Below the pieces are notes generated by a model. That model ran no database searches, was not told the DNA's origin, and was given only the letters and a program-made list of their open reading frames with translations. DNA of 64,000 bases from a virus. Position numbers and translations under genes: made by a program. Each line of letters begins with the position of its first letter. Positions within the stretch are counted from its first letter, which is position 1. The stretch lies in the UHGV virus genome UHGV-0125682; one strand, written 5' to 3'. Below are positions 1-64,000 of this stretch, one piece after another.

Positions 1-1001
1 CTAACAGCACGTCTGAAGTGCTGGCCGCTACACCGAAAGCTGTCAAGGCTGCATATGACCTGGCTAACGGGAAGTACACAGCCCAGGATGCAACCACGAC
101 ACAAAAAGGGATAGTTCAGCTCAGTAGCGACACCAACAGCACTTCTGAAACATTAGCTGCAACTCCAAAAGCGGTTAAAGCTGCATACGATCTAGCAGCC
201 GGAAAGGCACCATCCAATCATATACATCCCTGGAATCAGATCACTGGTGTGCCAACAGCTTCATTGACAGCGAAAGGCATCACTCAGCTCAGTAGTGCCA
301 CTAACAGCACGTCTGAAGTGCTGGCCGCTACACCGAAAGCTGTCAAGGCTGCATACGATCTGGCAAACGGAAAACAACCGGCAGATGCCACGCTCACTGC
401 TCTGGCAGGACTTGCCACTGCAGCAGATCGGTTGCCTTATTTTACCGGAGCAGACCGCGCAGCGCTGGCAACCCTTACAGCTATTGGTCGCGCTATTATC
501 GCTAAGGGCAGTATAAAAGATGTCCTCAATTACCTTGGTTTAGGAGAAGGCTCGGCGCTACCCGTTGGTGTACCTGTTCCGTGGCCCACCGCCACACCGC
601 CAGCAGGCTGGTTAAAGTGCGACGGGCGCGCCTTTACAAAAGAACAATATCCTGTTCTGGCCAGAGTCTACCCGACCCTCCGTCTTCCCGATTTACGCGG
701 TGAGTTTATTCGTGGCTGGGATGACGGACGTGGTGTGGATGCCGGGCGACAATTATTATCTTCACAGGGGGATGCAATAAGAAATATTGAGGGATTCGCA
801 GATGGCGGGATCGGTATGTCTTTTGATGCAATCAGAGGGGCTTTTTATGATGCAGGAACACGATCTGCGAGAATGCCGAATAACACAACTGATATAGGCA
901 AAACCGATGACCTTGGATTCGACGCCTCTCGTGTCGTGCCAACAGCTAATGAAAACCGTCCTCGTAATATTGCCTTTAATTATATCGTAAGGGCGGCATA
1001 A
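1..1001 (+). CDS. Tail fibre protein, 5'-partial (repeat region plus currently expressed C-terminal cassette A)
   Basis: Open in frame from window edge; ~40-aa repeats ...SE(T/V)LAATPKAVKAAYDLA(N/A)GK...; conserved segment GEGSALPVGVPVPWPTATPPAGWLKCDGR...RGEFIRGWDDGR; ends ...NRPRNIAFNYIVRAA. Confidence 0.85.
   Translation, partial: NSTSEVLAATPKAVKAAYDLANGKYTAQDATTTQKGIVQLSSDTNSTSETLAATPKAVKAAYDLAAGKAPSNHIHPWNQITGVPTASLTAKGITQLSSATNSTSEVLAATPKAVKAAYDLANGKQPADATLTALAGLATAADRLPYFTGADRAALATLTAIGRAIIAKGSIKDVLNYLGLGEGSALPVGVPVPWPTATPPAGWLKCDGRAFTKEQYPVLARVYPTLRLPDLRGEFIRGWDDGRGVDAGRQLLSSQGDAIRNIEGFADGGIGMSFDAIRGAFYDAGTRSARMPNNTTDIGKTDDLGFDASRVVPTANENRPRNIAFNYIVRAA
523..548 (+). other. Candidate invertase crossover site 1 (26 bp; complement reads TTCTCCTAAACC-AA-GGTAATTGAGGA)
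   Basis: Half-site TTCTCCTAAACC resembles gix/hix half-sites (TTCCTGTAAACC / TTCTTGAAAACC); 2-bp AA core; lies at start of repeat R1 inside coding sequence. Confidence 0.55.
537..715 (+). repeat. Repeat R1 (~170 bp, one of four near-identical copies)
   Basis: Near-identical to 1009-1190 and, in inverse orientation, to 2420-2597 and 2860-3035; encodes the conserved tail-fibre segment. Confidence 0.9.
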
Positions 1002-1020
1002 AAACGTTGGTTTAGGAGAA
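995..1020 (+). other. Candidate crossover site 2 (complement TTCTCCTAAACC-AA-CGTTTTTATGCC)
   Basis: Same conserved half-site and AA core as site 1; stop codon of cassette A lies in its variable half. Confidence 0.55.
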
Positions 1021-1524
1021 GGCTCGGCGCTACCCGTTGGTGTGCCTGTTCCGTGGCCCACCGCCACACCGCCAGCAGGCTGGTTAAAGTGCGACGGGCG
1101 CGCCTTTACAAAAGAACAATATCCTGTTCTGGCCAGAGTCTACCCGACCCTCCGTCTTCCCGATTTACGCGGTGAGTTTATCCGTGGATGGGACGACGGG
1201 CGCAAAGTTGATACAGGACGTAAGTTGCTGTCCGCACAAGGGGCAACGCTGTTAAGAACAGCAATGCTGGATTATTATAACCAGGACACTACGGGAACCT
1301 CGGGGATAGTCGGCATGGGATTCAACAATGAAGATTCCATTACAGACCTTCGTGAGGGCAGCTTTAAAATGCCGGACGGGACAACATTCAGCGATCCTGT
1401 CATAGCAATGTCAGACAATGGTATGCAGGCTACTATTCTGACCTCTATCAGAAGCGGGTATGCGAAGGGTATCACTGTCAGACCCCGTAGCATTGCACTT
1501 AATTACATTGTGAGGGCAGTTTAA
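1003..1524 (+). CDS. Silent tail-fibre C-terminal cassette B (no own start; ORF-track ATG at 1042 is incidental)
   Basis: Begins with repeat R2 encoding same conserved segment, then unique ~100 aa, ends ...RPRSIALNYIVRAV; frame closed by stop at 988-990. Confidence 0.6.
   Translation, partial: NVGLGEGSALPVGVPVPWPTATPPAGWLKCDGRAFTKEQYPVLARVYPTLRLPDLRGEFIRGWDDGRKVDTGRKLLSAQGATLLRTAMLDYYNQDTTGTSGIVGMGFNNEDSITDLREGSFKMPDGTTFSDPVIAMSDNGMQATILTSIRSGYAKGITVRPRSIALNYIVRAV
1009..1190 (+). repeat. Repeat R2
   Basis: Direct copy of R1 with one mismatch over ~170 bp. Confidence 0.9.
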
Positions 1525-2138
1525 TGAGTAACACTGCAGTTCTGGATGAAAACGGTATCGCCACTGTAGCGGGCGATATCACTGTATATCACTATGACGA
1601 GGAAACCCGGGAATACACCTCATCCTCTGTGGAGTATCTCGCCCTTGGGGTGGGTACTCCGGCACATTCGTGCGCCGATGCACCGCCGGAGGCAATTTCG
1701 GGTTACGTGGTTTGCCGGACTGCCACGCTGAACGGGTGGGAGCATGTGCCTGATCACCGCGGCGAGACGGTATACAGCACGGAGAACGGTAACCCCGTTC
1801 TGATTACCCAACCGGGTGATTACCCGGCGGACACCACCACAAAACAGCCTGCCACACCATGGGATACCTGGAACGGTGAAGCGTGGGTAACTGATACTGA
1901 ACGGCATAGAGCCGCAGAGCTGGAGACTGCCAAACTGCAACGCCAGAAACGGGTGGATCAGGCGATGAAGTCCATCGACCTCATCAACCTCAAACTGCGG
2001 GCAGGTCGCAGTCTGAAACCAGAAGAAACGGCAAAACTGAACGCCGTGCTGGATTATATCGACGAGCTGAACGCACTGGATATCAGCAAGGCACCTGAAA
2101 TCAGCTGGCCGGAAGCGCCACTGGCGCTTGCCGGCTGA
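1524..2138 (+). CDS. Tail fibre assembly protein (Tfa/U-like chaperone)
   Basis: 204 aa; start overlaps cassette B stop (TAATG); N-terminus MSNTAVLDENGIATVAGDITVYHYDEE... and size typical of Tfa. Confidence 0.75.
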   Translation: MSNTAVLDENGIATVAGDITVYHYDEETREYTSSSVEYLALGVGTPAHSCADAPPEAISGYVVCRTATLNGWEHVPDHRGETVYSTENGNPVLITQPGDYPADTTTKQPATPWDTWNGEAWVTDTERHRAAELETAKLQRQKRVDQAMKSIDLINLKLRAGRSLKPEETAKLNAVLDYIDELNALDISKAPEISWPEAPLALAG

Positions 2139-2144
2139 ACGGTA

Positions 2145-2597
2145 TCACGCCGCCCTCACGATATAGTTAAATGCGATATTGCGGGGGCGAGCTGATACAT
2201 AAGCCCACCAGTCATATCTTTGTGCACCTTTAGAGGATGCATCAAATATCCACTTTTTGCCATTTATGACCCCCAGTTGATTAGAGGTTAAAGCGTCACC
2301 AAATCCGTATTGTGTAGAGCCGAGCGAACTGATATCTCCGGTATCATTATCATCAAAACCGGATACGATAGTCCCTTCCTGAAATGAAAGTAGCGCACGC
2401 CCGGTATCAACCTTTCGTCCGTCATCCCATCCACGGATAAACTCACCGCGTAAATCGGGAAGACGGAGGGTCGGGTAGACTCTGGCCAGAACAGGATATT
2501 GTTCTTTTGTAAAGGCGCGCCCGTCGCACTTTAACCAGCCTGCTGGCGGTGTGGCGGTGGGCCACGGAACAGGTACACCAACGGGTAGCGCCGAGCC
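2145..2597 (-). CDS. Silent tail-fibre C-terminal cassette C (inverted; absent from ORF track, no ATG)
   Basis: Reverse strand translates without stops: ...LPDLRGEFIRGWDDGRKVDTGRALLSFQEGTIVSGFDD...ARPRNIAFNYIVRAA*; preceded by inverted repeat R3. Confidence 0.6.
   Translation of the reverse strand, partial: GSALPVGVPVPWPTATPPAGWLKCDGRAFTKEQYPVLARVYPTLRLPDLRGEFIRGWDDGRKVDTGRALLSFQEGTIVSGFDDNDTGDISSLGSTQYGFGDALTSNQLGVINGKKWIFDASSKGAQRYDWWAYVSARPRNIAFNYIVRAA
2420..2597 (-). repeat. Repeat R3 (inverted copy)
   Basis: Reverse complement matches R1/R2. Confidence 0.9.
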
Positions 2598-2623
2598 TTC
2601 TCCTAAACCAACGTTTCATGCCG
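2598..2623 (-). other. Candidate crossover site 3 (TTCTCCTAAACC-AA-CGTTTCATGCCG)
   Basis: Conserved half-site plus AA core, inverted relative to sites 1-2. Confidence 0.55.
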
Positions 2624-3035
2624 CCCTTACGATATAATTAAACGCAATGTTACGAGGACGAATGGTTACATAATTAACCCCATCACCTCGTGAAGGCCCT
2701 GCAAATGAAAAACGGGAAAATCCTGGTTGGTTAGAAACAATTTGGTCATAGTTATTGATTGAATGACCAGACCCAATGTCGAAATTACCTCCGTAATGAG
2801 AAAAACTTGTACCATCCTGCCGTGAAAGCAGATCGCGCCCTGTATCCACTTTTCGCCCGTCGTCCCATCCACGGATAAACTCACCGCGCAAATCGGGAAG
2901 ACGGAGGGTCGGGTAGACTCTGGCCAGAACAGGATATTGTTCTTTTGTAAAGGCGCGCCCGTCGCACTTTAACCAGCCTGCTGGCGGTGTGGCGGTGGGC
3001 CACGGAACAGGTACACCAACGGGTAGCGCCGAGCC
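2616..3035 (-). CDS. Silent tail-fibre C-terminal cassette D (inverted)
   Basis: Reverse strand: GEGSALPVGVPVPWPTATPPAGWLKCDGR...RGEFIRGWDDGRKVDTGRDLLSRQDGTSFSHYGGNFDIGSGHS...IRPRNIAFNYIVRAA*; ORF track shows only the distal 91 aa. Confidence 0.6.
   Translation of the reverse strand, partial: GSALPVGVPVPWPTATPPAGWLKCDGRAFTKEQYPVLARVYPTLRLPDLRGEFIRGWDDGRKVDTGRDLLSRQDGTSFSHYGGNFDIGSGHSINNYDQIVSNQPGFSRFSFAGPSRGDGVNYVTIRPRNIAFNYIVRAA
2860..3035 (-). repeat. Repeat R4 (inverted copy)
   Basis: Reverse complement matches R1/R2. Confidence 0.9.
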
Positions 3036-3061
3036 TTCTCCTAAACCAACGTTTATCTCTC
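3036..3061 (-). other. Candidate crossover site 4 (TTCTCCTAAACC-AA-CGTTTATCTCTC)
   Basis: Conserved half-site plus AA core; immediately upstream of invertase gene. Confidence 0.55.
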
Positions 3062-3115
3062 AAATCCTCCCCACATTATCTCAGTACTTTAACCACTCAA
3101 AAGGGAGTATTTTTA

Positions 3116-3688
3116 ATGCTGATTGGCTACATACGTGTGTCAACAAATGACCAAAACACAGATTTGCAACGCAATGCATTAATGTGCGCAGGATGTGAAC
3201 AGATTTTTGAGGACAAAATGAGCGGAACCAAGTCGGAACGACCAGGCCTGAAACGCGCTTTAAAGTGCCTTAAAAGAGGGGATACATTGGTGGTCTGGAA
3301 GCTGGATCGGTTGGGTAGAAGAATGAAACACCTCATTGCTCTCACAGAAGAGCTACGCGCAAAAGGTGTCAATTTTCGCAGTCTGACGGATTCAATCGAT
3401 ACCAGCACTCCGATGGGAAGGTTCTTTTTTCATATGATGGGTGCACTGGCAGAAATGGAGCGTGAACTGATAGTTGAGCGCACGCTGGCAGGACTGGCTG
3501 CTGCGCGATCACAAGGAAGAGTTGGAGGACGTCGCCCGAAACTGACGAAGGAGCAGCATGAGCAGATCGCAAGATTGCTCCAGAAAGGGTATGACAGAAA
3601 GCGGCTGGCAATTATCTATGATATTGGACTGTCAACGATCTACCGCTATCACCCTGTTGGGACTGTCATAACGCAACCTGAAATGTAA
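3116..3688 (+). CDS. cin: Serine DNA invertase, Hin/Gin/Cin/Pin family
   Basis: MLIGYIRVSTNDQNTDLQRNAL...VVWKLDRLGR...MGALAEMERELIVERT...; resolvase catalytic domain plus C-terminal HTH; RBS AAGGGAG; true ATG at 3116 (ORF track starts at 2987). Confidence 0.93.
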   Translation: MLIGYIRVSTNDQNTDLQRNALMCAGCEQIFEDKMSGTKSERPGLKRALKCLKRGDTLVVWKLDRLGRRMKHLIALTEELRAKGVNFRSLTDSIDTSTPMGRFFFHMMGALAEMERELIVERTLAGLAAARSQGRVGGRRPKLTKEQHEQIARLLQKGYDRKRLAIIYDIGLSTIYRYHPVGTVITQPEM

Positions 3689-3904
3689 TTCTTTTTCAAA
3701 TAATGAAACGCCGCGTGGATGCCATTTATTGCACAAGATAGAGTGCATTTATCGCGCGGCGCATCATCATTTGTTGATATGCGAATGTATCCAATAAGCA
3801 TATGTCTCCCTTGTATGCTAAGGATACGATCCTAGAAGATGTCCTGTAAGGAAATAACAAACTGACTAAGTTAGTGGCGCATTAGATGTTATTTCTGGAG
3901 GGGT

Positions 3905-4231
3905 ATGTTTGCAGATTATGAAAATCTGGCTGTAGTAGTCATAACATCCCTACTAAGTGGAACCGGCGTATTCCTTCTCGGAGTTAGAGACGGGCGCATT
4001 TCTGCGTCCCTGCTCAATCTTGCGAGTGAATTGTTTACTGCGGTAACAGCCGGGCTTGCGGGGTATGGGGTGGCGGTTAGCCAAGAATGGCCTGAAGGTA
4101 TCATTTTCTGCGTTGTTCTGATTGCCAGTAACAACGGTAGTGAAATTTTACAGGGCTTGAAGTCCAGAGCTAGTAACGTCTTGAATCTCTTAAGCGTAAT
4201 AGCGAATGGGGGAAAAGGTGGAGAGAAATAA
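3905..4231 (+). CDS. lydA: Holin-like small membrane protein (P1 LydA-like by size and position)
   Basis: 108 aa with hydrophobic segments and charged C-terminus; AT-rich; RBS GGAGGGG; follows invertase as in P1. Confidence 0.5.
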   Translation: MFADYENLAVVVITSLLSGTGVFLLGVRDGRISASLLNLASELFTAVTAGLAGYGVAVSQEWPEGIIFCVVLIASNNGSEILQGLKSRASNVLNLLSVIANGGKGGEK

Positions 4232-4677
4232 TGGGTAACTTTGGAAATTATTTCATTTTTATCATGGCATTTGTTGCCATCATTGACCGTTTCATTTTTC
4301 GTCGCAAGAGTGTTGAGATTTTGAGTATTGGTGACGCTGTAGTGAAAGAATCCGCTATAGCATTTCCTGTTTCGCTACGTGTTAAGCGAAGCTGGGTCAG
4401 CAATGCTCAAATCGAATATTGGTTGCAAGACCTGAAAAATCCATCTGTGGTTATTTCAGGGAAAACGCGACCAGTTGACGCCTCAAAACGCGGTGAGAGA
4501 GAAGAGTATTTGCTCATCGATACGAAATATCTTGAGCCAACGAAGTGGGATCTGAAAGTCACATTGACTAACGGTAACTGTCGACTGAATCCGCTTTATC
4601 GCATTTTCCCTATCAATGACTGCATAGAGCGCCAGTTTACGATCGAAAAGCGTGAAGGAGACTGGGATGTCAAATAA
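4231..4677 (+). CDS. lydB: Antiholin-like protein (P1 LydB-like by size and position)
   Basis: 148 aa, N-terminal TM; ATG overlaps upstream stop (TAATG). Confidence 0.4.
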   Translation: MGNFGNYFIFIMAFVAIIDRFIFRRKSVEILSIGDAVVKESAIAFPVSLRVKRSWVSNAQIEYWLQDLKNPSVVISGKTRPVDASKRGEREEYLLIDTKYLEPTKWDLKVTLTNGNCRLNPLYRIFPINDCIERQFTIEKREGDWDVK

Positions 4678-5287
4678 GAATAATTATGTTCTTCTTAATT
4701 ATGATGAGTTAAACGAAAAGGGGCTGTCAAAACTCGTCAAAGAAATCAGCAAAGGTGGTTACAAGATAGCGAGGGTGATCCCTGCAAGTAATGGCAGGAA
4801 GAAAGATGGGATCATGACGCGCACGTTTACCCTTATTGGTATTGATGAACAGACAATGGAAGTTCAGGTTAACGATACCGGTGATATATCTGGGATCAAA
4901 CTGAATGGTAAAACAGTACCGTTCAAGCCAGTAAAAACAATGTCGGCTTTGGGGCAATCTCTTGCGGCTTTATTTAATCGCGGAGCAACTTCTTTCCAGA
5001 AGTCATTAGCTCGAAAACTTGCTCGTGCAGCAAAAAATATTGATGACGGAAATAAGAAGCGGCAGGGAGTTAAATCTAACGCTCAGAAATTAGCTGAAGC
5101 GAAAGAATCACGTGATGCACTCCGTGAAGATATCGCTAATGCTAACGACAAACTGTCTAAACTCCAGAGCAAGTCAGACAAAGTAATGCAAGATACGGGT
5201 AACGTTAAAGCTGCCTTGTCTCAGGAAGTAGCTAAGACACGTGCTCTTAAAGAAGAAATCGCGCGCCTGGAGGATGAGCATGATTAA
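4667..5287 (+). CDS. hdf: Hdf-like coiled-coil protein (dar operon, by synteny)
   Basis: ~206 aa from ATG 4667 (RBS GAAGGAGA); coiled-coil C-terminus; precedes DarA-like gene. Confidence 0.4.
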   Translation: MSNKNNYVLLNYDELNEKGLSKLVKEISKGGYKIARVIPASNGRKKDGIMTRTFTLIGIDEQTMEVQVNDTGDISGIKLNGKTVPFKPVKTMSALGQSLAALFNRGATSFQKSLARKLARAAKNIDDGNKKRQGVKSNAQKLAEAKESRDALREDIANANDKLSKLQSKSDKVMQDTGNVKAALSQEVAKTRALKEEIARLEDEHD

Positions 5288-7205
5288 CAATCCTTTACGA
5301 ATTAATATTCAGTCTACTTTTGCTGATACGATCCCCGGCTATGTGCCAAGTCGCTGGTCTTCAGAAGAATTAAGCGAAGATGACCTGATTTTTGAGGCGG
5401 CGACCTTAGAAGATATTGAGCTTGCCTATATGGGCAATGAAATTCTGGTTGTGTCTGACGAAGCTATGTTTGAGTCCATAACTACAACCAGAATTCGGTT
5501 AGCTCAAACAATGCGAGCTTTCGTCCGTGCGCTGAATCGTGGCCTGAATGGTACGAATATTATGGCAGGGACTGATGAAGCCGGGACCGATGAAAATGGA
5601 CGTAATTGTATTGGTGGTGCGATTATCGGTCGTGTACGTCGGGTAGCTAATATCCCTGTTTTGACCGCGCAGATACCGCTTACTGACGGGCAGAGTACAA
5701 GCATAATTTTCCACTCTCCAACAGCTGACGGGGCAAAAATAAAGAGTAACGACGAGCTTGTTGCATTTCAGTTTTTACTTAATAAGCGTAACGTAACTCA
5801 CGTTGTCGCCCCGATTGGTGGGAGAGATGTTTCTTTAAGCCAGGTATGCCAGGCGCTATCTAATTTGATTGAGCGTAACAGCGAAAAATTTAAGAAAGCA
5901 AAAGAGCGCCAGGACAAAATGAAGGCAGATATTGAGAGTTATCTCAATGAAGCAGATAAACTGGCAGAAGAACGGTCAATAATGATTGATCAGGTGGACG
6001 TTGCGCAACGTGGGCTGACTGAAAAGCGTGCTGCTCTTACGGAGATGCAAAAAAAACTTGATGCCCAGAAAGCCATCAACGAGGAATTACAAGAAAAACG
6101 CGATAAATTGTTGTCTGCTAAAGGTGAAAAAACGAAGGAACGAGCGTTTAGTGACCAGCTGCGACATGTAAAACATAATCTTGCCATTGACGGAAAAACA
6201 GTGCTGGATAATGGCGCTGAAGTTAATTATATCACGTCCGGCAGTGACAATTTCGTTACGATAGTAGCACCTGAAGGTAAATTCAGTATTGATGCCAGTG
6301 CTGTCAAAGGAGGCAGTTTGGCAGATGCTGCAACCAAATTACTTAAAGCCTACCGAGAGCATAACGCAGATAAATATAAAGTTGATGTGTTACCAGGCCA
6401 GCAGGAAGACCCCGAACCACCACAGACAGACCCCGAGACGAACCCAGTATCACAACCAGAGAGCCAGGATGTAGGTAAATACCACTATGCACTTCAATCT
6501 CGCCCGGCTGGTGTTGGTGCTGTGCCGGATGGAAATAAAGCCGTGCTTGATCGTCCTGACCAGGCTGATCAGTATTACGAATATGCTCGTCACGGTATCA
6601 TTACGTATGACCGTAAACTGACAGATGAAGAAGTCAGCCAGTACGAGTTGCTCTATCTTCCTGATGAAGATGAGCTGAAAGATTTTGCAGGCCAATTGGT
6701 TGTGTCCAGCATGTCGAAACATATTGATGGCTATGTAGACCTGTTTGGCAGTGACCTGAAAACATTCAAGGCGCAAGTGAAAATTCTTTTCCGCAAAGCG
6801 TTTCCAAACGTGGCGTATCCACTTGGTGATGGGGAGAACCTTTTCATTATGGACGTGTATAACGCCCTTCAAAATCATTCAAGCGAAGTAAAAACAGAGC
6901 ATGTGGTTGAGCCGGAATCACAACCACAACCAGCACCAGAACAGGAGCCGGAGCCAGAAGAAGCTGGTGAATCAGCAAGTGAAGCTGATCAGGAGGCAGA
7001 TAAAGCACTGGAGTACCTGAAATCCGTGCCGGAGCAGTTTACATCCCGCGATCTGACGGTCATCAGTGCTGAACTTGATCATGTGCAGGAAGCAGCAAAC
7101 GCTCTAATCAGCGCAGGTCGATACGACGAGAACGAAGCCACTGTTGGTGCAGCAGTTGACTACCTGATCAACATTCTGGCTGAAATTCAGCAGGGAGGTG
7201 CTTAA
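5283..7205 (+). CDS. darA: DarA-like anti-restriction / capsid-internal protein
   Basis: ~640 aa; central coiled coil and acidic PE-rich linkers; size and order match P1 dar operon; no sequence motif independently confirms it. Confidence 0.45.
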   Translation: MNNPLRINIQSTFADTIPGYVPSRWSSEELSEDDLIFEAATLEDIELAYMGNEILVVSDEAMFESITTTRIRLAQTMRAFVRALNRGLNGTNIMAGTDEAGTDENGRNCIGGAIIGRVRRVANIPVLTAQIPLTDGQSTSIIFHSPTADGAKIKSNDELVAFQFLLNKRNVTHVVAPIGGRDVSLSQVCQALSNLIERNSEKFKKAKERQDKMKADIESYLNEADKLAEERSIMIDQVDVAQRGLTEKRAALTEMQKKLDAQKAINEELQEKRDKLLSAKGEKTKERAFSDQLRHVKHNLAIDGKTVLDNGAEVNYITSGSDNFVTIVAPEGKFSIDASAVKGGSLADAATKLLKAYREHNADKYKVDVLPGQQEDPEPPQTDPETNPVSQPESQDVGKYHYALQSRPAGVGAVPDGNKAVLDRPDQADQYYEYARHGIITYDRKLTDEEVSQYELLYLPDEDELKDFAGQLVVSSMSKHIDGYVDLFGSDLKTFKAQVKILFRKAFPNVAYPLGDGENLFIMDVYNALQNHSSEVKTEHVVEPESQPQPAPEQEPEPEEAGESASEADQEADKALEYLKSVPEQFTSRDLTVISAELDHVQEAANALISAGRYDENEATVGAAVDYLINILAEIQQGGA

Positions 7206-7573
7206 TGACCATCTCTGTTTTAGACCGCCTGAAATTAGGTAAAGAGCTATCAGATCTAATGCAGGCGCAGAAAACGGCGCCAGTATTGCAACGCGTCACC
7301 ATTGGTAAGCAGATTGTTGATGTGATGCTGAAATTGGGCTTGGGGACTGCCGCGCAACCGGCAGCGGAACCGCAACAACAGACTGATCCTGTTGTAGATG
7401 AAGTTCCTAAGATAGTGACTGACTTCCTGGGCGGTGTGTTCACAAAGTCCACACAAATGGAATTTATTGATGCGCTGCGTGGGATCTCAAACTATGTTGG
7501 CGAGTTCCTTACGTTGGAACAGGCAAAAGAGCAGACCATAAGCTGGGTGAAAGCCAACGGTTATGCAGGGTAA
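7205..7573 (+). CDS. ddrA: DdrA-like small protein
   Basis: 122 aa; ATG overlaps darA stop; synteny only. Confidence 0.35.
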   Translation: MTISVLDRLKLGKELSDLMQAQKTAPVLQRVTIGKQIVDVMLKLGLGTAAQPAAEPQQQTDPVVDEVPKIVTDFLGGVFTKSTQMEFIDALRGISNYVGEFLTLEQAKEQTISWVKANGYAG

Positions 7574-7666
7574 TCAAAGGGGCTGAAATGCCCCTTTCAC
7601 TTTCCTGTAAGTCCATAAATCACACACTTTTTACACTTCCTGCTTTCTATGTAAGGGGAGTGTATT

Positions 7667-10600
7667 TTGAACAAGTCAGTTACTTCCGCGCTATCCGAAG
7701 CAGCAGACATTAACAGTGTTATTGCGCTGGTTTCTTCATTAGAGAGGCGAGAAACACGCCAGGGGCGCAGTAGTTACGTAGTCACCAGTAAAGGGGCAGA
7801 GGTAAAGACGGCTTTTAAGGTCGTTGATGCCAGCAGTCTGATCATTTCGAACAACCTTGACGGTACGATTAATCCGGCCTTCCCGGAAGAACTCCAGCCA
7901 CGTGACCGTACACGGCTATCAAGCAAACTCCAGGTTAACCGTATTGCCTCCAATTTACGCCCGGCACAATTAACGGATTCCGGCATGAGCAGCCACGGAG
8001 CGCCGATAGTTGGTCCGGACAACGTTGTTGAATCCGGCAACGGAAGGAGCATGGGTATCTGGCGTGCCTATGAGCAAGGGCAGGCGGATGAATATCGCCA
8101 GTACCTGATCGATCATGCAAAAGAGTTTGGTCTGAATCCTGACGACATTTCACAAATGTCTATGCCCGTATTGGTGCGAGAAAGACTCACAGATGTAGAC
8201 CGCGCACAATTTGCCCGCGATTCAAACATCAGCGATCTGCAAGAGATGGCTGCAAGTGAAAAAGCGTATGCGGATGCGCAATTTCTCACTGAGAGCGTCA
8301 TGGCGCTATTTAATCCTTCAGATGATGGAAATCTACTGGCGCGGTCCAATGATGCGTTTATTCGTGCGTTTTTGCGCGAAATAGGTGATACGGCGACGGC
8401 AGGTTTGCTTACTGCCGATGGGCGTCCAACGAAACAACTTATCGACCGCATCCAGAATGCAATTTTTGCCAAAGCGTACAAGGATGAAAGGCTTGTTCGG
8501 CTGGTGGCGGAAGAGCCAGATCCGGAAATGCGTAACATTCTTACCGCATTAAATACGGCAGCCAGCGATTTTGCGCAAATGCAGTCGCTTTCAGGTGATG
8601 TTCACCATGACACGGTAACCGGACTGGTAGACGGTATAGAGCAATTGAATGGTCTGGATAAACAGGCTATTGCCGCGCTACAGGAAGCAATTAACCTTGT
8701 TCGTGAAGCAAAAGATAACGGTCAGGCAGTAGAAGAGGTGATCGCACAGCGTGGATTGTTTGGAGATAGCACTCCGGAAGCAGAAGCGCTTGCTCTGTTT
8801 ATTGTTGCCAACAACCGAAGCGCTAAGCGAATGGGGGCAGCTTTCAAGAAACTGGCGCAAAAAATTAACGATGAACTTATTCACCAGCAACAAGCGTTAG
8901 GCGATATGTTCGGCGGCGGAGATGTCGATCTGCGTAGCATTTTATCTGCCGTTTCTGATGAAATTGAGGCTGAGTATGGCGAAGGTAAAGGGCTTAATTT
9001 CGCCATGTTTGAATCGGTTTCAGGAGAGGTCGAACCATACATTTCAAAGCTAATTGCTGATGCGACCAGCGTGGAGGACTTGATCCGAATCGTGAAGGTG
9101 TCAGAAAAAATTAAGGAGTCCGCAAAAAAAATAAAGCGCAATGTATTTTTGGAACTTGGTTTTTATATTCGCAATGTCACCGTTAATGAGATTAAGGAGT
9201 GGGCTAAACGTTATGGATACAGCGACGCTGTGTTAACAACGATGTTATTGTCTTATCAACGCAGCAATTTTTATGCTAACGCACTGCGTGACGCGATTGA
9301 AAAAGGAGATGAAGCTCCTTCGCTCGCAGATGAAAGAAATATTGATTGTGATATTGAAACGTTTTGCAACATATCAGAAGAAGGCGTGCCCGCTGAACAA
9401 TTTATACGTGTTTTACATAATGCAGCAAAACATATTCCTGATGACTTTAGTATTGATGAATTGCGCAATGGTTGTCTTGTTTGGTTAGGTAACTATTTAA
9501 AATCTCCAGCGTCTATTGCAGAGAAAACAGCTTTAAGATTTAGAAAGGAAATGAATAAAGCTGGAAGCGCAGAAGAGATGGTGTGCATAATCCAAAATAC
9601 TTTGAAGTTATTCAAAAAGAGCTTGCATAATATCGACGATATTATGGCGGCTGGTAGGAAAATAACAGCCAGTGTCGGAGTTAGCTCTGAACTAACGGCA
9701 GAGGAGATCGCTGATGCGTATATTGAGACACTTGTCAGGCTTAAGGAGATAGTGGAATTAGCAGAGCATTCCTCATATTACGGAATCAAGGAGCGTGTTG
9801 ACTTTACTATAGAACAAATCAATAAAGTTAGGTCAAATAAGGAAAAACTCACTGACTACCTTGCTGATGTTTTGCACCAGAATGATCATGGGATTGGATA
9901 TGATCTGAAAAAAATGCTTGTTTTTAATCTGGACATACCGGAAGACTTGCAAGCAGAACTATATGAAATAGCTTCATTAACACGTGGACAAAAAGCCTAT
10001 CCTAATGCGCTTGAAAATGTAGTACATAAAAAAGTCAGAGCCGCATTTGACATGATTCTTGAATCGTCAAATGTGTCACATGACCAGTCTAAGGAATGGA
10101 GTCGTGGGATTGCTATTTCTGATGAAGCAGAGCAGTTAAGTGGTCACGATAATGAAACTTTCTCCCGTAAAGCATACAGTATTCGCGAGACGATTGAAAA
10201 AGCCTATATTATTTCAGGAGGGACTTTATCTACATTAAAAAATATTAACCACAAGAACAATGTTCGTGCTTTTGCAAGTCGAAATGGGAATATAACAATT
10301 GATGCTAATAGTGATCACGAGCGTGTATTATGGCATGAAATAGGTCACCATATAGAACATTCAAATCCCCATCTATTGGAGAGGGCCAAAGCCTTCATTA
10401 AATCAAAAACTAACGGTAAAGTTTCTTATCATAATATTGGTAGCCGTGGCAGTGCTGAGTATTTGGTGCGAACCGACCTAAGTCATGGATATATGTCTAA
10501 AATTTATATGGAAAATACGGTAAGTTCTGTCAGCGGCAGATTTATATCAAAGCCACCTGCATTAAGCAATTGCAGGGCGACTGAGATTTTTTCTATGGCC

Positions 10601-10708
10601 TTGCAGATGTATGCCGATCCGGAGCAGGCGACTAACTCTGTATTAAACAATGACGGCGTGCTGGAATTTTTCTTGGGATGTATGAAGGAGTTGCAAAATG
10701 AAGTATAG
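7667..10708 (+). CDS. ddrB: DdrB-like large protein with C-terminal HExxH (putative Zn-metallopeptidase) motif
   Basis: 1013 aa; TTG start with RBS AAGGGGAG; C-terminal half AT-rich; motif LWHEIGHHIEH near aa 880. Confidence 0.45.
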   Translation: MNKSVTSALSEAADINSVIALVSSLERRETRQGRSSYVVTSKGAEVKTAFKVVDASSLIISNNLDGTINPAFPEELQPRDRTRLSSKLQVNRIASNLRPAQLTDSGMSSHGAPIVGPDNVVESGNGRSMGIWRAYEQGQADEYRQYLIDHAKEFGLNPDDISQMSMPVLVRERLTDVDRAQFARDSNISDLQEMAASEKAYADAQFLTESVMALFNPSDDGNLLARSNDAFIRAFLREIGDTATAGLLTADGRPTKQLIDRIQNAIFAKAYKDERLVRLVAEEPDPEMRNILTALNTAASDFAQMQSLSGDVHHDTVTGLVDGIEQLNGLDKQAIAALQEAINLVREAKDNGQAVEEVIAQRGLFGDSTPEAEALALFIVANNRSAKRMGAAFKKLAQKINDELIHQQQALGDMFGGGDVDLRSILSAVSDEIEAEYGEGKGLNFAMFESVSGEVEPYISKLIADATSVEDLIRIVKVSEKIKESAKKIKRNVFLELGFYIRNVTVNEIKEWAKRYGYSDAVLTTMLLSYQRSNFYANALRDAIEKGDEAPSLADERNIDCDIETFCNISEEGVPAEQFIRVLHNAAKHIPDDFSIDELRNGCLVWLGNYLKSPASIAEKTALRFRKEMNKAGSAEEMVCIIQNTLKLFKKSLHNIDDIMAAGRKITASVGVSSELTAEEIADAYIETLVRLKEIVELAEHSSYYGIKERVDFTIEQINKVRSNKEKLTDYLADVLHQNDHGIGYDLKKMLVFNLDIPEDLQAELYEIASLTRGQKAYPNALENVVHKKVRAAFDMILESSNVSHDQSKEWSRGIAISDEAEQLSGHDNETFSRKAYSIRETIEKAYIISGGTLSTLKNINHKNNVRAFASRNGNITIDANSDHERVLWHEIGHHIEHSNPHLLERAKAFIKSKTNGKVSYHNIGSRGSAEYLVRTDLSHGYMSKIYMENTVSSVSGRFISKPPALSNCRATEIFSMALQMYADPEQATNSVLNNDGVLEFFLGCMKELQNEV

Positions 10709-10991
10709 CATTGTGAGTCCCGCTGGGATTAGAGGGATTGTTGAATGCTCTGATGACGGCACATTGCGTATATTTGAAGGCGATATTTCGGAAGAAAATA
10801 TTGCGCAAGATTTACGCTTTATCAACACAAATTCCGCAATGGGGATCGTGAATACCATTCATGCCGATGGGGTGTTTGTTCTGCGGAGCCTGGAAACTGT
10901 TGGCTGGGAGGTTGAGTGGCCAGAGGTGGAAGGAGATCCTGACGACGAAGACGATACTGGCGAATCATATCAAGACATTGATGTGAATTGA
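10698..10991 (+). CDS. Hypothetical acidic protein (overlaps ddrB end)
   Basis: 97 aa ORF; ATG at 10698; followed by terminator. Confidence 0.4.
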   Translation: MKYSIVSPAGIRGIVECSDDGTLRIFEGDISEENIAQDLRFINTNSAMGIVNTIHADGVFVLRSLETVGWEVEWPEVEGDPDDEDDTGESYQDIDVN

Positions 10992-11004
10992 TATGATTGA
11001 TAAT

Positions 11005-11027
11005 CCCGCCGTCAGGCGGGTTTTTTT
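11005..11027. terminator. Rho-independent terminator between convergent genes
   Basis: CCCGCC-GTCA-GGCGGG followed by TTTTTTT. Confidence 0.75.
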
Positions 11028-11289
11028 AGCGTGGTGTAAGAATAAATTCAGGATGCTCTCCAGCAAGCAATAACAGGTACTCAAATTCACCAGCCATAAG
11101 GCGTCTCGGTTTATTTCTATCTTCTTTGAATTGCCAAGCCCGGAGTTGATACCCCATTTTGTGGGCTAACTCCGTTTGCGTTAGCCCCATTCGCTGGCGG
11201 ATTTCAATTATAGTTTCCGGGGTGTTTGGTGGGAGTTGTTTCACAATATGCCCTTTGCCAATGCTGTGATTCGCAACGAAGTATATCAT
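11026..11289 (-). CDS. hxr: XRE-family HTH regulator (P1 Hxr-like)
   Basis: 87 aa; ...IRQRMGLTQTELAHKMGY... helix-turn-helix. Confidence 0.55.
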   Translation of the reverse strand: MIYFVANHSIGKGHIVKQLPPNTPETIIEIRQRMGLTQTELAHKMGYQLRAWQFKEDRNKPRRLMAGEFEYLLLLAGEHPEFILTPR

Positions 11290-11301
11290 CGTTGAATCGA
11301 T

Positions 11302-11604
11302 TCACAGAGCTGCGCCGAATAGACCGCAGCATGGCATCCCTTCATCACAGTACCTGGCCCATTCTTTTTGGCATTCTTCTGTTTGCGCGTATTGGCTTAA
11401 CGCGTCATCCAGCATATCCCAGGCCTTATAGGAATCCTCTGCAACGCTAAACAAAGTCCTGCCTTCCCGGCTTAGAATTTGCAGATTGTAAATGTTTTCA
11501 TTGCTCAGACATGCGCGGCTGATATGCATGTAAACCGACCATGCAGGAACTCGATTTTTGATAGCAAGTTGGTGTAATTTGGAATTAATTAAAGAGCTTT
11601 TCAT
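11302..11604 (-). CDS. Hypothetical protein
   Basis: ~100 aa from ATG preceded by GGAGAAA; Cys-rich C-terminus. Confidence 0.4.
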   Translation of the reverse strand: MKSSLINSKLHQLAIKNRVPAWSVYMHISRACLSNENIYNLQILSREGRTLFSVAEDSYKAWDMLDDALSQYAQTEECQKEWARYCDEGMPCCGLFGAAL

Positions 11605-11787
11605 GGGATTTCTCCGCAGCAAAGTGGTCAACTTTTTCAATCTTAATGCGCACAATGTGCATATTCAAGTTTTATTCTTCACTTTGTTACGAGAGGGGCC
11701 AGCCAATATTTCTAGTTGAAAAGATCCATCATCAAAAATCACATACTGATTATGCTGCCGCAAACTGAAAACATTTCGCGGTGACTC

Positions 11788-13470
11788 ATGGCAACGAAAG
11801 ACAAAAACAAAGGCTTTCTGTCGGCATTGAAGAAAGCCTTCAACAGTGGCGATGTCACGCCTGCCGATCCGGTCGTTTTTACGAGCGGTCATAGTGTCGT
11901 TGCGCGTTCTGGTCTGTCCGCTTTACGTCCGGGGATACTGGGTGGCAATAGCGATGGCATGACAAGCGCGGCAGATACAGTATCAATTTCGGCAGAACTG
12001 CCCGGCGACCGCCTGCAAAAGTACAACATCCTGGAAACGATGGCTAAAAGCCCGACTATCTCGACGGCTTTAAATATTCACATTGCACATGCGCTTGCGC
12101 CTTCAAAAAAAACCGGACAAGCATTCATCCTTTCGCCAAAGGATGGTTCCGATGCCGAGGCAGTAAGTAGATGTGAAGAGTTAACCGCTGATTTGGGGAC
12201 GATGATTAATGACGGACTTCCTTCATGGGCCATGATTATGGCGATCTTTGGGGTGTCTTATGTCCGACCTTATGCTGAACAGGGCAGGGGGATAACAGGC
12301 ATTGAGTCCAGTTATTACACTCTGCCACACTTCGTCCAGGAGTTTTATCGTGGTAGCCAGCTGGTAGGTTTCAGTGGTGATTACATTCTGGATACGCATA
12401 GTTTGCGCAGAGTAATAACCGAACCGTGGAATCTGGTTTCCATGAAAAATCCCTATTGGACGCCACAGCATAAAGTTATTCCGGTTAGCTACGGCACAAA
12501 AGGGTACTCACTGTTAAGTGATCAGGCTGATAAGCCGTTAATGGAGACGCAGAATTACGGAACTTCATTCCTGGAATACAGCTATGAACCTTACCTTAAT
12601 TTATGTGCTTCGCTCGCCGCGCTGAAATCAACGCGAAATAATGCAGCCAAAATTGACCGCCTGATTGCTCTTACGACGAACACACTGGACCCGGTTAATG
12701 CGGCGAACTATACGCGTGGCGTCAGCCAGGCATTGAAGCGTCATAGTGACCTGGTGGCGCAAAGGTCGATTAATGCCAACGCTATTCCGACTGTGCTTAA
12801 CCATCTGATACCTGTTATGGGAGACGGGAAGAACGGCATCACCATTGATACGCAATCCATACCCGCAGATATCAGTGGTATCGAAGACGTTATGTTTCAC
12901 CTCCGGCAGCTTGCTGCAAGCCTCGGCATTGACGCAACAATGCTTGGCTGGGCTGATCAGATGAGCGGAGGGCTTGGAGAAGGCGGCTGGCAGCAAACTG
13001 CTATCCAGGCTGCATTGCGTGCGAACTGGATCAGACAGGCCGCCCAGCGAACTATTTATCGGCTTCTGGACATTCACCTCGCTTATAAATACGGCAAGGT
13101 TTACACCGAAACAAACCGCCCTTATGACGTGCAATTCAACTCAATGAACACAGCTATCCAGGAAGAGGAAAACCGAGAACTGGATGCACGCGCCAACTTT
13201 GTTGCTGTCATCTCCCAAATTATGGACCAGATCCAGAACAACCCGAAACTGGCTGGTAGTGACGCGTTTATGCGTTATCTGTTCACCGAGCAGTTGCACA
13301 TCGACGATGACACTCTCAACACCATGATCAAAGAGTTTAAGGCGAATGAATCAGAGCAAAACAGCGAGCATGGTATGTACGAATCCGCGCCGTTGTCGTC
13401 CGGTGACGATCCGGAAAACTGGACGCCAGAACAGTTAATAAACTTTGCAAAATTTGTGATGAGCAATTAA
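11788..13470 (+). CDS. Putative virion morphogenesis protein (possibly portal, P1 Prt-like by size)
   Basis: 560 aa ORF; assignment by size and neighbourhood only. Confidence 0.35.
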   Translation: MATKDKNKGFLSALKKAFNSGDVTPADPVVFTSGHSVVARSGLSALRPGILGGNSDGMTSAADTVSISAELPGDRLQKYNILETMAKSPTISTALNIHIAHALAPSKKTGQAFILSPKDGSDAEAVSRCEELTADLGTMINDGLPSWAMIMAIFGVSYVRPYAEQGRGITGIESSYYTLPHFVQEFYRGSQLVGFSGDYILDTHSLRRVITEPWNLVSMKNPYWTPQHKVIPVSYGTKGYSLLSDQADKPLMETQNYGTSFLEYSYEPYLNLCASLAALKSTRNNAAKIDRLIALTTNTLDPVNAANYTRGVSQALKRHSDLVAQRSINANAIPTVLNHLIPVMGDGKNGITIDTQSIPADISGIEDVMFHLRQLAASLGIDATMLGWADQMSGGLGEGGWQQTAIQAALRANWIRQAAQRTIYRLLDIHLAYKYGKVYTETNRPYDVQFNSMNTAIQEEENRELDARANFVAVISQIMDQIQNNPKLAGSDAFMRYLFTEQLHIDDDTLNTMIKEFKANESEQNSEHGMYESAPLSSGDDPENWTPEQLINFAKFVMSN

Positions 13471-13483
13471 CCGGAGGGAAATA

Positions 13484-14482
13484 ATGCAATCACTGAATAC
13501 TGTTACGGATCGCTTCTCCCTGGTAGAGAAAATCCGCAAACACACACCGCAGAACAACCGAAATTACGTCATTCAGTCGGTACGAGACACATTCAACTCG
13601 CCAGAAACAAAAGAGCGTATCGCGCTGGGTGAGATGTATGGTTATTACGGTCATGGTCGCCGGGCGATGCACTATAACAAAACGAAAAGCCTGAACTTGC
13701 CGGAAGTCTCTGTTGTGATGGTAGATGGGAAGCCTGTTGTATTGGAGAACGTGCCGTCAAACAGGACTATCGACATTTCGATTGACGACAACGGCATTGT
13801 TACTCATACGCAGGAAATACTGGATACAGACACCGGGCGTATTGTTCAGGGCATGATTAATTCTGGTGCTGGTGGTTGGTCGTGGGCTACATCTGGTCCA
13901 GATTCATCGGTATCCCTGGTAAAGTCTTTCCACGGCTTTGATTACGTAACTGTGCCTAACTATATCAGCCTCGACAAGAAAAGCCTGATGCTTGAATCAG
14001 CAGAAGAGCGCGATGCGGCTATTCATGCAGCACTTATCGAACAAGGTTTTACCGATAACGCTGCTACGGATCTGGTTCACCACTTTTCAGCAATGAAAAA
14101 TCAGCAAGCCATGCTCGAATCTGCACATCGTGAAGCCCTGGAATCAGAATTGATGCTCCTTGAAGTGGAAAACATACAGCTTCGAGATAAGCTGCGCGCT
14201 CAAACAGCGATGATGGAAAGCCAGGGGGAAAATGCAAAGCAATGCCGCCGGATTTTGCGTGACGCTATCCAGGAAATGCCTGTTTTTATCAGCGCAGAAC
14301 AGCGCCGGGCGCTCTGCCGTATGCAGTCTGAAGATGATGCCCGCATAGTGGCTGCGATGCTTGAATCTCTTGGGGCAAATGCTACTTATGGCTTACCGGT
14401 ATCAGGCAAGAAAGAACCAGAGTTATCACCGAAGGAGAACAAAAACACCACCCCGTTACTCTTCGTTTCCAGAAGGGGGTAA
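13484..14482 (+). CDS. Putative head maturation protease/scaffold (P1 Pro-like by size)
   Basis: 332 aa with C-terminal coiled coil; immediately after preceding gene. Confidence 0.3.
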   Translation: MQSLNTVTDRFSLVEKIRKHTPQNNRNYVIQSVRDTFNSPETKERIALGEMYGYYGHGRRAMHYNKTKSLNLPEVSVVMVDGKPVVLENVPSNRTIDISIDDNGIVTHTQEILDTDTGRIVQGMINSGAGGWSWATSGPDSSVSLVKSFHGFDYVTVPNYISLDKKSLMLESAEERDAAIHAALIEQGFTDNAATDLVHHFSAMKNQQAMLESAHREALESELMLLEVENIQLRDKLRAQTAMMESQGENAKQCRRILRDAIQEMPVFISAEQRRALCRMQSEDDARIVAAMLESLGANATYGLPVSGKKEPELSPKENKNTTPLLFVSRRG

Positions 14483-14492
14483 TCGCCTTGTT

Positions 14493-14510
14493 AAGTTAAA
14501 TTTCTAACAT
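14493..14510 (-). promoter_or_regulatory. Operator-like motif (AAGTTAAATTTCTAACAT)
   Basis: Instance of recurring 18-bp motif AAATTAGTTTTCTAACAT. Confidence 0.4.
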
Positions 14511-14597
14511 AGTGTATTTATATACACTGTTGATCCTGGTGGATGGGATCGAGTAGGATCGCGGTCACTGCTCCGGTAGCGACTGCCAAAAAAGCAA

Positions 14598-14620
14598 AAG
14601 CCGCTGAGAAGCGGCTTTTT
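14598..14620 (+). terminator. Rho-independent terminator
   Basis: AGCCGCT-GAGA-AGCGGCT followed by TTTTT. Confidence 0.7.
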
Positions 14621-14682
14621 GGGTGTATAAATCCACTGCCATAGATTTATACGGTAGATAGATTTTTTCACGGAACTATCTG

Positions 14683-15645
14683 GTGAGTATTTTAAATTCA
14701 GTTTCAGTAACTTTCAACACTTCTGAGTATAAAAACAACACTGAATACCACAAAAAAATCAAAGGTCATCAGTTGAGTTTTTTTGCTCGTCATAGCGGTC
14801 TTCTTTCCCCTTCACATAGCGCCATTATTGCCGAGTTCGCCAACCTGGCAGGGTCTACCGATGAATACATGATCCGTCGCTCATATGCTGATATGTCCGA
14901 GATTACAGGACGCAGTATTTCTACTGTGCGCCGGGCATTTGCTGAAGCGACGAAGTGCGGAATGCTTGTTAAGCAACATCAGGTAGCGAATAACAATGCC
15001 CAGGTGTGTAACGTATATCGGTTTACGACACAATTTCTCCACTTCATTCATGTAGCAATGGAGATAGGGGGTAAGCAGGGCATCAAATTTGCCAACGCCA
15101 CAAAACTGGTTAAGCAGTTGATTTCAAAGGTTCGTTATTTTTTTGAAACTGGGAACCCCCTGTTCAAATTGAACAAGTCCCCCCATGTTCAAAATGAACA
15201 GCCAATAGAAAATAAGAGTTACTCTATAGCCAAAAGAAGAGAAAGATCATGCGCGGTTCAGCCAAAGGCTTCACCAGCAGATAGTTCTCAAACGGATAAC
15301 GGTGTACTGGATAAAAAACCAGTAATCAGGGAAGAACATACCAACCACTGCCTGGCGGCGGCAAAAGCGAGAGCTGCAAAGCGTCGTTCAGACGAGGGGC
15401 ACGCAAAACGGCAGGCTCTGTATCGTACCGCTGAAAAGCTGGCAAAAAAATTTGCATGGATACGTAGTGCCGCTACCGCAGTGAATAAGCCTAAACAATC
15501 CAGTGCCCTGGATTTCTCAATGGATTATTCTGGCTCCCAGGGGTGTGCAACCATTGGTGAAGCCTTTGACCTGATGAAACAGCGTGGCTATCGGTCTGAA
15601 TTTGACCGTGAGGATTGGTCAATCCCTGCGGGATTTAGGGGATGA
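14683..15645 (+). CDS. Putative replication initiator, winged-HTH (RepL-like)
   Basis: 320 aa; GTG start uncertain; wHTH-like SEITGRSISTVRRAFAEATKCGMLVK; twin palindromes inside the ORF. Confidence 0.4.
   Translation: MSILNSVSVTFNTSEYKNNTEYHKKIKGHQLSFFARHSGLLSPSHSAIIAEFANLAGSTDEYMIRRSYADMSEITGRSISTVRRAFAEATKCGMLVKQHQVANNNAQVCNVYRFTTQFLHFIHVAMEIGGKQGIKFANATKLVKQLISKVRYFFETGNPLFKLNKSPHVQNEQPIENKSYSIAKRRERSCAVQPKASPADSSQTDNGVLDKKPVIREEHTNHCLAAAKARAAKRRSDEGHAKRQALYRTAEKLAKKFAWIRSAATAVNKPKQSSALDFSMDYSGSQGCATIGEAFDLMKQRGYRSEFDREDWSIPAGFRG
15161..15200. other. Twin 15-bp palindromes inside RepL-like ORF (candidate origin or binding site)
   Basis: TGTTCAAATTGAACA and TGTTCAAAATGAACA, 25 bp apart, each preceded by a C5 run. 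Confidence 0.4.
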
Positions 15646-15698
15646 CCTGTGTGTCTACAAAACATCCCAATGATCGGAAAATGCTCGTTCGATGATTT

Positions 15699-15716
15699 GT
15701 GTTAGAAAATTAATTT
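15699..15716 (+). promoter_or_regulatory. Operator-like motif (GTGTTAGAAAATTAATTT)
   Basis: Recurring motif; upstream of icd/ant module. Confidence 0.45.
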
Positions 15717-16058
15717 GCTGTTTCTAAATCGGAATGTATGATCTGCATCATCGACTGAAGTCATCCATTGCTGAAATTTTTAGTTGATCTTCCATGTTTT
15801 CAGGCTTATATTCATGCCGTCGTAGCAAATTCTGCGACCGGGTTTGACAGCCTGAATACTTACGCGGACAACCGCACATTTCCGATATTGCGGTATTTTT
15901 GTGTCCGTAAAACCACGTTACGCCCGAATTATGGTGGGGCGTGATGGGGAGGCTTCGGCCTGCTGGTTTCGTAAGTGCCAGTCTGTCAACCCTGTCACGT
16001 CCTGCCACCTGTTTGACAGCGGGTCGCAGGTTGTTTATCAACTTACGAGGCCGTAACT

Positions 16059-16283
16059 ATGGTTAATGCCAATCCTTGCTCACGCCCAGAATTCATCTGG
16101 CGTTTCCACTCCCTGCAAAAACACTGCGATCACTTCGCAATTGCCGCAACCGAAAAAGAAGCCCGTTCTCTGATCCCTGATCAGTATGGTGTTCTTACTG
16201 GTCGTTTCTCTACTTCCCCACAACCAAACACTAATCCCTGGTATCGCAATATTACCAATCCCGGAATTGCGGAGGCACACTGA
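16059..16283 (+). CDS. Small protein paralogous to 56458-56673 (Icd-like position upstream of antirepressor)
   Basis: 74 aa; shared motif EFIWRF.S.QKH......AATE.EARS with the second copy; stop overlaps next start. Confidence 0.45.
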   Translation: MVNANPCSRPEFIWRFHSLQKHCDHFAIAATEKEARSLIPDQYGVLTGRFSTSPQPNTNPWYRNITNPGIAEAH

Positions 16284-16990
16284 TGGAAATCTGCATTCTT
16301 GAAAAGCCATCAATGACCAGCATTGAGATCGCGGAGCTGGTGGGAAGTCGTCACTCTGATGTTAAACGCAGCATCGAAAGACTTGTTGCTAAAGGAGTTA
16401 TCCAACATACGCCATTGGCTACAGTTGAGAATAATCAATCACTTAGCCCTAATAAATACACAAAAGCCTATTTCTTCGAAGGCGAGCAAGGCAAGCGCGA
16501 TAGTATTGTCGTCGTCGCGCAGCTCTCTCCCGAATTCACCGCCCGGCTGGTGGACCGCTGGCGCGAACTGGAAGAACAAGTACGCCAGCCGTTGACCGAA
16601 ATAGAGATGATCGCCGCAATGGCTGCAAATGCAGTTCAGCAGCAAAAGCGGCTTCATGTTGTTGAGTCAAAGGTTAGTCAGGTGGTAGAAACCGTCGAGC
16701 AAATCAAGAAGGGCAACATGCCAGATGGTTACATTGGCTACCGCCAGCTGGCTGCGAAATGTGGACTGACCGAAGCCAAATGCCGCAACCTGGTTAATGC
16801 TTACCGGATTCCCACCGATACACATGAGTTTTTAACTCCAGAGGGGGTATTGTCGCGTCGTTCCATCGTGGCCTTATCTCCCTTCATGAATGCTTTTAAC
16901 CGGATGATGTCGGAGGCTGAACACCGAGGAAAACGCTGGTATCACCCCAAAATGGGGCAATTCCAGGTGATCGGTTGGGGAGGTGAGTGA
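16283..16990 (+). CDS. Rha-family phage regulatory protein / antirepressor (Ant-like), lacking C-terminal domain
   Basis: MTSIEIAELVG.RH..VKR... Rha-type N-terminus; ~75% identical to 56673-57614 but stops early. Confidence 0.7.
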   Translation: MEICILEKPSMTSIEIAELVGSRHSDVKRSIERLVAKGVIQHTPLATVENNQSLSPNKYTKAYFFEGEQGKRDSIVVVAQLSPEFTARLVDRWRELEEQVRQPLTEIEMIAAMAANAVQQQKRLHVVESKVSQVVETVEQIKKGNMPDGYIGYRQLAAKCGLTEAKCRNLVNAYRIPTDTHEFLTPEGVLSRRSIVALSPFMNAFNRMMSEAEHRGKRWYHPKMGQFQVIGWGGE

Positions 16991-17187
16991 TGGACATCAT
17001 GCAGGCGGTAAAAAAAATCAGGGAAGGACAGGCTGAAGTGTGCCGCCGTAAAGCATGGAGTGTTGGTGTATGGGCCTGGCCTGATAATTACTCTACTACC
17101 GGATGGTTTTGTATTAATGGACTCCAGATCCGGGAAGTTGATTTATCGACGGCTGATATAGTCGGTAATGATTGGATCGTGACTTGA
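16987..17187 (+). CDS. Separate ORF matching the C-terminal domain of the intact antirepressor paralogue
   Basis: 66 aa ...CRRKAW.VGVWAWP... matches C-terminus of 56673-57614; different frame from 16283-16990. Confidence 0.4.
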   Translation: MMDIMQAVKKIREGQAEVCRRKAWSVGVWAWPDNYSTTGWFCINGLQIREVDLSTADIVGNDWIVT

Positions 17188-17195
17188 AGCGTGAT

Positions 17196-17220
17196 GCCCC
17201 GGCCTGGCCGGGGCTTTTTT
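17196..17220 (+). terminator. Rho-independent terminator
   Basis: GCCCCGGCC / GGCCGGGGC stem followed by TTTTTT. Confidence 0.7.
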
Positions 17221-17705
17221 CATGCCTCATTAGTTGAGGTTGCTGCGTCTCCGACTGGTAACAGAGCGGTATTGCGTGGTTCGCCAGCAGGCCAGCGATA
17301 GCCAGACACTCTTGATGTTGGGAATGCACGAATATTAACCGCATCCCCCTGGTTCCCACCCAGGACAAGCAGATCGCCATTGGCGCGGCGTCCGACAACG
17401 AAGCCTACGTGCCCACCGCCTACGCGGGTAAATACAACGATACATCCGTATGCCGGTGTATCTAATTTCTCGCCCCAATCCAGATAGGATTTTGCCGACT
17501 CAAATCTTGTTGAGCGGATGCCTACACGTTCCAGCATTGCACCGACAAATGCTGCGCACCACGGCGTTTCATCGTCTTTAATTCCGCCGCGCTTGATGTC
17601 GCGCCAGAACTGAACGATTTCAGGGTTGTGTTTAGCGCCTTTTATTTCAGTCAGGCCAATGTGCTTACGGGCTTCAATTAGCCAGCGAGGTTCAATGTTT
17701 GCCAT
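17220..17705 (-). CDS. Putative peptidoglycan hydrolase (CHAP / NlpC-P60-like)
   Basis: 161 aa; ...TPWCAAFV... and ...GGHVGFVVG... resemble Cys/His hydrolase motifs; not a T4-type lysozyme. Confidence 0.45.
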   Translation of the reverse strand: MANIEPRWLIEARKHIGLTEIKGAKHNPEIVQFWRDIKRGGIKDDETPWCAAFVGAMLERVGIRSTRFESAKSYLDWGEKLDTPAYGCIVVFTRVGGGHVGFVVGRRANGDLLVLGGNQGDAVNIRAFPTSRVSGYRWPAGEPRNTALLPVGDAATSTNEA

Positions 17706-17855
17706 ATTTTTCTCCCGGTCATGGGTTAATAAGTAGGCAAACTATGGGGAGTATGTGATTTTGACGGTAGTATCGTCCCCCTGAAAATAACATTCTCCAT
17801 ACCCTCTCAACCGTACCGCATAGCGGAATTTTTACGGTTTAGAGGGGGAAATCCT

Positions 17856-20800
17856 TTGGACAAATTACTTCATTCAATCAGTGAAGCCTCCAGCTTAGGC
17901 GAACTGATTGAAATTGTTAGTCGGTTGCATAAATTACGTGCTGTTGCGACCTTTGGCGTCAGGAAAGCCGATGGCGTCAGTATTCAGAAAACACGCCGTG
18001 CAGCAAACAATGCCGCAGTAAATCTTCTTAATTCCCTTCCGCCCGGCTTCGATGGGGCGAAATTAACTGACGAACAACGTCAGATTCTTGCTGGGTATAC
18101 CGGTGAAGGCGGCCTGACAGATGGTGAGGGCAGCCAATACGAATACTACACGCCACAGTTTATGGCTGAAGGTATATGGGATCTGTTTGCTGACTACGGT
18201 ATTGATGGCGGGCACGTACTGGAACCATCAGCGGGCACAGGTATTTTCCAGGAGACAAAACGGCAGGGCATGATAATGACCAGCGCCGAACTGTCTCCGA
18301 TTTCTGGTCGAATAAACCAGCTTTTGCACCCGGAAGACGATGTGAATATCGGGGCGTTTGAGGCGCTGGCGGCGAAAGATGCAATGTATGACCACGCTGT
18401 TGGTAACGTACCGTTTGGTGAAGGGCGTTCCGGCGTTGCCGGGCTTGATCCGGCATATGCAAACGAGAAGAACGTTGGCAATTACTTTGTGCTGCGCACG
18501 ATCGACAAGGTTAAGCCAGGTGGGCTTATCGTATTGGTGGTGCCGAATGGCATGACCGATGGTACGAAATATAAAAAATTGCGCGATAAAGTCAGCCGTA
18601 AAGCGGAATTTTTGGGCGCACATCGTATGCCTTCCGGTACGTTCAGCGAATCTGGAACAGATACCGTGGTGGACGTATGGGTATTGCGTAAACACCCGGA
18701 AACCTTCCTGGAGATGATCCCCGACACGGATGATGCAACGCTCAAATCGGCAAACGTCCTTTGGGATACCTTCCTCAAAGGGAAATGGTTTACAACCGAT
18801 GGGAAGCGATTTGTTTACGGCGACATGGAACGTACCAGCTTCCGCAATACCCTGGTGGTGAAAAAAGACGGTCGTGTATCCAATGAGTCGATGAAAACCG
18901 CGCTATCTCGTCGCTTTGATAGTCGCATCAATTGGGATTTGCTCGGCGTAACTACTCAGGCATGGCAGGGCGCGAAAGTGGGCGATAAACGCCTTGTAGG
19001 CGGTATCTGGCATGAGTTTGATGGTCTGAAATGGGTTAAGGACACGACAACCAAATCCTCCGCGCTTGATGTAAGTCGATATGGTGTTTCGACGTTTGGC
19101 GATCTGCAGATCGCGTTCCAGTCAACAAACGGGATTCTGGCTTTGTCATGGGACCAGATATCGGCGATCGCGTCCGACTATCCATCGGTTGTCAGTGATG
19201 AAGTGGCAGCAATGATTCGCTTTGCTGGCAAACAGCGAGAAAAAGACAGGGAGCGCGTTATGCGCGGTGCGTTGATAGGGCAGTTGATCAACAAGGCACT
19301 TGATTTGCGTAACCTGGGGGTGAACGTTGATGACAAACTGGCAGATGCATCCCGCCTGGCGGCAGCAGAAGTTGCGAAGTATGGACCACCGCACGCGATT
19401 AAGCTGAATGGGCTTGCTGAAGCTGGCGCTAAAAACTGGATGACGTTCACTGGCAATGTGAAACAGGATGGTTCCACTTCTGACCTTCTGGCAGGGCGAC
19501 TTGATGTAACGGATGGTGCTGCCGGTATTGACTTTACGCGTCCTGAACAAGTGATAGCACATCTTTTTAGTGATGTAGCCCTTAATCCTATAACGCTGGG
19601 CGACTTTCGTGAGGCGTTTGCTGGTGAACTGCCAGAGGACGACGACGCGGTCCTTGAATACCTGGCGAAATTTGATGATATCGCTATTGATGGGTATGGC
19701 TGTCTGCTGCCGATGGACCGCGCCACCAGCGGCGATGTTGCAACCAAAACAGCACTGCTGGTGGGCTGGCGTGATGCGTCAACAGGTGAGCAGAAAGCGA
19801 ACTTTGAGCGTCAGTTGGCGAAAATCGAAGAGAAACGCATTTTCACGCCACTAAATAAAGTCACCGTTAATCTGAATGCCCGCTGGCTGGATCGCCGCTT
19901 GATAAAAGAGTTCCTGGCAGAGCAGGGCTATGACGAGTTTAAGTACACTGAACCTGATCTGAAGGTCGTCGATGGCATTCTGGTATCTCCGGACGATTAC
20001 GAAGGTAAGGACGGGGTATTTACCGGCTATCAGCTACGAACCGTAAACGGCAAAAACGGGAATGAGTTCAAGAAGGCCAACAATAAAGACGGCTTCCTGA
20101 ACCAGTTAGAAAACTACCTGAACGGTGTTAAACCGCGTGGGCAGAACGCTAACGAGTACCTGGATAAAATTGCTCAACTGGAAGTTAGTTTTAACGACTG
20201 GTTACGCACTCACCCGCAGGCTGATCAGATAGCCCGCGAGTATAACGACGCATTCAATGGTTTCATTCCGTTCACGCATTCTGACGCACCGCTTGGCCTG
20301 GAAGGGCTTAGTGGAAAGCGCATTCCTCTTACTTATCAGAATGAAGAAGTTCGGCGCTTGTCAGAAGATGGGCGCGGCATCATGGGATTTGGTACCGGGC
20401 TGGGTAAAACCACGACCGCGCTTGCGCTTGAGGCGTATAACTTCGAAACAGGTCGCACTAAACGCACGTGTATTGTTGTTCCGAAGGCGGTTTATCAGAA
20501 CTGGTATCACGAGGCACAGAGTTTCTACAGTGCTGATGCCTTCGCCAATATGATGTTTATCGGTTTGGATGAAGTTCGTGATGACAGCGGAAATATTCTG
20601 ACCGCGCCGGTGCTTGATGAAAATGGCGAACCACGCCTCGACAGTAACGGGCAGCCTCTTACCAGAAATGTTGTGAAAGAGTCCGCCAGCGCCGTTATCG
20701 TTCAGCGTATGAACATGATCCCGTCGTCAAATTGGCGAACGGTCATCATGACAAAAGAACAATTCGCGTCTATCCCGCTACGAGAAAAAACCATCGAGGA

Positions 20801-23800
20801 GAACTCACAGCAAGCTGTCTTTAATGCTGTGGAAATGGGGCGTCTTGACCTGGCGTCCGGTAAACACCGTGATGCGCAGAAGAAGAACAAGATTAAGGAT
20901 CAGGCCGCGAATACCGGTACAACGAAGAAGCAGAATATCCCGTACTTTGAGGATATGAACTTCGATAGCGTGATTGCCGACGAGGGGCATAATTACCGCA
21001 ACTCCTTTAATGCCGGGCGTGAAGCGGGACAACTGGCATATTTGCCTAACCCGGCAGTATCCAAGATGGCCCGCGACATGGCTGTAAAAGCTGCGTACAT
21101 GATGAAACGCAACAACGGGCGTGGTGTAGTCATGCTGACGGCAACTCCGCTGGTGAACAGTCCGATTGATGCCTTCAACATGCTGTCTACTGTCATTCCG
21201 CAGGAAGAGTGGATGCGCATGGGTATTGTTACGCCGGATGATTTCGTTCGCGTGTTCGGCAAAACAGCCACAGTTCAGGTTCAGAAAATTTCCGGTGAGG
21301 TGGAAGAGAAGCAGGGGCTGGTGGGCTTCCAGAACCTTGATGGTCTGCGTGGTATTTTCCACCGTTGGACCACTCTGAAGACTGCCGCAGATGTCGGAGC
21401 GACGGTTAAAATTCCCGATATCATCGAGAACACCTTGCAGATCCCGATGACAGGGGAGCAGGAGGCTGCTTATGAAGAGCTTCGTAAGCGTGCTCAGGAG
21501 TTAAGTCGCAATGATGAGCTGACAGTCGATGAAAACGGGCATATCACTAACGACAAACCGGATGATTTCATCTTCTCCATCATCCGCGACATGGATAAGG
21601 TTGCTATAGATCCGGATCTGTATGCCAGTGCGATTACATTCCAGTTCCCCGTTGAGCTTGCAGACAAGGTAAAAGCTATTGCTGATGCCCTGCCAAAAGT
21701 CGCAGGCGGTAAAGTGGCAGATGATGCAGACGAGGCCGAAGAAGACGGCGCTGGTGGACTGGTCAGTACGCGTACCAGCAAGGTAGTGAAGACCACCTTT
21801 AGTGAACATCCGGCGCATGTTGAAATACGCGCCAGCATTGAACTGGAAGCTGAAATACTGAAGGCCATTGCTGCCGCCGGGATTGATCTGCAGCAGGTAT
21901 CACACCCCATCCCACCGAAGTATGCCGCGCTGATCGAAAACCTTCGTGAAGGTCTGAAGAACGGTAAACAAATTGTCTTCATTGATGAAAAAGCCCAGCA
22001 CCAGAAGCTGCGCCGTATTATCGCCAGTGCACTGCAAATGCCGGAGCAGGAGATAGGCATTATCAATGCGACGACCGTTAGCCAAGCTGGCGGCATCAAG
22101 CTGAAGAAGGTGAATAAACCGACTGAACCTACTCCGAATAAAAACGGTGAATACAAAGAAGGGGCATGGGAAACCTACTACAGCAAACTTGCCCAATATG
22201 AGGATTATCTCTCAGCTAAAAATGATGCTGGCCTTGAGGGCATGGAAGGTATTGCCGCCGACTATAACGAAGGTCGCACGCGCATCATAATCTGTAACAA
22301 GAAGGCTGAAGTAGGTATTAACCTGCACATCGGGACAACCGATATCCACCACCTGACACTACCCTGGACACCAGCCAGTATCGACCAACGAAATGGGCGC
22401 GGTGCGCGCGTAGGGTCACCGCAAGAGAAGGTCAATGTTCACTACTATTGTGGCAAAGGCACATTCGATGACTTCCGTCTGGATACGCTTAAACGTAAGA
22501 AAGACTGGATCAAGATGGTGATGACCTCCGACATGTCAGAGATCGCCAATGGTGATGCGGATGATGCTGATGAACGCGCCATTATGCTGGCGGCAAACCC
22601 GGAAGAACGCCGCGCAATCATGGCTCGCCAGGCGCAAGAGCGTGAAGAACGTCTGAAACTGAAAGCACAGCGCGAGGCCAACAATGCTCTCGATATCTAC
22701 CTGAAAGCGGCAAACGCCGCCGGAAAAGATATCGGCATGATGGAGACAGAACTGAAAAGCGCGATGGAACAGATAGAGTATTACCAGCGAAATCTTGACG
22801 ACCTGATAAAAGCGGGTACGAACAGGAATGGGCAAAAATACGCGCTTGAGCAGTTGAGTAGCTACAGAAAACGTGCGCGGGTGCTGCGGTTTGCGATCAC
22901 CAGGGCAAAAGACGCGGATACCATAATGAAACGCTCTCGTGGTGATGTGGAGCGCGCTATTAAGTCTGGTGTGCTGGATATCAGTATCGATGTTATTCAG
23001 AACCCACAGGAATATATGCGCACTGACAAGAATATCCTGTTGCATAAAGGTAGTTATTACCGTGCAGTCATTGATGATCGCGAAACAACAGCGATTGTCC
23101 GGGTGGAAAAAATTGACGGTGAAAAAGCACAATACCTCTGCCGTATCGCCTGGCTGGATAGAGCAAGTCGTTACGCTCGAGCACCGGGGTCAATCGTTAC
23201 ATTGCCGTTTGACTCTGTGATTGAAGCGGTAACTTTTGAAGAGGGGGTAGCTGAATCGCGCGCAACGGCTGCGCGAGGTGTTCAGTGCCACCAGCTATCA
23301 ACAATACTTACTCGCGATCAGTTCTATGATGCTATTCGCAATGGGGTAATGAATGTTATTGCTGGTAAACCTGGTAATGCATGGGGCGGTGGGTCAGCTA
23401 TTAAATACTGGGCATATCGCACAGATGATGGTCAGATCGCGCTGTCATCGGCCTATGATGGCGTGATAGGCCAAAAAATCGGGCGAGCATCGGATATAGC
23501 ACCTGAGCGATGGATATATCCTGATGGCAACGACGAGGCGCTGAAGCGTGAAGTGGCAAAAATACAAGCCAGTGATAACCCGCTGAATATCGTGGACGGC
23601 GAGGGATTCCTCCAGGCATTGTATGGGTATGATTACACCCAGGGAATGCAGGCATGGGGCGCACAGGCAACGATGGATGATGTTGCCCATGAGTTCGAAA
23701 ACTGGATGGCTGGGCGTGGTCTGTCAGGTCGTTCGCTTAATAAAGTCACTTCTGAAGATATTCTTAGCTTGTTCCGCAAACCGTCCGGAGAAGGTCTGGA

Positions 23801-24692
23801 ATCATTCTGGAGGACCGTGCTGGCATACCGTTTATTCCAGGGCAGGATGAAAGCCTTTAGCAATATCGATGATATTGAACGGATGTTTAATCAGGTCAAG
23901 ATCGCGAAAATTAAGGCGAAGATCGAAAAAACACGTTCTGCGCTGGTGGCCTGGCGCGATGCATTGTTTGAGCAATATAAATCACTCAGTGATGCAGATG
24001 GATGGGCGGCATTGGAACAGCTGGCGAATAATGGGGTAGATGGAGCGAAACTCGCCATTGTTCAGGCTGATAACCCCCTGGAATCACCGGCAGCACAGTG
24101 GATTAAGGTGGGGGCTGTCATCAATGCATTTGATGAAAAACACATTAGTAAGGACGATTTTGCTGATGCTGTTTCTGTTAATCGCCTGGTAGAAATGGCT
24201 ACCCGCCGCGCCCGTGAGTTGAAAGACGGCGACTATGTGAATGAGTTGCCGGATACGCTCAAATCGGCAACGTGGCAGGACTATGTATCGCTGAAAAACG
24301 GCGGGGCCACTGAATCAGAGATCGCGGAAAGGCTTGAGCAGGCTGAAAGCAAAAGAGAAGAGCAGGCGGCAGTGGCTGAAGCCAGAGCTGATGAAGCGGC
24401 GAATGATGACTATATCATTGTGGTTAATGATAAGCCGATTCGCGCTAAGGCGCGTGTTCGCGGGCGCTGGTGGAGCGTCAGCGAGGACGTTGGCGCGGTT
24501 TATCTCATTGCCGACCAACCAGGTTCCTCGACAATACGGAACGCCAAAGACGCGATTAAGAAGATTGGCGGACGTTTCTGGAATTTTGAAGCAAACCCGG
24601 TTGCTGATGTGAACTTTGACCGTCCTGCATGGATGGTATCTACGCGTTACTCGGTAGATGAACTGCGTAAAATAATCGCCGATGCGGCCTAA
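17856..24692 (+). CDS. darB: Giant N6-adenine methyltransferase-helicase fusion (DarB-like anti-restriction protein)
   Basis: 2278 aa; TTG start with RBS; MTase motif I LEPSAGTGIF and motif IV NVPF; Walker A GTGLGKTT; motif II DEGHNYRN; size matches P1 DarB. Confidence 0.8.
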   Translation: MDKLLHSISEASSLGELIEIVSRLHKLRAVATFGVRKADGVSIQKTRRAANNAAVNLLNSLPPGFDGAKLTDEQRQILAGYTGEGGLTDGEGSQYEYYTPQFMAEGIWDLFADYGIDGGHVLEPSAGTGIFQETKRQGMIMTSAELSPISGRINQLLHPEDDVNIGAFEALAAKDAMYDHAVGNVPFGEGRSGVAGLDPAYANEKNVGNYFVLRTIDKVKPGGLIVLVVPNGMTDGTKYKKLRDKVSRKAEFLGAHRMPSGTFSESGTDTVVDVWVLRKHPETFLEMIPDTDDATLKSANVLWDTFLKGKWFTTDGKRFVYGDMERTSFRNTLVVKKDGRVSNESMKTALSRRFDSRINWDLLGVTTQAWQGAKVGDKRLVGGIWHEFDGLKWVKDTTTKSSALDVSRYGVSTFGDLQIAFQSTNGILALSWDQISAIASDYPSVVSDEVAAMIRFAGKQREKDRERVMRGALIGQLINKALDLRNLGVNVDDKLADASRLAAAEVAKYGPPHAIKLNGLAEAGAKNWMTFTGNVKQDGSTSDLLAGRLDVTDGAAGIDFTRPEQVIAHLFSDVALNPITLGDFREAFAGELPEDDDAVLEYLAKFDDIAIDGYGCLLPMDRATSGDVATKTALLVGWRDASTGEQKANFERQLAKIEEKRIFTPLNKVTVNLNARWLDRRLIKEFLAEQGYDEFKYTEPDLKVVDGILVSPDDYEGKDGVFTGYQLRTVNGKNGNEFKKANNKDGFLNQLENYLNGVKPRGQNANEYLDKIAQLEVSFNDWLRTHPQADQIAREYNDAFNGFIPFTHSDAPLGLEGLSGKRIPLTYQNEEVRRLSEDGRGIMGFGTGLGKTTTALALEAYNFETGRTKRTCIVVPKAVYQNWYHEAQSFYSADAFANMMFIGLDEVRDDSGNILTAPVLDENGEPRLDSNGQPLTRNVVKESASAVIVQRMNMIPSSNWRTVIMTKEQFASIPLREKTIEENSQQAVFNAVEMGRLDLASGKHRDAQKKNKIKDQAANTGTTKKQNIPYFEDMNFDSVIADEGHNYRNSFNAGREAGQLAYLPNPAVSKMARDMAVKAAYMMKRNNGRGVVMLTATPLVNSPIDAFNMLSTVIPQEEWMRMGIVTPDDFVRVFGKTATVQVQKISGEVEEKQGLVGFQNLDGLRGIFHRWTTLKTAADVGATVKIPDIIENTLQIPMTGEQEAAYEELRKRAQELSRNDELTVDENGHITNDKPDDFIFSIIRDMDKVAIDPDLYASAITFQFPVELADKVKAIADALPKVAGGKVADDADEAEEDGAGGLVSTRTSKVVKTTFSEHPAHVEIRASIELEAEILKAIAAAGIDLQQVSHPIPPKYAALIENLREGLKNGKQIVFIDEKAQHQKLRRIIASALQMPEQEIGIINATTVSQAGGIKLKKVNKPTEPTPNKNGEYKEGAWETYYSKLAQYEDYLSAKNDAGLEGMEGIAADYNEGRTRIIICNKKAEVGINLHIGTTDIHHLTLPWTPASIDQRNGRGARVGSPQEKVNVHYYCGKGTFDDFRLDTLKRKKDWIKMVMTSDMSEIANGDADDADERAIMLAANPEERRAIMARQAQEREERLKLKAQREANNALDIYLKAANAAGKDIGMMETELKSAMEQIEYYQRNLDDLIKAGTNRNGQKYALEQLSSYRKRARVLRFAITRAKDADTIMKRSRGDVERAIKSGVLDISIDVIQNPQEYMRTDKNILLHKGSYYRAVIDDRETTAIVRVEKIDGEKAQYLCRIAWLDRASRYARAPGSIVTLPFDSVIEAVTFEEGVAESRATAARGVQCHQLSTILTRDQFYDAIRNGVMNVIAGKPGNAWGGGSAIKYWAYRTDDGQIALSSAYDGVIGQKIGRASDIAPERWIYPDGNDEALKREVAKIQASDNPLNIVDGEGFLQALYGYDYTQGMQAWGAQATMDDVAHEFENWMAGRGLSGRSLNKVTSEDILSLFRKPSGEGLESFWRTVLAYRLFQGRMKAFSNIDDIERMFNQVKIAKIKAKIEKTRSALVAWRDALFEQYKSLSDADGWAALEQLANNGVDGAKLAIVQADNPLESPAAQWIKVGAVINAFDEKHISKDDFADAVSVNRLVEMATRRARELKDGDYVNELPDTLKSATWQDYVSLKNGGATESEIAERLEQAESKREEQAAVAEARADEAANDDYIIVVNDKPIRAKARVRGRWWSVSEDVGAVYLIADQPGSSTIRNAKDAIKKIGGRFWNFEANPVADVNFDRPAWMVSTRYSVDELRKIIADAA

Positions 24693-24728
24693 CAGATAAG
24701 GAGCGGCCCCAACTGGGGCCGAATTTGA

Positions 24729-25163
24729 ATGACGACATTAATTGACACTGTAAAACCGACGGAATCCTACCTTGAGGACATTTTGCCGCAGGCGCTCAAT
24801 GGCAGGAGTGAAGAGGCGTTTCTGGATGCATATCTGAATGGCATGGTGGAAAGGCTGAAACGAGATCCACAGCTTTATCACCTTTATGGGCCGTGGTGGC
24901 CTGCGCTTAAAACGTTATTGCTGGAGCGCGGCGACATATCATTTGGACAAGTTGTAGATAGTGATGTGGCAGAGATCTACAAAATGAGTCGCCCGGCGCT
25001 TACGGTTTTGGCTGGGCATCTGTATTCGAGCGATCGCCTGGAAAATGACGCGGTATACAATCCTGTTCATGCTCTGGAAGTCGCACCTTATGCCGATGAT
25101 ACAGAGCCATACGTGTACACAAGTTACGACGAGTCTATAGAGAAATATCGAATTATGGGGTAG
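24729..25163 (+). CDS. Hypothetical protein
   Basis: 144 aa ORF directly downstream of darB. Confidence 0.5.
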   Translation: MTTLIDTVKPTESYLEDILPQALNGRSEEAFLDAYLNGMVERLKRDPQLYHLYGPWWPALKTLLLERGDISFGQVVDSDVAEIYKMSRPALTVLAGHLYSSDRLENDAVYNPVHALEVAPYADDTEPYVYTSYDESIEKYRIMG

Positions 25164-25165
25164 CC

Positions 25166-25426
25166 ATGCGAAAGAATCGTAGGTTTACGGTCGAAGACCT
25201 AAAGGAATATTCCATATCGAAGGGGTATATCCTTGAGTTCCACCGATACAAGAAGGTTTTTACGCTGCGAAAAGCAGAAAACCCTGCGAACTGGAGCTGG
25301 ATATACTTTCCTCACACCGATGATAAGTTGGTAGAACTTGTTGATGATTTAACCTATGAAGGTTGGTTGATCGCAATCGACAAGACAATCAAAGAATTAT
25401 CCGAACAGGATAAAATAACCCTTTAA
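25166..25426 (+). CDS. Hypothetical protein
   Basis: 86 aa ORF. Confidence 0.45.
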   Translation: MRKNRRFTVEDLKEYSISKGYILEFHRYKKVFTLRKAENPANWSWIYFPHTDDKLVELVDDLTYEGWLIAIDKTIKELSEQDKITL

Positions 25427-25562
25427 AAATAACAGGTTGGGTAAATGCCATGCGATTTACCCTCCTTGTTGATTAAGGTCACTCTTTACTCTAAAAGCAA
25501 ATCCGACCTGTTGCATATAGACCATCCTTGAGTAGTATCTCTCTTGTTTTACAAATCTAACG

Positions 25563-26057
25563 TTGTTGTTATTATTTCGCATATTTACTATCAATGGGTG
25601 TGTTAGAAAAATAGCGCGAAAGAGAAGGCGTCGCAGTGAATATTCTGAAACATCCCCACATGCCGCAGCTCTTAGAGAACTGGAGAAAAACCCAGATCTA
25701 ATCAAAAGGAACCATGAGCATTACGAGCAGGTTCGCGTCCTGGACTGGATGTATCGCAATATGCGTTATGTGTATGAGCATACTCACGCCACTCCAAACG
25801 GTGGCCTGCGAGGCATAAGGACGGCAATAAAAATGGTGGCAGAGGGCCAAAAGAAGGGATATCCCGATCTTTCTATAGACCTTGCTTGTGGGGGATACCA
25901 CGGAATGCGCATTGAGATGAAACATGGGAGAAATCGCCTGACTCCCGAACAACTCGTCTGGATGACTCGCCTCACAGAAGCCGGTTACTACTGCTTTGAG
26001 GCGCGCAGTGCCGCTGAAGCCATAAAAGCTATCACGGAGTATGTTTGTCTTGATTAA
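25563..26057 (+). CDS. VRR-NUC domain nuclease-like protein (start uncertain)
   Basis: ...PNGGLRGIRTAIKMVAEGQKKGYPDLSIDL...IEMKHGRNRLTPEQ...; no in-frame ATG before the domain, TTG at 25563. Confidence 0.5.
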   Translation: MLLLFRIFTINGCVRKIARKRRRRSEYSETSPHAAALRELEKNPDLIKRNHEHYEQVRVLDWMYRNMRYVYEHTHATPNGGLRGIRTAIKMVAEGQKKGYPDLSIDLACGGYHGMRIEMKHGRNRLTPEQLVWMTRLTEAGYYCFEARSAAEAIKAITEYVCLD

Positions 26058-26071
26058 ACGGAGAAATCGTT

Positions 26072-26272
26072 TTGCGGTTACTTAACGTGGCAGAACTTAT
26101 CCCTGCAGGAACTAATGCTATCGCTCGTCGTCGCTCATGGCAGCAGGCTCTATGTATTGAGATCTCGAAACGTATCAATGGAAGTTTTGAAGCTCGCAAT
26201 ATTGTTACTGGCGATAAGGTTCACATAACCCCGGAAAGTGCAAGCGCTGATGATTGGGAGTTTGTACATTGA
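26072..26272 (+). CDS. Small DUF2829-like protein
   Basis: 66 aa, TTG start with RBS GGAGAAA; motifs ARRRSW and C-terminal ADDWEFV shared with C-terminus of 31646-32221. Confidence 0.4.
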   Translation: MRLLNVAELIPAGTNAIARRRSWQQALCIEISKRINGSFEARNIVTGDKVHITPESASADDWEFVH

Positions 26273-26568
26273 GCAAAAAATATTATGTGAGTCTGGCGTT
26301 CGCTGACGATGCGGGGAGGACGCGGAGTATCACGTTGAGCACACCGGTTAAGGCTGTGACAGCGCCGTTAATCCGTGAAGCTCTCAGAGAGCTGGAATTG
26401 GGTGAAAACTCGGCACTGTTGTCGGTTAGTTGGTTAGGGAAAATGTCAGAGAAACAATACGTGGATGGAGTTACCCCAATAACAGTAATGAGGCTACTTT
26501 CATTGCTGCAATGGGCCATCGTACCTGTATTTATCGCGTATCTTATTTATCAGGCTGCAACACAGTAA
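26269..26568 (+). CDS. Hypothetical protein with C-terminal TM helix
   Basis: ~99 aa; non-ATG start; followed by strong terminator. Confidence 0.4.
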   Translation: MSKKYYVSLAFADDAGRTRSITLSTPVKAVTAPLIREALRELELGENSALLSVSWLGKMSEKQYVDGVTPITVMRLLSLLQWAIVPVFIAYLIYQAATQ

Positions 26569-26580
26569 TTGCATAAAAAC

Positions 26581-26604
26581 CCGCCAATTAGCGGGTTTTT
26601 TGTT
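26581..26604 (+). terminator. Rho-independent terminator
   Basis: ACCCGC-CAATTA-GCGGGT followed by TTTTTTG. Confidence 0.8.
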
Positions 26605-26643
26605 TATTGCATCTTCCGATACCGTCATCAAACTAATAAAATA

Positions 26644-26660
26644 TGTTAGAAAACTAATTT
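26644..26660 (+). promoter_or_regulatory. Operator-like motif (TGTTAGAAAACTAATTT)
   Basis: Recurring motif upstream of 26682 gene. Confidence 0.45.
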
Positions 26661-26681
26661 AACAAAGTAACGGGAACAGCA

Positions 26682-27890
26682 ATGAGTCAACACACTGATA
26701 CTTCTAATCTGGAAATTATCTCGACAGCAATTGAAACGCTGCGCACACAAATCGCTCTTATACAGAAACGGAATCCGGGTGATGACCTGTCAAAGCGACT
26801 GCACGAGAGTGTCATTGCCACTACAGATAACCTGGTGGCGGAAATCAACAAGCTGCTTGATGATGGGGCAGTTGATTACAATAAGCTGGTGGATCAGTTT
26901 GAGGAATACCAACAAGCCGTTAATGATGGCTTGATCCGTTTTTCACAAGTCACAGGCGTATCAGCGACAGTTGAAAGCCTGGGTGATGCAGTTAATCAAT
27001 TTGCCGCGAATATGCGTAATGAGATCGGCAATCTGGAAGCGCGTCTTGAACAGGCAAATACACTGCGTAAATCTGCCGAAGCCGATTTGAACCGTTACAA
27101 AAAAGACTATCCGCCCAGCCTGACAAAGCGGCTGGATGTTGCGGAGAAGGATAACCGCACGCTGAAAAGAGAGCGCCGGGAACTAAAAGAGCGTTTAACC
27201 AAGCTCAATCAGCAATGCATTGATTATCAAGGCGAAGGCGTCACACTGCGTAAAAAGTTGGCTACAGCGCAGAGCATTATCGAAACATTAAAGCGAGAGT
27301 GCTCACAGCTTGGTCACGATCTGAACCGTGCTTGTGGCATGGGACAAAGACCAGAGACATTTCCACTTATGTATGACGGAAGGGATGCCATTGCCTACAT
27401 CCATGAGTATCCGCACGGCCTGGTTGCGGAAACTGGGCAGCGTGGCGAAGCACTGCTGACGGCTAATTACCATCAACAAATCAGAACCAATCGCCTGTTA
27501 ACGATGGATGTGATCCCATCGGTATGGGGAACGCCGCTTTACTATCGCCTGCCGGGCTTCGAAAAGGACTGGAATACCGACATAGACGAATGTCTCGCAG
27601 ATAAAATTATGGCGTACCTGGAGACGGATTTTCCGTGCTTATATCGCCGGATTATGGACTCTAAGGATGCGCCAATCGATGAATTAAAAATGCGTCCGGA
27701 GACGCTGGAGGCAATCAAGCAGACGGAGTTTGATACTGTATTCAGTGTGGCCTGCATTCCAAGCTGTTTCCATGAAAGCATTCCGTTCATGCAAGGAGAT
27801 CGTCGTCAGGAAATCATTGACGCTTGCCGGGTATGGGCGAACGAATGGGATAAGAATAATGGGGGTGTAGAAGATCTTTACGGGAAATAA
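26682..27890 (+). CDS. Hypothetical coiled-coil protein
   Basis: 402 aa; heptad-rich N-terminal half. Confidence 0.55.
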   Translation: MSQHTDTSNLEIISTAIETLRTQIALIQKRNPGDDLSKRLHESVIATTDNLVAEINKLLDDGAVDYNKLVDQFEEYQQAVNDGLIRFSQVTGVSATVESLGDAVNQFAANMRNEIGNLEARLEQANTLRKSAEADLNRYKKDYPPSLTKRLDVAEKDNRTLKRERRELKERLTKLNQQCIDYQGEGVTLRKKLATAQSIIETLKRECSQLGHDLNRACGMGQRPETFPLMYDGRDAIAYIHEYPHGLVAETGQRGEALLTANYHQQIRTNRLLTMDVIPSVWGTPLYYRLPGFEKDWNTDIDECLADKIMAYLETDFPCLYRRIMDSKDAPIDELKMRPETLEAIKQTEFDTVFSVACIPSCFHESIPFMQGDRRQEIIDACRVWANEWDKNNGGVEDLYGK

Positions 27891-27892
27891 TG

Positions 27893-27909
27893 TGTTAGAA
27901 ATCTAAAAT
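27893..27909 (+). promoter_or_regulatory. Operator-like motif (TGTTAGAAATCTAAAAT)
   Basis: Recurring motif at start of ORF-poor island. Confidence 0.4.
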
Positions 27910-28048
27910 CACAATTCGAATGTATTGATTGTGAAGGTAACTTAACATAGAATTTTCCTTGCTGGTGGGCGGTACCCACGTTTCGCTTGCTGGGCTTGAT
28001 AGTCACTTATTGGTTATTGTTCGCCCACCAGCATTTAACAAATTAAAG

Positions 28049-28065
28049 TGTTAGAAAAGTATAGT
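28049..28065 (+). promoter_or_regulatory. Operator-like motif (TGTTAGAAAAGTATAGT)
   Basis: Recurring motif. Confidence 0.35.
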
Positions 28066-28250
28066 AACGCAAGAGCACGCTTTGGCACCGTGCAGGCCAA
28101 AGTTCAGCAGGTTTAGTGCGGAAAGTGGTTTCAGAGAGAGCACTTTGCGGAGTAAACGACAATACATGTTGAGCCAAGGAAGGTCTTTTTAAGGTGTTTA
28201 TTGATGATGGTCCGGCAGAGAGTAACGGTACATGCTGCATCTAATCATCA

Positions 28251-28316
28251 ATGCACATCTTCAACATTAAGGAGGCATAGGGATTTTTGTGGCGGTTACC
28301 TTTTGCCCTGAGTCTC
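28251..28316. other. Long hairpin 1 (13-bp perfect stem CAACATTAAGGAG, 40-nt loop)
   Basis: Perfect inverted repeat; no credible ORF. Confidence 0.45.
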
Positions 28317-28543
28317 CTTAATGTTGCGGTAATGCACCTATGCGGATGTGGCCTTGCATTGTGTCTTGAAAGAATGGGGTAAGGCCGGGGATATCCCCAG
28401 GGGGAGGCACCCCCGCTGCAACGAACAGCCACAGACGGCAGTCGAGTGATGGAAACGTGCAAAGACTTTAAACCTCGTTACGGCTGGCGTGGCAAACGCG
28501 ACAACCGAGACAGAGCGGTGACGGGCGGAGAGAGTGCCGCATC

Positions 28544-28620
28544 AAGAAAGAAGCCGACTTGTGATCCCTTTCAGCGGGCATTTGAAAGTGAATCCAGCTC
28601 AGGCAGTCGGCTTCTTTCTT
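28544..28620. other. Long hairpin 2 (15-bp perfect stem AAGAAAGAAGCCGAC, 47-nt loop)
   Basis: Perfect inverted repeat with nested CTTTCA/TGAAAG; terminator 21 bp downstream. Confidence 0.45.
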
Positions 28621-28640
28621 GTGTGAGATGTAGCGTATTT

Positions 28641-28664
28641 GCCCATCTTCGGGTGGGCTTTTTT
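28641..28664 (+). terminator. Rho-independent terminator inside non-coding island
   Basis: GCCCATC-TTCG-GGTGGGC followed by TTTTTT. Confidence 0.6.
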
Positions 28665-28850
28665 AGGGTTTTCGTCATGGTTAGCGACTTTGCGGCGGTT
28701 TATAAACTGACCATTAAAGTAAATGCAAACGATGATCTGATGATGGTAGCGGCCTAAGAAGCCAGACGCCACGGGGTATGAGTCGTCCCCCGTCAAAAAA
28801 TCGACCGCAGAGTGTCCCCGTCTGTGTATTAGGGAACGGGGAGGCATAAC

Positions 28851-28923
28851 AGGCAAGGGCGCTGGTGTGATTAACCAGATGAATGAGAAGGGTCAGGTCT
28901 TTCTGGTCAGCGCCCTTACCTGT
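28851..28923. other. Long hairpin 3 (15-bp stem, one mismatch, 43-nt loop)
   Basis: CAGGCAAGGGCGCTG ... CAGCGCCCTTACCTG. Confidence 0.4.
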
Positions 28924-29124
28924 TACGTCCCTCCCGCGTAACAGCCATTGATTAATGGCTTTCTGGGATAACATCCTACTACGGGTATATCCCGTCATGC
29001 TGAAGGCGCTAATCACGCTGGAAGCCAGGGTTGTGCATCCCCTGTTACCGAATTGCAGCCAGGGCGCGGTGCGCCGAAAAGCATACGGAGGTGGAAGCCC
29101 TCGCCGGAGACGTACCCGGCAAGT

Positions 29125-29201
29125 GATGGTGTAGCTCAGTAGGATAGAGCAGCAGCCTTCTAAGCTGTCGGTCGGTGGTTCGAATCCACCCACCATCGCC
29201 A
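29125..29201 (+). tRNA. tRNA-Arg (anticodon TCT)
   Basis: Cloverleaf folded by hand: acceptor GATGGTG/CACCATC, D-arm GCTC..GAGC, anticodon loop CTTCTAA, T-loop TTCGAAT, 3' GCCA. Confidence 0.85.
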
Positions 29202-29203
29202 AT

Positions 29204-29279
29204 GCCGGTTTAGCTCAGTTGGTAGAGCGCCTGCCTTGTAAGCAGGATGTCAGCGGTTCGAGTCCGTTAACCGGCACCA
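29204..29279 (+). tRNA. tRNA-Thr (anticodon TGT)
   Basis: Acceptor GCCGGTT/AACCGGC, D-loop AGTTGGTA, anticodon loop CTTGTAA, T-loop TTCGAGT, 3' ACCA. Confidence 0.85.
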
Positions 29280-29288
29280 ACACAACAG

Positions 29289-29365
29289 GTAAGGGTATTT
29301 TGCGACGTCGGAGATCGCCGTGCTTGGCAGAGGGTTCGAATCCCTACGAAGTACCCTTACCGTTG
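29289..29365 (+). other. tRNA-like remnant / hairpin 4 (10-bp stem around canonical T-loop GGGTTCGAATCCC)
   Basis: GGTAAGGGTA...TACCCTTACC stem; has T-arm but no D-arm or anticodon arm. Confidence 0.4.
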
Positions 29366-29508
29366 TGATGAAGTGCAGCTCTTTGAAGCAACCAGAAGAT
29401 AAGCATCTGGCTTCACAACATAAACCGCAGGAACGACCAATAAACGGTAGTCCGTATGGAGAACACCCCGTTGAGGAAGAGGCCTGGCCGGAACCGTAAC
29501 CGGCACTA

Positions 29509-29598
29509 CAACGTTGAGAACACTGGCGTAACGGGGTCATATCCCAATCTATGAATAAATGTTGCGTTGCAGCGTGACAACCAGTGTTCTCAACATTG
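29509..29598. other. Long hairpin 5 (18-bp stem, one mismatch, 54-nt loop)
   Basis: CAACGTTGAGAACACTGG ... CCAGTGTTCTCAACATTG. Confidence 0.4.
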
Positions 29599-29917
29599 TG
29601 GTGAATGCGCAGGCTGATGCGCGAAAGACATTGCAGCTATTGCGGAAAAGAGCTGTTCGGCGGGGCAATTAAACGCCCGTGAGAGTCTGAAATAACCGCA
29701 AGCCGGAGATCAGCACCGGTCGCCACAATAACGGGAGAGTAGGGAGCATGGTGCTCAAGCAGTCTTGAAAACCGTCCCATTGCGCACGCGGAACAGTTAA
29801 AACAATCCTCCTTAGTGGTTAAGTCAAACATCCCGGCGTTAATTGTTAACTGGTTAACGTCACCTGGAGGCACCAGGCACCGCAGCTTTTTTATTCGTTA
29901 AATAATGGAGTGAGAGG

Positions 29918-30154
29918 ATGCAGAACAATCCGAACAAATGTCGAACGCTATGGGTGCGGTTATATATTTATGTCGTCCTCTGTTTGATTGTGTCACTGGT
30001 TCTGTATGTTTGGCTTTTGCCAAATATGATCTCATCTGACAGCACAATACTTGTATTGTTGGGAGTCCTTCTCGCGCTCATTTACCCGGCTTTTGCAGTA
30101 GTCTTTTTTCGTGAAAAAACCAGGAAATTGATTAATGAAAAAAACGTTGATTAG
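29918..30154 (+). CDS. Small membrane protein
   Basis: 78 aa, two hydrophobic helices; overlaps start of next gene. Confidence 0.45.
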   Translation: MQNNPNKCRTLWVRLYIYVVLCLIVSLVLYVWLLPNMISSDSTILVLLGVLLALIYPAFAVVFFREKTRKLINEKNVD

Positions 30155-30962
30155 TGCAGCGATTATTTTTGGTTCTTTATGTCTGACCGGATGCGACCGG
30201 GTAGAACCAGGCAATGTAGGGATCAAAGTAAATAAGCTGGGGGATGATAAAGGTGTCGGCGAAGTAGTTGGCGTTGGTCGCTACTGGACAGGCTGGAACA
30301 CAGAAGTTTATATCTTCCCGACCTTTAAGCAAATGAAGACCTATGATGATCCGTTCAGCTTCCAAATGAGCGACGGGACAACAATTGGTTACCACATTGG
30401 TGTAGCTTACAAGGTTGATCCGGCAAAAGTCACAACTGTATTTCAGACCTACCGCAAAGGCGTGGATGACATTACCGACACCGACCTGCGCCAGAAGATT
30501 GCCGACGCACTTAACCGACTGGCCAGCAAAATGACCACCGACAAATTTATCGACGGTGGCAAGTCTGAACTACTGGATGCAGCTCTTAAAGACATCCAGG
30601 AAGAAATGACGCCCATCGGTATTCAGGTAATGAGCCTCTCATATGTGGGCAAGCCGGAGTACCCGCCAACCGTTATCGACAGCATTAATGCCAAAGTCAC
30701 GGCGAACCAGAAAACTCTGCAACGCGAGCAGGAAGTCAAGCAACGCGAAGCAGAAGCCAACATGCTGCGCGCAGAAGCTGCCGGACAGGCCGATGCCATT
30801 CGCACAAAAGCCCAGGCTGAAGCTGATGCCATTCGTTTACGCGGTGAGGCTCTGCGCCAGAACCCCGGCGTTATGGAGTTGGAAGCGATCAACAAATGGA
30901 ACGGAACGCGACCGCAGTATATGACCAGTAATACCGCTGTTCCGTTTGTTCCGGTGAAATAA
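30135..30962 (+). CDS. SPFH/band-7-like lipoprotein (P1 Plp-like position near tRNAs)
   Basis: Lipobox LSAAIIFGSLCLTGC; coiled-coil A/E/Q/R-rich C-terminal region. Confidence 0.6.
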   Translation: MKKTLISAAIIFGSLCLTGCDRVEPGNVGIKVNKLGDDKGVGEVVGVGRYWTGWNTEVYIFPTFKQMKTYDDPFSFQMSDGTTIGYHIGVAYKVDPAKVTTVFQTYRKGVDDITDTDLRQKIADALNRLASKMTTDKFIDGGKSELLDAALKDIQEEMTPIGIQVMSLSYVGKPEYPPTVIDSINAKVTANQKTLQREQEVKQREAEANMLRAEAAGQADAIRTKAQAEADAIRLRGEALRQNPGVMELEAINKWNGTRPQYMTSNTAVPFVPVK

Positions 30963-30975
30963 CCAAATAGAGAAC

Positions 30976-31107
30976 ATGATGGAATTTTGGACGTTTGCCG
31001 ACAAGAACCCTTGGTGGACATTTTTATTTCTGCTGGTGGTTGCATATGGGGTCGAGCAAGCAGCAAAAGCCTTACGCGGTCCTGGCAAAAAGCGTAAGCG
31101 GAATTAA
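30976..31107 (+). CDS. Small hydrophobic peptide (below ORF-track length cut-off)
   Basis: ~43 aa MMEFWTFADKNPWWTFLFLLVVAYG...KKRKRN; ends 10 nt before tRNA. Confidence 0.3.
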   Translation: MMEFWTFADKNPWWTFLFLLVVAYGVEQAAKALRGPGKKRKRN

Positions 31108-31116
31108 CAGTAATCT

Positions 31117-31192
31117 GGCCCTTTAGCTCAGTGGTTAGAGCTGGCGACTCATAATCGCACGGTCACCGGTTCAAGTCCGGTAGGGGCCACCA
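31117..31192 (+). tRNA. tRNA with CAT anticodon (Met or lysidine-modified Ile2)
   Basis: Acceptor GGCCCTT/AGGGGCC, D-loop AGTGGTTA, anticodon loop CTCATAA, T-loop TTCAAGT, 3' ACCA. Confidence 0.85.
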
Positions 31193-31645
31193 TATTTGGT
31201 TGTAACACGGCGTATGGCACATGCGTCGTTAGCGGTCTGGTGACGTTAAAGGGGTTACCTTTTCCCCAAGCTCAGGCAACAAACCAGGTAGCCGGAATGT
31301 GCAAGCCCCGTACATAGCGTCGGACCGAGGACTCACCACCCTGGCGATTCGGTGTGACAGCCGGAAGAGTACGGCGCACAACAGGAAAAGGCGTTTAATT
31401 AACGCGAGCGCCGTTTCCGTTGTGGTAATTGCGGCTATGCGCTCGTGACGAAGCCATTTTCATTCACTACGTTCTGATAAGTGACGTCGCCAGGAGTGGC
31501 TAACCTGGCAGGTGGAGGCACCACCGCCACAACTCCTTTCAATTCATCATATAGCCGCTCAGGCTGTACCCCTTAATTAATACGAAGTTTCGACATCTCT
31601 ATCGGTTTAACCGAGGGATGGTCGCGCGTGTAAAAAGGAGACGTT

Positions 31646-32221
31646 ATGTTAACGGCGAACGATAACGCGTATGCAGAAGCAGATCTCATATTGAGTGACT
31701 TCATCGGTCAGCGGGAACGCTGGACACAAAAGCGAGAGGAACTTTATGCCTCGTTAGTTCGCAAAGGTGTCAACATTGAAACCGCTCAAAGCGGCGATAT
31801 GACGGTAGTCAGTGTTGGATTACATGGTGTGAGCGTGTCCGCAGCCAATCATGAGCCATACGTAGCGTTATCAGAGTCGATGGCAAGGCTAATTAAGTTT
31901 CTGAAGCAAACAGAAGCCAATAATGTTTTCATCGCCAAAAAGAACATCAATTTTTCTGCCGCCGTGTTCTGGATGATGAAGGGGCTTGACGCCCGCCGGG
32001 CATCATGGCCTAAAGGGAGCTATATGTCGATGTTCCGTGGCAGTATAGGCAGCAAAGAAAAGCTCGTCGAATTCCTGCCGGAAGAAGCATTCGATATTGT
32101 GGAAGGGTGCGATGTGATGATTATGCCTCGGCTGGTAATGATGAATGGAGACTTACAGGCACAGACAGACTGGTTCGCCACTGGCGTGGATATTATCGCG
32201 ACTGACTGGGAGGCATTCTGA
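31646..32221 (+). CDS. Protein with C-terminal DUF2829-like domain
   Basis: 191 aa; RBS AAAAGGAGA; C-terminal ...RRASWPKGSYM...NGDLQAQTDWFATGVDIIATDWEAF paralogous to 26072-26272. Confidence 0.5.
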   Translation: MLTANDNAYAEADLILSDFIGQRERWTQKREELYASLVRKGVNIETAQSGDMTVVSVGLHGVSVSAANHEPYVALSESMARLIKFLKQTEANNVFIAKKNINFSAAVFWMMKGLDARRASWPKGSYMSMFRGSIGSKEKLVEFLPEEAFDIVEGCDVMIMPRLVMMNGDLQAQTDWFATGVDIIATDWEAF

Positions 32222-32613
32222 TGTACGAGACCACAAAATTAAGCATTCACGAAGTATCCAATGTGGAGTGGAATATCGTCACCTGTAAGATTGTATCGTG
32301 TAATGCTGCGCGTACTGATGCAGGCCATAAGAGCACGATAACAGGCTACATGGTAATGGCTTATAGGGGATTGAGAGTTCGCTTTATCTGGAAAGCTCGG
32401 CAATTGACACCATTCAGAGAGCCGTCAATGCCATTAGAGGTAGAACAGGATTATTTAAGCCTGCCGGAAATAGACGGTGCAACGCTGGTGGATTCTGATG
32501 GTCGTAAGGCTGATTTTGAAGTCAGCTTAAAGGTGGCGCAGGCCGTAATTAATAACTCACGTGGTAAGTGGATCGCTAAGGTAAAACACGGCGTTCGCTT
32601 ATCTCGCTGGTAG
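32221..32613 (+). CDS. Hypothetical protein
   Basis: 130 aa; start overlaps upstream stop. Confidence 0.5.
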   Translation: MYETTKLSIHEVSNVEWNIVTCKIVSCNAARTDAGHKSTITGYMVMAYRGLRVRFIWKARQLTPFREPSMPLEVEQDYLSLPEIDGATLVDSDGRKADFEVSLKVAQAVINNSRGKWIAKVKHGVRLSRW

Positions 32614-32645
32614 TGTTAGATGAATGGAATTAATTTTCTAATATA
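32613..32645. promoter_or_regulatory. Paired operator-like motifs in inverted orientation
   Basis: TGTTAGA...TAATTTTCTAATA upstream of 32722 gene. Confidence 0.4.
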
Positions 32646-32721
32646 ACCAACTTTTTGCCAGTCTATACAGAAATAACATTCTCATTATCATCCCCTCGGT
32701 CATTTCCTGCCTGGGGGATTA

Positions 32722-33114
32722 ATGGAGCATATCAGCAGCGCAGAAATTGCGGATATCATGATTAGGGCTGACTGCTATCTGACAGTCACCGAAATCACCA
32801 CTCTAGCTAAAGAAAAATATCCTCACCTTCATGTTTCACGCGTAAGTGTAACCAACATCATTCGGCATTTTGTGCGGTCAAGCCGAGCTATTTGTGAGCT
32901 TGATGATCGTGTTTACCCACGGAAATACTGGTTGCATGGCCTGAACGGATATCAGTTCAAGGTGCGCGGGCGCACGCCTGAATACGGTAGCTTACTGGTT
33001 AAAAACTGTAGCAGGAAATCAGTCGAACAGGCGCGAAAAGAGCAACGAGAGCTGGTGGACATGGCGAATAAGCTGTGGAATGCCGCCGTTAAAAAGCGTG
33101 GTGTTGCTTTATGA
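32722..33114 (+). CDS. Putative late-promoter activator (P1 Lpa-like by position upstream of pacA)
   Basis: 130 aa; HTH-like LTVTEITTLAKEKYP; operator motifs upstream. Confidence 0.4.
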   Translation: MEHISSAEIADIMIRADCYLTVTEITTLAKEKYPHLHVSRVSVTNIIRHFVRSSRAICELDDRVYPRKYWLHGLNGYQFKVRGRTPEYGSLLVKNCSRKSVEQARKEQRELVDMANKLWNAAVKKRGVAL

Positions 33115-34475
33115 GTCTGGTTAATTGGGAGGAGCACCGCGCCCGCTTTATAGCGTTGCGTGAAGAAAAAGGGATCACTGTAAAGGAATACTGTGAGGAG
33201 CATGGCCTTAGCTTCAATACAGCCAGAAAGCATCTCAATATGAAAAAAAATGAGGTGCGGTCGCAGGTAAAGACAACAAAAAAAAGCACCAAATCACCTG
33301 AAAAAAAACGGGCGGGAAGAGCAACAAAAAAGCTGGAAGAGGGTGCAGAAAAAACAAAATTTACAGAAATTGACAATTCGCAGGGCGCAGGTTCTTTCCG
33401 AAGTATGCCGAGAAAGAAAACTTCGGATCATGAAAATAATGCAAATAATAACAATGAGATAAAAGAATCTGTCAGGAGATCATTGCGCGAAAAAATGGCG
33501 AAAATGATCCCCGAAGAAGATAAAAGCGCCCCAAAAATTGAGGGATCTTCAGCAATGATCCCTGGCGGTGCTGTGCAGCGTGCCACATTGCCCACTACGA
33601 ATGTGGCTCGCGATATGATGAAGAACGGCGCAGAAGAACACCTGCGGTTAGCAATTCAAATGGCGCAAGAGCGCGCACTTCAGTATCAAAGCATTGTTGA
33701 TCAGGAGGCCGAACGTCTACAGGCGGAAATAGACGCCTTGGGCGATAAAGAGCCAGAAGGAATGCACCCTGGGCAGCGCCTTCTCGGTCTAATCAGTGAC
33801 GCTGCCTACTACATGAATGATTTTATCAGTAGGTTGGCAGCTATATATCAGTCCGAACAAAAGCTGCGACAGGGGGATGAAAAGCTTCGTCAGAGCGCTC
33901 GCCAGCAAGCATTCAAAGAGGCTGAGGCCAGAGAAAAACTCGAATTAGCACGCCTACAGGCCGAACAGCGTGGCAAAGAGATTGAATATCGCATTGGCGC
34001 TGACGCACGCGCAGCCAGAGTTATCGCCGCCGCTATACGTATGCGTGAGCGCGAGGAACTGGATGATATCAGTGTTGCTGAATACATCGAGCGCCAGGGG
34101 GTCAGCGTCCCGGCTATCCTCGCGGCGCGCGCGGCGAAAGCTATCACTCTTCTCGAACCACCTGTTTCTGACGTCAATGATGTTGATGATGAACAGCTGG
34201 ACAAAGAGGCAAGGGAGTTTGCAACGCTTCAGGCTAACCATCCGCAATGGCTGGCAGAGCGCCGGGCGGATGTGGCAACCATTGTTGAAGAATTGGGGTG
34301 CGGAGATTACGACCGCAATGGCGAGCGTAAAGCTGGAGAATTCGAGGCCAACGACGAAGAGCTGGATATTGACCCTTCGGCAACGGCTGAAATTTACGGT
34401 GATTATGATGCATCTGATGCAGGGTATGACGCCGGAGATGATGATATCGCGATAGAACCGCCGGAGGATGATTAA
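33111..34475 (+). CDS. pacA: Terminase small subunit (PacA-like)
   Basis: 454 aa; N-terminal HTH ITVKEYCEEHGLSFNTARKHL; K-rich linker; acidic C-terminus; GATC-hexamer cluster inside; directly precedes large terminase. Confidence 0.7.
   Translation: MSLVNWEEHRARFIALREEKGITVKEYCEEHGLSFNTARKHLNMKKNEVRSQVKTTKKSTKSPEKKRAGRATKKLEEGAEKTKFTEIDNSQGAGSFRSMPRKKTSDHENNANNNNEIKESVRRSLREKMAKMIPEEDKSAPKIEGSSAMIPGGAVQRATLPTTNVARDMMKNGAEEHLRLAIQMAQERALQYQSIVDQEAERLQAEIDALGDKEPEGMHPGQRLLGLISDAAYYMNDFISRLAAIYQSEQKLRQGDEKLRQSARQQAFKEAEAREKLELARLQAEQRGKEIEYRIGADARAARVIAAAIRMREREELDDISVAEYIERQGVSVPAILAARAAKAITLLEPPVSDVNDVDDEQLDKEAREFATLQANHPQWLAERRADVATIVEELGCGDYDRNGERKAGEFEANDEELDIDPSATAEIYGDYDASDAGYDAGDDDIAIEPPEDD
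33420..33565. other. Candidate pac site (clustered TGATCC/GGATCA Dam hexamers)
   Basis: GATC at 33426, 33506, 33545 and 33557 within ~140 bp of pacA. Confidence 0.35.
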
Positions 34476-35983
34476 TGGCTGGCGGGCGCAAGATTAAATG
34501 CGTCACCAGCGATCCACGCTGGCGCGATATGGTAATCAAATACCGCTACAACTTTACCCAAGCTGTTGTCGATATTTTTGGGATGTTCCCCTCCCACCAG
34601 CAGCAGCAGATCATTCAGTCAGTGCAGGAAACGGGGAGTAGGACTACCGTCACGTCCGGACACGGAACGGGGAAGTCGTCCCTTACCGCGATGTTGCTGT
34701 TGATTTTTATGATCCTGTTCCCCGATGCCCGTGTCATCATTGTTGCTAACAAGATAGGCCAGGTAAAAACAGGCGTATTCAAATACGTTAAACAGTATTG
34801 GGCGAATGCAGTTAAGCGTCATGGGTGGTTGCAGACCTATTTTGTCCTCTCTGACACCATGTTTTATGAGCGCTCCCGTAAGGGGATTTGGGAAGTTCTC
34901 TGCAAAGGTTATCGACTCGGCAACGAAGAAGCGCTGGCGGGGGAACATGCGGCACATTTGCTTCTAATTCTGGATGAAGCATCTGGTATATCTGATAAGG
35001 CGATCGGCGTAATGACCGGTGCTCTTACTGAAGAAGATAACCGGATGTTGATGCTATCCCAGCCAACAAGGCCAAGTGGTTATTTCTACGATTCGCACCA
35101 TTCTCAAGCAAAAACCCCAGACAACCCGAAAGGGATCTGGACAGCAATTGTTCTTAACTCGGAAGAATCACCGTTCGTCACACCACAATTCATCAAGCAG
35201 AAGCTTCTGGAATATGGCGGGCGCGATTCTATTGAGTACATGGTCAAGGTGCTTGGTCAGTTCCCACGAGAAATTAACGGCTATTTGCTTGGTCGTGATG
35301 AATGCGATCGCGCAGCTCGCCGCAAGGTGTTGTTGGAGAAAAACTGGGGATGGGTGGCAACGGCTGACGTTGGTAATGGGCGAGATAAGTCGGTCCTCAA
35401 CATCTGCAAGGTATCTGGTCACAGGGATAAGCGGCGCGTTGTTAACTTTAAGGTAATGGAGATGCCTGGCACTATGGACCCATTGGCCTTTGCTGACTTC
35501 ATATATAACGAATGTACGCCGGAAAAATACCCGAATATAACAATCGCGGTTGATGCCGATGGTTTTGGTTCTGATACGTGTGCGCAGTTGGTGCGTCGTG
35601 GTGCGAACCCGGTACGTATTCGGTGGGGAAAACCCATGTTTGCAAACAAAGACAGGGAGCGATTTGTTAATCAGCGTGCCTACGCAAATATTATCGCGCG
35701 AGATGCCATAAAGTCAGGGCGTATGCGGATAGACAGTGACCCTAAAACGGCAGAGCAAGCGTCAAAAATCCCCTTTTTACTGAATGAAGAAGGGAAAATG
35801 GCGATGATGCGCAAAGAGCACATGCGGCAAAAGCTAAACATCAAATCGCCTGACCGATGGGATACCTACTGCTTCACTATGCTGGTGGACTATGTGCCTG
35901 CTAATGAAGATATTGGTGCCGAAATGGCAACTTTTCGGGATCAGGTTCTGGCGGATATCGAAATGCCGGATCTGGATATATAA
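34475..35983 (+). CDS. pacB: Terminase large subunit (PacB-like)
   Basis: 502 aa; Walker A TSGHGTGKSS; Walker B LLLILDEASG; ATG overlaps pacA stop. Confidence 0.85.
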   Translation: MAGGRKIKCVTSDPRWRDMVIKYRYNFTQAVVDIFGMFPSHQQQQIIQSVQETGSRTTVTSGHGTGKSSLTAMLLLIFMILFPDARVIIVANKIGQVKTGVFKYVKQYWANAVKRHGWLQTYFVLSDTMFYERSRKGIWEVLCKGYRLGNEEALAGEHAAHLLLILDEASGISDKAIGVMTGALTEEDNRMLMLSQPTRPSGYFYDSHHSQAKTPDNPKGIWTAIVLNSEESPFVTPQFIKQKLLEYGGRDSIEYMVKVLGQFPREINGYLLGRDECDRAARRKVLLEKNWGWVATADVGNGRDKSVLNICKVSGHRDKRRVVNFKVMEMPGTMDPLAFADFIYNECTPEKYPNITIAVDADGFGSDTCAQLVRRGANPVRIRWGKPMFANKDRERFVNQRAYANIIARDAIKSGRMRIDSDPKTAEQASKIPFLLNEEGKMAMMRKEHMRQKLNIKSPDRWDTYCFTMLVDYVPANEDIGAEMATFRDQVLADIEMPDLDI

Positions 35984-36011
35984 AAGCCCCGCGATGCGGG
36001 GCCGGTTGTGA

Positions 36012-37049
36012 TTACCAGAGCTTCGCGGCGTACTGCGTTTGGGGGAATGTGTATCCGTAACGTTCTTCGATTGCTTTGCCGTATTTTTTACGAGCTTCAT
36101 TCAGTTTAATGCCGGTCAGGTCGTCTCCAGAGGCCATCATTACGTCTAACAATTCCAGATCCATTTTATCCAACCTTGCCATTGCTTCACGTGATGTACG
36201 TATCTTACGCTCAATGATATGGCGAATAGCCGGATCGGCATCCTCCAGCATCTTAGCGGATTTCTGCTTAAGGCTTTCATTGCGAATATCGATGTTCCTT
36301 AAGATGTACGACTTCGCAACGTAGCTTGGCTGGTGTTTTTCCAGGTCACGAACACGATATAAGTTAAAATCGCCGAGAAGGCTGCATGGTACCGATTCGA
36401 CGCCAGAATAAATTGTAATGCTCCGGCGTTCACCAACATTATTGACAACGGGGATCGTTGTCTTCGGTAGTCTTGCGAAAACCAATGCGCCATGTGCGCC
36501 AACTCTAAAGCGAGAAAGGGCATTGCTGCCTTCGATGTTTGTTGTCAGCACAACATCTGTATATGCCTCTTTACGCGCCCGGTAGATCTCGCCTTCAGGC
36601 TCAGCTTCAAAGAAGCGCTGTTCTTCTTCAAGAGCACCTACGATTTGAGAAAAAACCCTATTTTTCAGGCTTTTCTTTATGATTTTGTCGTATTTTTTTA
36701 GCAATTGTTCACGTGTAAATGTACGTGTTGTTGTAGCGCTTTGCACAACGACATGCGTGCTTTGATTGGTGTCCTCAATGATGAATGGGATCGGAGAATA
36801 TACAGACTCAACAATGTTCGACGCTTTGCCGTCGGCATCGCGGCACATGTCAACGAAGGCTTTCCATTCAGCAAGACATTTTTCAGCTTCTTCTAATATG
36901 TTTTGGTCATGCGTTAATGCAACATGGCGGAATTCCTCGCCAGCATAACTGGTATCATGGAAAACAGAGTTTGCGACCACCAGCTCTTTCCACCGTTCAG
37001 CGGTTTGCAGGAACCGTTTGTACTCTTTCTCGATCGACTTCTTACTCAT
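36012..37049 (-). CDS. Putative C1-type immunity repressor (by position between pacB and rox)
   Basis: 345 aa; divergent from dre; operator-like motif 12 bp upstream of its start. Confidence 0.4.
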   Translation of the reverse strand: MSKKSIEKEYKRFLQTAERWKELVVANSVFHDTSYAGEEFRHVALTHDQNILEEAEKCLAEWKAFVDMCRDADGKASNIVESVYSPIPFIIEDTNQSTHVVVQSATTTRTFTREQLLKKYDKIIKKSLKNRVFSQIVGALEEEQRFFEAEPEGEIYRARKEAYTDVVLTTNIEGSNALSRFRVGAHGALVFARLPKTTIPVVNNVGERRSITIYSGVESVPCSLLGDFNLYRVRDLEKHQPSYVAKSYILRNIDIRNESLKQKSAKMLEDADPAIRHIIERKIRTSREAMARLDKMDLELLDVMMASGDDLTGIKLNEARKKYGKAIEERYGYTFPQTQYAAKLW

Positions 37050-37060
37050 TATTCCTACTC

Positions 37061-37078
37061 GATTTAGTTTTCTAACAT
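37061..37078 (-). promoter_or_regulatory. Operator-like motif (GATTTAGTTTTCTAACAT)
   Basis: Recurring motif immediately upstream of putative repressor gene. Confidence 0.45.
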
Positions 37079-37259
37079 AAAATTACTATGACAAATTTAT
37101 GTCGAATAACAGGGTGAGTAAAGGATCGAACTGTGATTTTTTGTCATCAATTTTAGAAAACCAACCGTAGAAACCACACTTCGCAAATTAAAGACCATGA
37201 AGGCAACGTGTTACTGGTCATCATCAATCTATGATGGATTAAAAAAAATCGGCATTTTA

Positions 37260-37291
37260 TAACTTTAAATAATTGGCATTATTTAAAGTTA
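37260..37291. other. rox: rox-type recombination site (14-bp inverted arms, 4-bp spacer)
   Basis: TAACTTTAAATAAT-TGGC-ATTATTTAAAGTTA; matches rox as recalled; 150 bp upstream of Cre-like gene. Confidence 0.8.
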
Positions 37292-37443
37292 GGCTATAAT
37301 CATGTGTAGATGAACAGTGTTGACATCACTGAAAATACGTGCCTCGAATCAAAGGCTTGTATTTTGAAAATTAACTTATAGCTACCCTGTCATTTTTATA
37401 TTTTTCGCGTAGCGTCATCTGTATATAGAGGTCAAATAGTTTC

Positions 37444-38472
37444 ATGGGCGAATTAATTATCTCTGGCAGTTCCGGTGGTTTTCTGCGCAACATTGGCAAA
37501 GAGTACCAGGAAGCCGCAGAAAACTTTATGCGGTTCATGAATGACCAGGGAGCTTATGCGCCGAATACTCTGCGCGACCTCCGTTTGGTGTTTCATTCCT
37601 GGGCGCGCTGGTGTCACGCTCGCCAGCTTGCCTGGTTTCCGATCTCACCAGAAATGGCCCGCGAGTATTTTCTTCAGCTGCATGATGCCGATCTGGCTTC
37701 GACCACCATTGATAAGCACTACGCCATGCTGAACATGCTGCTTTCGCATTGTGGCCTTCCACCACTTTCGGATGATAAAAGTGTTTCTCTGGCTATGCGG
37801 CGCATCCGGCGCGAAGCGGCAACTGAAAAAGGCGAACGAACAGGCCAGGCTATACCGCTGCGGTGGGACGATCTGAAACTGCTCGACGTCCTGTTGTCCA
37901 GGTCTGAACGGCTGGTGGCCCTGCGCAACCGGGCTTTTCTCTTTGTTGCATACAATACGCTGATGCGTATGTCGGAAATCTCGCGTATTCGTGTAGGAGA
38001 TCTGGACCAAACAGGTGACACTGTCACGCTACATATTTCACACACGAAGACAATAACGACCGCCGCCGGGCTTGATAAGGTGCTTTCCCGTCGCACTACC
38101 GCTGTGCTGAATGACTGGCTGGATGTTTCCGGGCTTCGCGAACATCCTGACGCAGTGCTGTTCCCGCCGATACACCGTAGCAATAAGGCCAGGATCACGA
38201 TAACGCCCCTTACTGCACCTGCAATGGAGAAAATATTCAGCGACGCCTGGGTGTTGCTGAATAAAGGAGATGCTACGCCAAACAAAGGAAGATACCGGAC
38301 GTGGACCGGGCATAGTGCACGCGTCGGGGCCGCTATCGATATGGCTGAAAAGCAGGTCTCTATGGTGGAGATTATGCAGGAAGGAACCTGGAAGAAACCG
38401 GAAACACTTATGCGGTATCTGCGCCGTGGCGGCGTGTCTGTGGGGGCTAATAGCCGCCTGATGGATTTATAA
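37444..38472 (+). CDS. dre: Tyrosine site-specific recombinase, Cre family (Dre-like)
   Basis: 342 aa; Cre-like ...WTGHSARVGAAIDMAEKQVSMVEIMQEGTWK...; 34 bp cognate inverted-repeat site upstream. Confidence 0.9.
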   Translation: MGELIISGSSGGFLRNIGKEYQEAAENFMRFMNDQGAYAPNTLRDLRLVFHSWARWCHARQLAWFPISPEMAREYFLQLHDADLASTTIDKHYAMLNMLLSHCGLPPLSDDKSVSLAMRRIRREAATEKGERTGQAIPLRWDDLKLLDVLLSRSERLVALRNRAFLFVAYNTLMRMSEISRIRVGDLDQTGDTVTLHISHTKTITTAAGLDKVLSRRTTAVLNDWLDVSGLREHPDAVLFPPIHRSNKARITITPLTAPAMEKIFSDAWVLLNKGDATPNKGRYRTWTGHSARVGAAIDMAEKQVSMVEIMQEGTWKKPETLMRYLRRGGVSVGANSRLMDL

Positions 38473-38488
38473 ATTAAATTTCTAACAC
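38471..38488 (-). promoter_or_regulatory. Operator-like motif (AAATTAAATTTCTAACAC)
   Basis: Recurring motif just after dre stop. Confidence 0.4.
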
Positions 38489-38545
38489 ATCTTTTTAGAT
38501 TAACATCTTTGCTGTAAAGTACCCTCGCCTATTTAGGAGGGTGCT

Positions 38546-38890
38546 TTGCAGAGTCAAATCACGGAATCAAGACGCTTCAAGGTGGATGGTTACACCGTAA
38601 CCTTCGCCGCTGGTGTTAAGAACAGTCATGCTGTCGTTGTGTTCGGCATCATGACCGGGCTTGAGGCCGTCCCTGTGTTTACCCTCGAAAAAAACTGGCG
38701 AAATCTGGAGGAAGCAGAAAGCTACGTCCGGAAAGTAACCATCATTGCCGCCGAAAAACTCCTGGCCCACTATCAGGAAAATTATCGCACTATGGTCGAG
38801 AAGATTAATCTCGCTTTCACTCGCCCCACTACCGGCTTTATTGCACCGGATACTAATGCAGGTCGATATCCTGCAAGGGGGCGTCGGTGA
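38546..38890 (+). CDS. Hypothetical protein
   Basis: 114 aa; TTG start with RBS TAGGAGGG. Confidence 0.45.
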   Translation: MQSQITESRRFKVDGYTVTFAAGVKNSHAVVVFGIMTGLEAVPVFTLEKNWRNLEEAESYVRKVTIIAAEKLLAHYQENYRTMVEKINLAFTRPTTGFIAPDTNAGRYPARGRR

Positions 38891-39363
38891 AAACTTATTA
38901 CCCATCTCTGAATTGTTACCCGTCTTCCTATCCAGAATTATCCGGGAAGCTGTTAGCTCTATTAGCTAAAGCACCTACGGAATGGTTTAAGCCAGTCGTT
39001 ATCAATCCACACTTCCTGGATTACGGATCTGTTCGCACTCGTAACGAACTCAAAAACCTACTGGCGCATGGATTCATTCGACACCGTGCCGGGAAAGGCT
39101 ATCAGTTAGCGATTGCGCCAGAAGAGGCCGTGCGGCTATTCGCATATCGTGACAGCCAGACAAAAGCTCGGGTAATAGCTCAAATACTTCTTAACGGCAG
39201 CACCTATGCCCGCCAGTTTGGCGGCGACACGTCGCAGTTCTTGCGGGCGGTGCGATCGCTGGAGGAGCAAGGGGTTATTGAAAGTTCCTGTCTTCCTGTT
39301 CCTACCGTTCCACATATCAAACGTCGGGTTTACACCTTCACGCAGAGAGCTAAAAAACAATGA
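38887..39363 (+). CDS. Hypothetical protein
   Basis: 158 aa; GTG start overlapping upstream stop. Confidence 0.45.
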   Translation: MKTYYPSLNCYPSSYPELSGKLLALLAKAPTEWFKPVVINPHFLDYGSVRTRNELKNLLAHGFIRHRAGKGYQLAIAPEEAVRLFAYRDSQTKARVIAQILLNGSTYARQFGGDTSQFLRAVRSLEEQGVIESSCLPVPTVPHIKRRVYTFTQRAKKQ

Positions 39364-39854
39364 TTTACGTAAAAGTGAAACGCCTACATCCGGCAGCAAA
39401 ACTTCCAGCTTATGCCACCTCCGGATCGGCGGCGATGGATTTTGAGGCTGTTGAAATAAAACCATGCGTCGATAGCAATGGTGCAATTTCCTCAAGCTGG
39501 TGGGTGTACACCGGACTGGCTATGGAGATCCCGCCCGGCTGGTGTCTGAAACTCTATCCGCGCTCCGGATTGGGCTGCAAAAAACATACTCGCTTGGCTA
39601 ACTGCGTAGGAATTATCGACTCCGATTATCGCGGTGAAATCATGGCAAAACTGATTACTGATCCAGGCGGGGAAGTCGTTCGTCTCAAGCCTGGAATGGC
39701 TGTCATGCAAGGCATTTTTGAGCGTGTTGAACAAGTCTCACTAGTCGAGGTTGAGGAACTCAACGAAACGGAGCGTGGTGCTGGTGGCTTTGGTAGCACA
39801 TCGGAAGGCCACTTTGAAATAAAGCGTTCACCGCTTCAGTACGAAAAGTTATAA
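39360..39854 (+). CDS. dut: dUTP diphosphatase
   Basis: 164 aa; motifs AYATSGSAAMD, RSGLG.K, GIIDSDYRGE, GGFGSTS. Confidence 0.9.
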   Translation: MIYVKVKRLHPAAKLPAYATSGSAAMDFEAVEIKPCVDSNGAISSSWWVYTGLAMEIPPGWCLKLYPRSGLGCKKHTRLANCVGIIDSDYRGEIMAKLITDPGGEVVRLKPGMAVMQGIFERVEQVSLVEVEELNETERGAGGFGSTSEGHFEIKRSPLQYEKL

Positions 39855-39868
39855 GCAGAGAAAAGACC

Positions 39869-40636
39869 ATGAATAACATGAAAACAATTCAATACCGCTT
39901 GCGTAATGGCCTGCTGGTGGCTGTTAACGCCGACATGTCACTGCCGTTTGACACGATTGAACGCACTATCATGACGTATCTCGGCTTTAATGAAGAGCTG
40001 AATGAAGAGCATGGCGTAGCTATATGGAGTGATGCAGAAAGCGGCGTTCATCGTTACATCACCGCCAGGGGCAAAGACTACTCTCTTGAAGAACTGTTTA
40101 CCCTTGCACAGTCTTTCGAATGTGTAGCATTAGACCTGTTTAATGATCCTGCTATAGCGCAACGACTTATACGCGAGTTTGGGCTATCCGTTACACCAAT
40201 TATCTTTAAAAATGGCAGCCTGACTGGCACATGGCGCGTAGAACGCATCTCAAACTACCTTCCATATAACCGACAGTTAAATGGAGTAATCTCCGGCGTT
40301 AATCAGCCCGTAGCGTGTGAAAATGTAAACCTGGTTGTCGCTGTTTTGGCAACCGCATGTCGTGTTATCGGTTTGGCTAAACAGGCATTTATTCATTTCC
40401 CAAATGGTGCAGAAGGTAGCGCAGAGATTATCGCGTGTGATTTCGAATTTACCTGGATGCTACGCGAATATCTGGACCAAACAGTATTCCGTGCCGAAGA
40501 ACTGGATATGTATATCACGTCAACGATTCCAGACGATGTGCGAGCTGAAGCAATCGCTACAGCCAGGGCGAAATGCCGTGCGGCGATTGCAGAACAGGCC
40601 AAAGAAGAAGTTAAGGAAGTGGCAGATGGCGACTAA
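39869..40636 (+). CDS. Hypothetical protein (upstream partner of PacB paralogue)
   Basis: 255 aa; stop overlaps next ATG by 11 nt. Confidence 0.5.
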   Translation: MNNMKTIQYRLRNGLLVAVNADMSLPFDTIERTIMTYLGFNEELNEEHGVAIWSDAESGVHRYITARGKDYSLEELFTLAQSFECVALDLFNDPAIAQRLIREFGLSVTPIIFKNGSLTGTWRVERISNYLPYNRQLNGVISGVNQPVACENVNLVVAVLATACRVIGLAKQAFIHFPNGAEGSAEIIACDFEFTWMLREYLDQTVFRAEELDMYITSTIPDDVRAEAIATARAKCRAAIAEQAKEEVKEVADGD

Positions 40637-41720
40637 GAGCAATATTTATAAAGATCCGCGCTGGCTGTCGCTGGTGGAGAAATATAAAGACAATTGGGTA
40701 CTGGCAGCAAAAGAATTGTTTGATATTGATTTAAGCCACCAGCAACAACAAATTGTTGAAGCTATACAGCCCAATAATGCAAAAGCTACTGTCACCACTC
40801 CGTATGGGATCGGACGACCGCAAGTGCTTGCTGTTATTAGTACCCTTTATACGATTATGTATCCTGATTCCCGGACAGTAATTGTTTATCCAAAATCAAA
40901 TGTTTGCAAAAGAGGAATTGTTGCATATGTGTGGCAATGTTGGGAGGCATTGCTGAAAAAACAACCTTTTATCATTGAGTATTTTAAGGTCGGTGATAGC
41001 GGTCTGATGTTCAATGAATTTTGGGGAATGTGCTTTTGTAACTACCGCCTTAACTATGAAGATAGCATTGCAGGTCACTACGCCGACCATCTTTTATTCA
41101 TTATTGTGGATTCCGCACATATCAGCGATCGGGCATACAGCATTGTGTGGGCAAGCATGACTAGTGGTGATTCACGCATATTGCTCACTTCAATTCCGTC
41201 ACCAGAGGAAATAGGCTTTTTTTATGATTCACATCATGGACGTGCTTTAGCTGAAGATAATCCGAGTGGTGTATATAAAGCCATTAAGCTGAGTGCGGAG
41301 GATTCACCATTTATTACCCAAGAATATCTTGATCATTTTGCCGAAAGGTATGGCGGGCGAAATAGTGATGACTATCGTCGTATGATTCTTGGTGAGTTCC
41401 CTGGTATTAGGGAGGCTGTTCTTGAATCAGATATGCCGAAGACAATGCGCTTTTCGATGCCTGATGGTAGTGAATGGACAATGCCATTACGAGTGATAGC
41501 CCGGCATCATGCGCAGCACCACGCCAAAAAACATGGCGTCACAACATTAGAATGGTTGAAATCGCACACTATTCCACTCTTCACTGCAGATCACAATGCT
41601 ATCGTTGAGTGGGCAAAAACAATTCCGTGGGAGCATGTCGCTGAATATGCTCACATGCTAAAACCGCCGAAAGACAGGCACGAAATTAGCTGGCTGACAG
41701 CCGAAAAAATCATTGAATGA
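40626..41720 (+). CDS. PacB-paralogous terminase-ATPase-like protein with degenerate Walker motifs
   Basis: ~364 aa from ATG 40626; aligns with PacB N-terminal ~270 aa (DPRW, HQQQQI, FYDSHH conserved); Walker A is TTPYGIGRPQ (no GKS/T), Walker B is LLFIIVDSAH (DE to DS); no PacB-like C-terminal nuclease region. Confidence 0.7.
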   Translation: MATKSNIYKDPRWLSLVEKYKDNWVLAAKELFDIDLSHQQQQIVEAIQPNNAKATVTTPYGIGRPQVLAVISTLYTIMYPDSRTVIVYPKSNVCKRGIVAYVWQCWEALLKKQPFIIEYFKVGDSGLMFNEFWGMCFCNYRLNYEDSIAGHYADHLLFIIVDSAHISDRAYSIVWASMTSGDSRILLTSIPSPEEIGFFYDSHHGRALAEDNPSGVYKAIKLSAEDSPFITQEYLDHFAERYGGRNSDDYRRMILGEFPGIREAVLESDMPKTMRFSMPDGSEWTMPLRVIARHHAQHHAKKHGVTTLEWLKSHTIPLFTADHNAIVEWAKTIPWEHVAEYAHMLKPPKDRHEISWLTAEKIIE

Positions 41721-41755
41721 TAGTAAGAAGCCCGCCTGGTTGAGCGGGCTTCTTT

Positions 41756-42136
41756 TCAAATATTGGAACCATATAGTTCACGTAGTTTTTTCGCTACTGA
41801 AGATACGGGGATTTCACCAGTTGCAGCCCCCACTGCAAGCTCCACCAGCACGGGATCATCATATACCTGTATACCGTTACGGCGTAGAAATAGCAGCGCA
41901 CTGTTTAGCGCGGTACGCTTATTGGCATCATTGAATATATGCCCTCTCGCCGTAGCCACCAGGTAGGTGGCGGAGACTTCGAAAAGGTCGGTGATCTCTT
42001 CGTAGGCAACTCTGGCCTGAACTCTCCCGATAATGGCCTCTGCCCTACCCGGATCTGACATTCCCGGCAGGCCGCCGTAGCGGCTTATATTCGCATCATG
42101 AAGCGCAATAAGTTCTTCCGGTGATATATGCCTCAT
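41756..42136 (-). CDS. doc: Doc toxin (Fic-family kinase; death on curing)
   Basis: 126 aa [25 protein letters not shown]...; near-identical to P1 Doc as recalled; overlaps phd stop. Confidence 0.95.
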
Positions 42137-42357
42137 TATCGGTTAACCAGTTCCTTGTTGGTGGAGTCCAGGGTGTCAAACAGGGATGCAAATTCGGCAT
42201 CCAGCGCCGCTTTTTTGTAGGCTTCAAAAGTAGCCTTGCTAACAATTACTGCTGGCTCACGGCCTCTGCGGGTGATTTCAACCTCTTCCCCGGCTTCAAC
42301 ATTGTTGAGCACTTCAGAAAGGTTGCCGCGCGCGGTACGGAAGTTAATGGATTGCAT
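42136..42357 (-). CDS. phd: Phd antitoxin
   Basis: 73 aa from second Met: [39 protein letters not shown]... Confidence 0.95.
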
Positions 42358-42465
42358 AAACACCTCGTGTGCTCGTTATGTGTACGCAATTATAGGTTTT
42401 AATGATGCTGAATACCACTTCTTGGTGCCTTAAATCCTCGAGATGCAGTCTTGCAATTGCTGGGA

Positions 42466-42888
42466 TTAAGCAGAATAAGTGGTTGGAATTCTGAGCAGTA
42501 ATCCAATCTTGGCTATGTGCTCATATGGCAGCTCTCCGGTTTTACCATCATGTATCGAGGCTATCAGATTCAATTCTTGCGCCGCTTTACGAATTTCAGT
42601 TTCTGATGGAACAAGGCGAAAACCGATGTGTAACATTTTGATATAGAAAGGTAATAGTTCGTACTTCACCCGTAACTGTGCTGCCGCATCTTTCAAATCA
42701 TGGATGATTTCTTGTTTTAAGTCAGAGCGGGGATTCGATAGCTTTGCTTGGTTAGACAATAACAGATGCGATATTTCCCCCAACTGTTCCTTGAATGAAA
42801 TGTAAGACTCAACCCCCTTGATGATGAGTCGACCTAGGACAAAAACGCTTACTCCAGTGACAACAGTGACAAAAGCAGACGAACTCAT
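42466..42888 (-). CDS. Hypothetical membrane protein
   Basis: 140 aa with N-terminal TM helix. Confidence 0.5.
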   Translation of the reverse strand: MSSSAFVTVVTGVSVFVLGRLIIKGVESYISFKEQLGEISHLLLSNQAKLSNPRSDLKQEIIHDLKDAAAQLRVKYELLPFYIKMLHIGFRLVPSETEIRKAAQELNLIASIHDGKTGELPYEHIAKIGLLLRIPTTYSA

Positions 42889-43022
42889 TCGCGTACCTAA
42901 AAAGAGAATTATAACCTCATCTTATCTTCAAGTGAGTAACCGCGTCTAATGGGAGGAATCATTTAAATGGCCAGGGCGATATAGATCCAGTCATGCCTCT
43001 CTATGGTTTCTCTGAAAACAAA

Positions 43023-43412
43023 TCATATAGCAGGACTATCATCAAATTCACCGCCCCTGGCGTCATTGATAATGTGGGTGATCACACCAAAAACAGCATT
43101 ACTACCCGTGTAACCATCGTCATCTACTGGTAACGCCTCTTTCTTCCCGGTGCTTAAATCCTCCAGGTGCTGGCGCGGATACTTCCGGTATCTTTTTACG
43201 CGATATTCTCCCTCCATAGCGCATATAAGCAGTGAGCCATCAACCGGAGTAAGTGAGGAATCAACCACCAGCAAAGCACCTTGCAATATTCCCTCACGGT
43301 GATGGCTGTCTGCCGCCCGCATGAAGTAGGTCGCTGAAGGATGTCTGATTAGTTGCTGATCAAGAGAAATACGGCTTTCAACATAATCCGCCGCAGGAGA
43401 AGGGAAGCCCAT
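43023..43412 (-). CDS. humD: UmuD'-like protein (P1 HumD homologue)
   Basis: 129 aa; GFPSPAADYVE...HPSATYF... matches UmuD' N-terminus; LexA box at its promoter. Confidence 0.85.
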   Translation of the reverse strand: MGFPSPAADYVESRISLDQQLIRHPSATYFMRAADSHHREGILQGALLVVDSSLTPVDGSLLICAMEGEYRVKRYRKYPRQHLEDLSTGKKEALPVDDDGYTGSNAVFGVITHIINDARGGEFDDSPAI

Positions 43413-43430
43413 AGCGTTTTACCTTAATGA

Positions 43431-43450
43431 TACTGTTTATTCATACAGTA
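43431..43450. promoter_or_regulatory. LexA (SOS) box
   Basis: TACTGT-TTATTCAT-ACAGTA between humD and divergent 43603 gene. Confidence 0.8.
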
Positions 43451-43602
43451 TACATTGAAAAGGCATAGTTTGTGAAAGCGGGGTTTGTAAGCAACGCCGC
43501 TGGCGGCAAGGTCTACGTTCACCTTGTCTCGCTCTTCCTGGCTTTTAGCTGCTATATTTCGATCTGACACAAGAAACCTCCAGGAGTTAGTGGATCAGGC
43601 AC

Positions 43603-43953
43603 ATGCACAATAACGTTCTCAATGTTAGCCGTTCAATTCAGACAATCAGAGACTGCACCAGTGTGGTGGCATCAATCCCATTGCGAAACAGCATAGACGA
43701 ACTGCAAATTCGTGTATTGAATCCGAATCAGGCTAATAAGCAATTGCGCTTTATTTTGACGCTGAAAAGTGAAACAGAGGGGATAAAGCACAGCGTAAAA
43801 GTGTTTTCTGAGGCCATTCTGCTTAATGGGAAGCTCCGGCATCTGGTAAGGCCAGAACGTCAATATCCTGACGTCCTGGCGCGTGAAAAAGACCTTCTTT
43901 CTGAAGTTCAGGATAGGGTGATCGATTTCGTCAAATGCTATCCCCTGCATTGA
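43603..43953 (+). CDS. Hypothetical protein (possibly LexA-regulated)
   Basis: 116 aa; divergent from humD across the LexA box. Confidence 0.5.
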   Translation: MHNNVLNVSRSIQTIRDCTSVVASIPLRNSIDELQIRVLNPNQANKQLRFILTLKSETEGIKHSVKVFSEAILLNGKLRHLVRPERQYPDVLAREKDLLSEVQDRVIDFVKCYPLH

Positions 43954-44222
43954 GGGCAGGTGTTCCCTTCCGCAAAGTAGGGAAAACTGCTATCAAGTTC
44001 ATCACACCATCTGCGATGGTCGTAGCACCAAAACGCCTCCCACGGTGCACGGAAATACTTCATCCACCAGGACACTCGATCAGGTATATCTGCTGGTGGC
44101 AGTTCTTCTGGCAATAATTTGCCTGATAATTCCCTTTCCGCCCGCGACAGCATTTTTTTGAGGCTCGCGTTCTCTTTTTCAAGCTCATCTACGCGCACCT
44201 GTAATTCAGCTTTCGTTGGCAT
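43938..44222 (-). CDS. Hypothetical protein with C-terminal Cys cluster
   Basis: ~94 aa from MPTKAELQ...; ends ...CPQCRG. Confidence 0.4.
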   Translation of the reverse strand: MPTKAELQVRVDELEKENASLKKMLSRAERELSGKLLPEELPPADIPDRVSWWMKYFRAPWEAFWCYDHRRWCDELDSSFPYFAEGNTCPQCRG

Positions 44223-45711
44223 GGTCCGCCTCATGCTTTTCAGCCACCAGCGGCAATAAAGCCCTGGCCATCTTATGAACCAATAGTGCATCAATAATGC
44301 CAAGCGTATGCCCCGGCTTAATGTTTAATGCCGCCTCAAGGTGACACCTTTCCAGGCCACTTTTCTCGGCTTGTTTATGATGATCTGGTGTAATAACGTC
44401 GCCCAAAACACGGCTAATTCTTTCTCGTAATTGCTGGGTGCCAGCACACTTGATCGCTGTATCGTGGAGACGGTTAACCAGTTCGCGATAAACATGCGGC
44501 TTAATTCGGATACGTTCACCGGTGACGCCCTTTCCTGGTGCTGGCACCGAACTATCCGGAATATCCGGATAGTTGCCTGCCAGTCTACGCAAAACGGCCT
44601 TAACAGCCTCAATACGGTCATCATCGCAATTTTCCAGCGTATCTATGCGATCGAGCATGATGATGGCGTTATCAATATCAGGATTGCCGGTCCACTCATT
44701 ACCGCGATTGGATTCGGCAGCCTGGTTGCCGCGTACTGGTTGATTATCGGCTTTACCCAGTCTGTCGTTGCTGCATGAATGCCCTTCCAGCAAGGCCAAT
44801 GCTTGTCGCATGAAATACGCAATATGTTTGCCGTGGTAATCGTCTTCATCGATGTGAAAAGCGATACTGCGGATGTATTCAATTGCGTTTTCAATGGCCT
44901 CCGGCGTTATCGGCGCTGACATATTTTGATTTTGGAGTGCCAAGACGCGACTGGCATCCTCAACGTTCTTCACTGCATCTGCGCAGTAGTTATAGCGATT
45001 GCATTCCACTAACTTCTGCTTGAGATTTTCAATTGCTTGCGCGACATCAGCCTGTATTTCCGGAACTGGCGGAACGGCTGTCTGCTGCTCTCGAACGTCA
45101 TTAGTCGCTATCGGTTCTGCTGCCAGCTGACTGGCATATTTGTTAATGGTAACGATAAGCTCTTGCTCGGCCTCATCCAGACAATCACCGATACCTCGCC
45201 TGTCACCGTCAAAATCATCGAAATCGGCACGAATCTTGGCAACCTTCTGGATTGCGGACAACACCTCACTAGGAATTACCGGATAGTTGGTTGACGTTTC
45301 CGCGATTTCCCGAAAATTATTGGTTGACGAATTCTTGTTTTCCCGAAAGTTTCCGGACTGAAGCATGGCTTCGCGGCAATCGTTCCAGCCTGTAGCGTAT
45401 GCAGCCGCTTTGCTGCTGCCTTCAACTGGCGCATCCTGCCAATACATTTCTTCCGGCACTACCTGCACCTGAGGGGTGGCGTAGAGTGGAATTCCTCCCC
45501 CTCCACCAGAAAATTCATTGCGAGCGTTATACTCACGACCATCTGCGTCATCACGCATCCACGCCACCGGTTCTGCTTCCAGCGATGCCAGCGCGATACG
45601 AAACACATTGGCAAGCAGGCTGTCTGAAGATTGGTTATCGTGCGCCGGGTCGCTCAGGAAGCCTGTGATGAATGATTTAATCTCCGCACGTTCTTTGGTA
45701 ATAGTGGTCAT
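44206..45711 (-). CDS. Hypothetical protein; C-terminal module shared with 54184-54798
   Basis: 501 aa; Gly5 run; C-terminal ...KPHVYRELVNRLHD...GTQQLRERI... Confidence 0.55.
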   Translation of the reverse strand: MTTITKERAEIKSFITGFLSDPAHDNQSSDSLLANVFRIALASLEAEPVAWMRDDADGREYNARNEFSGGGGGIPLYATPQVQVVPEEMYWQDAPVEGSSKAAAYATGWNDCREAMLQSGNFRENKNSSTNNFREIAETSTNYPVIPSEVLSAIQKVAKIRADFDDFDGDRRGIGDCLDEAEQELIVTINKYASQLAAEPIATNDVREQQTAVPPVPEIQADVAQAIENLKQKLVECNRYNYCADAVKNVEDASRVLALQNQNMSAPITPEAIENAIEYIRSIAFHIDEDDYHGKHIAYFMRQALALLEGHSCSNDRLGKADNQPVRGNQAAESNRGNEWTGNPDIDNAIIMLDRIDTLENCDDDRIEAVKAVLRRLAGNYPDIPDSSVPAPGKGVTGERIRIKPHVYRELVNRLHDTAIKCAGTQQLRERISRVLGDVITPDHHKQAEKSGLERCHLEAALNIKPGHTLGIIDALLVHKMARALLPLVAEKHEADHANES

Positions 45712-45721
45712 GTGTTACTCC

Positions 45722-45985
45722 TTAACCCGCAGTGCTTTCAACTGATGAGGGGAACAAAATCTTTTCATCAAACCCTGCATTCATATCATGAACAGCAACA
45801 CACCAATCCATCGACGAACGATTATCAAGAGCCTCCATGATTTCATCCATGCGGCGCAGGTCATACAGGTAAATGCTTTTATCGCCAATGGTGTAAAAGC
45901 CAATTTTTTTCGGTGATGGACAGCGATCAAGAACGTCCTGTAATTCGTTCAACCATGCCCGTTCTTTTTTTGTTAAAGTTGCCAT
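45722..45985 (-). CDS. Hypothetical protein
   Basis: 87 aa from MATLTKKERAWL...; RBS AAGGAGA. Confidence 0.5.
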   Translation of the reverse strand: MATLTKKERAWLNELQDVLDRCPSPKKIGFYTIGDKSIYLYDLRRMDEIMEALDNRSSMDWCVAVHDMNAGFDEKILFPSSVESTAG

Positions 45986-45986
45986 A

Positions 45987-46175
45987 TCACTCTCCTTTAG
46001 TGCGCAAATGGTTTTTCCAGCGGTTTTGCGCCGCGCTGGGCTTTTTGCAAAAACCACAATCCATCATCCCGTAATATTTCATCAACCCCATCCGTCGGTT
46101 GCTGAGTCTCACCCACTGCCAGACGCCAGGAGCGTTTCTACGAACTAACAGAATCTTTGCTTTACGGTTTTTCAT
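45987..46175 (-). CDS. Hypothetical small basic protein
   Basis: 62 aa ORF. Confidence 0.3.
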   Translation of the reverse strand: MKNRKAKILLVRRNAPGVWQWVRLSNRRMGLMKYYGMMDCGFCKKPSAAQNRWKNHLRTKGE

Positions 46176-46347
46176 CGCTTTGCTCTCCTGCGTCTCTTTG
46201 CTGCTCGTCGTGCCGCTGCAATACCGGTATGGCGGCGCTTTGGTGCCGGGATGATGTTGTCAGCCATCAGGACATACGGCTTTGCAATTAGCGCAGAAGC
46301 CCAAAAACGAGTCGGGTACGGTAACAAGCCGATACATGCCACACGCA

Positions 46348-47109
46348 TTACTCACCTCCTTTGATGCGAATGCCTGCAGCGCGGATTGCAGCGATGACTT
46401 CAGAAACTTTGTATGCCATTACCGTTTGGTAATCATCGTGAAAATCTGTTCGATGAAGCATGCTGCTACGTTCCGGGAGCGATATTTCCCGAGCATCCAG
46501 TTCCTTAACGCGTTCCTCCAGTTCGTAGACCCTGCATTGTTCTCTATCATCAATCAGATATAACCCAAGACATTCGCTTTCTACCCAACCGCCAAAATCA
46601 TGATCGTAACGCTCACATGAAAACTCACCGTCACCGTCCTTTGTTGGAATGGTGTAACTATCTAATGGGCCACCATATGTCGGCACATTTCCCAATGTTG
46701 GATGCTCAATCCACATGAAAAATGCACGTCCGGTTATTGGGCAAATATCTGGCCGCCATTGGTTACGAACAGCCTTGGTTTCGGATAATTCTTCAGCGTG
46801 TTGTTTTACTTCCTCAAGCTCAACTCTCAGCTTCCCTACCGTTAGCGCAATATCCTCGTTCTCCTGATCGCGGCGTTTTATGTATTGCTGGTTTCTTTCC
46901 CGTTCATCCAGAAGCGCCAAGACGGTAGCCGGATTGGCTGCGGCGATGAATTCAGCATCACGAGATTCGTTTTCACTGAACACCATAGCTATTTGCTCAT
47001 GGTTTATGCCGTCAGTGGAGTAAATCTCATCGTCGAATTCAACAGCCCACTTACCTTTCGTAGCCTTCTCTGCCGCCTCACGCAGTGCCTGATAGTCAAT
47101 CTTGCTCAC
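46348..47109 (-). CDS. Hypothetical protein (MSKIDYQALREAAE... N-terminal family, Ea22-like)
   Basis: 253 aa; N-terminus shared with 47847-48032. Confidence 0.55.
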   Translation of the reverse strand: MSKIDYQALREAAEKATKGKWAVEFDDEIYSTDGINHEQIAMVFSENESRDAEFIAAANPATVLALLDERERNQQYIKRRDQENEDIALTVGKLRVELEEVKQHAEELSETKAVRNQWRPDICPITGRAFFMWIEHPTLGNVPTYGGPLDSYTIPTKDGDGEFSCERYDHDFGGWVESECLGLYLIDDREQCRVYELEERVKELDAREISLPERSSMLHRTDFHDDYQTVMAYKVSEVIAAIRAAGIRIKGGE

Positions 47110-47410
47110 TGGCAGCCTCCTTTGCCGGGATTTCTAACTTTTGAGTGGTTGTATCAAATTCAAACAACTTAACCACGTCATCAAACAGGACATAATCACC
47201 ATCAGGATCTTCAGTCATATCTGCGCCACAATCCTGACCGCACGAGTCGCAACCATCCATATCAAGCTCGTATCGCTTCAGGTTTGCGATATTTGATAAA
47301 TTCAGCGCCAGTACAGCCAGGTCATAAACCTCTTCGGCAGTGACATCGCTGTTCAGTCCCATTTCATGGCGATATATGATTTTTTCTACCCGTTGTTTTG
47401 TGATTGTCAT
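47096..47410 (-). CDS. Hypothetical acidic protein
   Basis: 104 aa; overlaps neighbours by a few nt. Confidence 0.45.
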   Translation of the reverse strand: MTITKQRVEKIIYRHEMGLNSDVTAEEVYDLAVLALNLSNIANLKRYELDMDGCDSCGQDCGADMTEDPDGDYVLFDDVVKLFEFDTTTQKLEIPAKEAASEQD

Positions 47411-47850
47411 TTTTGCTCACCTCCCTGTTCTTCCAGAAAAATACGCATAGCCTCAAGCATCTCTTCGGTGTCATACGGTGACAACTTGTCACGCAGGATG
47501 TGTTCAATGCTGTTAATGAACTTGCGGATTGCTTTGCGTTCAATTTCAGCCAGGAAAGCGTCGGTGGCTGACATATTTCCTGTTGCCTTCATGGCCTTCA
47601 AAATAACCAGAACGCCATCTCGCCCAACCACCTCAGCGATAACCTCAGTGTTGTCGCCAACAACATCGCAGAATGCCTGAACTGCCTTACGAGCCAGCTC
47701 ATTCTCCACTGCCAGCGCCGCGCACTTGGCCTCAAGAGCGGCAACCACTTCCTGATGGTCTTTGTACTTAACGTATGAGCCGGAGATGTCATCACCTTCG
47801 GTGTTTAGCCATGCGTCATTGCAATTCACTGCGTAGGTTCTGATGCTCAT
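47407..47850 (-). CDS. Hypothetical protein, ATDAFLAEI...EQ(L/I)RKGG paralogue family
   Basis: ~147 aa from MSIRTYAV...; motif shared with 51553, 52191, 53392 genes. Confidence 0.5.
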   Translation of the reverse strand: MSIRTYAVNCNDAWLNTEGDDISGSYVKYKDHQEVVAALEAKCAALAVENELARKAVQAFCDVVGDNTEVIAEVVGRDGVLVILKAMKATGNMSATDAFLAEIERKAIRKFINSIEHILRDKLSPYDTEEMLEAMRIFLEEQGGEQK

Positions 47851-48032
47851 GTTGATGCTCTCCCGCCCCTGACAGACGCCAGGCCAGTCAATAAAGTATC
47901 CGCACAATGCCTACCCTCAGACGTGCGCGCAGGATAAATGCCGTTATGACCCGGCAAAATATATGCTACCCATTCATCTTGCGTTGCCTGTTCCGCCGCC
48001 TCGCGCAGTTCTTGATAGTTAATTTTGCTCAC
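47847..48032 (-). CDS. Short ORF with Ea22-like leader fused to unrelated sequence (possible remnant)
   Basis: GTG start; first 22 aa match N-terminus of 46348-47109, then divergent. Confidence 0.3.
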   Translation of the reverse strand: MSKINYQELREAAEQATQDEWVAYILPGHNGIYPARTSEGRHCADTLLTGLASVRGGRAST

Positions 48033-48720
48033 TGGTTGCCCCCTGAATACGCTTAAACTCGATTACCCACACCCAAGGATTAGCGTTCCAACTATCTTCG
48101 CCATAAATTGATTTCCATAGGCTACGGAAACATGGGTAATGCTTATCGCCAATGAGGGTCGATTCTGTTGGTGCGCCCTCAGCCCTTGCATCGCATTCGC
48201 TGATATCGTTCAACCGCTCAACGCGCACGTTGGTAATTTCCAGAAGAATGCGCGATGCCCAGCGCGGCATGTGAATTGATGGACACCACCCGCCATCAAA
48301 TTTTTCATTCACAGTGTGAGGTTTCCAGTCGGCATCATCGGGTATCGACCACAAGCCGTAATCACCCGGCTTTTGCTCACAACTGGCCCGATAAATCCTT
48401 GCTGCGTTCTTCTCATCGCCACGACAAAGGTTGTCGTTCCAGTCCACACTGCAACCATCCTCATTGCCTAATATCGCCCACGCCTCACGGACCCATATGC
48501 GATCACCAACGTTACCGAACGGGCATAAACCATGTTCAGGTGCATCCATAACGTGGGTATAGACACCATTGCGTTTCTTTGTCGGTTTACGGATAACCAG
48601 GCAGTTATCGGCCCTGACATTTTTTACAGGTCGGCGAGTCTGCGTCTTCCTTCCTTCGAGGATGGCCCTGACCATCTCATCGTTAAAAATCATCCCGCGT
48701 TCTTTCATTTTTTGATCCAC
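48019..48720 (-). CDS. Conserved phage protein (MIFNDEMVRAILEGRKTQTRR N-terminus)
   Basis: 233 aa. Confidence 0.55.
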   Translation of the reverse strand: MDQKMKERGMIFNDEMVRAILEGRKTQTRRPVKNVRADNCLVIRKPTKKRNGVYTHVMDAPEHGLCPFGNVGDRIWVREAWAILGNEDGCSVDWNDNLCRGDEKNAARIYRASCEQKPGDYGLWSIPDDADWKPHTVNEKFDGGWCPSIHMPRWASRILLEITNVRVERLNDISECDARAEGAPTESTLIGDKHYPCFRSLWKSIYGEDSWNANPWVWVIEFKRIQGATSEQN

Positions 48721-48724
48721 CTCA

Positions 48725-49720
48725 TCAGTTATTGAAAGTGATCACTCCGCGCTCGATGGCGAAGTCAAAAAGCTGGTTAGCGGCTACGTAAAGGCGTATG
48801 CCATGTGCTTTTTCCCATGCCCGGACATCGTTTTCTGCGCTTCTGGCGCAGTCATCGCAAAGAGGAACAGCCCAGCGGTCGTGTTCGTTTAACGAGCGGG
48901 CGCGGTACATGAACGGGTGGTTAACTTTGCCACCGCATCCGATGCACGGACGAGAAACCACAAACCGGAGATAAGCCGGGCTTTTACCGAGGACCGCTTT
49001 TGGTCGGCGCATATAAAGCAGGCCGGAATCCTCATCTACAGACAGGTTGACGATCTGCTCTGCGGTTATGTCCACCAGCTCGCGGGTACTGTGCTCCCAG
49101 GTGATATCTGATTCTTTCAGCGTACCGGTAGGGATTTCAGTTTTTGGCTGACAAAATGCAATGCGACCGGCTTCATCTGGCAGCTCATCTTTCAGATTCC
49201 GGCGAATGGCCCAAAAAGTGAGTTCAACCATGCTCAGATCGCGTTCTGGCGGTAGTTTTAACTCGCTCGCAGCCCAGTTCATAACCCAGTTGGCACGATT
49301 CAGGGATAACTGGTCGTCCAGCTTGCTGTACCCCTTCATCATGTATTCCGCATCATGCTTCCAGCACAGGCGAACGGCAGAGCCGTTATAGAAATGAGTG
49401 GTTAGCTGGTGGCTGCAATCGCGCTTATCGTGCGCCTGGCAATCGTGGATATTGGAACTTACCCAATGAACAAGCGAATCTTCACCGCCCAACGCGTTAA
49501 ATACGCGCTCGCTTTGAAAAAACGGTTTCAGAGACTGGTTGGCAACCAGCGAATAATTCAGATCCACTACGCCATCTGGCGTGTTTTCAGCCTGTTCACG
49601 CGGAAGTGGGGAGATAATGAAACGGCGACCTACGCCAATGTAGTTACTGGTGGGCTTGTCTACCGGAAAGACAGCCACACCAGCTCCGTTTACGAAATGA
49701 GGTGTGATTATTGCACTCAT
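48725..49720 (-). CDS. Hypothetical protein, possibly DUF968-like
   Basis: 331 aa; Cys/His cluster ...RPCIGCGGKVNHPF...CDDCARS... Confidence 0.45.
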   Translation of the reverse strand: MSAIITPHFVNGAGVAVFPVDKPTSNYIGVGRRFIISPLPREQAENTPDGVVDLNYSLVANQSLKPFFQSERVFNALGGEDSLVHWVSSNIHDCQAHDKRDCSHQLTTHFYNGSAVRLCWKHDAEYMMKGYSKLDDQLSLNRANWVMNWAASELKLPPERDLSMVELTFWAIRRNLKDELPDEAGRIAFCQPKTEIPTGTLKESDITWEHSTRELVDITAEQIVNLSVDEDSGLLYMRRPKAVLGKSPAYLRFVVSRPCIGCGGKVNHPFMYRARSLNEHDRWAVPLCDDCARSAENDVRAWEKAHGIRLYVAANQLFDFAIERGVITFNN

Positions 49721-49762
49721 AATGTATACCGACTCTGTTTTGTTCCGAGCGGTAAAATAATA

Positions 49763-49793
49763 TGTTAGAAAACTAAAATCAATGTTCTAACAC
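49763..49793. promoter_or_regulatory. Operator-like motifs (TGTTAGAAAACTAAAAT plus TGTTCTAACAC)
   Basis: Recurring motif between two genes of the leftward operon. Confidence 0.45.
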
Positions 49794-49817
49794 ATTTTGA
49801 GTGCGTAAATGATTTGA

Positions 49818-50510
49818 TCAGACTTTAAGCTGCCCTCCCTTCACCTGCATTAGCGTCAGATTTCCGCAAAAAACCGCGCCCGTGTCTATGTAGTGCTGAT
49901 TCCAGTATGCTTTTGGTCTTCGTACCGGTGTGTGCCCAAAGATAAAGCGATCTGCGCCTGTGATTTCTCCACCAATGCCATCTATCGAATCACCGACGCG
50001 ACTGCGCGACCAGACAACATCAAAAAGCGACACATCCTTACCGAACTGGTACTCTCCACCTGGATAGTCGGCATGGGCTATAACGATAGTTTCATGCCCG
50101 GTGTTCAGCTCAATGATATAGGGAAGACGTCTTACCAGCTCCACCAGCGCCCTGGCTAATATTTCCCGATCAGCGTCCAGCATGAAGAACCATTGACCGC
50201 CATTCATTAGCCAGTTATTCACATTGCCTGCGGGACTTAACGCATCGATCATTAATCGCTCGTGGTTTCCCATAACCGACCGAAACCAGGGCATCTGCAA
50301 TAGCTCCAGGCATTCAACATTTTCGGTGCCGCGATCGATAAGGTCGCCAACCGATATCAGTAAATCCTGCGCCGGGTCAAAATCCACACGATGGAGTTCA
50401 TTCATAAGTAGGGTGTAGCAACCGTGCAAATCACCAACAACCCATATGTTTCTGTAGCCTGAACCATCAATACGGCTATATAAATTCACTTCATGCAGCG
50501 CCTGGTTCAT
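49818..50510 (-). CDS. Ser/Thr protein phosphatase (lambda-phosphatase family)
   Basis: GDLHGC, GDLIDRG, GNHE metallophosphatase motifs. Confidence 0.85.
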
Positions 50511-50818
50511 GCGGCAACCTTCTCCCGCAGCCAGATACAAACCGGGCCATCTTCAGTGTCATGAATAGAGCCAACAAACCATCCTTCGCCCGCTGGTCGC
50601 TCTGGTTCCCAGGCGGCAATATCGGGACCATCTGCGTCCAGATTAAAATCATCTTCATCCATACTGCGAATAGTCCACTGAAGATTATTTTCCTTCATCC
50701 AGGCGTCAAATTCCTCAGTGGATATATATTCACGACCTGCGCAAAACTTTTCATACTCCGGATGTGTCCAGCAGCCATATTCATCACGTTCTACCGGCAT
50801 TTCTTTAATTGTGCTCAC
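50507..50818 (-). CDS. Hypothetical protein
   Basis: 103 aa. Confidence 0.45.
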
Positions 50819-51039
50819 TCTTCATCCTCCAAGTCGGCAACGGCATCCATCACATCAGAACCGCGAATAAACTCAAAAGCACGGCAAGCCATTTCAAACA
50901 CCTGTTGTTCTTGCGGATGCGGTGACTCCCAATACTTAAAACCAGGTCGATGCTCGTAACCCATCATGGAATAAAAATCGCCAGCAAGTTCAATCGCGGC
51001 ATCAACAAGTTCGCGATTTGTCATCGTCTGTTCTGTCAT
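50815..51039 (-). CDS. Hypothetical protein
   Basis: 74 aa. Confidence 0.4.
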   Translation of the reverse strand: MTEQTMTNRELVDAAIELAGDFYSMMGYEHRPGFKYWESPHPQEQQVFEMACRAFEFIRGSDVMDAVADLEDEE

Positions 51040-51311
51040 TTTGTTTTCTCCTGTCTGAACATCACTATCATCAGGTCGCCTTTTGTCGCTATCCTCGCTG
51101 TTGTGCCTGGTTCAATGCTGCCAAGTTCAAATGCGTCATAGAACGCTTCTAATGCCTTCAGGCGTAGTTCCTGTTTGCGCCGTTTTTTCCACTGTTTCAG
51201 GAAAATGGAACCCAGCCATCGCCATGTACGGGACATGATGTAAAGCCAACCGAGAAGTGCCAGACCGGTATTTAGGGCCGTATCGAGCGTTATCGTGGTG
51301 TCGATATTCAC
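51036..51311 (-). CDS. Hypothetical membrane protein
   Basis: 91 aa with TM segment. Confidence 0.4.
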   Translation of the reverse strand: MNIDTTITLDTALNTGLALLGWLYIMSRTWRWLGSIFLKQWKKRRKQELRLKALEAFYDAFELGSIEPGTTARIATKGDLMIVMFRQEKTK

Positions 51312-51556
51312 TGTGGTGGCTCCTGCTTTTCTGCCTTTAATACCATGCGAGAACCATCATCCAGCTCCCAATTAATTTCACCGCCTTCAGCCATGACTAG
51401 ATGCCAAACGAGTTGTGCGGCCTCGTTGGTTACATCACGACCGCGATCATTGCCGACACGACGTTTTGTTCCATCCCCTAAGTCACGCATTTTTGCCAAC
51501 ACGATGGTTTTTGATAGCGGTGAAAAACCAAGCTGTAGTCGTGCGGTATTACTCAC
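51308..51556 (-). CDS. Hypothetical protein
   Basis: 82 aa. Confidence 0.4.
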   Translation of the reverse strand: MSNTARLQLGFSPLSKTIVLAKMRDLGDGTKRRVGNDRGRDVTNEAAQLVWHLVMAEGGEINWELDDGSRMVLKAEKQEPPQ

Positions 51557-52194
51557 TGTTTGCCTCCTTTTCGAAGCTGGTCAGCGAACCTATCAGCTGC
51601 ATCCGCGCAAGCAGAAGCAACGGAATCAAAAAATGGATCATCTCCGGTATCGCGCATCGTCAAAGCGAATGCCTCCACCCCTTGTGCCTGTATTTCTACA
51701 AGGTATGCCTTAGATGTAGTGCTTTTCGCCTCGCCTAATTCGTTATGAGCGATGTTCGCTATACATGCGATGTCTATATCTGGATGATTAATTGGGCAAT
51801 GGCTAAGAATTGCCTCAAGTGCTGCTTTTTTGCTTTGGCATTCCGCCACCATCGCCCCGCAATTGCTTTCATATTCGGCAATACGCTGTTTAGCAGCCTC
51901 CAGCTCAACACGCAGCTTCTCAAGCGTTAGAGCCATCTCCATGTTCTCGTCCAGCAGTTCAATCACATCAGGATCGCTATCATCAACTACTGTTATGCGC
52001 GATTTTTTGTAATGCTCGTCAGCATAAGTTCGTCCAGTTTTGAAGCATCCGTCGTCCTCCATGCCGGAACAGGCATAAACAACATGTGATCCAGATATGC
52101 GCTGCATTGACATTTCCTCGCCACAAACAGAGCATTTAGGCGCTGGTTTCGGTGAAAAACGTTCACGTAACGTATGATAGTAAAGCTCGCTCAC
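51553..52194 (-). CDS. Hypothetical protein, N-terminal zinc ribbon, paralogue-family C-terminus
   Basis: 213 aa; CSVCG...YACSG; ends ...FADQLRKGGKQ. Confidence 0.5.
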   Translation of the reverse strand: MSELYYHTLRERFSPKPAPKCSVCGEEMSMQRISGSHVVYACSGMEDDGCFKTGRTYADEHYKKSRITVVDDSDPDVIELLDENMEMALTLEKLRVELEAAKQRIAEYESNCGAMVAECQSKKAALEAILSHCPINHPDIDIACIANIAHNELGEAKSTTSKAYLVEIQAQGVEAFALTMRDTGDDPFFDSVASACADAADRFADQLRKGGKQ

Positions 52195-52988
52195 TGGCTG
52201 CCTCCTTTGCGAAGCTGTTCAGCGATATCTTCGAGAACGCCATCAGAGAATGAGCGGTCAAAATCGCCTTCCCGCGCATTAGCCATAAACTCAGTAGAGG
52301 TAAGAATCATCCGGGCAATATCCGCGGCGTTCTTCGCAGTATCATCAATAAAACCAGCTTCCCAAGCAGCCAGCATTCTGTTCGCCACAAAGTAAGCGCC
52401 CTCCTTGCGTGCTTCAGTCTTCACTTCATCCAGGAAAGTGTCGGTCGCAGGAGTGGTTTTTTGTGGTGATAGGGCGATACGAATTGTTTCAAGAGCTGGA
52501 TCTATTTCCACTGTTGGCACTTTGATAAAACCAAGCTGCACGCCATTCATAATGAACGTGCGGCGATCCTCACATATCGCCTTCAGTCTCGCATTCTCCG
52601 CAGCCAGCGCCGCGCGATTACCCTCCAGCTCTGCAATGCGCTGTTTTGCGGTATCAAGTTCAATCGATAATTTTTCCAACTGCTCTTTATGCTTCTTATA
52701 TTCCTGATATGCGTGCCAGGACTGACCTTTGCGCACACTATCAGTAATATCAGTAATCTGTTCTGGTGTTAGCGTAGTCAGTGGCTGTGCTGGGAAAATC
52801 AGCACTTTCCCGGAATCCCAATCAAAACCAGCGTGAATTGACTGAACCTCAACTGAGGGTGTTGAACCAATGCTGCCAGGCGAATGAACAACGATCGTTA
52901 CATCCATATCGCGACGATGGCTGTGGTTGTTGGACAAAATACGATTCACCAACTCAGAAAATTTGGAGAATTTCATGCGGAGCCTCAA
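52191..52988 (-). CDS. Hypothetical protein, paralogue family
   Basis: 265 aa; ...ATDTFLDEV...AEQLRKGGSQ. Confidence 0.5.
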   Translation of the reverse strand: MRLRMKFSKFSELVNRILSNNHSHRRDMDVTIVVHSPGSIGSTPSVEVQSIHAGFDWDSGKVLIFPAQPLTTLTPEQITDITDSVRKGQSWHAYQEYKKHKEQLEKLSIELDTAKQRIAELEGNRAALAAENARLKAICEDRRTFIMNGVQLGFIKVPTVEIDPALETIRIALSPQKTTPATDTFLDEVKTEARKEGAYFVANRMLAAWEAGFIDDTAKNAADIARMILTSTEFMANAREGDFDRSFSDGVLEDIAEQLRKGGSQ

Positions 52989-53395
52989 TATGCAAAATAG
53001 ACCGTTGCCACGCCGTTATAGTGATCAAACGATACGGCGTTTACTTCATAGCTGGCAGGGAGCTTCGATCCGAGAACATATCCGGGCCACGTTTTCCATG
53101 GAATTTCTCTACTCTCACTATCCCCATATACCGTACATCCAAGTGAACCTACAGCTTCATTAGAACGCGTGCCGCACGTTATGAATCCCAGATTTTGCTT
53201 ACTGCTCTTAATGGTGATTGAGTGAACGCTGGCTGATGCATTAGCAGCACGCTGTGCCTGTTGGTTTGCGATATTCGCAGAGTTCGCAGCAGCTACAGCA
53301 GCCGTAGTCGCGGCGGTAGAGGCTACAATAGCTGCTGAAGCATGCACTTGTTGGATATTCACCAACAATGCCGCGACAAAAATCATCTTCTTCAC
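52985..53395 (-). CDS. Secreted protein (signal peptide)
   Basis: 136 aa; MKKMIFVAALLVNIQQVHA. Confidence 0.5.
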   Translation of the reverse strand: MKKMIFVAALLVNIQQVHASAAIVASTAATTAAVAAANSANIANQQAQRAANASASVHSITIKSSKQNLGFITCGTRSNEAVGSLGCTVYGDSESREIPWKTWPGYVLGSKLPASYEVNAVSFDHYNGVATVYFAY

Positions 53396-53880
53396 TTGTC
53401 AGCTCCTTTGCGAATCTGTTCCGCCCATTCTTCAAGGGATTTCTCCGCATATTCACCGGACAGGCCATCAATCGGGTGCGGTTCATTAGCCAACTCTTCT
53501 TTCGCTGACAGAATCATGCGTGTAACGTCGAAAACTTCACGTAAAGACTTATTGATAAATCCGTGGTTGAAAGCAGCAGCAAGACGGCTTGCGGTATAGT
53601 TAATCCCCTCGTTGCGAGCCTCCGCACGAATTTCAGCCAGAAAAGCATCGGTGGCTGGAGTTTCGCTGTGGTGCAGGGCATCGTTGATAATCATTGCAGC
53701 AACTCCGGCCTGCCCTGCATCCGTGACCGACACATGCTCAAGAGTTACAGCCATTGCATGTTTCAGCCCAGCATTCTCCGCCGCCAGCGCCGAGCGTTCT
53801 TTCTCAAGTCGGGAAATTTCCGTTACATACTCAGCGTTACGCTCTGCCAGTTGTGCTGGCGTTAAACCTTCAGACTTCAT
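53392..53880 (-). CDS. Hypothetical protein, paralogue family
   Basis: 162 aa; ...ATDAFLAEIRAEARNEG...AEQIRKGADK. Confidence 0.5.
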   Translation of the reverse strand: MKSEGLTPAQLAERNAEYVTEISRLEKERSALAAENAGLKHAMAVTLEHVSVTDAGQAGVAAMIINDALHHSETPATDAFLAEIRAEARNEGINYTASRLAAAFNHGFINKSLREVFDVTRMILSAKEELANEPHPIDGLSGEYAEKSLEEWAEQIRKGADK

Positions 53881-54187
53881 GTACTCTCCTTTCGAAATAA
53901 ACGTACTGATTAATCATGCTCAAGGGCATTTCGAGTTTTTCTGCGATCTCACGGCGGGGAACACCACACCGATGAAGCTGCCGTGCCAGTTCTATATCGC
54001 CCTGCCGGTATTTGGCTGACGGGTGAAAGTCTCCTTTCAGAATCATGCAGATCCGCAGTTGCCGCGCTTTGGTTCTGACAGCACTACCGGTACGCCCGAT
54101 CAGCCTCCCAATACTCTCGACTGTCATAGTCCCGGCGCACTGGCGGAGTATCATGATTTCTGCCCTTCCCCATCCCCGCCAGCTCAC
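53870..54187 (-). CDS. Putative DNA-binding protein (HTH)
   Basis: ~95-105 aa; HTH-like ...VPRREIAEKLEMPLSMINQYV. Confidence 0.45.
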   Translation of the reverse strand: MSWRGWGRAEIMILRQCAGTMTVESIGRLIGRTGSAVRTKARQLRICMILKGDFHPSAKYRQGDIELARQLHRCGVPRREIAEKLEMPLSMINQYVYFERRVHEV

Positions 54188-54798
54188 GCAGAACTCCTTC
54201 TAACCAAAAGAACGCCATCTTCAGAAACAACGTTGCAGGACTTCAGGTAATTCATTGCCTCTTTCGGTAATGGATTCTTTGGATCGGCGTTTGCCAGGGA
54301 TTTCGATAACCTCATGATAAATTTGATCATTACCTTCTGGCGGAGCTTGTGCTCATGAGATAAAGACAGGTAATAGGAAATGGTATGGGCTAAACGCTCA
54401 CGAAGCTGTTCTGTGCCGTGATATACAGCAGCGATATCACGCAGTGCATTGACCAGTTCCCGGTAAATATGCGGAGCAACCTGGCATTCAATGTTGGTTG
54501 GTGACTCATAAATTACAGTCAGCCCCAGCTTTTCAGCCAGCGCGTGCTCTGCACGAGCACCAATCGATTCCTCCCATCGATTGAGCAAGTAGATCGCATC
54601 AGCAGAACGCACCATTGCCAGGCAAATATCCATGTATTCACTCTGACAAAGGCCACCAGGTAACACAGCTGGATTCAGAACGATATGCCCTTCAGCCATC
54701 AGCTCGCTCGCTTTCGCATTAAACGCCGCACGGTTGTAGTCTGGATAACCAGTCATCGGCCCCGCGATGTAAATTTTCAAAACACGTCTCACCATCAA
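54184..54798 (-). CDS. Nucleoside 2-deoxyribosyltransferase-like (DUF4406-type) protein with extra C-terminal module
   Basis: KIYIAGPMTGYPDYNRAAF...GHIVLNPA...; C-terminal ...PHIYRELVNALRD...GTEQLRERL shared with 44206-45711. Confidence 0.55.
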   Translation of the reverse strand: MMVRRVLKIYIAGPMTGYPDYNRAAFNAKASELMAEGHIVLNPAVLPGGLCQSEYMDICLAMVRSADAIYLLNRWEESIGARAEHALAEKLGLTVIYESPTNIECQVAPHIYRELVNALRDIAAVYHGTEQLRERLAHTISYYLSLSHEHKLRQKVMIKFIMRLSKSLANADPKNPLPKEAMNYLKSCNVVSEDGVLLVRRSSA

Positions 54799-54989
54799 AA
54801 TTTCCCCAGCATCGTGACGAAAAACATCAGCACGGCAAAAAGCTCAATACCTAATTCAAGTAGCGCCAACGCCCCGAAAAAAAACACATAGAACAGGCCA
54901 ATCTCATTCACAGATGGCTGGTGGATCGCACTTAAAGCTATAAGCATCATGTCCTCCAAACATTTATCAGTGATGATATTAATGTTTTG

Positions 54990-55006
54990 TGTTAGAAAAT
55001 CAATTT
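54990..55006 (+). promoter_or_regulatory. Operator-like motif (TGTTAGAAAATCAATTT)
   Basis: Between the leftward operon and ref-like gene. Confidence 0.45.
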
Positions 55007-55067
55007 TGAATATCTAACTGCTTTGATCAATCATAGAAAAATCGCTGAAAAGTAAGAGGCAGCCATC

Positions 55068-55646
55068 ATGCAGAAACAGAGCTATTGGGAGAAACAGAGA
55101 CAAAAAGCCATGCAAAAATTGGCTGACCCAGCCTGGCGAGAGGAACAAAGGGCAAAGCGCCTTCAACAAGCTCAACGCCAGCAGCAGCGAGCGAGAGAAA
55201 AAGCCGCATCGCCTGAATATCGGCAAAAGAAAATTGAAAAAGCAAAGCAATATGAACAGCGGAGAAAAGATAAAGCTGTATCCGCTCCGTCCAAAAAAAC
55301 ACGCACGTCACGCGGCCTGAAAGGCAGATCACTCACAGCCGATGAACGCCGGATACAGACCGCTATCGGTGCTCTCCCCTGCATTGCCTGCCATATTCAC
55401 GGGCAACATAGCCCAGTGGTATCCCTGCACCATATCTTCGGGAGAACGGCAGAGAACGCGCATAAATATGTCCTCCCTTTGTGTAAATGGCACCACCAGT
55501 ACGCAGCGCCAGCCGAGGTCAGAGAACAATATCCCTGGCTGGTCCCTGTTCATGCTGACGGAAAAATAGGCGGAAAAGCAGATTTCATGCGGCACAATGC
55601 CGATGAAATGACGTTGTATCAGATGGCGATTGAGTTGATAAATTAG
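55068..55646 (+). CDS. ref: HNH-type nuclease, P1 Ref-like
   Basis: 192 aa; K/R/Q-rich N-terminal ~95 aa then ...CIACHIHGQH...HHIFG...PLCKWHHQ. Confidence 0.5.
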   Translation: MQKQSYWEKQRQKAMQKLADPAWREEQRAKRLQQAQRQQQRAREKAASPEYRQKKIEKAKQYEQRRKDKAVSAPSKKTRTSRGLKGRSLTADERRIQTAIGALPCIACHIHGQHSPVVSLHHIFGRTAENAHKYVLPLCKWHHQYAAPAEVREQYPWLVPVHADGKIGGKADFMRHNADEMTLYQMAIELIN

Positions 55647-55657
55647 TTTTCTAACAT
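55640..55657 (-). promoter_or_regulatory. Operator-like motif (AAATTAGTTTTCTAACAT)
   Basis: Exact consensus instance just after ref stop. Confidence 0.45.
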
Positions 55658-55976
55658 TTTAAGTTGAATTGAAAAACTCTCCGATGTACATTCACTACCG
55701 ATTGGCACACCGGTCAACTTTTTGAGACAAACTGTTTAGTTTTTCGTATTATTGCCTCCGCCATACCTATGGCGGTGCAATATAGGTGGCTGAAAAGCCC
55801 CCGTTGACTCACGGTGTTCCAGCCTTTATTGCGCCGCCACCAGACCGTGGAACAGTCGATGGCGGCTCCGAAAGCAAGGAGTCACAACACTATGAACAAC
55901 TACAGTCTTTTCCCATCACTCGTCTTCCACCACTCACGCGATAATCTGCATTCTTTGCTCGCGCCGGGGGTGTCAA

Positions 55977-56147
55977 AATGACTGTTCGCTACCTCAACTT
56001 TCAAATCAAGAACATTACTGGCGGTTGCTATGACTGGTTTGTCACTCTCGGAAAAGAAGTGATCACCGGGAAGCTGGATGAAGTGAAAGCTAAAGCAATG
56101 GCCTACGCCTGCAAGCAAGTCAGGAAGAAATCCGCCAAAGCATAAAA
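55977..56147 (+). CDS. Possible small protein (below ORF-track cut-off)
   Basis: 56 aa MTVRYLNFQIKNITGGCYDWFVTLGKEVITGK...; terminator-like hairpin downstream. Confidence 0.25.
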
Positions 56148-56457
56148 CACTGACTGTTGCGCCCTGGCATTATCGTGGGGTATATTTCTACGGCACCTTA
56201 GAAAAACGGGTGCCGGGATTGGAACCCCGGATAATGCAAAAGGCGACACAGACGCCGAAAGCGTCTTTTTTTGTGTCATGCCATCGCACAGCCATACGTA
56301 GCGTTTAGCTCAGAGATCAATGGTAGTGCTGGCTGGGCTGCCGAAAGGCAGGCCGGTTCCCTTTTGCGCCGGTAGTTCCAACCCAGTCAGTGCTACCGCC
56401 ATTGAGATTGGAACCTCACGCGGTAGCTCCTTAAATTAGCAAAAGGAGGCTGCCAAT

Positions 56458-56673
56458 ATGGCTACTATCCCTACCCCAACTCATTCTGAATTTATCTGGC
56501 GTTTCTATTCCTGCCAAAAACACCTGTATATCTGCGTCATGGCTGCTACCGAAGCAGAAGCTCGTTCATACCTTCCTGAAGAACCCTGCATTTTTGCCGC
56601 ACGCTTCACTCTTGATGCGATGGAGATCCTAAATTACTGGAATCTGCCAATGAACTGCGTGGAGGTGCACTGA
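56458..56673 (+). CDS. Small protein paralogous to 16059-16283 (Icd-like position)
   Basis: 71 aa; RBS AAAGGAGG; stop overlaps next start. Confidence 0.45.
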   Translation: MATIPTPTHSEFIWRFYSCQKHLYICVMAATEAEARSYLPEEPCIFAARFTLDAMEILNYWNLPMNCVEVH

Positions 56674-57614
56674 TGAATCTGTCCATCTCTCAAAAAGCGA
56701 CAATGACCAGTATTGAGATCGCGGAACTGGTAGGTAAGCGTCATGATAATGTGAAGCGTACCATTGAAGTATTAACTAAAGGTGGTGTCATTCAATTTCC
56801 TCAAATTGAGGAAATTGAAAATAAACAATCAGTTGGCCCTCGTCGATTTTCCAAGGCTTACATATTTGAAGGCGAACAAGGAAAACGAGACAGCATCATT
56901 GTCGTCGCGCAGCTCTCTCCGGAATTCACCGCCCGGCTGGTGGACCGCTGGCGCGAACTGGAGAATGCCCGGGTACAGTTAAAATCAAAAGCCGAAATTC
57001 TGGCTGAAATGGCGCAAATGCATCTTGAGCATGAACGCCGGATCAACGCCGTAAATGCCCAGGTAGCCGAGGTATCAGCACAAGTATCGATGGTCGCTGA
57101 AACACTCGAGCAAATAAAGAAAGGCAATATTCCGGAAGGCTACATTGGCTACCGCCAGCTGGCGGCGAAATGTGGCCTGACTGAAGCCAAATGTCGCAAC
57201 CTGGTTAACGCTTTCCGGATTCCCACCGATACGCATGAGTTTTTAACTCCAGATGGTTTGCTTGCGCGACGCTCCATTGTGGCCCTGGTCCCCTTCCGGA
57301 AAGCCTTTAAGCAGGTGATGTCGGAGGCAGAACCACGCAATAAACGCTGGTATCATCCAAAGATGGGGATGTTTCAGGCAATCCACCATCCTGTGCCTGA
57401 AAGCCCAAAGGATAATCTGTCACTACATACCGTCAGAGAGAAGATCAGGACTGGATACGCAACAGTGTGTCGTCGTTCTTCCTGGCCTGAAGGTATATGG
57501 GTGTGGCCCGAAGGTGGATCACGAAAGCACTGTCGCACCATCCGTGACGGGAAAATCCATGCTATTGATTTAGCTCCAGAGGATGTTATTGCTATGGACT
57601 GGATTGTTAGTTAA
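56673..57614 (+). CDS. Rha-family phage regulatory protein / antirepressor (Ant-like), full length
   Basis: 313 aa; MTSIEIAELVGKRHDNVKR...; C-terminal domain present. Confidence 0.7.
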   Translation: MNLSISQKATMTSIEIAELVGKRHDNVKRTIEVLTKGGVIQFPQIEEIENKQSVGPRRFSKAYIFEGEQGKRDSIIVVAQLSPEFTARLVDRWRELENARVQLKSKAEILAEMAQMHLEHERRINAVNAQVAEVSAQVSMVAETLEQIKKGNIPEGYIGYRQLAAKCGLTEAKCRNLVNAFRIPTDTHEFLTPDGLLARRSIVALVPFRKAFKQVMSEAEPRNKRWYHPKMGMFQAIHHPVPESPKDNLSLHTVREKIRTGYATVCRRSSWPEGIWVWPEGGSRKHCRTIRDGKIHAIDLAPEDVIAMDWIVS

Positions 57615-57673
57615 ATGCTGCATCCCCGGCGACGCCGGGGATTTAACTGCCAAATAATCGGATTATCCGCACG

Positions 57674-57985
57674 ATGAAAAAAATAGATTTCACTTATTCT
57701 GCCGCCACACTTGAGCGGCGCTTCACCCTCATTAGAGAGTTGGAACTGTCAAAAGTCTGGTATCAAATCCTACTGGATGAAGAGTTTTCACTGATGGTTA
57801 TAGCAGAAAAATTGGCTATGCCTAATGATCGGCACAAGGTCATAGCCAGCCTCGATCTGGTGACAAACAGATACTGGGAAACAGAGGAACTACATGAGGC
57901 GGGAGTAATTCGTGACCTGATGGAGAATTCCGTTCCCCGCCGCTATCGTGCAGGGAACGGCATCTCCGTGGTTAAAGGTGTTTAA
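57674..57985 (+). CDS. Hypothetical protein
   Basis: 103 aa. Confidence 0.45.
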   Translation: MKKIDFTYSAATLERRFTLIRELELSKVWYQILLDEEFSLMVIAEKLAMPNDRHKVIASLDLVTNRYWETEELHEAGVIRDLMENSVPRRYRAGNGISVVKGV

Positions 57986-58374
57986 AGCTCACCTGCGCGC
58001 TGTTTTTCAAGCACAGATTTAACATTTGGCGCTTTCCCTTTAAAAGAATGGAAAGTGCCACATTTTTCTGTTTTAACCTCGCGCAGAGCTTCGCCATCGG
58101 CGTTCTGCCATTGATGGGATAATGTCATATCACCGCGAGAAGGAACATCCAGCGAGTACAGCGTGTAAGTTCCCCCCATCTCCGCATACTCCTGGAACAC
58201 ATAGCTCATTACGTCAGATTCAGTTTTTCGGTGTGCGTTATCAACCTTATTCCCATTCAGAAATATGGCATCTGGATAGATTTTTATATCAAACCTACCG
58301 CACTTAACTTGTAAATTTCCGGCGCTCGCGATCAAAGGGAAAGACGCCAGTAAAGCAATAGCCAATCTTTTCAA
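57982..58374 (-). CDS. Secreted protein (signal peptide)
   Basis: 130 aa; MKRLAIALLASFPLIASA. Confidence 0.5.
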   Translation of the reverse strand: MKRLAIALLASFPLIASAGNLQVKCGRFDIKIYPDAIFLNGNKVDNAHRKTESDVMSYVFQEYAEMGGTYTLYSLDVPSRGDMTLSHQWQNADGEALREVKTEKCGTFHSFKGKAPNVKSVLEKQRAGEL

Positions 58375-58394
58375 TTCTGCCTCCGCTGCGTAAC

Positions 58395-59018
58395 TTATTG
58401 CCCGTATTTTTTACACCATTGCTCTGCCATTTGTTTGGCTAAAGGCCCGGCTACTGCACTGTATTCTGCTGTTTTACTTTGCACACATGAAGCAGATGTT
58501 TTTTTATTTCGCTGCTCGGTTAGTTTGCGCTCATAAGCCATCATGCTATCGAACCCGGCAATATCACTTTGGCGAAGCATTCCCTTTTTAACCAAAAATT
58601 GCTGCCCCTCGGGCACCAGCGCAAGCATAAAAAGTGGTTGTAATAACTCACCTAATCCTTGCTGGCGATACACTTCGAATTGCTGCCATCCCTGACTTAA
58701 TCTGGAAAGAGTATCTTTGGTTGAATAACCTGTTTTTGTTATAGCTTTGTCCGTCAGATATGCTGTATATGCAAAAACGCAAAAGTCAGTTTTACCAATA
58801 AACTGAGTTCCAACAGGCCGTAATGGAATGCCCTCTCTCTTGCAAAAGTCCATAATTGCCGCTTGTGAATGATCCCCACCAGCGTTATTCATAACCTGCT
58901 GCCCTGCCCTGAATTGTGCAGGTAACGCAGTTGCATTGGCTGTATTAACAGATACGCATCCCAACATAGCCGCGAGCGCGGTCCCTAAAACCCTTAACTT
59001 CACTACACCGTCCTTCAT
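58395..59018 (-). CDS. Secreted protein (signal peptide)
   Basis: 207 aa; hydrophobic N-terminus ...LGTALAAMLGCVSVNTANA. Confidence 0.5.
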   Translation of the reverse strand: MKDGVVKLRVLGTALAAMLGCVSVNTANATALPAQFRAGQQVMNNAGGDHSQAAIMDFCKREGIPLRPVGTQFIGKTDFCVFAYTAYLTDKAITKTGYSTKDTLSRLSQGWQQFEVYRQQGLGELLQPLFMLALVPEGQQFLVKKGMLRQSDIAGFDSMMAYERKLTEQRNKKTSASCVQSKTAEYSAVAGPLAKQMAEQWCKKYGQ

Positions 59019-59286
59019 GTAAACAAAATGAAGTTTTATGTTACAAAAACAATCAACTACATCAACATGATTTAGGCCAAATTTCGGTCAAAAAATAAAA
59101 TCCACAAAAAGTGGTTGACACTATTTTGGAAATCACAAACTGCACATAATCCATCGCGCTAACGGCTCCCGTTGAAGGTTCTTTTGACGATTAACTTTCA
59201 GCCGAAGCGCGGTAGGGAGTCATAACGCCAAAGCAGGCCGCCATGTGCGGCCTTTTTTTGTATCCGTCATCCGTGGAGGAAGGACA

Positions 59287-59940
59287 ATGGAAAAGATCGC
59301 AATATTCAGCCTGACCACCAGCAAGCCTCAAATGCTCACTGCAATACTGAAAGACGGTGCTCTCATTATTAACGAAGTAAAACCCCTTCCCGCGTCAGCA
59401 TTGGAGCAAAAGCAAAAAATTCCTCCAGCCATAGCAGCCCTGCGGAAAAGCAAATTTAAGGTACTGGTAGACGAAATTACGCCAACGATCTCCGCTGGCA
59501 CCGGAGCAAGCCAGGTGACTCTCAAGACCCGTCATGCCGATGGCAGAGCAGCAATCATCGTCGGGATGGAAAGATACAGAGAGTTAAAACTCCAGAAGCT
59601 ATTATCCCTGCCGCAAAATAACAAAGGTGCTTTCGAAATCCCCGACTCTATCGTTGATACCGAATACAACGGTAACGGAGAAGAAGTCTACAGGGTGAAC
59701 TGGCAGGATATCAGGCCGGAGCATATTCTGATGATCCTGTGTTGCTACGCGACCGTATACCACAACGTTGCCAGTGCGGATTACGTAGAGCAGATGACCG
59801 GTACAGTCGATAAAGAGCAAAAAACAGGCATACTCGCTTCGTTCCTTTCCATTATTGGGCATGAAAAAGTTAAAGCAGGCACCTCCCAGCCAAAGTCACT
59901 GGCTGGGAAAGAAGTTGATGAAGATACCGTGATACTTTGA
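59287..59940 (+). CDS. Hypothetical protein
   Basis: ~217 aa from MEKIAIFSL...; RBS GGAGGAAGG. Confidence 0.5.
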   Translation: MEKIAIFSLTTSKPQMLTAILKDGALIINEVKPLPASALEQKQKIPPAIAALRKSKFKVLVDEITPTISAGTGASQVTLKTRHADGRAAIIVGMERYRELKLQKLLSLPQNNKGAFEIPDSIVDTEYNGNGEEVYRVNWQDIRPEHILMILCCYATVYHNVASADYVEQMTGTVDKEQKTGILASFLSIIGHEKVKAGTSQPKSLAGKEVDEDTVIL

Positions 59941-60268
59941 TCACATTAGTAGCTTTGTTAACTCCCTCAATACCAGGTAGAAGAGTAACAAAAATATTGA
60001 CGCCAGTATTTGAGTGGACAATGAAGCGTTCATAAACAGATCAATTAGCATTAATAATTCGAAGATAACATCCATGTCATGCACTCCGTTTAATTTTTAA
60101 TCTAATGCCAGCAAATGAAGCTGGCCCCCGCATAAAGATTAATGAAAGTCACTTGTCACCAGTGAGGGGATTTATGAACCACATCCCCCTGAACTGGTGG
60201 CCTGTCTGTTTCTCGCATTTCACACCCTGCATACAGTTTCCCCCAGGTTATGACTGAGGGGCTTTGTT

Positions 60269-60598
60269 ATGGGCTATAGCAGACTCGACGATAGGTACAT
60301 TGAAGACGATATTTTTCGTGCGCTGTTTCACCAGGAAATGATTAAGCGGGTATCGGAGTATCACTCTGATAATTTCCAGTACACGATAAAGATTGATGAA
60401 GTATATCGTTCAGACCTTGCAGCCTACAGGGCGTATGGCAATGCAGATTTGCGCTGGGTATTCCGGGTGCTGGTGGGCCATGAGTCAGAAATGGAAGAAA
60501 TGCCCGCCGGGACCACGTTAACTCTTCCTGATGTGGCATGGCTGAGGAACAAGATCCGTGATTACGCGAGCGCGGAACCGGAGATAGAAAATGCCTGA
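60269..60598 (+). CDS. Hypothetical protein
   Basis: 109 aa. Confidence 0.45.
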   Translation: MGYSRLDDRYIEDDIFRALFHQEMIKRVSEYHSDNFQYTIKIDEVYRSDLAAYRAYGNADLRWVFRVLVGHESEMEEMPAGTTLTLPDVAWLRNKIRDYASAEPEIENA

Positions 60599-61781
60599 TT
60601 TCCTGAAAAACCAGGACGGGCGCTATATCACTGACGGTCTGTCCTCTAAGGACTTCACGCGTTTATTCGACCTTATCAGGAAAGAACAAACCCGTAAGCG
60701 CCGACAAGCTCACCGGACGCTGACGCCAGGCAGACTTAGGAACAAATCCGCCGAAGATATTCTCAAGTTAGGGAAGAAAAAAGGCGGCACGTTCTTTACG
60801 CGAGACGATCTGAAAGGCTTCGAAAAGCTACGGAGTAAAACGCGCGAAAAATATGACAGCAAGACGGCTGGCATCACATACGCCCAGCTGGTGGCATCCA
60901 GCCAGGCTATCGATATTAAGCGTGCAAATAACGCCGTGGATGACGGATCTGGTATCAAAAGAGCTACACCCGTATCTCTTCGCCACAATGTGATTAATAT
61001 CCGCGTAGAAGCATCGGATATATCCGTCCACCAGCACCATATCGTCCGGATACGCTTTGAAGAATGGGATCAGATGGTTGATGATATCGCAGAAGACGAT
61101 AAATCAGCTCTCAAAATCACTAAATCACTGTGCGCCGGGCGAGTGTCTTTCGATTGTGACTGTGGTCGTCATCAATACTGGTATCGTTACATCGCCACTG
61201 CGGGTAACTTTGCCCTGGCACCGCCAAAAGAATACGCCTATCCAAAAGTTCGCAACCCGAAGCTGCAAGGCGTCGCCTGTAAACACGTGATCCACTCAAT
61301 GACGCGGTTACAGTCCGCCAGTTGGCAAATGAGTATTGCTCGTGCGCTACAAAAGGCTGCAACGCAAATTGCATTTGGTGACGATCGCCGCCGTACAACC
61401 AAACACTTCTCAAAAGAAGACGAGAAGGAGTTTAATCGCAATCGTAGCAGTAAAACGAACGTTGACGCTGCCAAGCGAGAATGGAGGCTCTATCAGAAGC
61501 GCCAGGCCGCTTTAAGCACAAAACTGGCAAAGGACAACGGCAAGATTGACAAGCTACGTGACCAACTGACCAAGGCCAGAAAGTTGTCAGACGCACAGAA
61601 AAAACGGGCGGCAGCAAAAGAAGCGGCGTTGCAACGTGAGAAACAGAAAAACAAGGAGCTTCAGCAACGCCTGGCCGATCAGTTCGCACTGAAGAAGCAG
61701 GCGTTCATTGATGCGCTTGTCATGGCTGGAACACCACCAGCACAAGCTGAAAAAATGTTCATGGAGTACATAAAAAATTAA
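60591..61781 (+). CDS. Hypothetical K/R-rich protein with SWIM-like CxC...CxH zinc-finger motif
   Basis: 396 aa; ...FDCDCGRHQYWYRY...GVACKHVIH...; basic coiled-coil C-terminus. Confidence 0.5.
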   Translation: MPDFLKNQDGRYITDGLSSKDFTRLFDLIRKEQTRKRRQAHRTLTPGRLRNKSAEDILKLGKKKGGTFFTRDDLKGFEKLRSKTREKYDSKTAGITYAQLVASSQAIDIKRANNAVDDGSGIKRATPVSLRHNVINIRVEASDISVHQHHIVRIRFEEWDQMVDDIAEDDKSALKITKSLCAGRVSFDCDCGRHQYWYRYIATAGNFALAPPKEYAYPKVRNPKLQGVACKHVIHSMTRLQSASWQMSIARALQKAATQIAFGDDRRRTTKHFSKEDEKEFNRNRSSKTNVDAAKREWRLYQKRQAALSTKLAKDNGKIDKLRDQLTKARKLSDAQKKRAAAKEAALQREKQKNKELQQRLADQFALKKQAFIDALVMAGTPPAQAEKMFMEYIKN

Positions 61782-61783
61782 CA

Positions 61784-61808
61784 AAGGTGGGTTTATCCCA
61801 CCTTTTTA
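61784..61808. terminator. Bidirectional rho-independent terminator
   Basis: AAAGGTGGG-TTTATC-CCACCTTT flanked by A- and T-runs, between convergent genes. Confidence 0.7.
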
Positions 61809-62524
61809 TTAGCATCGCATTTAATTTTTTCAAGTGAATCAGAAAGCTTTGAGAGAAGCTCCTCAAGTGTTTCCCTGTCATTTGTATCACCCGAACGAAA
61901 AGATGAGTTTTTCACGGCGGTAAAAAATTCATAAAAATCATCCACCGAATTTAAGCTCTCACCTTTCTCTCTATATAATTTAATAATATGAATGATATCG
62001 CTATCCACACATTCAATCTGTTTCCTAATTTCTTTAAGCCGTTTTTCTAATGATTCAAGTTCTTCTTCTTGTTCAATATACTTTTTAACGTCTCTCTGCT
62101 TCTTAATGGCTTTCTTAATATCACTGTTAATTGTCCTTATTTGTTCTTTTTTATTTGCAATTTCATCTATTTTTCTTAATTTAGCATATAATGTGCTTGT
62201 CACCAAAGAAATTAACAGGGTTAACAGTGGCGCTAATATTGATGCCACAACACCATAAATAAAAGGCAAAACAAAATGAGCTACGAACGATGGTAAAAAA
62301 AGATTCCCCAATAATGGGATCTTTTCCCCGACAAACACTATAGATAATGTATACATAACATCATCTTTTGACTTCAGTAATATAAATATGTCTCGCCAAT
62401 TAGAAATTAAAAACGAAATAAAAATGTAGGCAAAAACCTTATTAAACAACTTATCTTTTACAGCATCTTCTAACAGATTTTGGGTAGAGGAGTTTTCCTT
62501 TTCTATTGATGAATCAGCGCTCAT
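61793..62524 (-). CDS. AT-rich membrane protein with C-terminal coiled coil
   Basis: 243 aa; hydrophobic helices in residues ~30-110, then K/E-rich heptads; markedly lower GC than neighbours. Confidence 0.55.
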   Translation of the reverse strand: MSADSSIEKENSSTQNLLEDAVKDKLFNKVFAYIFISFLISNWRDIFILLKSKDDVMYTLSIVFVGEKIPLLGNLFLPSFVAHFVLPFIYGVVASILAPLLTLLISLVTSTLYAKLRKIDEIANKKEQIRTINSDIKKAIKKQRDVKKYIEQEEELESLEKRLKEIRKQIECVDSDIIHIIKLYREKGESLNSVDDFYEFFTAVKNSSFRSGDTNDRETLEELLSKLSDSLEKIKCDANKKVG

Positions 62525-62555
62525 ATAATTACCAAATATTTAAACATTGATTTTA

Positions 62556-62580
62556 TGTAAAAGCGGTCATCCAGACCGCA
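62556..62580 (-). terminator. Rho-independent terminator downstream of higA
   Basis: Minus strand GCGGTC-TGGAT-GACCGC followed by TTTT. Confidence 0.6.
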
Positions 62581-62584
62581 AAAC

Positions 62585-62944
62585 TTAAACACCAACCAGA
62601 CTTTCCAGTGGAATACCAAACTGGGCATGTAAACGACGAATCATAGGTAACGTCAAATTTCGTGTCCCATTAAGCACTTCGTAAACACGGTTTGACTTAC
62701 CAATTGCCGGTTCCAGATCCTTCACGGTCAGCCCTTGCTGTTCCATACGGAATTTAATGGCCTCAATAGGTGATGGTGGCTCAATTGGGTAATGTTTTTT
62801 CTCGTACTCCTCAATGAGAAGACACATGACCTCAAAGAAATCACCTTCCGGGGTGTTCATTTCCGGTTCGTTATCGAACATCGGTTCGACCGCACGCAGT
62901 GCGGCCTCATAATCTTGTTCTGTACGGATAGGTTTAATGTTCAT
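62585..62944 (-). CDS. higA: HigA-type antitoxin (XRE HTH)
   Basis: 119 aa; C-terminal HTH ...LTVKDLEPAIGKSNRVYEVLNGTRNLTLPMIRRL...; directly downstream of HigB-like toxin. Confidence 0.75.
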   Translation of the reverse strand: MNIKPIRTEQDYEAALRAVEPMFDNEPEMNTPEGDFFEVMCLLIEEYEKKHYPIEPPSPIEAIKFRMEQQGLTVKDLEPAIGKSNRVYEVLNGTRNLTLPMIRRLHAQFGIPLESLVGV

Positions 62945-62947
62945 GAT

Positions 62948-63250
62948 TTACTCCAGTTCTATTGTATCCGCTTCAATGGCATCGTATTCCTTATGTGTTC
63001 CAATAAACTTAACGAACATCCATCCTCGCTGATAAGCAATTGCGACAATTAACCTGTAATCATTTCCCTTAATATTGAACACCACGCGCCTGTTTTTAAG
63101 GATGCTGGCTGTCCGGTACTGTTCTTTGATCTCAGCCGGATTTTTCCAGTCAGCCTTTGTTGCTTCATCAACCCATGCCTTTAATGGCTGTTCTGCATCG
63201 GGATTCTTCGCCCAGAAATCCCTTAGTGTTTTTACCGAAATTATTTTCAT
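62948..63250 (-). CDS. higB: HigB-type toxin (RelE/ParE superfamily)
   Basis: ~100 aa from MKIISVKTLRDFW...; ...FVKFIGTHKEYDAIE... resembles HigB GTHKEYD motif; RBS GAAGGA. Confidence 0.75.
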   Translation of the reverse strand: MKIISVKTLRDFWAKNPDAEQPLKAWVDEATKADWKNPAEIKEQYRTASILKNRRVVFNIKGNDYRLIVAIAYQRGWMFVKFIGTHKEYDAIEADTIELE

Positions 63251-63280
63251 CACAGATTCCTTCTCTCTGAAAGCAGAGTA

Positions 63281-63326
63281 GTCCCAATATGGGACAATGT
63301 AAAGCACTTTAGTCCCATGCTGGGAT
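63281..63326. promoter_or_regulatory. Twin palindromic operators upstream of higB
   Basis: GTCCCAATATGGGAC and GTCCCATGCTGGGAT, 31 bp apart. Confidence 0.55.
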
Positions 63327-63395
63327 ATGAATTGAAATCACAATCTCCAGACAATGCACCCTCGATACCTGATAAATCGACCTTTGAGGATGCTT

Positions 63396-64000
63396 ATGGG
63401 CCGTTTTGACGAATGGTTTTCTGACGATGCAAACCTGGCAAGTAAGGAGTCAGAACATGACAGCACGCAGAGAGAAACGCCAGCGCCGATTGAAGCGAAT
63501 GCAGGAGGCGCGCCGGAACATGGCAATACCAGTTCGGATTCATTCAGCATTCTGGAAGAGCAACCCGCCGCCAAAGCTGATAGCCATGATAATTTTGCTG
63601 ATAGCAACGGTGGCCTTACTCCAGATGCTGGCGAATCAGATATAGCCATACTTCCACCTTCCCTGGCTGGCAGAGAACCAACTCCACAGCTAAAAGCACG
63701 CTATAACGGGCATAAAGCCTTTAACGACCAAATCCGCGCAGACTGGATGCTGATTATTGAATCCAGCCCAGACGCGTTTCAGGCTCTCTTATATCGACCA
63801 GATGTTGGCACATATGGGGTAGTCAGCGACGAAACAGGAGAAGAGTCATTCACTGAACTGGATAACAACCAGCGCGAACTGACTTACCAGGAACCTGAAA
63901 TCGTTTATGTGCTGGATAACCCGGACGGGCGTGACTCTTTCCATGCGATTGACGCAGACGGTGAGCAGGATGGCTTAACCGATGATGTTCTGATTCTGCG
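63396..64000 (+). CDS. Hypothetical acidic protein, 3'-partial (runs off window; not in ORF track)
   Basis: ATG at 63396, open for 201 codons to window end; divergent from higB. Confidence 0.5.
   Translation, partial: MGRFDEWFSDDANLASKESEHDSTQRETPAPIEANAGGAPEHGNTSSDSFSILEEQPAAKADSHDNFADSNGGLTPDAGESDIAILPPSLAGREPTPQLKARYNGHKAFNDQIRADWMLIIESSPDAFQALLYRPDVGTYGVVSDETGEESFTELDNNQRELTYQEPEIVYVLDNPDGRDSFHAIDADGEQDGLTDDVLIL

Follow-up and report, generated by a model that had tools for sequence, protein, structure and literature searches.

The pacA locus of a D6-like plasmid prophage

The window, that is the whole stretch of 64 kb which was analysed, is classified by its sequence as a phage D6-like plasmid prophage of the P1 family. 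It is collinear with D6, and its pacA gene is 99.2% identical to the D6 gene. Prophages of this D6-like plasmid type are frequent in E. coli, Salmonella, and Shigella, hosts which have Dam. Of 5426 complete E. coli genomes, 81 contained the region, once per element and invariably on a plasmid of about 90 kb.

The features of the locus are collected in Table 1. The pacA open reading frame matched phrog_1711 (terminase) with an E value of 1.9e-183, and P1 PacA matches the same family at 4.2e-202. Aligned over their full length the D6-like and the P1 protein are 21% identical (pairwise BLASTP, E 4e-10). This alignment and the PHROG profile are the only links between the two proteins; searches at database scale, by nucleotide and by tblastn, gave no homology to P1. 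A scan of genome contigs contained only three P1-like loci. The N-terminus of PacA gave a weak match to a helix-turn-helix domain. The adjoining pacB matched phrog_2 (terminase large subunit) at 2.7e-40 and, weakly, Terminase_6N. A homologue of Dam-type methylases was not found in the 64-kb window; the D6 gene D6_63, which encodes a D12-class N6-adenine methyltransferase of the Dam family (Pfam E 1.9e-56), sits just past the window end. The D6 database records contain no pac site annotation, and full-text literature searches, which did not extend to the D6 genome description by Gilcrease & Casjens (2018), gave no statement on a D6 pac site.

Table 1: Genes, repeats, and other features of the pacA region (positions are those of the window unless marked as gene positions).
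Feature	Position	Strand	Remarks
pacA, small (recognition) pacase subunit	33111..34475	+	ORF; 99.2% to D6 pacA; phrog_1711
pacA part holding the candidate pac site	gene nt 314-452, aa 105-151		variable linker-coding stretch
Repeat 1, GGATCAT (ATGATCC on minus strand)	33425..33431	-	GATC 33426-33429, pacA nt 316
A/T-rich spacer separating repeat 1 from repeat 2	33431..33474	.	sequence variable, length fixed
Repeat 2, GGAGATCATT (AATGATCTCC on minus strand)	33475..33484	-	GATC 33478-33481, pacA nt 368
Repeat 3, AATGATCCC	33503..33511	+	GATC 33506-33509, pacA nt 396
Repeat 4, GGGATCT, degenerate here	33542..33548	.	GATC 33544-33547, pacA nt 434
Repeat 5, AATGATCCC	33554..33562	+	GATC 33557-33560, pacA nt 447
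pacB, large terminase subunit (ATPase/nuclease)	34475..35983	+	named pacB in D6 records
rox, Dre recombinase site, counterpart of P1 lox	37260..37291	+	exact 32-bp match, identical to annotated D6 rox

Five GATC repeats inside pacA

The initial annotation of this DNA had described four hexamers of the TGATCC/GGATCA type within about 140 bp inside pacA. A dense cluster is indeed present, and its position inside the gene was confirmed, as all sites are contained in the open reading frame; the count and the type had to be revised. The segment 33420-33565 holds five GATC sites, at 33426, 33478, 33506, 33544, and 33557, only three of which are of the exact type. On the plus strand the hexamers are GGATCA (33425-33430), AGATCA (33477-33482), TGATCC (33505-33510), GGATCT (33543-33548), and TGATCC (33556-33561), and when either strand is read they become three copies of TGATCC, one TGATCT, and one AGATCC. 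The pentamer TGATC occurs in four of the five sites, twice per strand. Successive GATCs are 52, 28, 38, and 13 bp apart.

The similarity of the sites extends beyond the GATC. They are copies of an oriented, nonpalindromic unit of 9-11 bp with the consensus (A)AATGATCC(C), and the five copies occupy 138 bp in a layout which can be described as 1 + 4 or as inverted pairs. Repeats 2 and 3 form the inverted repeat I1, with arms of 10 nt which are 90% complementary and 18 nt apart; in divergent clades these arms are perfect (GGGATCATTT / AAATGATCCC). Repeats 3 and 5 are direct copies of AATGATCCC (D2) at a spacing of 51 bp. Divergent clades have at the place of the degenerate repeat 4 a full minus-strand copy of AATGATCCC or of ATGATCT, which forms a palindrome with repeat 5, and in L009 the arms of this pair are AGGGATCATT and AATGATCCCT with 3 nt between them. 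Four perfect copies of the unit, 10-11 nt long and two per orientation, are found in the clade of the E. marmotae type.

No denser cluster of four or of five GATCs (here five sites in 135 bp) exists in the window, where the runner-up spans 270 bp, or in the whole 91-kb D6 genome, where the runner-up spans 331 bp. Density alone is not significant. With 237 GATCs in 64 kb, 27% of the random placements or Markov-1 sequences had at least one cluster of five in 135 bp, and density was therefore not used as proof. When the cluster is required to lie inside the 1.4-kb pacA the value becomes roughly 0.006, a figure scaled from the 27% and not a computed test. Chance is excluded by conservation in diverged relatives, not by density.

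Conservation of the repeats

The GATCs at nt 316, 368, 396, 434, and 447 of pacA are retained in 31, 30, 30, 31, and 31, respectively, of 31 distinct D6-like pacA genes. The two exceptions, L017 and L043, lack one GATC each, so that single sites may be dispensable, or these elements may be defective. All five GATCs were found at identical pacA positions even in plasmids with only 70-75% nucleotide identity, and nt 1-600 of the gene are free of insertions and deletions among the 31 sequences. In an alignment of eight sequences GGATCA of repeat 1, AAATGATCCC of repeat 3, and AATGATCCC of repeat 5 are invariant. When clades are compared, linker identity is 57% outside the hexamers and 100% in the GATC columns. 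Only 5% of the other 4-mer windows of the linker are conserved, from which a probability of about 1e-5 to 1e-6 follows for five sites being conserved by chance. Eight other GATC positions occur in the D6-like pacA genes, and just one of these, as compared to all five of the cluster, is common to all clades (about 73% identity).

The level at which this constraint acts can be read from the codons. The GATCs occur in codon phases 0, 1, and 2 and in both orientations, and at the sites at nt 368 and 434 the codon switches between AGA (arginine) and GGA (glycine) with the GATC kept. The residue ahead of the site at nt 316 varies between serine, alanine, and glutamate, and the GATC is kept in 31 of 31 genes. 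Three phases, both orientations, and the replacements of arginine and glycine place the constraint on the DNA and not on the protein. Judged from these alignments, strong purifying selection acts on the DNA itself and maintains the positions of the repeats, their spacing, and their GATC cores.

Comparison with P1 and other phages

For P1 pac, cleavage, methylation dependence, and a requirement for IHF/HU have been proven; the site is said to have been the subject of studies by Sternberg & Coulby in 1987-1990 and by Skorupski et al. in 1994. The densest GATC cluster of P1 pacA is the experimentally defined pac (PMC10028697, a study in which P1 sites were recoded synonymously; pac is also annotated in NC_005856 at ~90,720-90,885). 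In the comparison with this site, which had been named as a check in the initial annotation, the cluster was found in the equivalent part of pacA, and the resemblance did not extend to the hexamer type, the 4 + 3 layout, or the spacer sequence (P = 0.19). In both phages the repeats are found in the linker-coding stretch of pacA just past the N-terminal helix-turn-helix domain, contain multiple copies of GATC, and are packed more densely than any other GATCs of the locus. The pacases are homologous, with PacA in the same PHROG and PacB as the large terminase, and both phages carry a methylase of the Dam family. The distance to the recombination site is similar as well, about 3.8 kb from the centre of the D6-like cluster downstream to rox and about 4.0 kb from P1 pac to lox. 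Selective conservation of the repeat GATCs in diverged relatives is also shared: in a P1 control at 70% nucleotide identity, six of the seven GATCs in pac hexamers were kept versus 1-2 of seven other pacA GATCs.

The differences concern the architecture. The P1 hexamer TGATCA/G is palindromic, whereas the D6-like unit is oriented and TGATCA/G does not occur among its five sites. P1 has 4 + 3 repeats around a spacer of ~90 bp which contains an IHF site and the cleavage positions, in contrast to the 1 + 4 of the D6-like site, which in addition lies ~40-130 nt deeper in pacA. The PacA proteins, at the identity given above, are also far apart.

Other PacA lineages place their GATCs alike. In all 12 lineage representatives, with protein identities of 21-100%, the densest cluster of five GATCs in a locus of ~4 kb was found at pacA nt 150-475. 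The layouts are 4+3(+1) in P1, 3+5 in L079, 5+3 in L062, 6+2 in L049, 3+5 in L045/L011, and 1+4 in D6. Clusters resembling pac in the equivalent place of pacA are present in the L045/L011, L049, L062, L016, and L079 types (IMG/VR and plasmids), and no experimental work on the clusters of these types was found. In contrast to D6, the other lineages are all bipartite (3+5, 6+2, 5+3, 4+3), and most of them use the palindromic TGATCA. The closest resemblance is to the Enterobacter type L045/L011, which shares the TGATCC(C) unit and the orientation, minus on the left and plus on the right, and the right-hand cluster of which aligns with the D6 cluster. This nearest sister still has a left cluster; in the D6 type the left-hand group was lost, and the single site at nt 316 is a gain. 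Across these sequences, a GATC-repeat design of pac is a hallmark of the PacA family, with repeat sequence, number, spacing, and orientation varying freely.

A pac site inside the gene for its own recognition protein also has parallels in unrelated phages. P22 gene 3 and SPP1 gene 1 contain the site recognized by the small terminase which they encode, and headful packaging begins there. Similarly, the pac site of Gally is found within the small terminase gene termS (PMC9928086). Unlike the D6-like cluster these sites are without GATC repeats, Dam methylation control is not known for them, and their small terminases have no sequence relationship to PacA.

Elements corresponding to the IHF site and the cleavage core of P1 were looked for in the spacer which follows repeat 1. 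There TAACAATGAGATA at 33449-33461 is a weak IHF-like match with two mismatches to WATCAANNNNTTR, and TGTCAG is found at 33470-33475. The latter follows TAACAATGAGATA at a distance of 8 nt; in P1 it follows AAACAAAGAGTTA at a distance of 7 nt. Local alignment of the spacer with the P1 pac spacer was no better than with shuffled sequences (P = 0.19), and TGTCAG is absent as a conserved element in the divergent D6-like clade, so a P1-like IHF site with cleavage core was kept as a weak lead only. The only perfect IHF consensus in the vicinity, at 33684-33696 and adjoining TGATCA at 33698-33703, lacks conservation even between closely related D6-like genes and was for this reason rejected as part of the site. 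Contig ends were also considered as a proxy for DNA ends: a break at 33430-33439 is present in one IMG isolate assembly, and the other 22 of the 23 IMG/VR contigs with this region run through, so that this break carries no weight.

The cluster as a candidate pac site

Based on these comparisons the segment 33425-33562 is very probably the packaging initiation (pac) site of the D6-like phage-plasmid, or at least the recognition part of such a site, and the data support a D6-like pac which would be a differently built relative of P1 pac. The suggestion of a P1-like, GATC-based pac site within pacA, with which the analysis started, thus finds backing in the GATCs fixed among relatives, the constraint at the DNA level, the family-wide placement, the P1 control, the Dam-family methylase gene of D6, and the preserved distance to the lox-type site. 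As the site would lie in a poorly constrained linker-coding part of pacA, the DNA signal would dictate the local protein sequence (DH, [R/G]S, and MIP).

For such a site we infer, by analogy with P1, PacA binding, methylation dependence, an exact cut position, a packaging direction, and any role of IHF as follows. Late in lytic growth the N-terminal helix-turn-helix of PacA would bind to the oriented repeats, which point leftward at 33425 and 33475, with two or three pointing rightward, or forming inverted pairs, at 33503, 33542, and 33554. Cutting would require methylation of the GATC adenines in both strands, by the Dam enzyme of the host or the Dam-family enzyme of the phage. PacA and PacB, probably together with a host bending protein on the A/T-rich spacer, would then cut the concatemer in or beside the cluster; the spacer at 33431..33474 is, solely by analogy, a candidate for the region of bending and cleavage. 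Headful packaging would proceed rightward through pacB and c1 to rox. The first headful would have rox in both of its redundant ends, and Dre could circularise it.

Conservation shows that the DNA is constrained and by itself leaves the purpose undefined. Conserved GATC clusters are typical of sites controlled by SeqA or Dam, such as replication origins and some promoters, and the cluster might accordingly be conceived as a regulatory element sensitive to Dam and SeqA which times the expression of pacA and pacB or sequesters newly replicated DNA. We consider this improbable. The cluster is located in mid-gene, with pacB following 900 bp downstream, and no sigma-70-like promoter was predicted on either strand between 33000 and 34600. 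Furthermore, the homologous cluster of P1 is by experiment pac, and the repeats reach past the GATC into an oriented unit of 9-11 bp, which speaks for a sequence-specific protein more than for SeqA or Dam alone. An Rfam family was not found in 33000-34600 either, and with these two results an explanation by a promoter or noncoding RNA was dismissed.

Conservation could also reflect a need of the protein, with the GATCs as a by-product of the codons for required linker motifs of PacA (DH, GS/RS, and MIP twice). Both plus-strand repeats encode Met-Ile-Pro, a motif which is also present in the 55% identical PacA of L045/L011, and the codons for these three residues fully explain the ATGATCCC core of both plus-strand copies. 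The same unit on the opposite strand encodes quite different peptides, DH and [R/G]S[L/F], and at two sites arginine and glycine replace each other without loss of the GATC, which itself occurs in all three codon phases. At the sites aspartate is always encoded by GAT and isoleucine always by ATC, except for two T-to-C variants found in a single sequence each. In other lineages the peptides differ (xDH repeats, VIT, NDQ) and the DNA hexamer persists. A protein-level origin is thus rated even lower than a regulatory element. The lowest rating of all was given to a relic or a chance cluster, where the real pac of D6 would be elsewhere or D6 packaging would start without a specific site. The frequency of such clusters in random sequences (about 27%, counted window-wide) would be compatible with this, and the absence in D6-like genes of the left-hand half seen in sister lineages is readable as decay. 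Against it, five sites and their spacing are strictly kept across clades with a 57% identical linker, a retention which rules out neutral decay or chance, and a comparable cluster does not occur elsewhere in the D6 genome.

Specificity and use of the probable D6-like pac site

In a relative of P1 a pac site inside pacA will not surprise a specialist, and nothing is overturned; the sequence and layout of the D6 repeats are absent from its database records and from the literature covered. A known pac site locates the packaging start and makes virion sequencing data interpretable, and it would allow phagemid or transduction tools based on D6 without cross-reaction with P1. D6-like phages are expected to be generalized transducers, since they are headful packagers of the P1 type. 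Variation among the PacA lineages also provides raw material for understanding how PacA reads methylated DNA.

More tentatively, and with clear doubt, it may be proposed that pacases of the D6 type read the asymmetric, oriented 9-11 bp AATGATCC(C), the copies of which form inverted pairs within a single compact block and lack a second, distal group. If true, a single-sided site would be enough for a pacase of the P1 family to assemble and cut, and the way in which PacA is oriented on its repeats, hidden in P1 by the palindromic TGATCA, would become readable. The recognition helix of PacA reads NTARKHLN in types D6 and L045, NTARRELN/K in types L049 and L062, and NTARRYLR in P1 types, and on this reading the switch from TGATCA to TGATCC tracks the change of this helix. 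A natural swap of specificity would then be at hand, with orthogonal pairs of pac and pacase for phagemid delivery systems.

Gene context and repeat unit

The whole window is collinear with Escherichia phage D6, a P1-related plasmid prophage (BLASTN, 87-98% identity, some segments replaced). The ORF which holds the GATC cluster is 99.2% identical to D6 pacA (AY753669, MF356679), the gene of the small terminase subunit, and its neighbours follow the D6 order lpa-pacA-pacB-c1-rox-dre. The 201 bp around the cluster occur as a single copy in each of 81 out of 5426 complete E. coli genomes, in every case on plasmids of about 90 kb, and D6-like pacA is also found on plasmids of Salmonella, Shigella, E. 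marmotae, E. fergusonii, and Enterobacter. The D6 gene D6_63, positioned just beyond the window, encodes a D12-class (Dam family) N6-adenine methyltransferase (Pfam E 1.9e-56). In P1 the late promoter LPpac lies in an 85-bp gap between lpa and pacA, whereas here lpa and the pacA start overlap by 4 nt (ATGA). As this overlap leaves no room for a promoter of this type, D6-like pacA may be expressed differently from P1 pacA.

The initial annotation had described four hexamers of the TGATCC/GGATCA type within about 140 bp of pacA. The cluster and its location inside the ORF were confirmed, but it comprises five GATC sites in 135 bp, three of them exact hexamers of this type; TGATC occurs in four, two per strand. 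A repeat search found AATGATCCC twice as a direct repeat (repeats 3 and 5, 51 bp apart), and GGAGATCATT at repeat 2 is the inverted partner of repeat 3, 90% complementary and 18 nt away. In the E. marmotae-type clade AAATGATCCCT is present in four perfect copies of 10-11 nt, two per orientation, of which one pair forms a palindrome with 3-nt spacing. These direct and inverted copies point to a unit (A)AATGATCC(C), longer than the hexamer.

Coordinates of the GATC repeats and other features (pacA nt counted from the gene start; retention among D6-like pacA genes)
Feature	Window	GATC	Hexamer	Unit orientation	pacA nt	Retained	Codon phase	Peptide
Repeat 1	33425-33431	33426	GGATCA	minus	316	31/31	0	(S/A/E)-D-H
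Repeat 2	33475-33484	33478	AGATCA	minus	368	30/31	1	(R/G)-S-(L/F)
Repeat 3	33503-33511	33506	TGATCC	plus	396	30/31	2	M-I-P
Repeat 4	33542-33548	33544	GGATCT	minus (degenerate)	434	31/31	1	(G/R)-S-(S/L)
Repeat 5	33554-33562	33557	TGATCC	plus	447	31/31	2	M-I-P
lpa	32722-33114
pacA	33111-34475
Putative recognition helix	33216-33239
Conserved island	33356-33378
Spacer, repeats 1-2	33431-33474
IHF-like match	33449-33461
IHF consensus with TGATCA	33684-33703
L048/L037 break (equivalent position)	33430-33439
rox	37260-37291
TGATCC grouping	4776-4898
C4 RNA gene	15806-16012
C4 RNA gene	56193-56403
tRNA genes (three)	29125-29276, 31117-31189
D6 orf6	31646-32221

Conservation of the cluster

The cluster is the tightest grouping of four and of five GATC sites in the window (runner-up 270 bp) and also the tightest in the complete D6 genome (runner-up 331 bp). 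Since 27% of random placements or Markov-1 sequences hold a comparable cluster somewhere, density alone is not significant. With 42 copies observed vs 34 expected, the window shows no enrichment of TGATCC. The sole other local grouping of this hexamer, three copies within 122 bp in what by coordinates is the D6 tail-fibre (S') gene, is plausibly due to chance.

The decisive evidence, at the level of sequence, is conservation in relatives. Four diverged plasmid relatives (S. dysenteriae CP026808, E. coli CP091837, E. marmotae CP056699, E. fergusonii CP137859), with 70-75% nucleotide identity in pacA, have GATC at the identical five positions, and the complete list of long invariant islands in the aligned stretch reads GGATCA, GATCATT, AAATGATCCC, GATC, and AATGATCCC. 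Among 31 distinct D6-like pacA genes, IMG/VR loci included, there were two losses, L017 at nt 368 and L043 at nt 396, each by a single T-to-C change to GACC (S to P and I to T, respectively); these could be defective prophages, or single repeats could be dispensable. The cluster stretch is the least conserved part of pacA, with 34-38% invariant columns vs 56-72% mid-gene. When the D6 clade is compared with the divergent clades, linker identity is 100% in the GATC columns but falls to 57% outside the hexamers, and from the 5% of other linker 4-mer windows conserved between clades a probability of about 1e-5 to 1e-6 results for conservation of all five by chance. A reading of the cluster as chance or relic fails against this conservation. 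No indels occur in the first 600 nt of pacA in D6-like sequences, so that all repeat spacings are fixed. Outside the cluster, nt 63 is the sole GATC common to D6-like pacA clades, the others (nt 589, 634, 681, 1032, 1036, 1147, 1180) being clade-specific.

Protein motifs fail likewise as the reason for GATC conservation. The sites lie in mixed codon phases and both orientations, encode differing peptides, and at nt 368 and 434 the codon alternates between AGA (Arg) and GGA (Gly) with GATC intact, which places the selective constraint on the DNA rather than on the protein. A Dam/SeqA regulatory element would be compatible with the conservation data taken by themselves, but no promoter-like site was predicted and the repeat reaches well beyond GATC, and such a role is very unlikely. 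Very likely the cluster represents pac or at least the recognition portion of it.

In the otherwise variable PacA linker a further island, AATTTACAGAAATTGACAAT, is conserved; it includes TTGACA and encodes the motif FT-x-x-DN.

Comparison with P1 and the PacA family

In P1 the equivalent cluster has been established by experiment as pac; this 161-bp element carries seven TGATCA/G repeats, and their methylation controls cleavage by PacA/PacB (PMC10028697). D6 PacA and P1 PacA share 21% identity (E 4e-10), and each matches phrog_1711 over its full length. P1-like genes served as a positive control: at 70% nucleotide identity they retain 6/7 pac GATCs vs 1-2/7 others, by sequence the same pattern as in the D6 clade. 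From P1 pac it is 4.0 kb downstream to lox, and from the D6 cluster 3.8 kb downstream to rox.

A scan of IMG/VR with the PacA alignment recovered lineages of 100-92%, 74%, 55%, 36-39%, 32-33%, and 21-23% protein identity. In 12/12 lineage representatives the densest five-GATC cluster of the roughly 4-kb locus was within pacA nt 150-475. The layout is 4+3 (+1) in P1, 3+5 in the loci L079/L068 and L045/L011 (Enterobacter), 4 + about 4 in L016 (Pantoea), 5+3 in L062, six at an exact 12-bp period plus two in L049, and 1+4 in the D6 type. Palindromic TGATCA is found in most lineages, TGATCC(C) only in the D6 and L045/L011 types, where left copies are minus-oriented and right copies mostly plus. In the alignment the D6 cluster corresponds to the right-hand group of L045/L011; D6-like PacA lacks the segment in which the left-hand group of that lineage lies.

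The resemblance to P1 pac proposed initially stood for the GATC cluster in pacA, and its retention in relatives follows the P1 pattern; the TGATCA/G hexamer and the 4+3 bipartite layout were not found. As these two P1-specific descriptors are lacking, the site was classed as a P1-type pac that differs from P1 pac in repeat and architecture and is no copy of it. By analogy it would be the positional and functional counterpart of P1 pac in a related pacase system. A pac site in pacA is expected for a P1 relative and is well supported here. D6 records carry no pac annotation, and no published D6 pac site was found in the accessible literature, which left out the D6 genome paper, so an earlier description is possible. 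The comparison adds a family-wide view of variability in pac repeat design and may be of practical value for D6-based packaging tools.

Most members of L049-L061, L066, and L067 (32-33% identity to D6 PacA) have six hexamers at a 12-bp period. This array (pacA nt 154-214, with two distal sites besides) encodes xDH dipeptide repeats and is the most regular pac-like array of the family. The putative recognition helix (PacA residues ~36-43) reads NTARKHLN in both TGATCC-using lineages, NTARRELN/K in L049 and L062, and NTARRYLR in P1-like proteins; it may covary with the repeat sequence, a relation confounded by phylogeny.

Proposed mechanism

Packaging in P1 proceeds from pac toward lox, and the first headful has lox in its terminal redundancy, so that Cre can cyclise it. 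By analogy, the N-terminal HTH of PacA would bind the methylated repeats, PacA and PacB would cut in or beside the cluster, headful packaging would then run rightward, and rox/Dre would follow the lox/Cre logic.

In the P1 record NC_005856 the two hexamer groups flank the annotated IHF site and the positions of cleavage. The best candidate for a bend or cut region is the A/T-rich spacer between repeats 1 and 2, the length of which is fixed while its sequence varies. The case for it is weak: its IHF-like match has two mismatches, the similarity to the P1 spacer proved not significant upon the alignment to P1 pac suggested earlier (P = 0.19), and TGTCAG, which occurs both in the spacer and in the region where P1 is cut, has not been kept by the divergent D6-like clade. 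A different centre could be the dyad at ~33493, between repeats 2 and 3, about which the spacings of 52, 28, and 51 bp are near-symmetric. One of only 8 perfect IHF consensus matches in the window, TATCAAAGCATTG, is situated 125 bp downstream of the cluster and adjoins a palindromic TGATCA; it was rejected as it is unconserved even among close D6-like genes. Two contigs in the assembly of IMG isolate taxon 2537562191 break in the spacer between repeats 1 and 2, L048 ending and L037 starting directly behind repeat 1, and they overlap by 10 nt, ATGAAAATAA; as the other 22 IMG/VR contigs with the region read through, this is probably an assembly accident.

Other features of the window

The 8-mer ATGATCCC is over-represented (7 observed vs 2.2 expected). 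In D6 orf6, annotated as 'hypothetical', Pfam identifies a domain like Tad2 (Thoeris anti-defence 2; E 2.8e-9). C4 antisense RNA genes occur at two separate places, the one at 15806-16012 with a c4-a1b1 target element and the one at 56193-56403 with an isrK-like sRNA, which is consistent with the two icd/antirepressor modules of D6. Three tRNA genes were detected with Rfam, and the equivalent region of the D6 record has Thr and Asn tRNAs plus an odd Ser-like tRNA.

Follow-up and report, generated by a model that had tools for sequence, protein, structure and literature searches.

In phage P1, the C1 targets established by experiment include c1/coi, lpa, repL/kilA, the c4-ant operon, ref and dmt (PMC8546580; PMC4713147; P1 annotation). 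The control of ref by C1 is described in PMC4713147. The P1 C1 operator is asymmetric and has the consensus sequence ATTGCTCTAATAAATTT (PMC8546580). P1 carries coi, imcA and imcB upstream of c1, with a LexA site overlapping the coi promoter (PMC4713147). Coi is an antirepressor, and P1 also has a corepressor, Lxc. In a D6-like plasmid Lxc was not detected (PMC6799933).

A second described system is Escherichia phage D6. Its C1 is deposited as AAV84948.1 in AY753669 (the immC record) and as ASR76322.1 (D6_1) in MF356679 (the complete genome). The AY753669 entry is labelled [quoted passage not shown] and the MF356679 entry "prophage repressor". The c1 gene is already known, and its GenBank name dates from 2004. 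Operators are not annotated in the D6 records.

The c1 gene and its relation to P1 C1

The window analyzed here is the whole stretch of 64,000 nucleotides from the virus genome UHGV-0125682. The ORF listing gives a 345-aa ORF with an ATG start at 36012..37049 on the minus strand. When the phage collection was searched by tblastn, its product was 100% identical to D6 C1 over all 345 aa, which identifies the ORF as c1. The neighboring elements lpa, pacA, pacB, c1, rox and dre are the same as in D6 and the flanking DNA is about 96 to 99.5% identical. The initial annotation had pointed to a leftward 345-aa gene in the slot between pacB and a lox-type site, and the gene is indeed found there. It is convergent with pacB (34475..35983, plus strand) on one side, and rox and the gene for a Cre-type recombinase (dre) lie on the other, as in P1. 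The same c1 synteny is found in four relatives (L006 to L009). The gene and its landmarks are as follows.

35985..36003, minus strand: terminator-like GC hairpin and T run directly 3' of the c1 stop codon, common to pacB (terminator scan, 7 of 8 pairs GC)
36012..37049, minus strand: c1, D6-type C1 master repressor by homology (predicted function; ORF, PHROG, BLASTP, alignment and AlphaFold2 model)
37053..37056, minus strand: Shine-Dalgarno-like AGGA upstream of the c1 ATG, read from the sequence
37260..37291, no strand assigned: rox, 32-bp palindromic site at which the Dre recombinase acts, equivalent to P1 lox (sequence; annotated in D6 records)
37444..38472, plus strand: dre, gene for a 342-aa tyrosine recombinase, beyond rox from c1

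The reading as a C1-type repressor held up in the alignment with P1 C1, which is 283 aa long, as given initially. BLASTP of P1 C1 against the ORF gave an E value of 2e-8 with 21% identity across 240 aa, and the two proteins share phrog_1678 and PF27008. In a tblastn search of the whole window with P1 C1, the c1 ORF was found with an E value of 2.6e-6 and there was no other convincing match. The phrog_1678 profile matches the ORF at 2.8e-170 (profile positions 2 to 347 of 347) and P1 C1 at 2.6e-140 (positions 1 to 280). Precomputed Pfam assignments place the 99%-identical cluster representative, all relatives and P1-type C1 in PF27008 ("Phage_P7_repressor_C1"). The NCBIfam model NF041318 ("phage_rep_C1") scores the ORF at 25.4 bits (E = 8.9e-6, residues 7 to 240) and P1 C1 at 607.5 bits. 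Since the score of the ORF is far below the equivalog cut-off of 500 bits, it is considered a distant homolog and not an equivalog of P1 C1. A Pfam scan of D6 C1, P1 C1 and the C-terminal 100 aa gave no match (E values up to 1 for D6 and P1 C1); the Pfam copy that was scanned predates PF27008. A PDB sequence search with C1 found no relative.

An alignment of 16 sequences is collinear to residue ~240 and contains 16 invariant columns. Residues 1 to ~240 constitute the C1 core, which is shared with P1/P7 C1 together with the slot and orientation of the gene. Residues ~245 to 345 form a C-terminal extension that is specific to the D6 lineage and predicted to be helical: P1-type proteins end in a short basic tail whereas D6-type proteins have about 100 further residues. 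Only 133 family members turned up when 1.84 billion representatives were searched exhaustively with a profile; most are 250 to 285 aa long, and about ten, of 344 to 380 aa, have the D6-type extension. In a 60-sequence alignment R159 and G187 are invariant, and F13, R41, W62, P86, P88 and R157 are conserved in at least 90% of the sequences. In its presumed role (lysogeny maintenance, immunity and autoregulation at its own promoter) C1 resembles the lambda CI/LexA-type repressors, which are composed of an HTH and an S24 peptidase domain. In D6 C1, Pfam scans of the full-length sequence and of its last 100 residues detected neither an HTH nor an S24 domain, and the predicted operators are asymmetric and scattered over the genome rather than palindromic and clustered.

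The P1 genes that accompany c1 have no recognizable counterparts in the D6-type window. P1 Coi, ImcA and ImcB showed no similarity anywhere in the window by tblastn (best E values of 0.35 to 1.1), in agreement with the earlier remark that coi/imc-like small ORFs are absent. Between c1 and rox the minus strand has just two ORFs of 20 aa or more; they are 33 and 24 aa long and overlap the promoter and operator elements described below. The spacer between the c1 ATG and rox is 210 bp of non-coding DNA as compared to ~700 bp in P1. A recognizable Lxc was not found in the window. An 86-aa ORF at 25166-25426 (plus strand), located in the lxc slot after ulx, was considered as a diverged Lxc and rejected; it gave no alignment and belongs to a different PHROG (phrog_6844, unknown function). 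The immunity region had been suspected of being remodeled, and the absence of coi/imcA/imcB, the short c1-rox spacer and the longer C-terminus of the protein all bear this out. The remodeled arrangement characterizes the D6 lineage as a whole and is no special feature of this window.

No LexA box was found near c1. The window contains a single perfect CTGT-N8-ACAG, at 43433-43448. This lone box is distant from c1 and its count is at chance level, and an SOS/LexA input at c1 was rejected on these grounds. By coordinate mapping it lies between hot and humD, ahead of the latter gene, which is UmuD-like.

Operator motif, c1 control region and predicted regulon

The motif TRTGTTAGAAAAYTAATT is found at 11 sites in 10 loci within the window. 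The site at c1 is the 18-mer ATTTAGTTTTCTAACATA, which reads TATGTTAGAAAACTAAAT on the c1 strand. As described initially, it is 12 bp away from the start codon (motif 37062-37079, gap 37050-37061, ATG at 37049), and the end coordinate of 37078 given at that time was one base short of the 18-mer. The 18-mer has eight matches in the window with up to three mismatches, while 0.04 are expected. A weight matrix made from the 18-mer sites detected the 11 sites at 18 to 31 bits (10 of 11 above 23), and the best scores in 20 composition-matched shuffles were 10.5 to 19.8. The putative operator consensus is TATGTTAGAAAATTAATT, an asymmetric 18-bp sequence with an invariant core of TTAGAAA; it is written here in the orientation that aligns it with the P1 operator architecture. 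None of the 10 loci falls within the greedily selected ORFs, which occupy 86% of the window, apart from two sites that reach into the stop-codon end of an ORF, one by a single base and the other by 6. In several cases the AATT at the 3' end of the motif continues into the TTG of a -35-like hexamer, and P1 Olpa shows the same.

The elements of the c1 control region are listed below.

37062..37079, minus strand: proximal operator, 12 bp from the c1 ATG, about +8 to +25 of the predicted promoter (score 30.2)
37094..37122, minus strand: candidate c1 promoter, -35 TTTACT at 37122-37117, 17-bp spacer, -10 TAAATT at 37099-37094 (relaxed hexamer scan, 8 of 12 matches)
37149..37166, plus strand: weak distal operator-like site AATTTTAGAAAACCAACC, inverted and upstream of the -35 (score 11.7, in the noise range)

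A strict sigma-70 scan found no leftward c1 promoter. Its single hit in the c1 control region is a rightward TTGGCA-16-TATAAT overlapping rox, which presumably serves dre. The c1 loci of three relatives were compared (L008, L006 and L007, with C1 proteins 89, 51 and 44% identical, respectively). All three have the order recombinase - c1 - pacB - pacA - lpa with no called gene between the recombinase and c1. A TGTTAGAAAA site is located just before the c1 ribosome-binding site in each of them, and in D6 the proximal operator is at the same place. An inverted site with a TTAGAAAA core is found 84 to 97 bp upstream of the proximal site in all three relatives; the core is preceded by TG in L006 and L007 and by AT in L008. 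In the window the distal and proximal sites are 87 bp apart, centre to centre. TTTACT-17-TAAATT is exact in L006 despite a diverged spacer sequence, and the c1 promoter was placed here because the hexamers and their spacing are kept in L006 though the spacer differs. The initial proposal of an operator at the gene's own promoter is thus supported, with one refinement in position: the operator is just downstream of TTTACT-17-TAAATT, a weak promoter-like sequence with phylogenetic conservation, and covers about +8 to +25. It is separated from the c1 ATG by 12 bp, and the corresponding distance in P1 is ~83 bp. Two inverted sites bracket the c1 promoter, which suggests cooperative or looped autoregulation of c1.

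Outside the c1 region, the sites were assigned to genes by mapping onto D6 gene names and by Rfam matches. The predicted sites are as follows.

14494..14511, plus strand: putative operator between pro and repL, 171 nt before repL (lytic replication)
15698..15715, minus strand: putative operator ahead of the first immI-type module (c4 RNA, icd, antirepressor)
26642..26659, minus strand: putative operator 22 nt upstream of pmgS
27891..27908, minus strand: putative operator immediately 3' of the pmgS stop codon, then the promoter-like element TTGATT-17-TAGAAT
32628..32645, plus strand: putative operator 76 nt before the ATG of lpa (late promoter activator)
38472..38489, plus strand: putative operator whose first base is the final one of the dre stop codon; the orf117-dut operon follows after 56 nt (score 26.9)
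49761..49794, no strand assigned: putative bivalent operator, two inverted sites with a 2-bp overlap, 40 nt upstream of pdcB (scores 28.7 and 18.3)
54988..55005, minus strand: putative operator in the divergent ref/orf88 promoter region, 62 nt before the ref ATG
55641..55658, plus strand: putative operator at the ref 3' end, ahead of the second immI-type module (isrK-like RNA, C4 RNA, icd, antirepressor)

The architecture resembles that of P1, in which asymmetric operators of 17 to 18 bp are dispersed over the genome either singly or as overlapping inverted "bivalent" pairs. The pair at 49761-49794 looks like the overlapping bivalent operators annotated in P1. The site ahead of lpa is 76 nt before the ATG, and Olpa is 70 nt before the ATG of P1 lpa (P1 annotation). 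Scanning of the complete D6 genome with the same matrix found two further loci outside the window span. One of them is a bivalent pair just outside the window (64114-64147 in D6 coordinates), which precedes the hrdC-methylase (dmt) operon. Taken together, c1, lpa, repL, c4-ant, ref and the dmt operon (the last in the D6 genome) have predicted sites as in P1. The best reason for regarding the motif as the operator of the C1 homolog is this correspondence with the P1 C1 targets, and we infer the link between C1 and the motif from their co-occurrence and from the analogy with P1.

The region following the site after pmgS (27891-29279) includes ~1.2 kb without a convincing ORF, and then tRNA-Arg(tct) and tRNA-Thr(tgt) on the same strand. 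The sequence may represent a C1-controlled tRNA operon with a long untranslated leader.

The operator sequence of the D6 type (TATGTTAGAAAATTAATT) is unrelated to that of P1 (ATTGCTCTAATAAATTT). The P1 operator has no match in the window with up to three mismatches, and the best match in D6 has four mismatches. It is therefore predicted that the element should be heteroimmune to P1 and P7. Within the D6 lineage, the operator of L006 (C1 51% identical) retains the TGTTAGAAAA half and its 3' half is altered, with roughly AATAGAT in place of YTAATT. The L006 operators are at 9885-9990, 14477, 16576, 16701 and 17990. The altered sequence hints that the 3' half-site of the operator could set immunity specificity within the D6 lineage.

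Rfam located a C4 RNA at 15927-16012 in the first immI-type module, with an a1/b1 target element upstream at 15806-15858, and a C4 RNA at 56316-56403 in the second module. There are two separate C4 modules in the window (15806-16012 and 56193-56403), each followed by icd and an antirepressor gene and each behind a predicted C1 operator. As there is no Coi or recognizable Lxc, derepression presumably takes place via the two C4-RNA-controlled antirepressor modules. By analogy to immI of P1, dependence on these modules is the most likely arrangement in D6-type elements.

For D6-type elements this analysis adds a predicted operator consensus and regulon map, which are statistically solid, and a conserved architecture of the c1 control region. 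The map predicts the immunity groups of D6-type phage-plasmids and the genes that would be silenced in their carriers.

Predicted fold, proposed mechanism and alternative readings

The AlphaFold2 model of the 345-aa C1 has a mean pLDDT of 82.9 and a pTM of 0.51. Up to residue ~232 it forms an alpha/beta core; residues 233-270 and 276-307 then make a long helical hairpin, and three short helices end the chain. In a Foldseek search of the PDB with this model, E. coli Tus-Ter complexes were the only significant matches (E = 1.8e-8 to 2.5e-6, probability 1.00, 273 to 304 aligned columns, TM 0.31 to 0.37); the next match had an E value of about 0.1. The model of P1 C1 (pLDDT 80.8) also matched only Tus in the PDB (E = 1.0e-8 to 4.1e-8, TM 0.42 to 0.48, 252 to 320 columns). 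The Tus references are PF05472 and PDB entries 1ecr and 4xr0-2. Tus has two alpha/beta lobes joined by DNA-contacting beta-strands, and the TM values of the comparison with this fold (0.31 to 0.48) are all below 0.5. The hhalign comparison of the C1 family with Tus gave 26% probability over 111 columns; the Tus profile is poor because the Tus homologs are all at least 81% identical. This weak match pairs C1 residues 87 to 197 with Tus residues 147 to 269 and places the conserved R157-x-R159 strand on the KIKRPVKV strand of Tus. In the Pfam scan (E values up to 1) C1 had no match to Ter (PF05472).

Tus binds its asymmetric Ter site as a monomer, and P1 C1 is monomeric according to older biochemistry. 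The two proteins share no sequence family and differ in function, i.e. replication fork arrest for Tus and transcriptional repression for C1. The Ter site, AATTAGTATGTTGTAACTAAAGT, resembles the operator AATTAGTTTTCTAACATA; this likeness was judged not significant for AT-rich sequences and was set aside. In the literature searched we found no paper linking C1 to Tus. We consider the Tus-like fold of C1 a well-motivated hypothesis and not a result. The wider proposal, in which the whole P1-type C1 family would have the otherwise isolated Tus fold and the helical C-terminal module of the D6 type would replace the functions of Coi and Lxc, is tentative and in our estimate slightly more likely to be wrong than right. 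If true, the fold would explain how asymmetric 17-18-bp operators are read without a helix-turn-helix, and it would link the enterobacterial replication terminator Tus evolutionarily to the immunity repressors of phage-plasmids. C1 has no recognizable DNA-binding motif, and the prediction offers a possible reading mechanism and possible Tus ancestry. Together with the lineage-specific C-terminal module, the Tus-like fold is the structural lead that comes out of this work.

The ORF is most probably the D6-like c1, encoding the master repressor responsible for quiescence of the plasmid prophage and for superinfection immunity via dispersed operators (probability about 0.88); the repressor activity of the 345-aa protein is deduced from homology and the operator set. 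In the proposed mechanism C1, probably monomeric, would use a two-lobed alpha/beta core resembling Tus to bind the asymmetric 18-bp sites. Candidate DNA contacts are Arg41, Arg157 and Arg159, which are nearly invariant and lie on beta-strands. Bound C1 would occlude the promoters of lpa, repL, both c4-icd-antirepressor modules, ref, pdcB and pmgS, and in addition those of the putative tRNA operon, the operon downstream of dre and c1 itself. Autoregulation would occur through the proximal operator at about +8 to +25, possibly with the inverted distal site ~87 bp upstream. The ~100 helical residues at the C-terminus may supply a self-association or partner surface that is absent from P1 C1, although this is speculative.

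An unlikely alternative is that the ORF is a C1 homolog and that the TGTTAGAAAA motif is read by some other factor, such as a late-gene or host regulator, its adjacency to c1 being incidental. The motif is AT-rich and some of the sites precede genes that are not known to be C1-controlled in P1 (pmgS and pdcB), as this reading would allow. However, the sites also precede the early and immunity targets of P1 C1, namely lpa, repL, c4-ant, ref and c1 (PMC8546580; PMC4713147), and none is found ahead of late structural operons such as pacA. The distance from site to ATG at lpa is nearly that of P1 Olpa, and the motif stays before c1 in relatives whose C1 proteins are 44 to 89% identical. It is less probable still that the protein is a diverged C1 relative without an immunity role, its long C-terminus having a new function and immunity being provided mainly by the duplicated c4/ant modules or by another repressor. 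The low identity to P1 C1 (21%, far below the NCBIfam equivalog cut-off), the lack of Coi or Lxc partners and the presence of two immI-type modules are compatible with such a loss. On the other hand, gene, operator and synteny are intact in 140 plasmid records and in lineages down to 44% identity, the core residues conserved in the family are retained, and the genome-wide operator set fits no other candidate.

The predicted fold raises one more reading, in which a Tus-like protein would primarily block replication forks or helicases in a polar manner, and so control plasmid or lytic replication, instead of repressing transcription. Tus is the sole structural match for the D6 and P1 C1 models, and one of the sites adjoins repL, within which oriL is postulated in P1 (PMC9948254). 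We regard this as very improbable: P1 C1 is by experiment a transcriptional repressor (PMC8546580), the Pfam Ter family (PF05472) gives no sequence match, and the sites are intergenic, promoter-adjacent and present in either orientation, lacking the polarity toward the origin that a fork trap would have. The reading as a D6-type master repressor is therefore preferred.

Distribution and mosaicism of D6-type elements

c1 and its upstream region are present in 140 PLSDB plasmid records, mostly E. coli plasmids of ~90 to 95 kb, in which c1 is annotated as "phage repressor protein" or "hypothetical protein". D6-type phage-plasmids are common ~90-kb plasmids of E. coli and Salmonella. That an immunity gene is recognizable from its position and an adjacent motif alone is the main thing confirmed by the c1 case.

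Based on nucleotide comparison, the window is a D6-like phage-plasmid of the P1 family that is distinct from D6 itself. Its nucleotide identity to D6 is 87 to 99% in blocks, with mosaic gaps and a different tRNA cargo. Four segments (9012-11736, 29621-31111, 45073-48723 and 51313-53619) have no megablast match to D6 and are mosaic replacements with respect to the reference phage. The tRNA cargo of the window consists of Arg-tct, Thr-tgt and Met-cat (29125-31192), while D6 carries Ser-tga, Thr-tgt and Asn-gtt (7145-7850). The D6 tRNAs in MF356679 are placed on the minus strand by ARAGORN and on the plus strand in the feature table of the record.

Follow-up and report, generated by a model that had tools for sequence, protein, structure and literature searches.

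A naturally occurring Dre allele next to rox in a D6-like phage-plasmid

The virus genome UHGV-0125682 carries a gene for a Cre-like tyrosine recombinase preceded by an inverted repeat, an arrangement that raises the questions of which recombination system it represents, what that system does for the element that carries it, and how much it adds to what is already known. The DNA analysed here, referred to as the window, is a continuous stretch of 64,000 nucleotides. Comparison with published sequences makes it very probable that the module is the Dre/rox site-specific recombination system of a D6-like phage-plasmid. Its two components are the following.

37444 to 38472, plus strand: dre, Cre-type tyrosine recombinase of 342 aa, 337/342 residues identical to D6 Dre
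37260 to 37291, minus strand (the usual written orientation): rox, 32-bp recombination site, exact match to the published rox, composed of a left arm (37260 to 37273), a spacer (37274 to 37277) and a right arm (37278 to 37291)

On alignment, the open reading frame at 37444–38472 encodes a natural allele of the known Dre. Its product matches both Dre records (AAV84949.1 and ASR76376.1) without gaps at 98.5% identity, and what an initial annotation of this DNA had called a Dre-like recombinase is Dre itself. A further 23 codons differ from D6 dre by synonymous changes only, and dN/dS (Nei-Gojobori) amounts to 0.06 against D6, with values of 0.045 and 0.054 for two relatives at a greater distance, which shows that the gene is under purifying selection. 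When positions 37000–38700 are compared with phage records by megablast, D6 is the sole phage returned; AY753669 covers 100% of this interval at 97.5% identity, with c1, the rox site, dre and orf2 annotated under the match.

Both the domain content and the active site of the protein are those of the Cre-like subfamily. The catalytic domain PF00589 is recognized above the cut-off (E 3.6e-16) and the N-terminal SAM-like DNA-binding domain PF02899 just under it (E 2.6e-4); the best PDB matches are Cre chains, aligned over the full length (E about 1e-67), the PDB copy searched containing no Dre structure. All six catalytic residues (R175, K202, H290, R293, W316, and Y325, the R-K-H-R-W-Y set) are present, correspond to R173, K201, H289, R292, W315, and Y324 of Cre, do not vary across 78 aligned relatives and agree with the catalytic positions listed for Dre (PMC4777119). 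Identity to P1 Cre is limited to 131 of 321 aligned residues (41%), in keeping with the earlier description of the protein as Cre-like but clearly divergent from Cre. Membership of the Dre/rox system follows from a protein that is essentially Dre and from a cognate 32-bp rox beside its gene.

This site consists of two 14-nt arms, 100% complementary and separated by 4 nt, the plus strand at 37260–37291 reading TAACTTTAAATAAT-TGGC-ATTATTTAAAGTTA. The spacer is asymmetric (TGGC on the plus strand, GCCA on the minus strand in the usual orientation). Wild-type rox has been published as 5'-TAACTTTAAATAATGCCAATTATTTAAAGTTA-3' (PMC4777119), and the minus strand at these positions shows 0 mismatches to it; none of 100 shuffles used as a chance control gave a match. 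In AY753669 these 32 bp carry the label 'region of crossover (rox) site for Dre recombinase'. The window copy aligns identically, so that the 32-bp sequence identified as rox in the initial annotation agrees with both the published site and the annotated one. The inverted repeat had been given as 34 bp long, starting at 37259; the repeat exists, but its true length is 32 bp because the two flanking bases, quoted as (A)...(G) for native rox (PMC3082901), are not complementary and do not pair in the window. Between the end of rox and the dre ATG lie 152 bp, matching the earlier figure of 150 bp. The 64 kb contain no second copy of rox at up to 3 mismatches, no stray half-sites at up to 2 mismatches and no loxP. 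Alignment to the published pair thus gives agreement at all 32 bp of the site and at all but five residues of the protein.

The identity of the element can be read from the genes around the module.

34475 to 35983: pacB
36012 to 37049, minus strand: c1, D6-type repressor gene (345 aa), matching c1 of AY753669 as well as D6_1 of MF356679 in location and length (phrog_1678, E 2.8e-170)
38546 to 39854, plus strand: orf2 (38546 to 38890), orf3 (38887 to 39363) and dut (39360 to 39854) downstream of dre, in the D6 order, equivalent to orf2/orf3/dut of AY753669 and D6_117/116/115
40626 to 41720, plus strand: additional PacB paralogue of 364 aa (phrog_5902, function unknown), absent from D6 at this place

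The c1 gene is placed divergently, upstream of rox, and the D6 immC region shows the same gene order as the window: pacB, c1, rox, dre, orf2, orf3, dut. D6 itself (dre of AY753669, AAV84949.1; D6_118 of MF356679) has the same rox (32/32), the same 152 bp gap and a Dre of the same 342 aa. Alignment of the whole window to the complete D6 genome (MF356679) by blastn yields 12 collinear blocks that add up to ~47.5 kb of the 64 kb (74%) at 87–98% identity, leaving roughly 26% without a D6 counterpart. The DNA of the dre locus is ~97.5% identical to that of D6 (~2.5% divergence), and the alignment is continuous over 37276–39880 at 97.7%, its junction at 37275/37276 being the point, inside rox, at which the D6 record was linearised. 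Positions 45074–48722 have no counterpart in D6 and mostly match P1-group phages such as RCS47; of 24 kb compared with P1, P7, and RCS47, only ~6.5 kb gives matches. D6 is listed among unclassified Caudoviricetes, not in Punavirus, and within the P1 group of phage-plasmids its relatives are assigned to subgroup P1-g2 (PMC7969092), where the window is placed by its genome-wide collinearity with D6 rather than with P1. Because of this placement, the earlier designation as a D6-type P1-family phage-plasmid is a fair description. Judged by these alignments the window is a mosaic relative of D6, not D6 itself, and differs from it in the five residues of Dre, in the lack of orf114 and in the additional PacB-like gene.

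The absence of orf114, which in D6 sits between dut and an isaA-like gene, corresponds to a 447-bp indel at 39880/39881 relative to D6 and several relatives. The PacB paralogue is 37% identical to the terminase large subunit PacB over its N-terminal 258 aa, shows degenerate Walker A (GHGTGKS to PYGIGRP) and Walker B (LLILDEAS to LFIIVDSA) motifs and has no nuclease domain. Clusters of the P1-type pac hexamer TGATCA/G were sought around pacA/pacB, where two isolated hexamers only were found; with the P1-type cluster absent there, the attempt to place rox inside the terminal redundancy by means of a pac signal was given up, and such a signal lends no support to a cyclisation role.

Established knowledge of Cre-type recombinases together with published work on Dre (PMC4777119, PMC4957104, PMC3082901) provides a mechanism for the module. 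A pair of Dre monomers occupies the 14-bp arms of a rox site, two such sites synapse as a tetramer, and Y325 cleaves and exchanges strands sequentially around the 4-bp spacer, the asymmetry of which gives the site its direction; accessory proteins are not required. The reference Dre is reported to recombine two identical rox sites and not to cross-react with Cre/loxP (PMC4777119, PMC4957104, PMC3082901). The allele described here would likewise be expected to recombine rox and not loxP, its substitutions avoiding the catalytic positions and the known specificity positions.

By analogy with Cre/lox of P1, the natural role of the module is likely the resolution of plasmid dimers and the cyclisation of infecting DNA. 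P1 Cre/lox resolves plasmid dimers, and P1 cre is annotated as 'cyclization recombinase'. With one rox per plasmid monomer, dimers would be converted to monomers and the low-copy prophage would segregate faithfully, and terminally redundant phage DNA would be circularised by Dre/rox after infection. The two systems have much in common, including the fold family and catalytic residues of the recombinase, a site located just upstream of the gene, in the immC region beside c1 and the pac genes, and, presumably, both functions; they differ in that Cre is only 41% identical and loxP has a 13-8-13 structure as opposed to the 14-4-14 of rox. In the D6-like plasmid pYU39_89, multimer resolution has been attributed to this module (PMC6799933).

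The distribution of the locus bears on this role and on whether the recombinase might instead be an integrase by which the element enters the chromosome at an attachment site, the inverted repeat being the attP core. The locus occurs in 144 PLSDB plasmids, mostly from E. coli, Salmonella, and Shigella and ~90 kb in size, and in 124 of 5,426 complete E. coli genomes, where the gene is annotated only as 'tyrosine-type recombinase/integrase'. The D6-like relatives are plasmids of ~90 kb in 126 of the 129 places at which the locus is found in these genomes; the remaining three are chromosomal. These three places and the assignment of the protein to the 'phage integrase' family PF00589 are what an integrase would lead one to expect, but the predominance of plasmids, the simple symmetric lox-type site devoid of arm-type repeats, the Cre-like two-domain layout lacking an arm-binding domain and the near identity to a protein reported to recombine two identical rox sites make chromosomal integration a most improbable function. 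A different alternative is that the five amino acid changes (S2G, D159A, T253I, R275G, and S342L) have inactivated Dre or shifted its specificity, the module being in decay or altered. D159A is private to the window, as it is absent from 33 close relatives, among which T253I and R275G are minority alleles; against this stand a full-length frame with intact catalytic residues, an unaltered cognate rox and codon changes relative to D6 that are synonymous in 23 cases and non-synonymous in five (dN/dS 0.06, as above). All five positions are variable and none is catalytic in the 78-relative alignment, where many residues are tolerated (Q/E/H/D/A at 159) and Ala159 and Gly275 both occur in other members of the family; Cre has Asp opposite 159 and Gly opposite 275, and one relative, L079, shares four of the five changes. 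The specificity residues named for Cre, K43, R259, and G263 (PMC4957104), align with R44, P259, and K263 of Dre, none of which is altered. A drifted or inactive Dre is thus very improbable, and the activity of this particular allele in the Dre/rox system is inferred from its sequence with mild caution, only because D159A is private among the 33 close relatives.

Relatives of the locus extend from near identity to distant homologues, and the sites that accompany their genes support the view that rox and dre work as a pair. The closest sequences are the IMG/VR locus L079 (99.3%) and plasmids (98.8%), no identical record being present among the sequences compared. Dre identity to the window among 33 IMG/VR relatives ranges from 99.7% (341/342) down to 69%, and all 33 carry rox or a near-rox sequence 151–153 bp upstream of the ATG; rox stays at 32/32 even in loci whose flanks are merely 81–83% identical. 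Natural variants of the site also occur. An A-to-G change at position 9, in the gene-distal arm, is found in ten loci (L085, L089, L091, L094, L097, L098, L100, L106, L107, and L108; about 2817–2848 in the full-length loci), in some of which Dre shows 100% identity to the D6 protein, and the spacer reads GGGG in L095, TGGAG in L108, and TAGC in L111. Two viral contigs, L113 and L114, encode a recombinase 55–56% identical to Dre with a rox-like site at 2818–2849, TAACTTTATATAAT-GTCA-GTTATATAAAGTTA, 151 bp upstream of the gene; judging from these sequences, recombinase and site could be another pair in the Dre/Panto group.

Homologues with 40–47% identity are encoded at 74 genome loci of Pantoea, Rahnella, Mixta, Erwinia, and related genera. 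They belong to the same subfamily as Panto/pox of Pantoea sp. aB and related chromosomal or plasmid-borne recombinases of Erwiniaceae and Yersiniaceae, outside D6-like phage-plasmids. As in the 55% homologues, the gene is preceded by a 14-4-14 site whose arms read TAACTT(T/C)ATATAAT, usually at a distance of 150–370 bp in the Pantoea/Rahnella type. These proteins are far more divergent than the window Dre from that of D6, the arms of their sites differ at 1–3 positions and the spacers differ as well. Recombination of rox by Panto and of pox by Dre has been reported (PMC4957104), a cross-reactivity with which the rox-like sites of the distant homologues are in agreement.

The value of the locus has to be seen against this background. 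The initial annotation had presented it as a ready-made heterospecific tool pair; the pair is indeed Dre/rox, but it is no discovery, because the system was published in 2004 and has been in routine use since (PMC4777119, PMC4957104, PMC3082901). Nor is a new tool gained, since Dre/rox is already established as orthogonal to Cre/loxP. The phage-plasmid family is common and has been described before, the recombination system is thoroughly known, and the locus represents one more natural allele of it, with nothing new in Dre/rox itself. Its interest lies mainly in annotation, as it ties the window to the D6-like (P1-g2) phage-plasmids and gives a name to a gene that public records label in general terms only. 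The relatives provide natural Dre alleles and rox variants (the A9G arm and the GGGG, TAGC, and TGGAG spacers) that indicate which positions of the site tolerate change in nature, which is of minor practical value.

A further feature of the site concerns the expression of dre.

37273 to 37300, plus strand (toward dre): putative promoter, TTGGCA-16 nt-TATAAT, 11/12 matches to the sigma-70 consensus

The −35 hexamer comprises the rox spacer and one base from each arm (the last of the left arm, the first of the right), and the −10 hexamer begins 4 nt past the end of rox (3 nt between). This promoter-like signal suggests that Dre may regulate its own synthesis. Under such a second function, rox would be the operator of the dre promoter, and bound Dre would cover the −35 element and repress dre, much as resolvases autoregulate at res sites. 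No other sequence on the two strands of the 64 kb reaches 11/12 against the sigma-70 consensus, and the signal has its −35 element within the spacer and adjacent arm bases of rox; TATAAT is invariant in 33/33 relatives, the neighbouring bases of which vary; and L111, at 69% amino acid identity, retains TTAGCA-16-TATAAT. Several points weigh on the other side. The putative promoter is recognized by consensus match only, and the conservation of its −35 element is inseparable from selection on rox itself. A check of the Pantoea/Rahnella homologues showed that the arrangement is not kept there, and in P1 the three annotated cre promoters, like cra, are located downstream of lox and not within it. 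An operator function of rox in the window is therefore a possibility that falls short of an even chance, and the general proposition that D6-type elements also use rox as operator for dre, Dre occupancy shutting off dre transcription, is best regarded as rather doubtful. We know of no description of such a built-in autoregulatory loop for Cre-type recombinases. If it is real, rox sites in constructs would bring with them half of an outward-reading bacterial promoter, and the promoter-like signal could matter to users who place rox in bacterial constructs.

Many Pantoea-type homologues show another arrangement, in which the rox-like site is followed (30 nt) by paired GGATCC/GATCC (Dam-site) motifs together with a −10 element resembling GGTATGAT (L019, L030, L041, L042, L044, L056, L058, L063, and L077), which recalls the Dam-regulated cre promoter annotated in P1.

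The interval between rox and dre contains two more conserved stretches. At 37347–37359 on the plus strand, AATCAAAGGCTTG fits the IHF core consensus WATCAANNNNTTR perfectly and is conserved in most close relatives; matches to this consensus number 9 in the window against 3.65 expected, and the evidence for IHF binding is thus weak. Directly in front of the dre start codon, a block of ~75 nt (37370–37443, plus strand) is conserved even in relatives whose protein identity is as low as 69%. A structured RNA in this leader was considered and rejected, since a search gave no Rfam match at E values up to 1, the predicted fold is no better than that of shuffled sequences (z −0.11) and covariation is weak.

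Finally, both sides of the rox-dre segment are marked by copies of a 17-nt motif.

37061 to 37077, plus strand: 17-nt motif copy, putative D6-type C1 operator, just upstream of c1 and conserved in relatives
38471 to 38487, plus strand: 17-nt motif copy, overlapping the dre stop codon and preceding orf2

The motif (approximately AAATTAGTTTTCTAACA) has 11 copies in the window, its core TTTCTAACA being observed 11 times against 0.5 expected. It differs from the P1 C1 operator, and the D6-type C1 repressor probably uses it as its operator. Besides the two copies listed, it is found at 14493–14509, 15700–15716, 25601–25617, 26644–26660, 27893–27909, 28049–28065, 49763–49779, 54990–55006, and 55640–55656, and the copies share a 5' extension beyond the core.

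Follow-up and report, generated by a model that had tools for sequence, protein, structure and literature searches.

A predicted terminase-derived pseudoenzyme encoded with an IsaA homolog in P1/D6-type phage-plasmids

Gene content of the isaA–pacB′ locus

The window (i.e., the whole stretch of DNA that was analyzed; 64,000 nucleotides) belongs to a P1/D6-type phage-plasmid that also carries a working packaging enzyme. The locus studied here consists of two overlapping genes, the upstream neighbor dut, and a terminator:

39360..39854, + strand: dut (dUTPase), upstream neighbor in the same gene string (Pfam PF00692, E = 5.6e-15; D6 and plasmid annotations)
39869..40636, + strand: isaA-like gene, 255 aa (97% identical to D6 orf113; phrog_2326, E = 3e-132)
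39869..39880, + strand: deletion scar comprising the first four isaA codons (MNNM), from comparison with sister plasmids L002 and L011
40626..41720, + strand: pacB′, predicted 364-aa terminase-derived pseudo-ATPase, stop codon at 41718-41720 (ORF, BLASTP, and dN/dS)
41727..41757, no strand assigned: intrinsic terminator hairpin, GAAGCCCGC-CTGGTTGA-GCGGGCTTC with a T-run (sequence)

The original prediction of an overlapping gene pair downstream of a dUTPase gene was borne out. The isaA stop and the pacB′ start overlap by 11 nt, a Shine-Dalgarno-like AAGGAAG for pacB′ sits within the 3′ end of isaA, and both the Shine-Dalgarno sequence and the overlapping start are conserved in three alleles. 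On the basis of ORF calls, pacB′ starts at the ATG at 40626, and the ORF from TTG 40335 (461 aa) is an over-extension. The same two coding sequences are annotated in sister plasmid L002 (6957-7724 and 7714-8808). The 255-aa partner, which had been taken for an anonymous protein, is a homolog of P1 IsaA: D6 orf113 is annotated as "similar to P1 gene isaA," and the product of the window's gene is 47% identical to P1 IsaA. Searches of IsaA against Pfam, PADLOC, and NCBIfam returned no match. A degenerate small terminase, which would make the pair a second pacA–pacB-like operon, was ruled out, as BLASTP of IsaA against PacA found nothing.

The MNNM codons of isaA are the remnant of the 5′ end of a Tad2-like (DUF2829) gene otherwise deleted in the window. 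In sister plasmids, this gene sits between dut and isaA (L002, 6510-6947; Pfam PF11195, E = 5.9e-23); bearing on the scar, megablast matches in Escherichia coli genomes begin at query base 13. The terminator ends the gene string Dre–orf117–orf116–dut–isaA–pacB′, with the convergent gene doc facing the hairpin, and the same hairpin directly follows isaA in D6. The only other regulatory feature found was a sigma-70-like promoter that precedes the Dre gene. P1-type C1 operators were absent from the entire window, and a P1 late-promoter-like pattern occurred at chance level in the window, with no site in the cre-to-pacB′ stretch.

Relationship of PacB′ to the terminase large subunit

We compared PacB′ with the bona fide large subunit encoded in the same window, with reference to the following features:

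34475..35983, + strand: bona fide pacB (terminase large subunit, 502 aa), used as the comparison reference (intact motifs; phrog_2, E = 2.7e-40)
40626..41402, + strand: N-terminal domain of pacB′ (residues 1-259), with a complete PacB-type ATPase-domain scaffold
40794..40823, + strand: degenerate Walker A, TTPYGIGRPQ (PacB, TSGHGTGKSS), by alignment
41088..41120, + strand: degenerate Walker B, HLLFIIVDSAH (PacB, HLLLILDEASG), by alignment
41403..41717, + strand: C-terminal domain of ~105 aa in place of the nuclease (MPDGSEW…IPLF…EWAK…W…V motif)

As had been proposed, the ~364-aa protein is homologous to the N-terminal ATPase domain of PacB, and the similarity is significant: BLASTP aligned PacB residues 10-264 with PacB′ residues 7-259 (ATG numbering) at 96/258 identities (37%; E = 3e-61). 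Identity to P1-type PacBs was 33 to 35%. The N-terminal domain of PacB′ also matched the profiles phrog_2 ("terminase large subunit"; E = 8.8e-9) and phrog_5902 (E = 1e-164), and its scaffold keeps the N-terminal extension (DPRW…KY), the HQQ motif, EDSIAG, FYDSHH, YGGRNS, and GEFP. It is thus homologous to the ASCE ATPase domain of TerL. In an exhaustive HMMER search, hundreds of ~500-aa proteins aligned across the same ~260 N-terminal residues, and those that were examined had intact terminase motifs. Neither Pfam nor NCBIfam gave anything above threshold for PacB′, and PADLOC defense models gave no match; plasmid-encoded proteins 99 to 100% identical to PacB′ are annotated as "hypothetical protein."

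The catalytic motifs of this domain are degraded. The PacB encoded in the window, the gene for which begins on the last base of pacA (33111-34475), has SGHGTGKS, DEAS, and SQPT all intact. In PacB′, the Walker A sequence GHGTGKSS is replaced by PYGIGRPQ (Lys to Arg and Ser to Pro), the Walker B sequence LLLILDEASG by LLFIIVDSAH (Mg-binding Asp to Val and catalytic Glu to Asp), and the coupling motif SQPT by SIPS. The loss of the Walker A Lys and the Walker B Glu had been predicted and is confirmed, but the Walker B Asp is also missing, and the Asp that remains occupies the Glu position.

These losses extend to related short proteins. Catalytic motifs were lost in 12 of the 12 short paralogs examined, among which the catalytic positions vary freely. 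The Walker A Lys, invariant in ~60 full-length terminases, is R, E, Q, H, M, C, T, or I in the pseudo-ATPase clade. At the Walker B positions, the Asp is replaced by V, I, T, A, M, P, or H, and the Glu position holds D, N, E, Q, or A; all of the ~60 full-length terminases keep the DE pair, with EE in three deep-branching ones. The coupling motif is likewise kept in the ~60 full-length PacB-type terminases (SQPT in the P1-type majority), whereas its Gln is gone in every member of the pseudo-ATPase clade and its Thr in all but one. The clade's losses fall mainly at catalytic-motif positions: among PacB positions with conservation of 90% or more, those altered in the clade include every catalytic-motif residue, while the scaffold motifs persist.

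The C-terminal half differs in kind. The PacB-family profile matches the nuclease domain of Sf6 gp2 (E = 2e-11) in the C-terminal half of PacB, whereas PacB′ has no C-terminal RNase-H-like nuclease domain; in hhalign comparisons, its last ~105 residues had no relation to any part of PacB (probability, 0.1%), which also ruled out a diverged piece of the PacB nuclease domain. That idea had arisen from phrog_5902, which matches both PacB and PacB′ over ~359 positions. The expected absence of a PacB-like nuclease therefore stood; yet the C terminus is not merely truncated, as the nuclease is replaced by a distinct, conserved domain that in other phages forms a small protein by itself. This domain had no relative among solved folds. 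Cronobacter phage JK004 encodes it alone, two genes downstream of a DnaB-type helicase gene; Xanthomonas phage CP2 encodes it as a fusion with a DUF1351 protein, and the fusion gene immediately precedes genes for Erf, an exonuclease, an endonuclease, and SSB. Genes for the stand-alone C-domain occur in runs of small codirectional genes without a family match, a layout that in our reading resembles that of phage early regions. In phage record ON470617.2, the C-terminal end of PacB′ is altered.

The motif and domain comparisons indicate that PacB′ is a pseudoenzyme derived from a terminase large subunit and not a packaging motor. From the motif losses, we infer that it lacks ATP hydrolysis, DNA translocation, and pac cleavage; its N-terminal domain may retain some nucleotide binding.

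Distribution, divergence, and selection

Full-length pacB′ was present in 163 of 749 PacB-bearing plasmid records; the gene was lacking from ~78% of the records. The search for pacB′ in other P1-family genomes that the original prediction had called for was therefore positive, although P1 and D6 themselves lack the gene, which indicates that pacB′ is dispensable for P1-type phages. P1 IsaB (201 aa) was considered as an IS1-truncated remnant of PacB′, but the two have no similarity; with IsaB not homologous, the reference phage lacks pacB′.

The isaA–pacB′ pair occupies two sites. It is flanked by dut and doc in D6-like plasmids and by ssb and hxr in IS1-free Punavirus relatives, the latter being the site of isaA–IS1–isaB in P1. 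We observed the overlapping pair in four D6-like elements (L002, L009, L011, and L012) and in two Punavirus elements (L003 and L004). The neighbor of pacB′ is isaA and not a small-subunit gene, and pacA/pacB are unlinked to it; pacB′ belongs to an IsaA-linked variable module of P1-family phage-plasmids. A 263-aa pseudo-ATPase gene in Citrobacter plasmid NZ_CP115618.1 overlaps the stop of a gene for a Ref-family RecA-dependent nuclease.

Together, isaA and pacB′ make up a mobile accessory module, and in most cases a Tad2-like anti-Thoeris gene precedes it. A Tad2-like gene (Tad2 corresponds to DUF2829; bioRxiv 10.1101/2023.05.01.538930) is found directly upstream of isaA in the sister plasmids, SJ46, and Ro157c2YLVW. 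The Punavirus site adjoins the dar/ddr genes, which have been listed as antirestriction genes, and isaA was nonessential by CRISPRi (PMC10695390). The isaA region has been described as a hypervariable region of P1-like phage-plasmids, "variable region 2" or RD-2 (PMC9603915, PMC6906374).

In neighbor-joining analysis, the pseudo-ATPases, including PacB′, formed a monophyletic clade (bootstrap, 60/60) that joins the tree outside the P1/D6 PacB crown group. Judged from sequence, the PacB′ clade is old and separate, and PacB′ is neither a recent duplicate nor a simple paralog of the resident PacB. Of the proposal of a terminase paralog, homology thus remains, but descent from the resident PacB does not: PacB′ falls in a clade of its own and travels with isaA between two sites.

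The dN/dS values of both PacB′ domains (0.07 to 0.10) indicate strong purifying selection, and intact ORFs of 364 to 366 aa were found in three alleles that are 52 to 65% identical. Divergence is uneven along the module. Between two D6-like plasmids with similar backbones (PacB, 92% identical; Dre, 93%; Doc, 97%), IsaA is 72% identical and the N-terminal domain of PacB′ is 65% identical, a much faster divergence than that of the backbone, while the C-terminal domain is ~97% identical. The combination of a fast-diverging N-terminal domain and a stable C-terminal domain points to allele shuffling.

Possible roles of PacB′ and comparison with known systems

Few phage proteins are as conserved as large terminases, which serve as the standard phage marker gene; they are also a known target of bacterial innate-immune sensors. 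Given that PacB′ has lost its catalytic residues and the cutting half and occupies a variable slot near anti-immunity genes, it probably acts by binding and not by packaging. The explanation that we favor, tentatively, is that PacB′ is a noncatalytic, binding-only terminase mimic acting with IsaA, for which a conflict role appears the most likely. IsaA and PacB′ would be cotranslated, with PacB′ serving as a binding-only factor alongside IsaA and presenting a terminase-ATPase-like surface to a partner that normally recognizes that fold. Candidate partners are a host terminase sensor, the PacA/PacB of its own or a rival element, and DNA; the conflict would be either counter-defense or competition among P1-family elements.

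Genomic context, through guilt by association only, favors an accessory conflict-type role over housekeeping control of packaging, on account of the variable region, the Tad2-like neighbor, the dispensability of pacB′, and its lack of linkage to the pac genes. We judged a conflict role the most likely because the module lies in a hypervariable slot beside proven anti-defense families. Neither PacB′ nor IsaA itself belongs to a known defense or anti-defense family, and only the Tad2-like neighbor in sister plasmids matches one. Phage early regions mix anti-defense genes with replication and recombination genes, so the neighborhood argument discriminates poorly; ssb, ref, DnaB-like, and Erf/exonuclease genes are also among the neighbors of pseudo-ATPase or C-domain genes. 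A simple Avs decoy is mechanistically weak, because Avs-type sensors reportedly (from Gao et al. 2022) contact the active-site features and nuclease domain of TerL, exactly those that PacB′ lacks. The searchable literature describes no terminase mimic, terminase decoy, or dead terminase paralog, and no decoy or inhibitor family for Avs-type terminase sensors.

Alternatively, PacB′ might regulate packaging, with dead PacA–PacB′ or mixed PacB/PacB′ complexes restraining or timing the element's own pac cleavage and packaging, for example to keep the plasmid prophage or early replication circles from being cut prematurely. PacB′ would then keep the PacA-binding or oligomerization surface of the ATPase domain, and PacB and the pseudo-ATPase clade do share DPRW, KY, QQ, FYDSHH, YGGR.S, and GxFP. 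PacA, PacB, and PacB′ are all encoded on one element, and pacB′ may be expressed outside the late program, as it belongs to the Dre (cre-like) string here and follows ssb in the Punavirus relatives; P1 ssb has a C1-controlled promoter. We nevertheless consider regulation of packaging unlikely. The gene is not linked to pacA/pacB and is missing from most PacB-bearing plasmid records (~78%) as well as from P1 and D6. Identity between PacB′ and any resident PacB is only 33 to 37%, and PacB′ falls outside the crown group, so coassembly of PacB and PacB′ is not implied; moreover, N-terminal domain alleles differ by ~45% between plasmids with 92% identical PacB, which argues that PacB′ does not coevolve with the terminase.

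A role as an accessory to replication or recombination is about as doubtful. The dead ATPase domain would be a DNA- or DNA-end-binding adaptor for a partner enzyme (IsaA here and the Ref HNH nuclease in the Citrobacter plasmid), and the C-terminal domain would dock replication or recombination proteins. Several of the gene associations described above are consistent with this, namely, the overlap with the stop of the Ref-family gene in NZ_CP115618.1, the position of the Punavirus module after ssb, the C-terminal domain near DnaB-type helicase (JK004) and Erf/exonuclease/SSB (CP2) genes, and the placement of the window's module in one gene string with the Dre recombinase gene and dut. These associations are, however, drawn from gene-dense early regions holding many unrelated functions. 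The AlphaFold2 model of IsaA is of low confidence (pLDDT, 65.7), its nuclease-like fold matches are close to the noise level, and it has no evident catalytic motif; no DNA-binding domain was detected. Far less probable, and strongly disfavored, is that pacB′ is decaying and functionless, left over from a terminase gene that was duplicated or captured. The lost catalytic motifs and nuclease domain, the absence of pacB′ from many relatives, and the altered end in ON470617.2 would fit decay, but both domains are under purifying selection, the ORFs are intact in three alleles and full length in 163 plasmid records, the losses fall mainly at catalytic-motif positions with the scaffold conserved, and a new conserved C-terminal domain has been gained.

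In the searchable literature, we found no account of a TerL derivative that is catalytically dead yet maintained by selection. Binding of terminase partners or sensors, if PacB′ is capable of it, would make the protein a phage-encoded regulator or immune-evasion factor of a new type. There is a small chance that PacB′ and IsaA represent a founding "terminase mimic," blinding terminase sensors or poisoning competing P1-family packaging motors, with the ~105-aa C-terminal domain as a new, widespread effector/adaptor module. The pacB′ product of MH422554.1 and one metagenome protein are annotated as "terminase large subunit," a label that can lead phage typing, the prediction of packaging strategy, and calls of prophage completeness astray. 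Carriage of the module is common among P1-like phage-plasmids from clinical and livestock E. coli and Salmonella, and such elements disseminate resistance genes. Because P1vir is naturally devoid of pacB′, it lends itself to a gain-of-function test.

Among known systems, the closest to PacB′ is PacB of the P1/D6 pacase (TerL family), a terminase type with solved relatives in Sf6 gp2 and the P74-26 TerL ATPase domain. The first ~260 residues of the two proteins are homologous, with matching domain boundaries and a common N-terminal extension, Q motif, and lid-region motifs. Unlike PacB, PacB′ lacks the Walker A Lys/Ser, the Walker B Asp-Glu, SQPT, and the RNase-H-like nuclease, is partnered with IsaA instead of a small subunit, and is dispensable and variably present. 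The isaA–IS1–isaB region of P1 likewise has an IsaA homolog upstream, and isaA–pacB′ sits at the equivalent site in Punavirus relatives; P1, however, has no pacB′, and the module in the window lies at dut–doc instead. To Tad2 (DUF2829) and sponge-type anti-defense proteins, the likeness is one of neighborhood only (small accessory genes in a variable slot), and PacB′ has no sequence or fold similarity to Tad2. PICI and SaPI satellites interfere with helper-phage packaging via the terminase subunits, by means of small-terminase mimics or binders. The likeness is conceptual: noncatalytic action on packaging by binding or by mimicry of a terminase subunit. So far as is known, the satellite-borne proteins are small-subunit homologs or unrelated small binders, whereas PacB′, a putative binder, has its origin in the ATPase domain of the large subunit and is encoded by the phage-plasmid itself.

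The isaA–pacB′ gene pair in a D6-type element

On sequence comparison, the window is assigned to the P1 phage-plasmid family as a D6-type member. In a megablast search (query, 39360-42400), phage D6 covered 61% of the query at 97% identity, and ~20 nonmobilizable plasmids (~90 kb) of Escherichia coli or Salmonella matched at 96 to 99% over its full length. The local gene order is as follows.

Gene order around isaA–pacB′ (window coordinates)
33111-34475: pacA
34475-35983: pacB, the bona fide terminase large-subunit gene
36012-37049 (−): c1-type repressor gene
~37252-37285: rox-like inverted repeat TAACTTTAAATAATTGGCATTATTTAAAGTTA, between c1 and the Cre-like recombinase gene, upstream of the latter
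37444-38472: Cre-like recombinase gene
38546-38890 and 38887-39363: two genes without assigned function
39360-39854: dut
39869-41720 (+): isaA (39869-40636) and pacB′ (40626-41720)
41756-42363 (−): doc/phd, convergent to isaA–pacB′

We read the repeat as a D6-type rox site; the Cre-like recombinase of D6 is known as Dre, and the D6 record marks its own rox site in the corresponding spacer. With this repeat upstream of a Cre-like recombinase gene, the recombinase system of the element is therefore Dre/rox, as in D6, and not the Cre/lox of P1. Overlapping the repeat is a near-consensus sigma-70 promoter (TTGGCA-16-TATAAT; 37273-37300). No site in the whole 64-kb window matched the P1 C1 operator consensus, even with up to 3 mismatches allowed, which fits a repressor with another specificity.

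The 255-aa gene (isaA) and the ATG-initiated 364-aa gene (pacB′) overlap by 11 nt, in agreement with the original prediction of an overlapping pair, and sister plasmids are annotated identically. A mechanical 461-aa open reading frame (ORF) from TTG 40335 was rejected as an over-extension. pacB′ closes a run of co-directional genes that ends in a strong hairpin terminator, and the gene geometry suggests that it may be translationally coupled to isaA. The same terminator directly follows isaA in D6, where a small pdcA-like gene separates it from doc; in the window (41727-42363; compare locus L001, 3817-4653), which has no pdcA-like gene, doc ends directly at the terminator.

The 255-aa protein, originally described as of unknown function, is an IsaA homolog, sharing 97% identity with D6 orf113 ("similar to P1 gene isaA") and 47% with P1 IsaA. 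No Pfam, NCBIfam, or PADLOC entry matched it. IsaA had no similarity to PacA, and its AF2 model was of low confidence, with fold matches of uncertain meaning.

ATPase scaffold, catalytic motifs, and C-terminal domain

PacB′ and the window's PacB share 37% identity in a 258-residue alignment (E, 3e-61), confirming the proposed homology; the stretch covered, PacB residues 10-264, makes up the whole ATPase domain as far as the GxFP hinge. The catalytic motifs in this alignment are degenerate. Walker A changes from GHGTGKSS to PYGIGRPQ and Walker B from LLLILDEASG to LLFIIVDSAH, so that, beyond the predicted loss of the Walker A lysine and Walker B glutamate (Glu to Asp), the Walker B Asp is replaced by Val; the coupling motif changes from SQPT to SIPS. 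Over its C-terminal half, the PacB-family profile hit the nuclease domain of Sf6 gp2 (E, 2e-11). No part of PacB is related to the final ~105 residues of PacB′ (hhalign probability, 0.1%), and the nuclease region is missing, as had been claimed. By these comparisons, PacB′ retains the scaffold of a terminase ATPase, has neither catalytic residues nor a nuclease, and carries a new C-terminal domain.

Close alleles gave dN/dS values of 0.07 to 0.10 (Nei-Gojobori) in the N- and C-terminal parts alike; the window and sister plasmid L011, for example, differ by 23.5 synonymous and 7.5 nonsynonymous changes. Three alleles at 52 to 65% identity retain intact ORFs of 364 to 366 aa, and all three keep a Shine-Dalgarno sequence and a start overlapping the upstream stop. 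We therefore rejected a pseudogene explanation; these signatures are those of a working gene under purifying selection.

HMMER, run exhaustively against 1.84 billion representatives, yielded 767 relatives, and motifs were tabulated for ~75. Every tabulated ~500-aa PacB-type terminase kept SGHGTGKS or a conservative variant, a Walker B acidic pair (DE or EE), and a coupling motif (SQPT in the P1-type majority). All tabulated short proteins without a nuclease domain had lost all three motifs: PacB′ of the window, a 65%-identical allele of other D6-like plasmids, a 52%-identical allele of Punavirus relatives, ~260-aa ATPase-only forms (P0007, P0068, P0071, P0072, and P0075), P0073 (444 aa, different tail), and P0101, an independent case. 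Many different residues occupy their catalytic positions, and because these positions vary freely, the tabulation shows that catalysis is no longer selected. Positions at least 90% conserved in PacBs yet changed in the pseudo-ATPase clade include every residue of Walker A, Walker B, and the C motif; the scaffold motifs DPRW, KY, QQ, EE.LAG, FYDSHH, YGGR.S, and GxFP are retained.

In a neighbor-joining tree, the pseudo-ATPases formed one clade in 60 of 60 bootstraps, to which long-branch attraction could contribute, within PacB-type terminases and outside the enterobacterial P1/D6 PacB crown group. P0101 (268 aa; Walker A, QGAFDSTRS; Walker B, VVSKAAEI) branches with a different TerL lineage as a second, apparently independent pseudo-ATPase, which suggests that catalysis and the nuclease domain may have been lost more than once. 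In a P1-like Citrobacter freundii plasmid (NZ_CP115618.1; locus L010, 4333-5789), the gene of a 263-aa ATPase-only clade member shares 4 nt with the stop end of the Ref-family (RecA-dependent HNH) nuclease gene that precedes it, hinting that pseudo-ATPases pair with varying upstream proteins (Ref family or IsaA). P0073 lies among small genes without family matches, on a contig that also has hot-, Ead/Ea22-, and DUF968-type genes.

The C-terminal domain (41391-41717) defines a phage domain family for which neither a Pfam entry nor a solved structural relative was found and which diverse phages and metagenomes also encode as small stand-alone proteins. Its AF2 model (residues 256-364; pLDDT, 85.4) is confident and has an α/β fold, and BFVD matches were uncharacterized phage proteins only. 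Homologs (library proteins P0124, P0147, P0159, P0171, P0183, and P0208; loci L013 2771-4306 and L014 4001-4297) include ~100-aa stand-alone proteins sharing MPDGS.W.VP…IA..HA…T.PLF…I..WA…M.W.DV, encoded in arrays of small co-directional genes without family matches. In Cronobacter phage JK004, a DnaB-type helicase gene has one such gene two genes downstream of it; the Xanthomonas phage CP2 version is the C terminus of a 511-aa DUF1351 protein (phrog_17928), whose gene is closely followed by those for Erf, an exonuclease, an endonuclease, and SSB. PHROGs lists both the PacB′ family (phrog_5902) and the C-domain family (phrog_17928) as function unknown.

Distribution and allele mosaicism

Among plasmid records, 749 contained PacB-like sequence, 471 IsaA, and 163 full-length PacB′ (34 at ≥95% identity, 10 at 60 to 80%, and ~119 at ~52%). 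Of 5,426 complete E. coli genomes, 103 had D6-type isaA, always plasmid-borne, and 36 the window's isaA–pacB′ allele. Presence in other P1-family genomes thus extends to these plasmids and to Punavirus relatives, but not to P1, P7, SJ46, RCS47, or D6, in which tblastn detected pacB only; since these laboratory phages lack it, pacB′ is dispensable.

In the IS1-less Punavirus relatives MH422554.1 and ON470617.2, isaA–pacB′ lies between ssb and hxr, where P1 has isaA–IS1–isaB, which counts as RD-2 among the eight hypervariable regions described for P1-like phage-plasmids (PMC9603915, PMC6906374). P1 IsaB, considered as a PacB′ counterpart, is unrelated. Both isaA and isaB were scored as nonessential by CRISPRi, and the dar/ddr genes, which adjoin the Punavirus site, are given as antirestriction genes (PMC10695390). 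The ON470617.2 gene (phage vB_EcoM-813R1; locus L004, 5989-7059) is frameshifted and shortened at its C-terminal end (356 aa; last ~28 residues unrelated), either through a sequencing error or because the allele is decaying.

The dut–isaA interval of the sister plasmids examined holds a gene matching PF11195 ("Thoeris anti-defense 2-like"; E, 5.9e-23), as does that of D6 (Tad2-like, DUF2829). Ro157c2YLVW has a DUF2829–isaA pairing between ssb and hxr, and SJ46 has at the DUF2829 position a gene of unnamed function, part of which, according to the D6 record, resembles the DUF2829 protein of D6. This family sequesters the Thoeris signal, as shown experimentally (bioRxiv 10.1101/2023.05.01.538930). 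The window lost its Tad2-like gene through an in-frame ~450-bp deletion (39855-39880; compare L002, a sister plasmid, 6496-6968) that fused the first four Tad2-like codons to isaA, giving a chimeric N terminus (MNNM, then KTIQ). No match spanned this junction in the records inspected or among the E. coli genome matches listed. Comparison of sites showed pacB′ to be mobile, within a variable slot rich in anti-defense genes.

At the protein level, the window and plasmid pEC361_3 shared 97% identity in Doc, 93% in Dre, 92% in PacB, 88% in Dut, 83% in PacA, 80% in C1, 72% in IsaA, and 65% in PacB′ (N-domain, ~55%; C-domain, ~97%). By these identities, IsaA and the PacB′ N-domain diverge jointly and faster than the backbone, in mosaic alleles.

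Possible roles and relation to terminases

PacB′ would act by binding through its terminase-like surface, probably in complex with IsaA. A role in conflict, i.e., counter-defense or interference with rival P1-family elements, best fits the context, and we propose it tentatively. Regulation of the element's own packaging via PacA or PacB seems unlikely, as pacB′ is unlinked to the pac genes, PacB′ does not co-vary with PacB, and most relatives lack pacB′. The ssb, ref, DnaB, and Erf neighbors would favor a replication or recombination adaptor, but these associations are loose and we consider such a role rather improbable. That PacB′ is a nonfunctional relic is hardly credible, being contradicted by selection and conservation. 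For the conflict role, a mechanism in which PacB′ is simply a decoy for Avs is doubtful: Avs sensors read the active sites and nuclease domain of TerL, and PacB′ has neither.

Targeted literature searches turned up no account of a dead terminase paralog or terminase mimic. PacB′-type proteins are annotated as terminase in MH422554.1 and one metagenome record. The name "terminase large subunit" in some public records (MH422554.1, locus L003, 5995-7089; library protein P0002) makes such genomes seem to have two terminases; P0002 is an over-extended 438-aa call starting inside isaA. PacB′ is better described as a putative terminase-derived pseudoenzyme with a novel domain. It resembles TerL in homology only and differs in Walker A, Walker B, the coupling motif, the nuclease domain, and gene context; therefore, it should not carry a terminase annotation.
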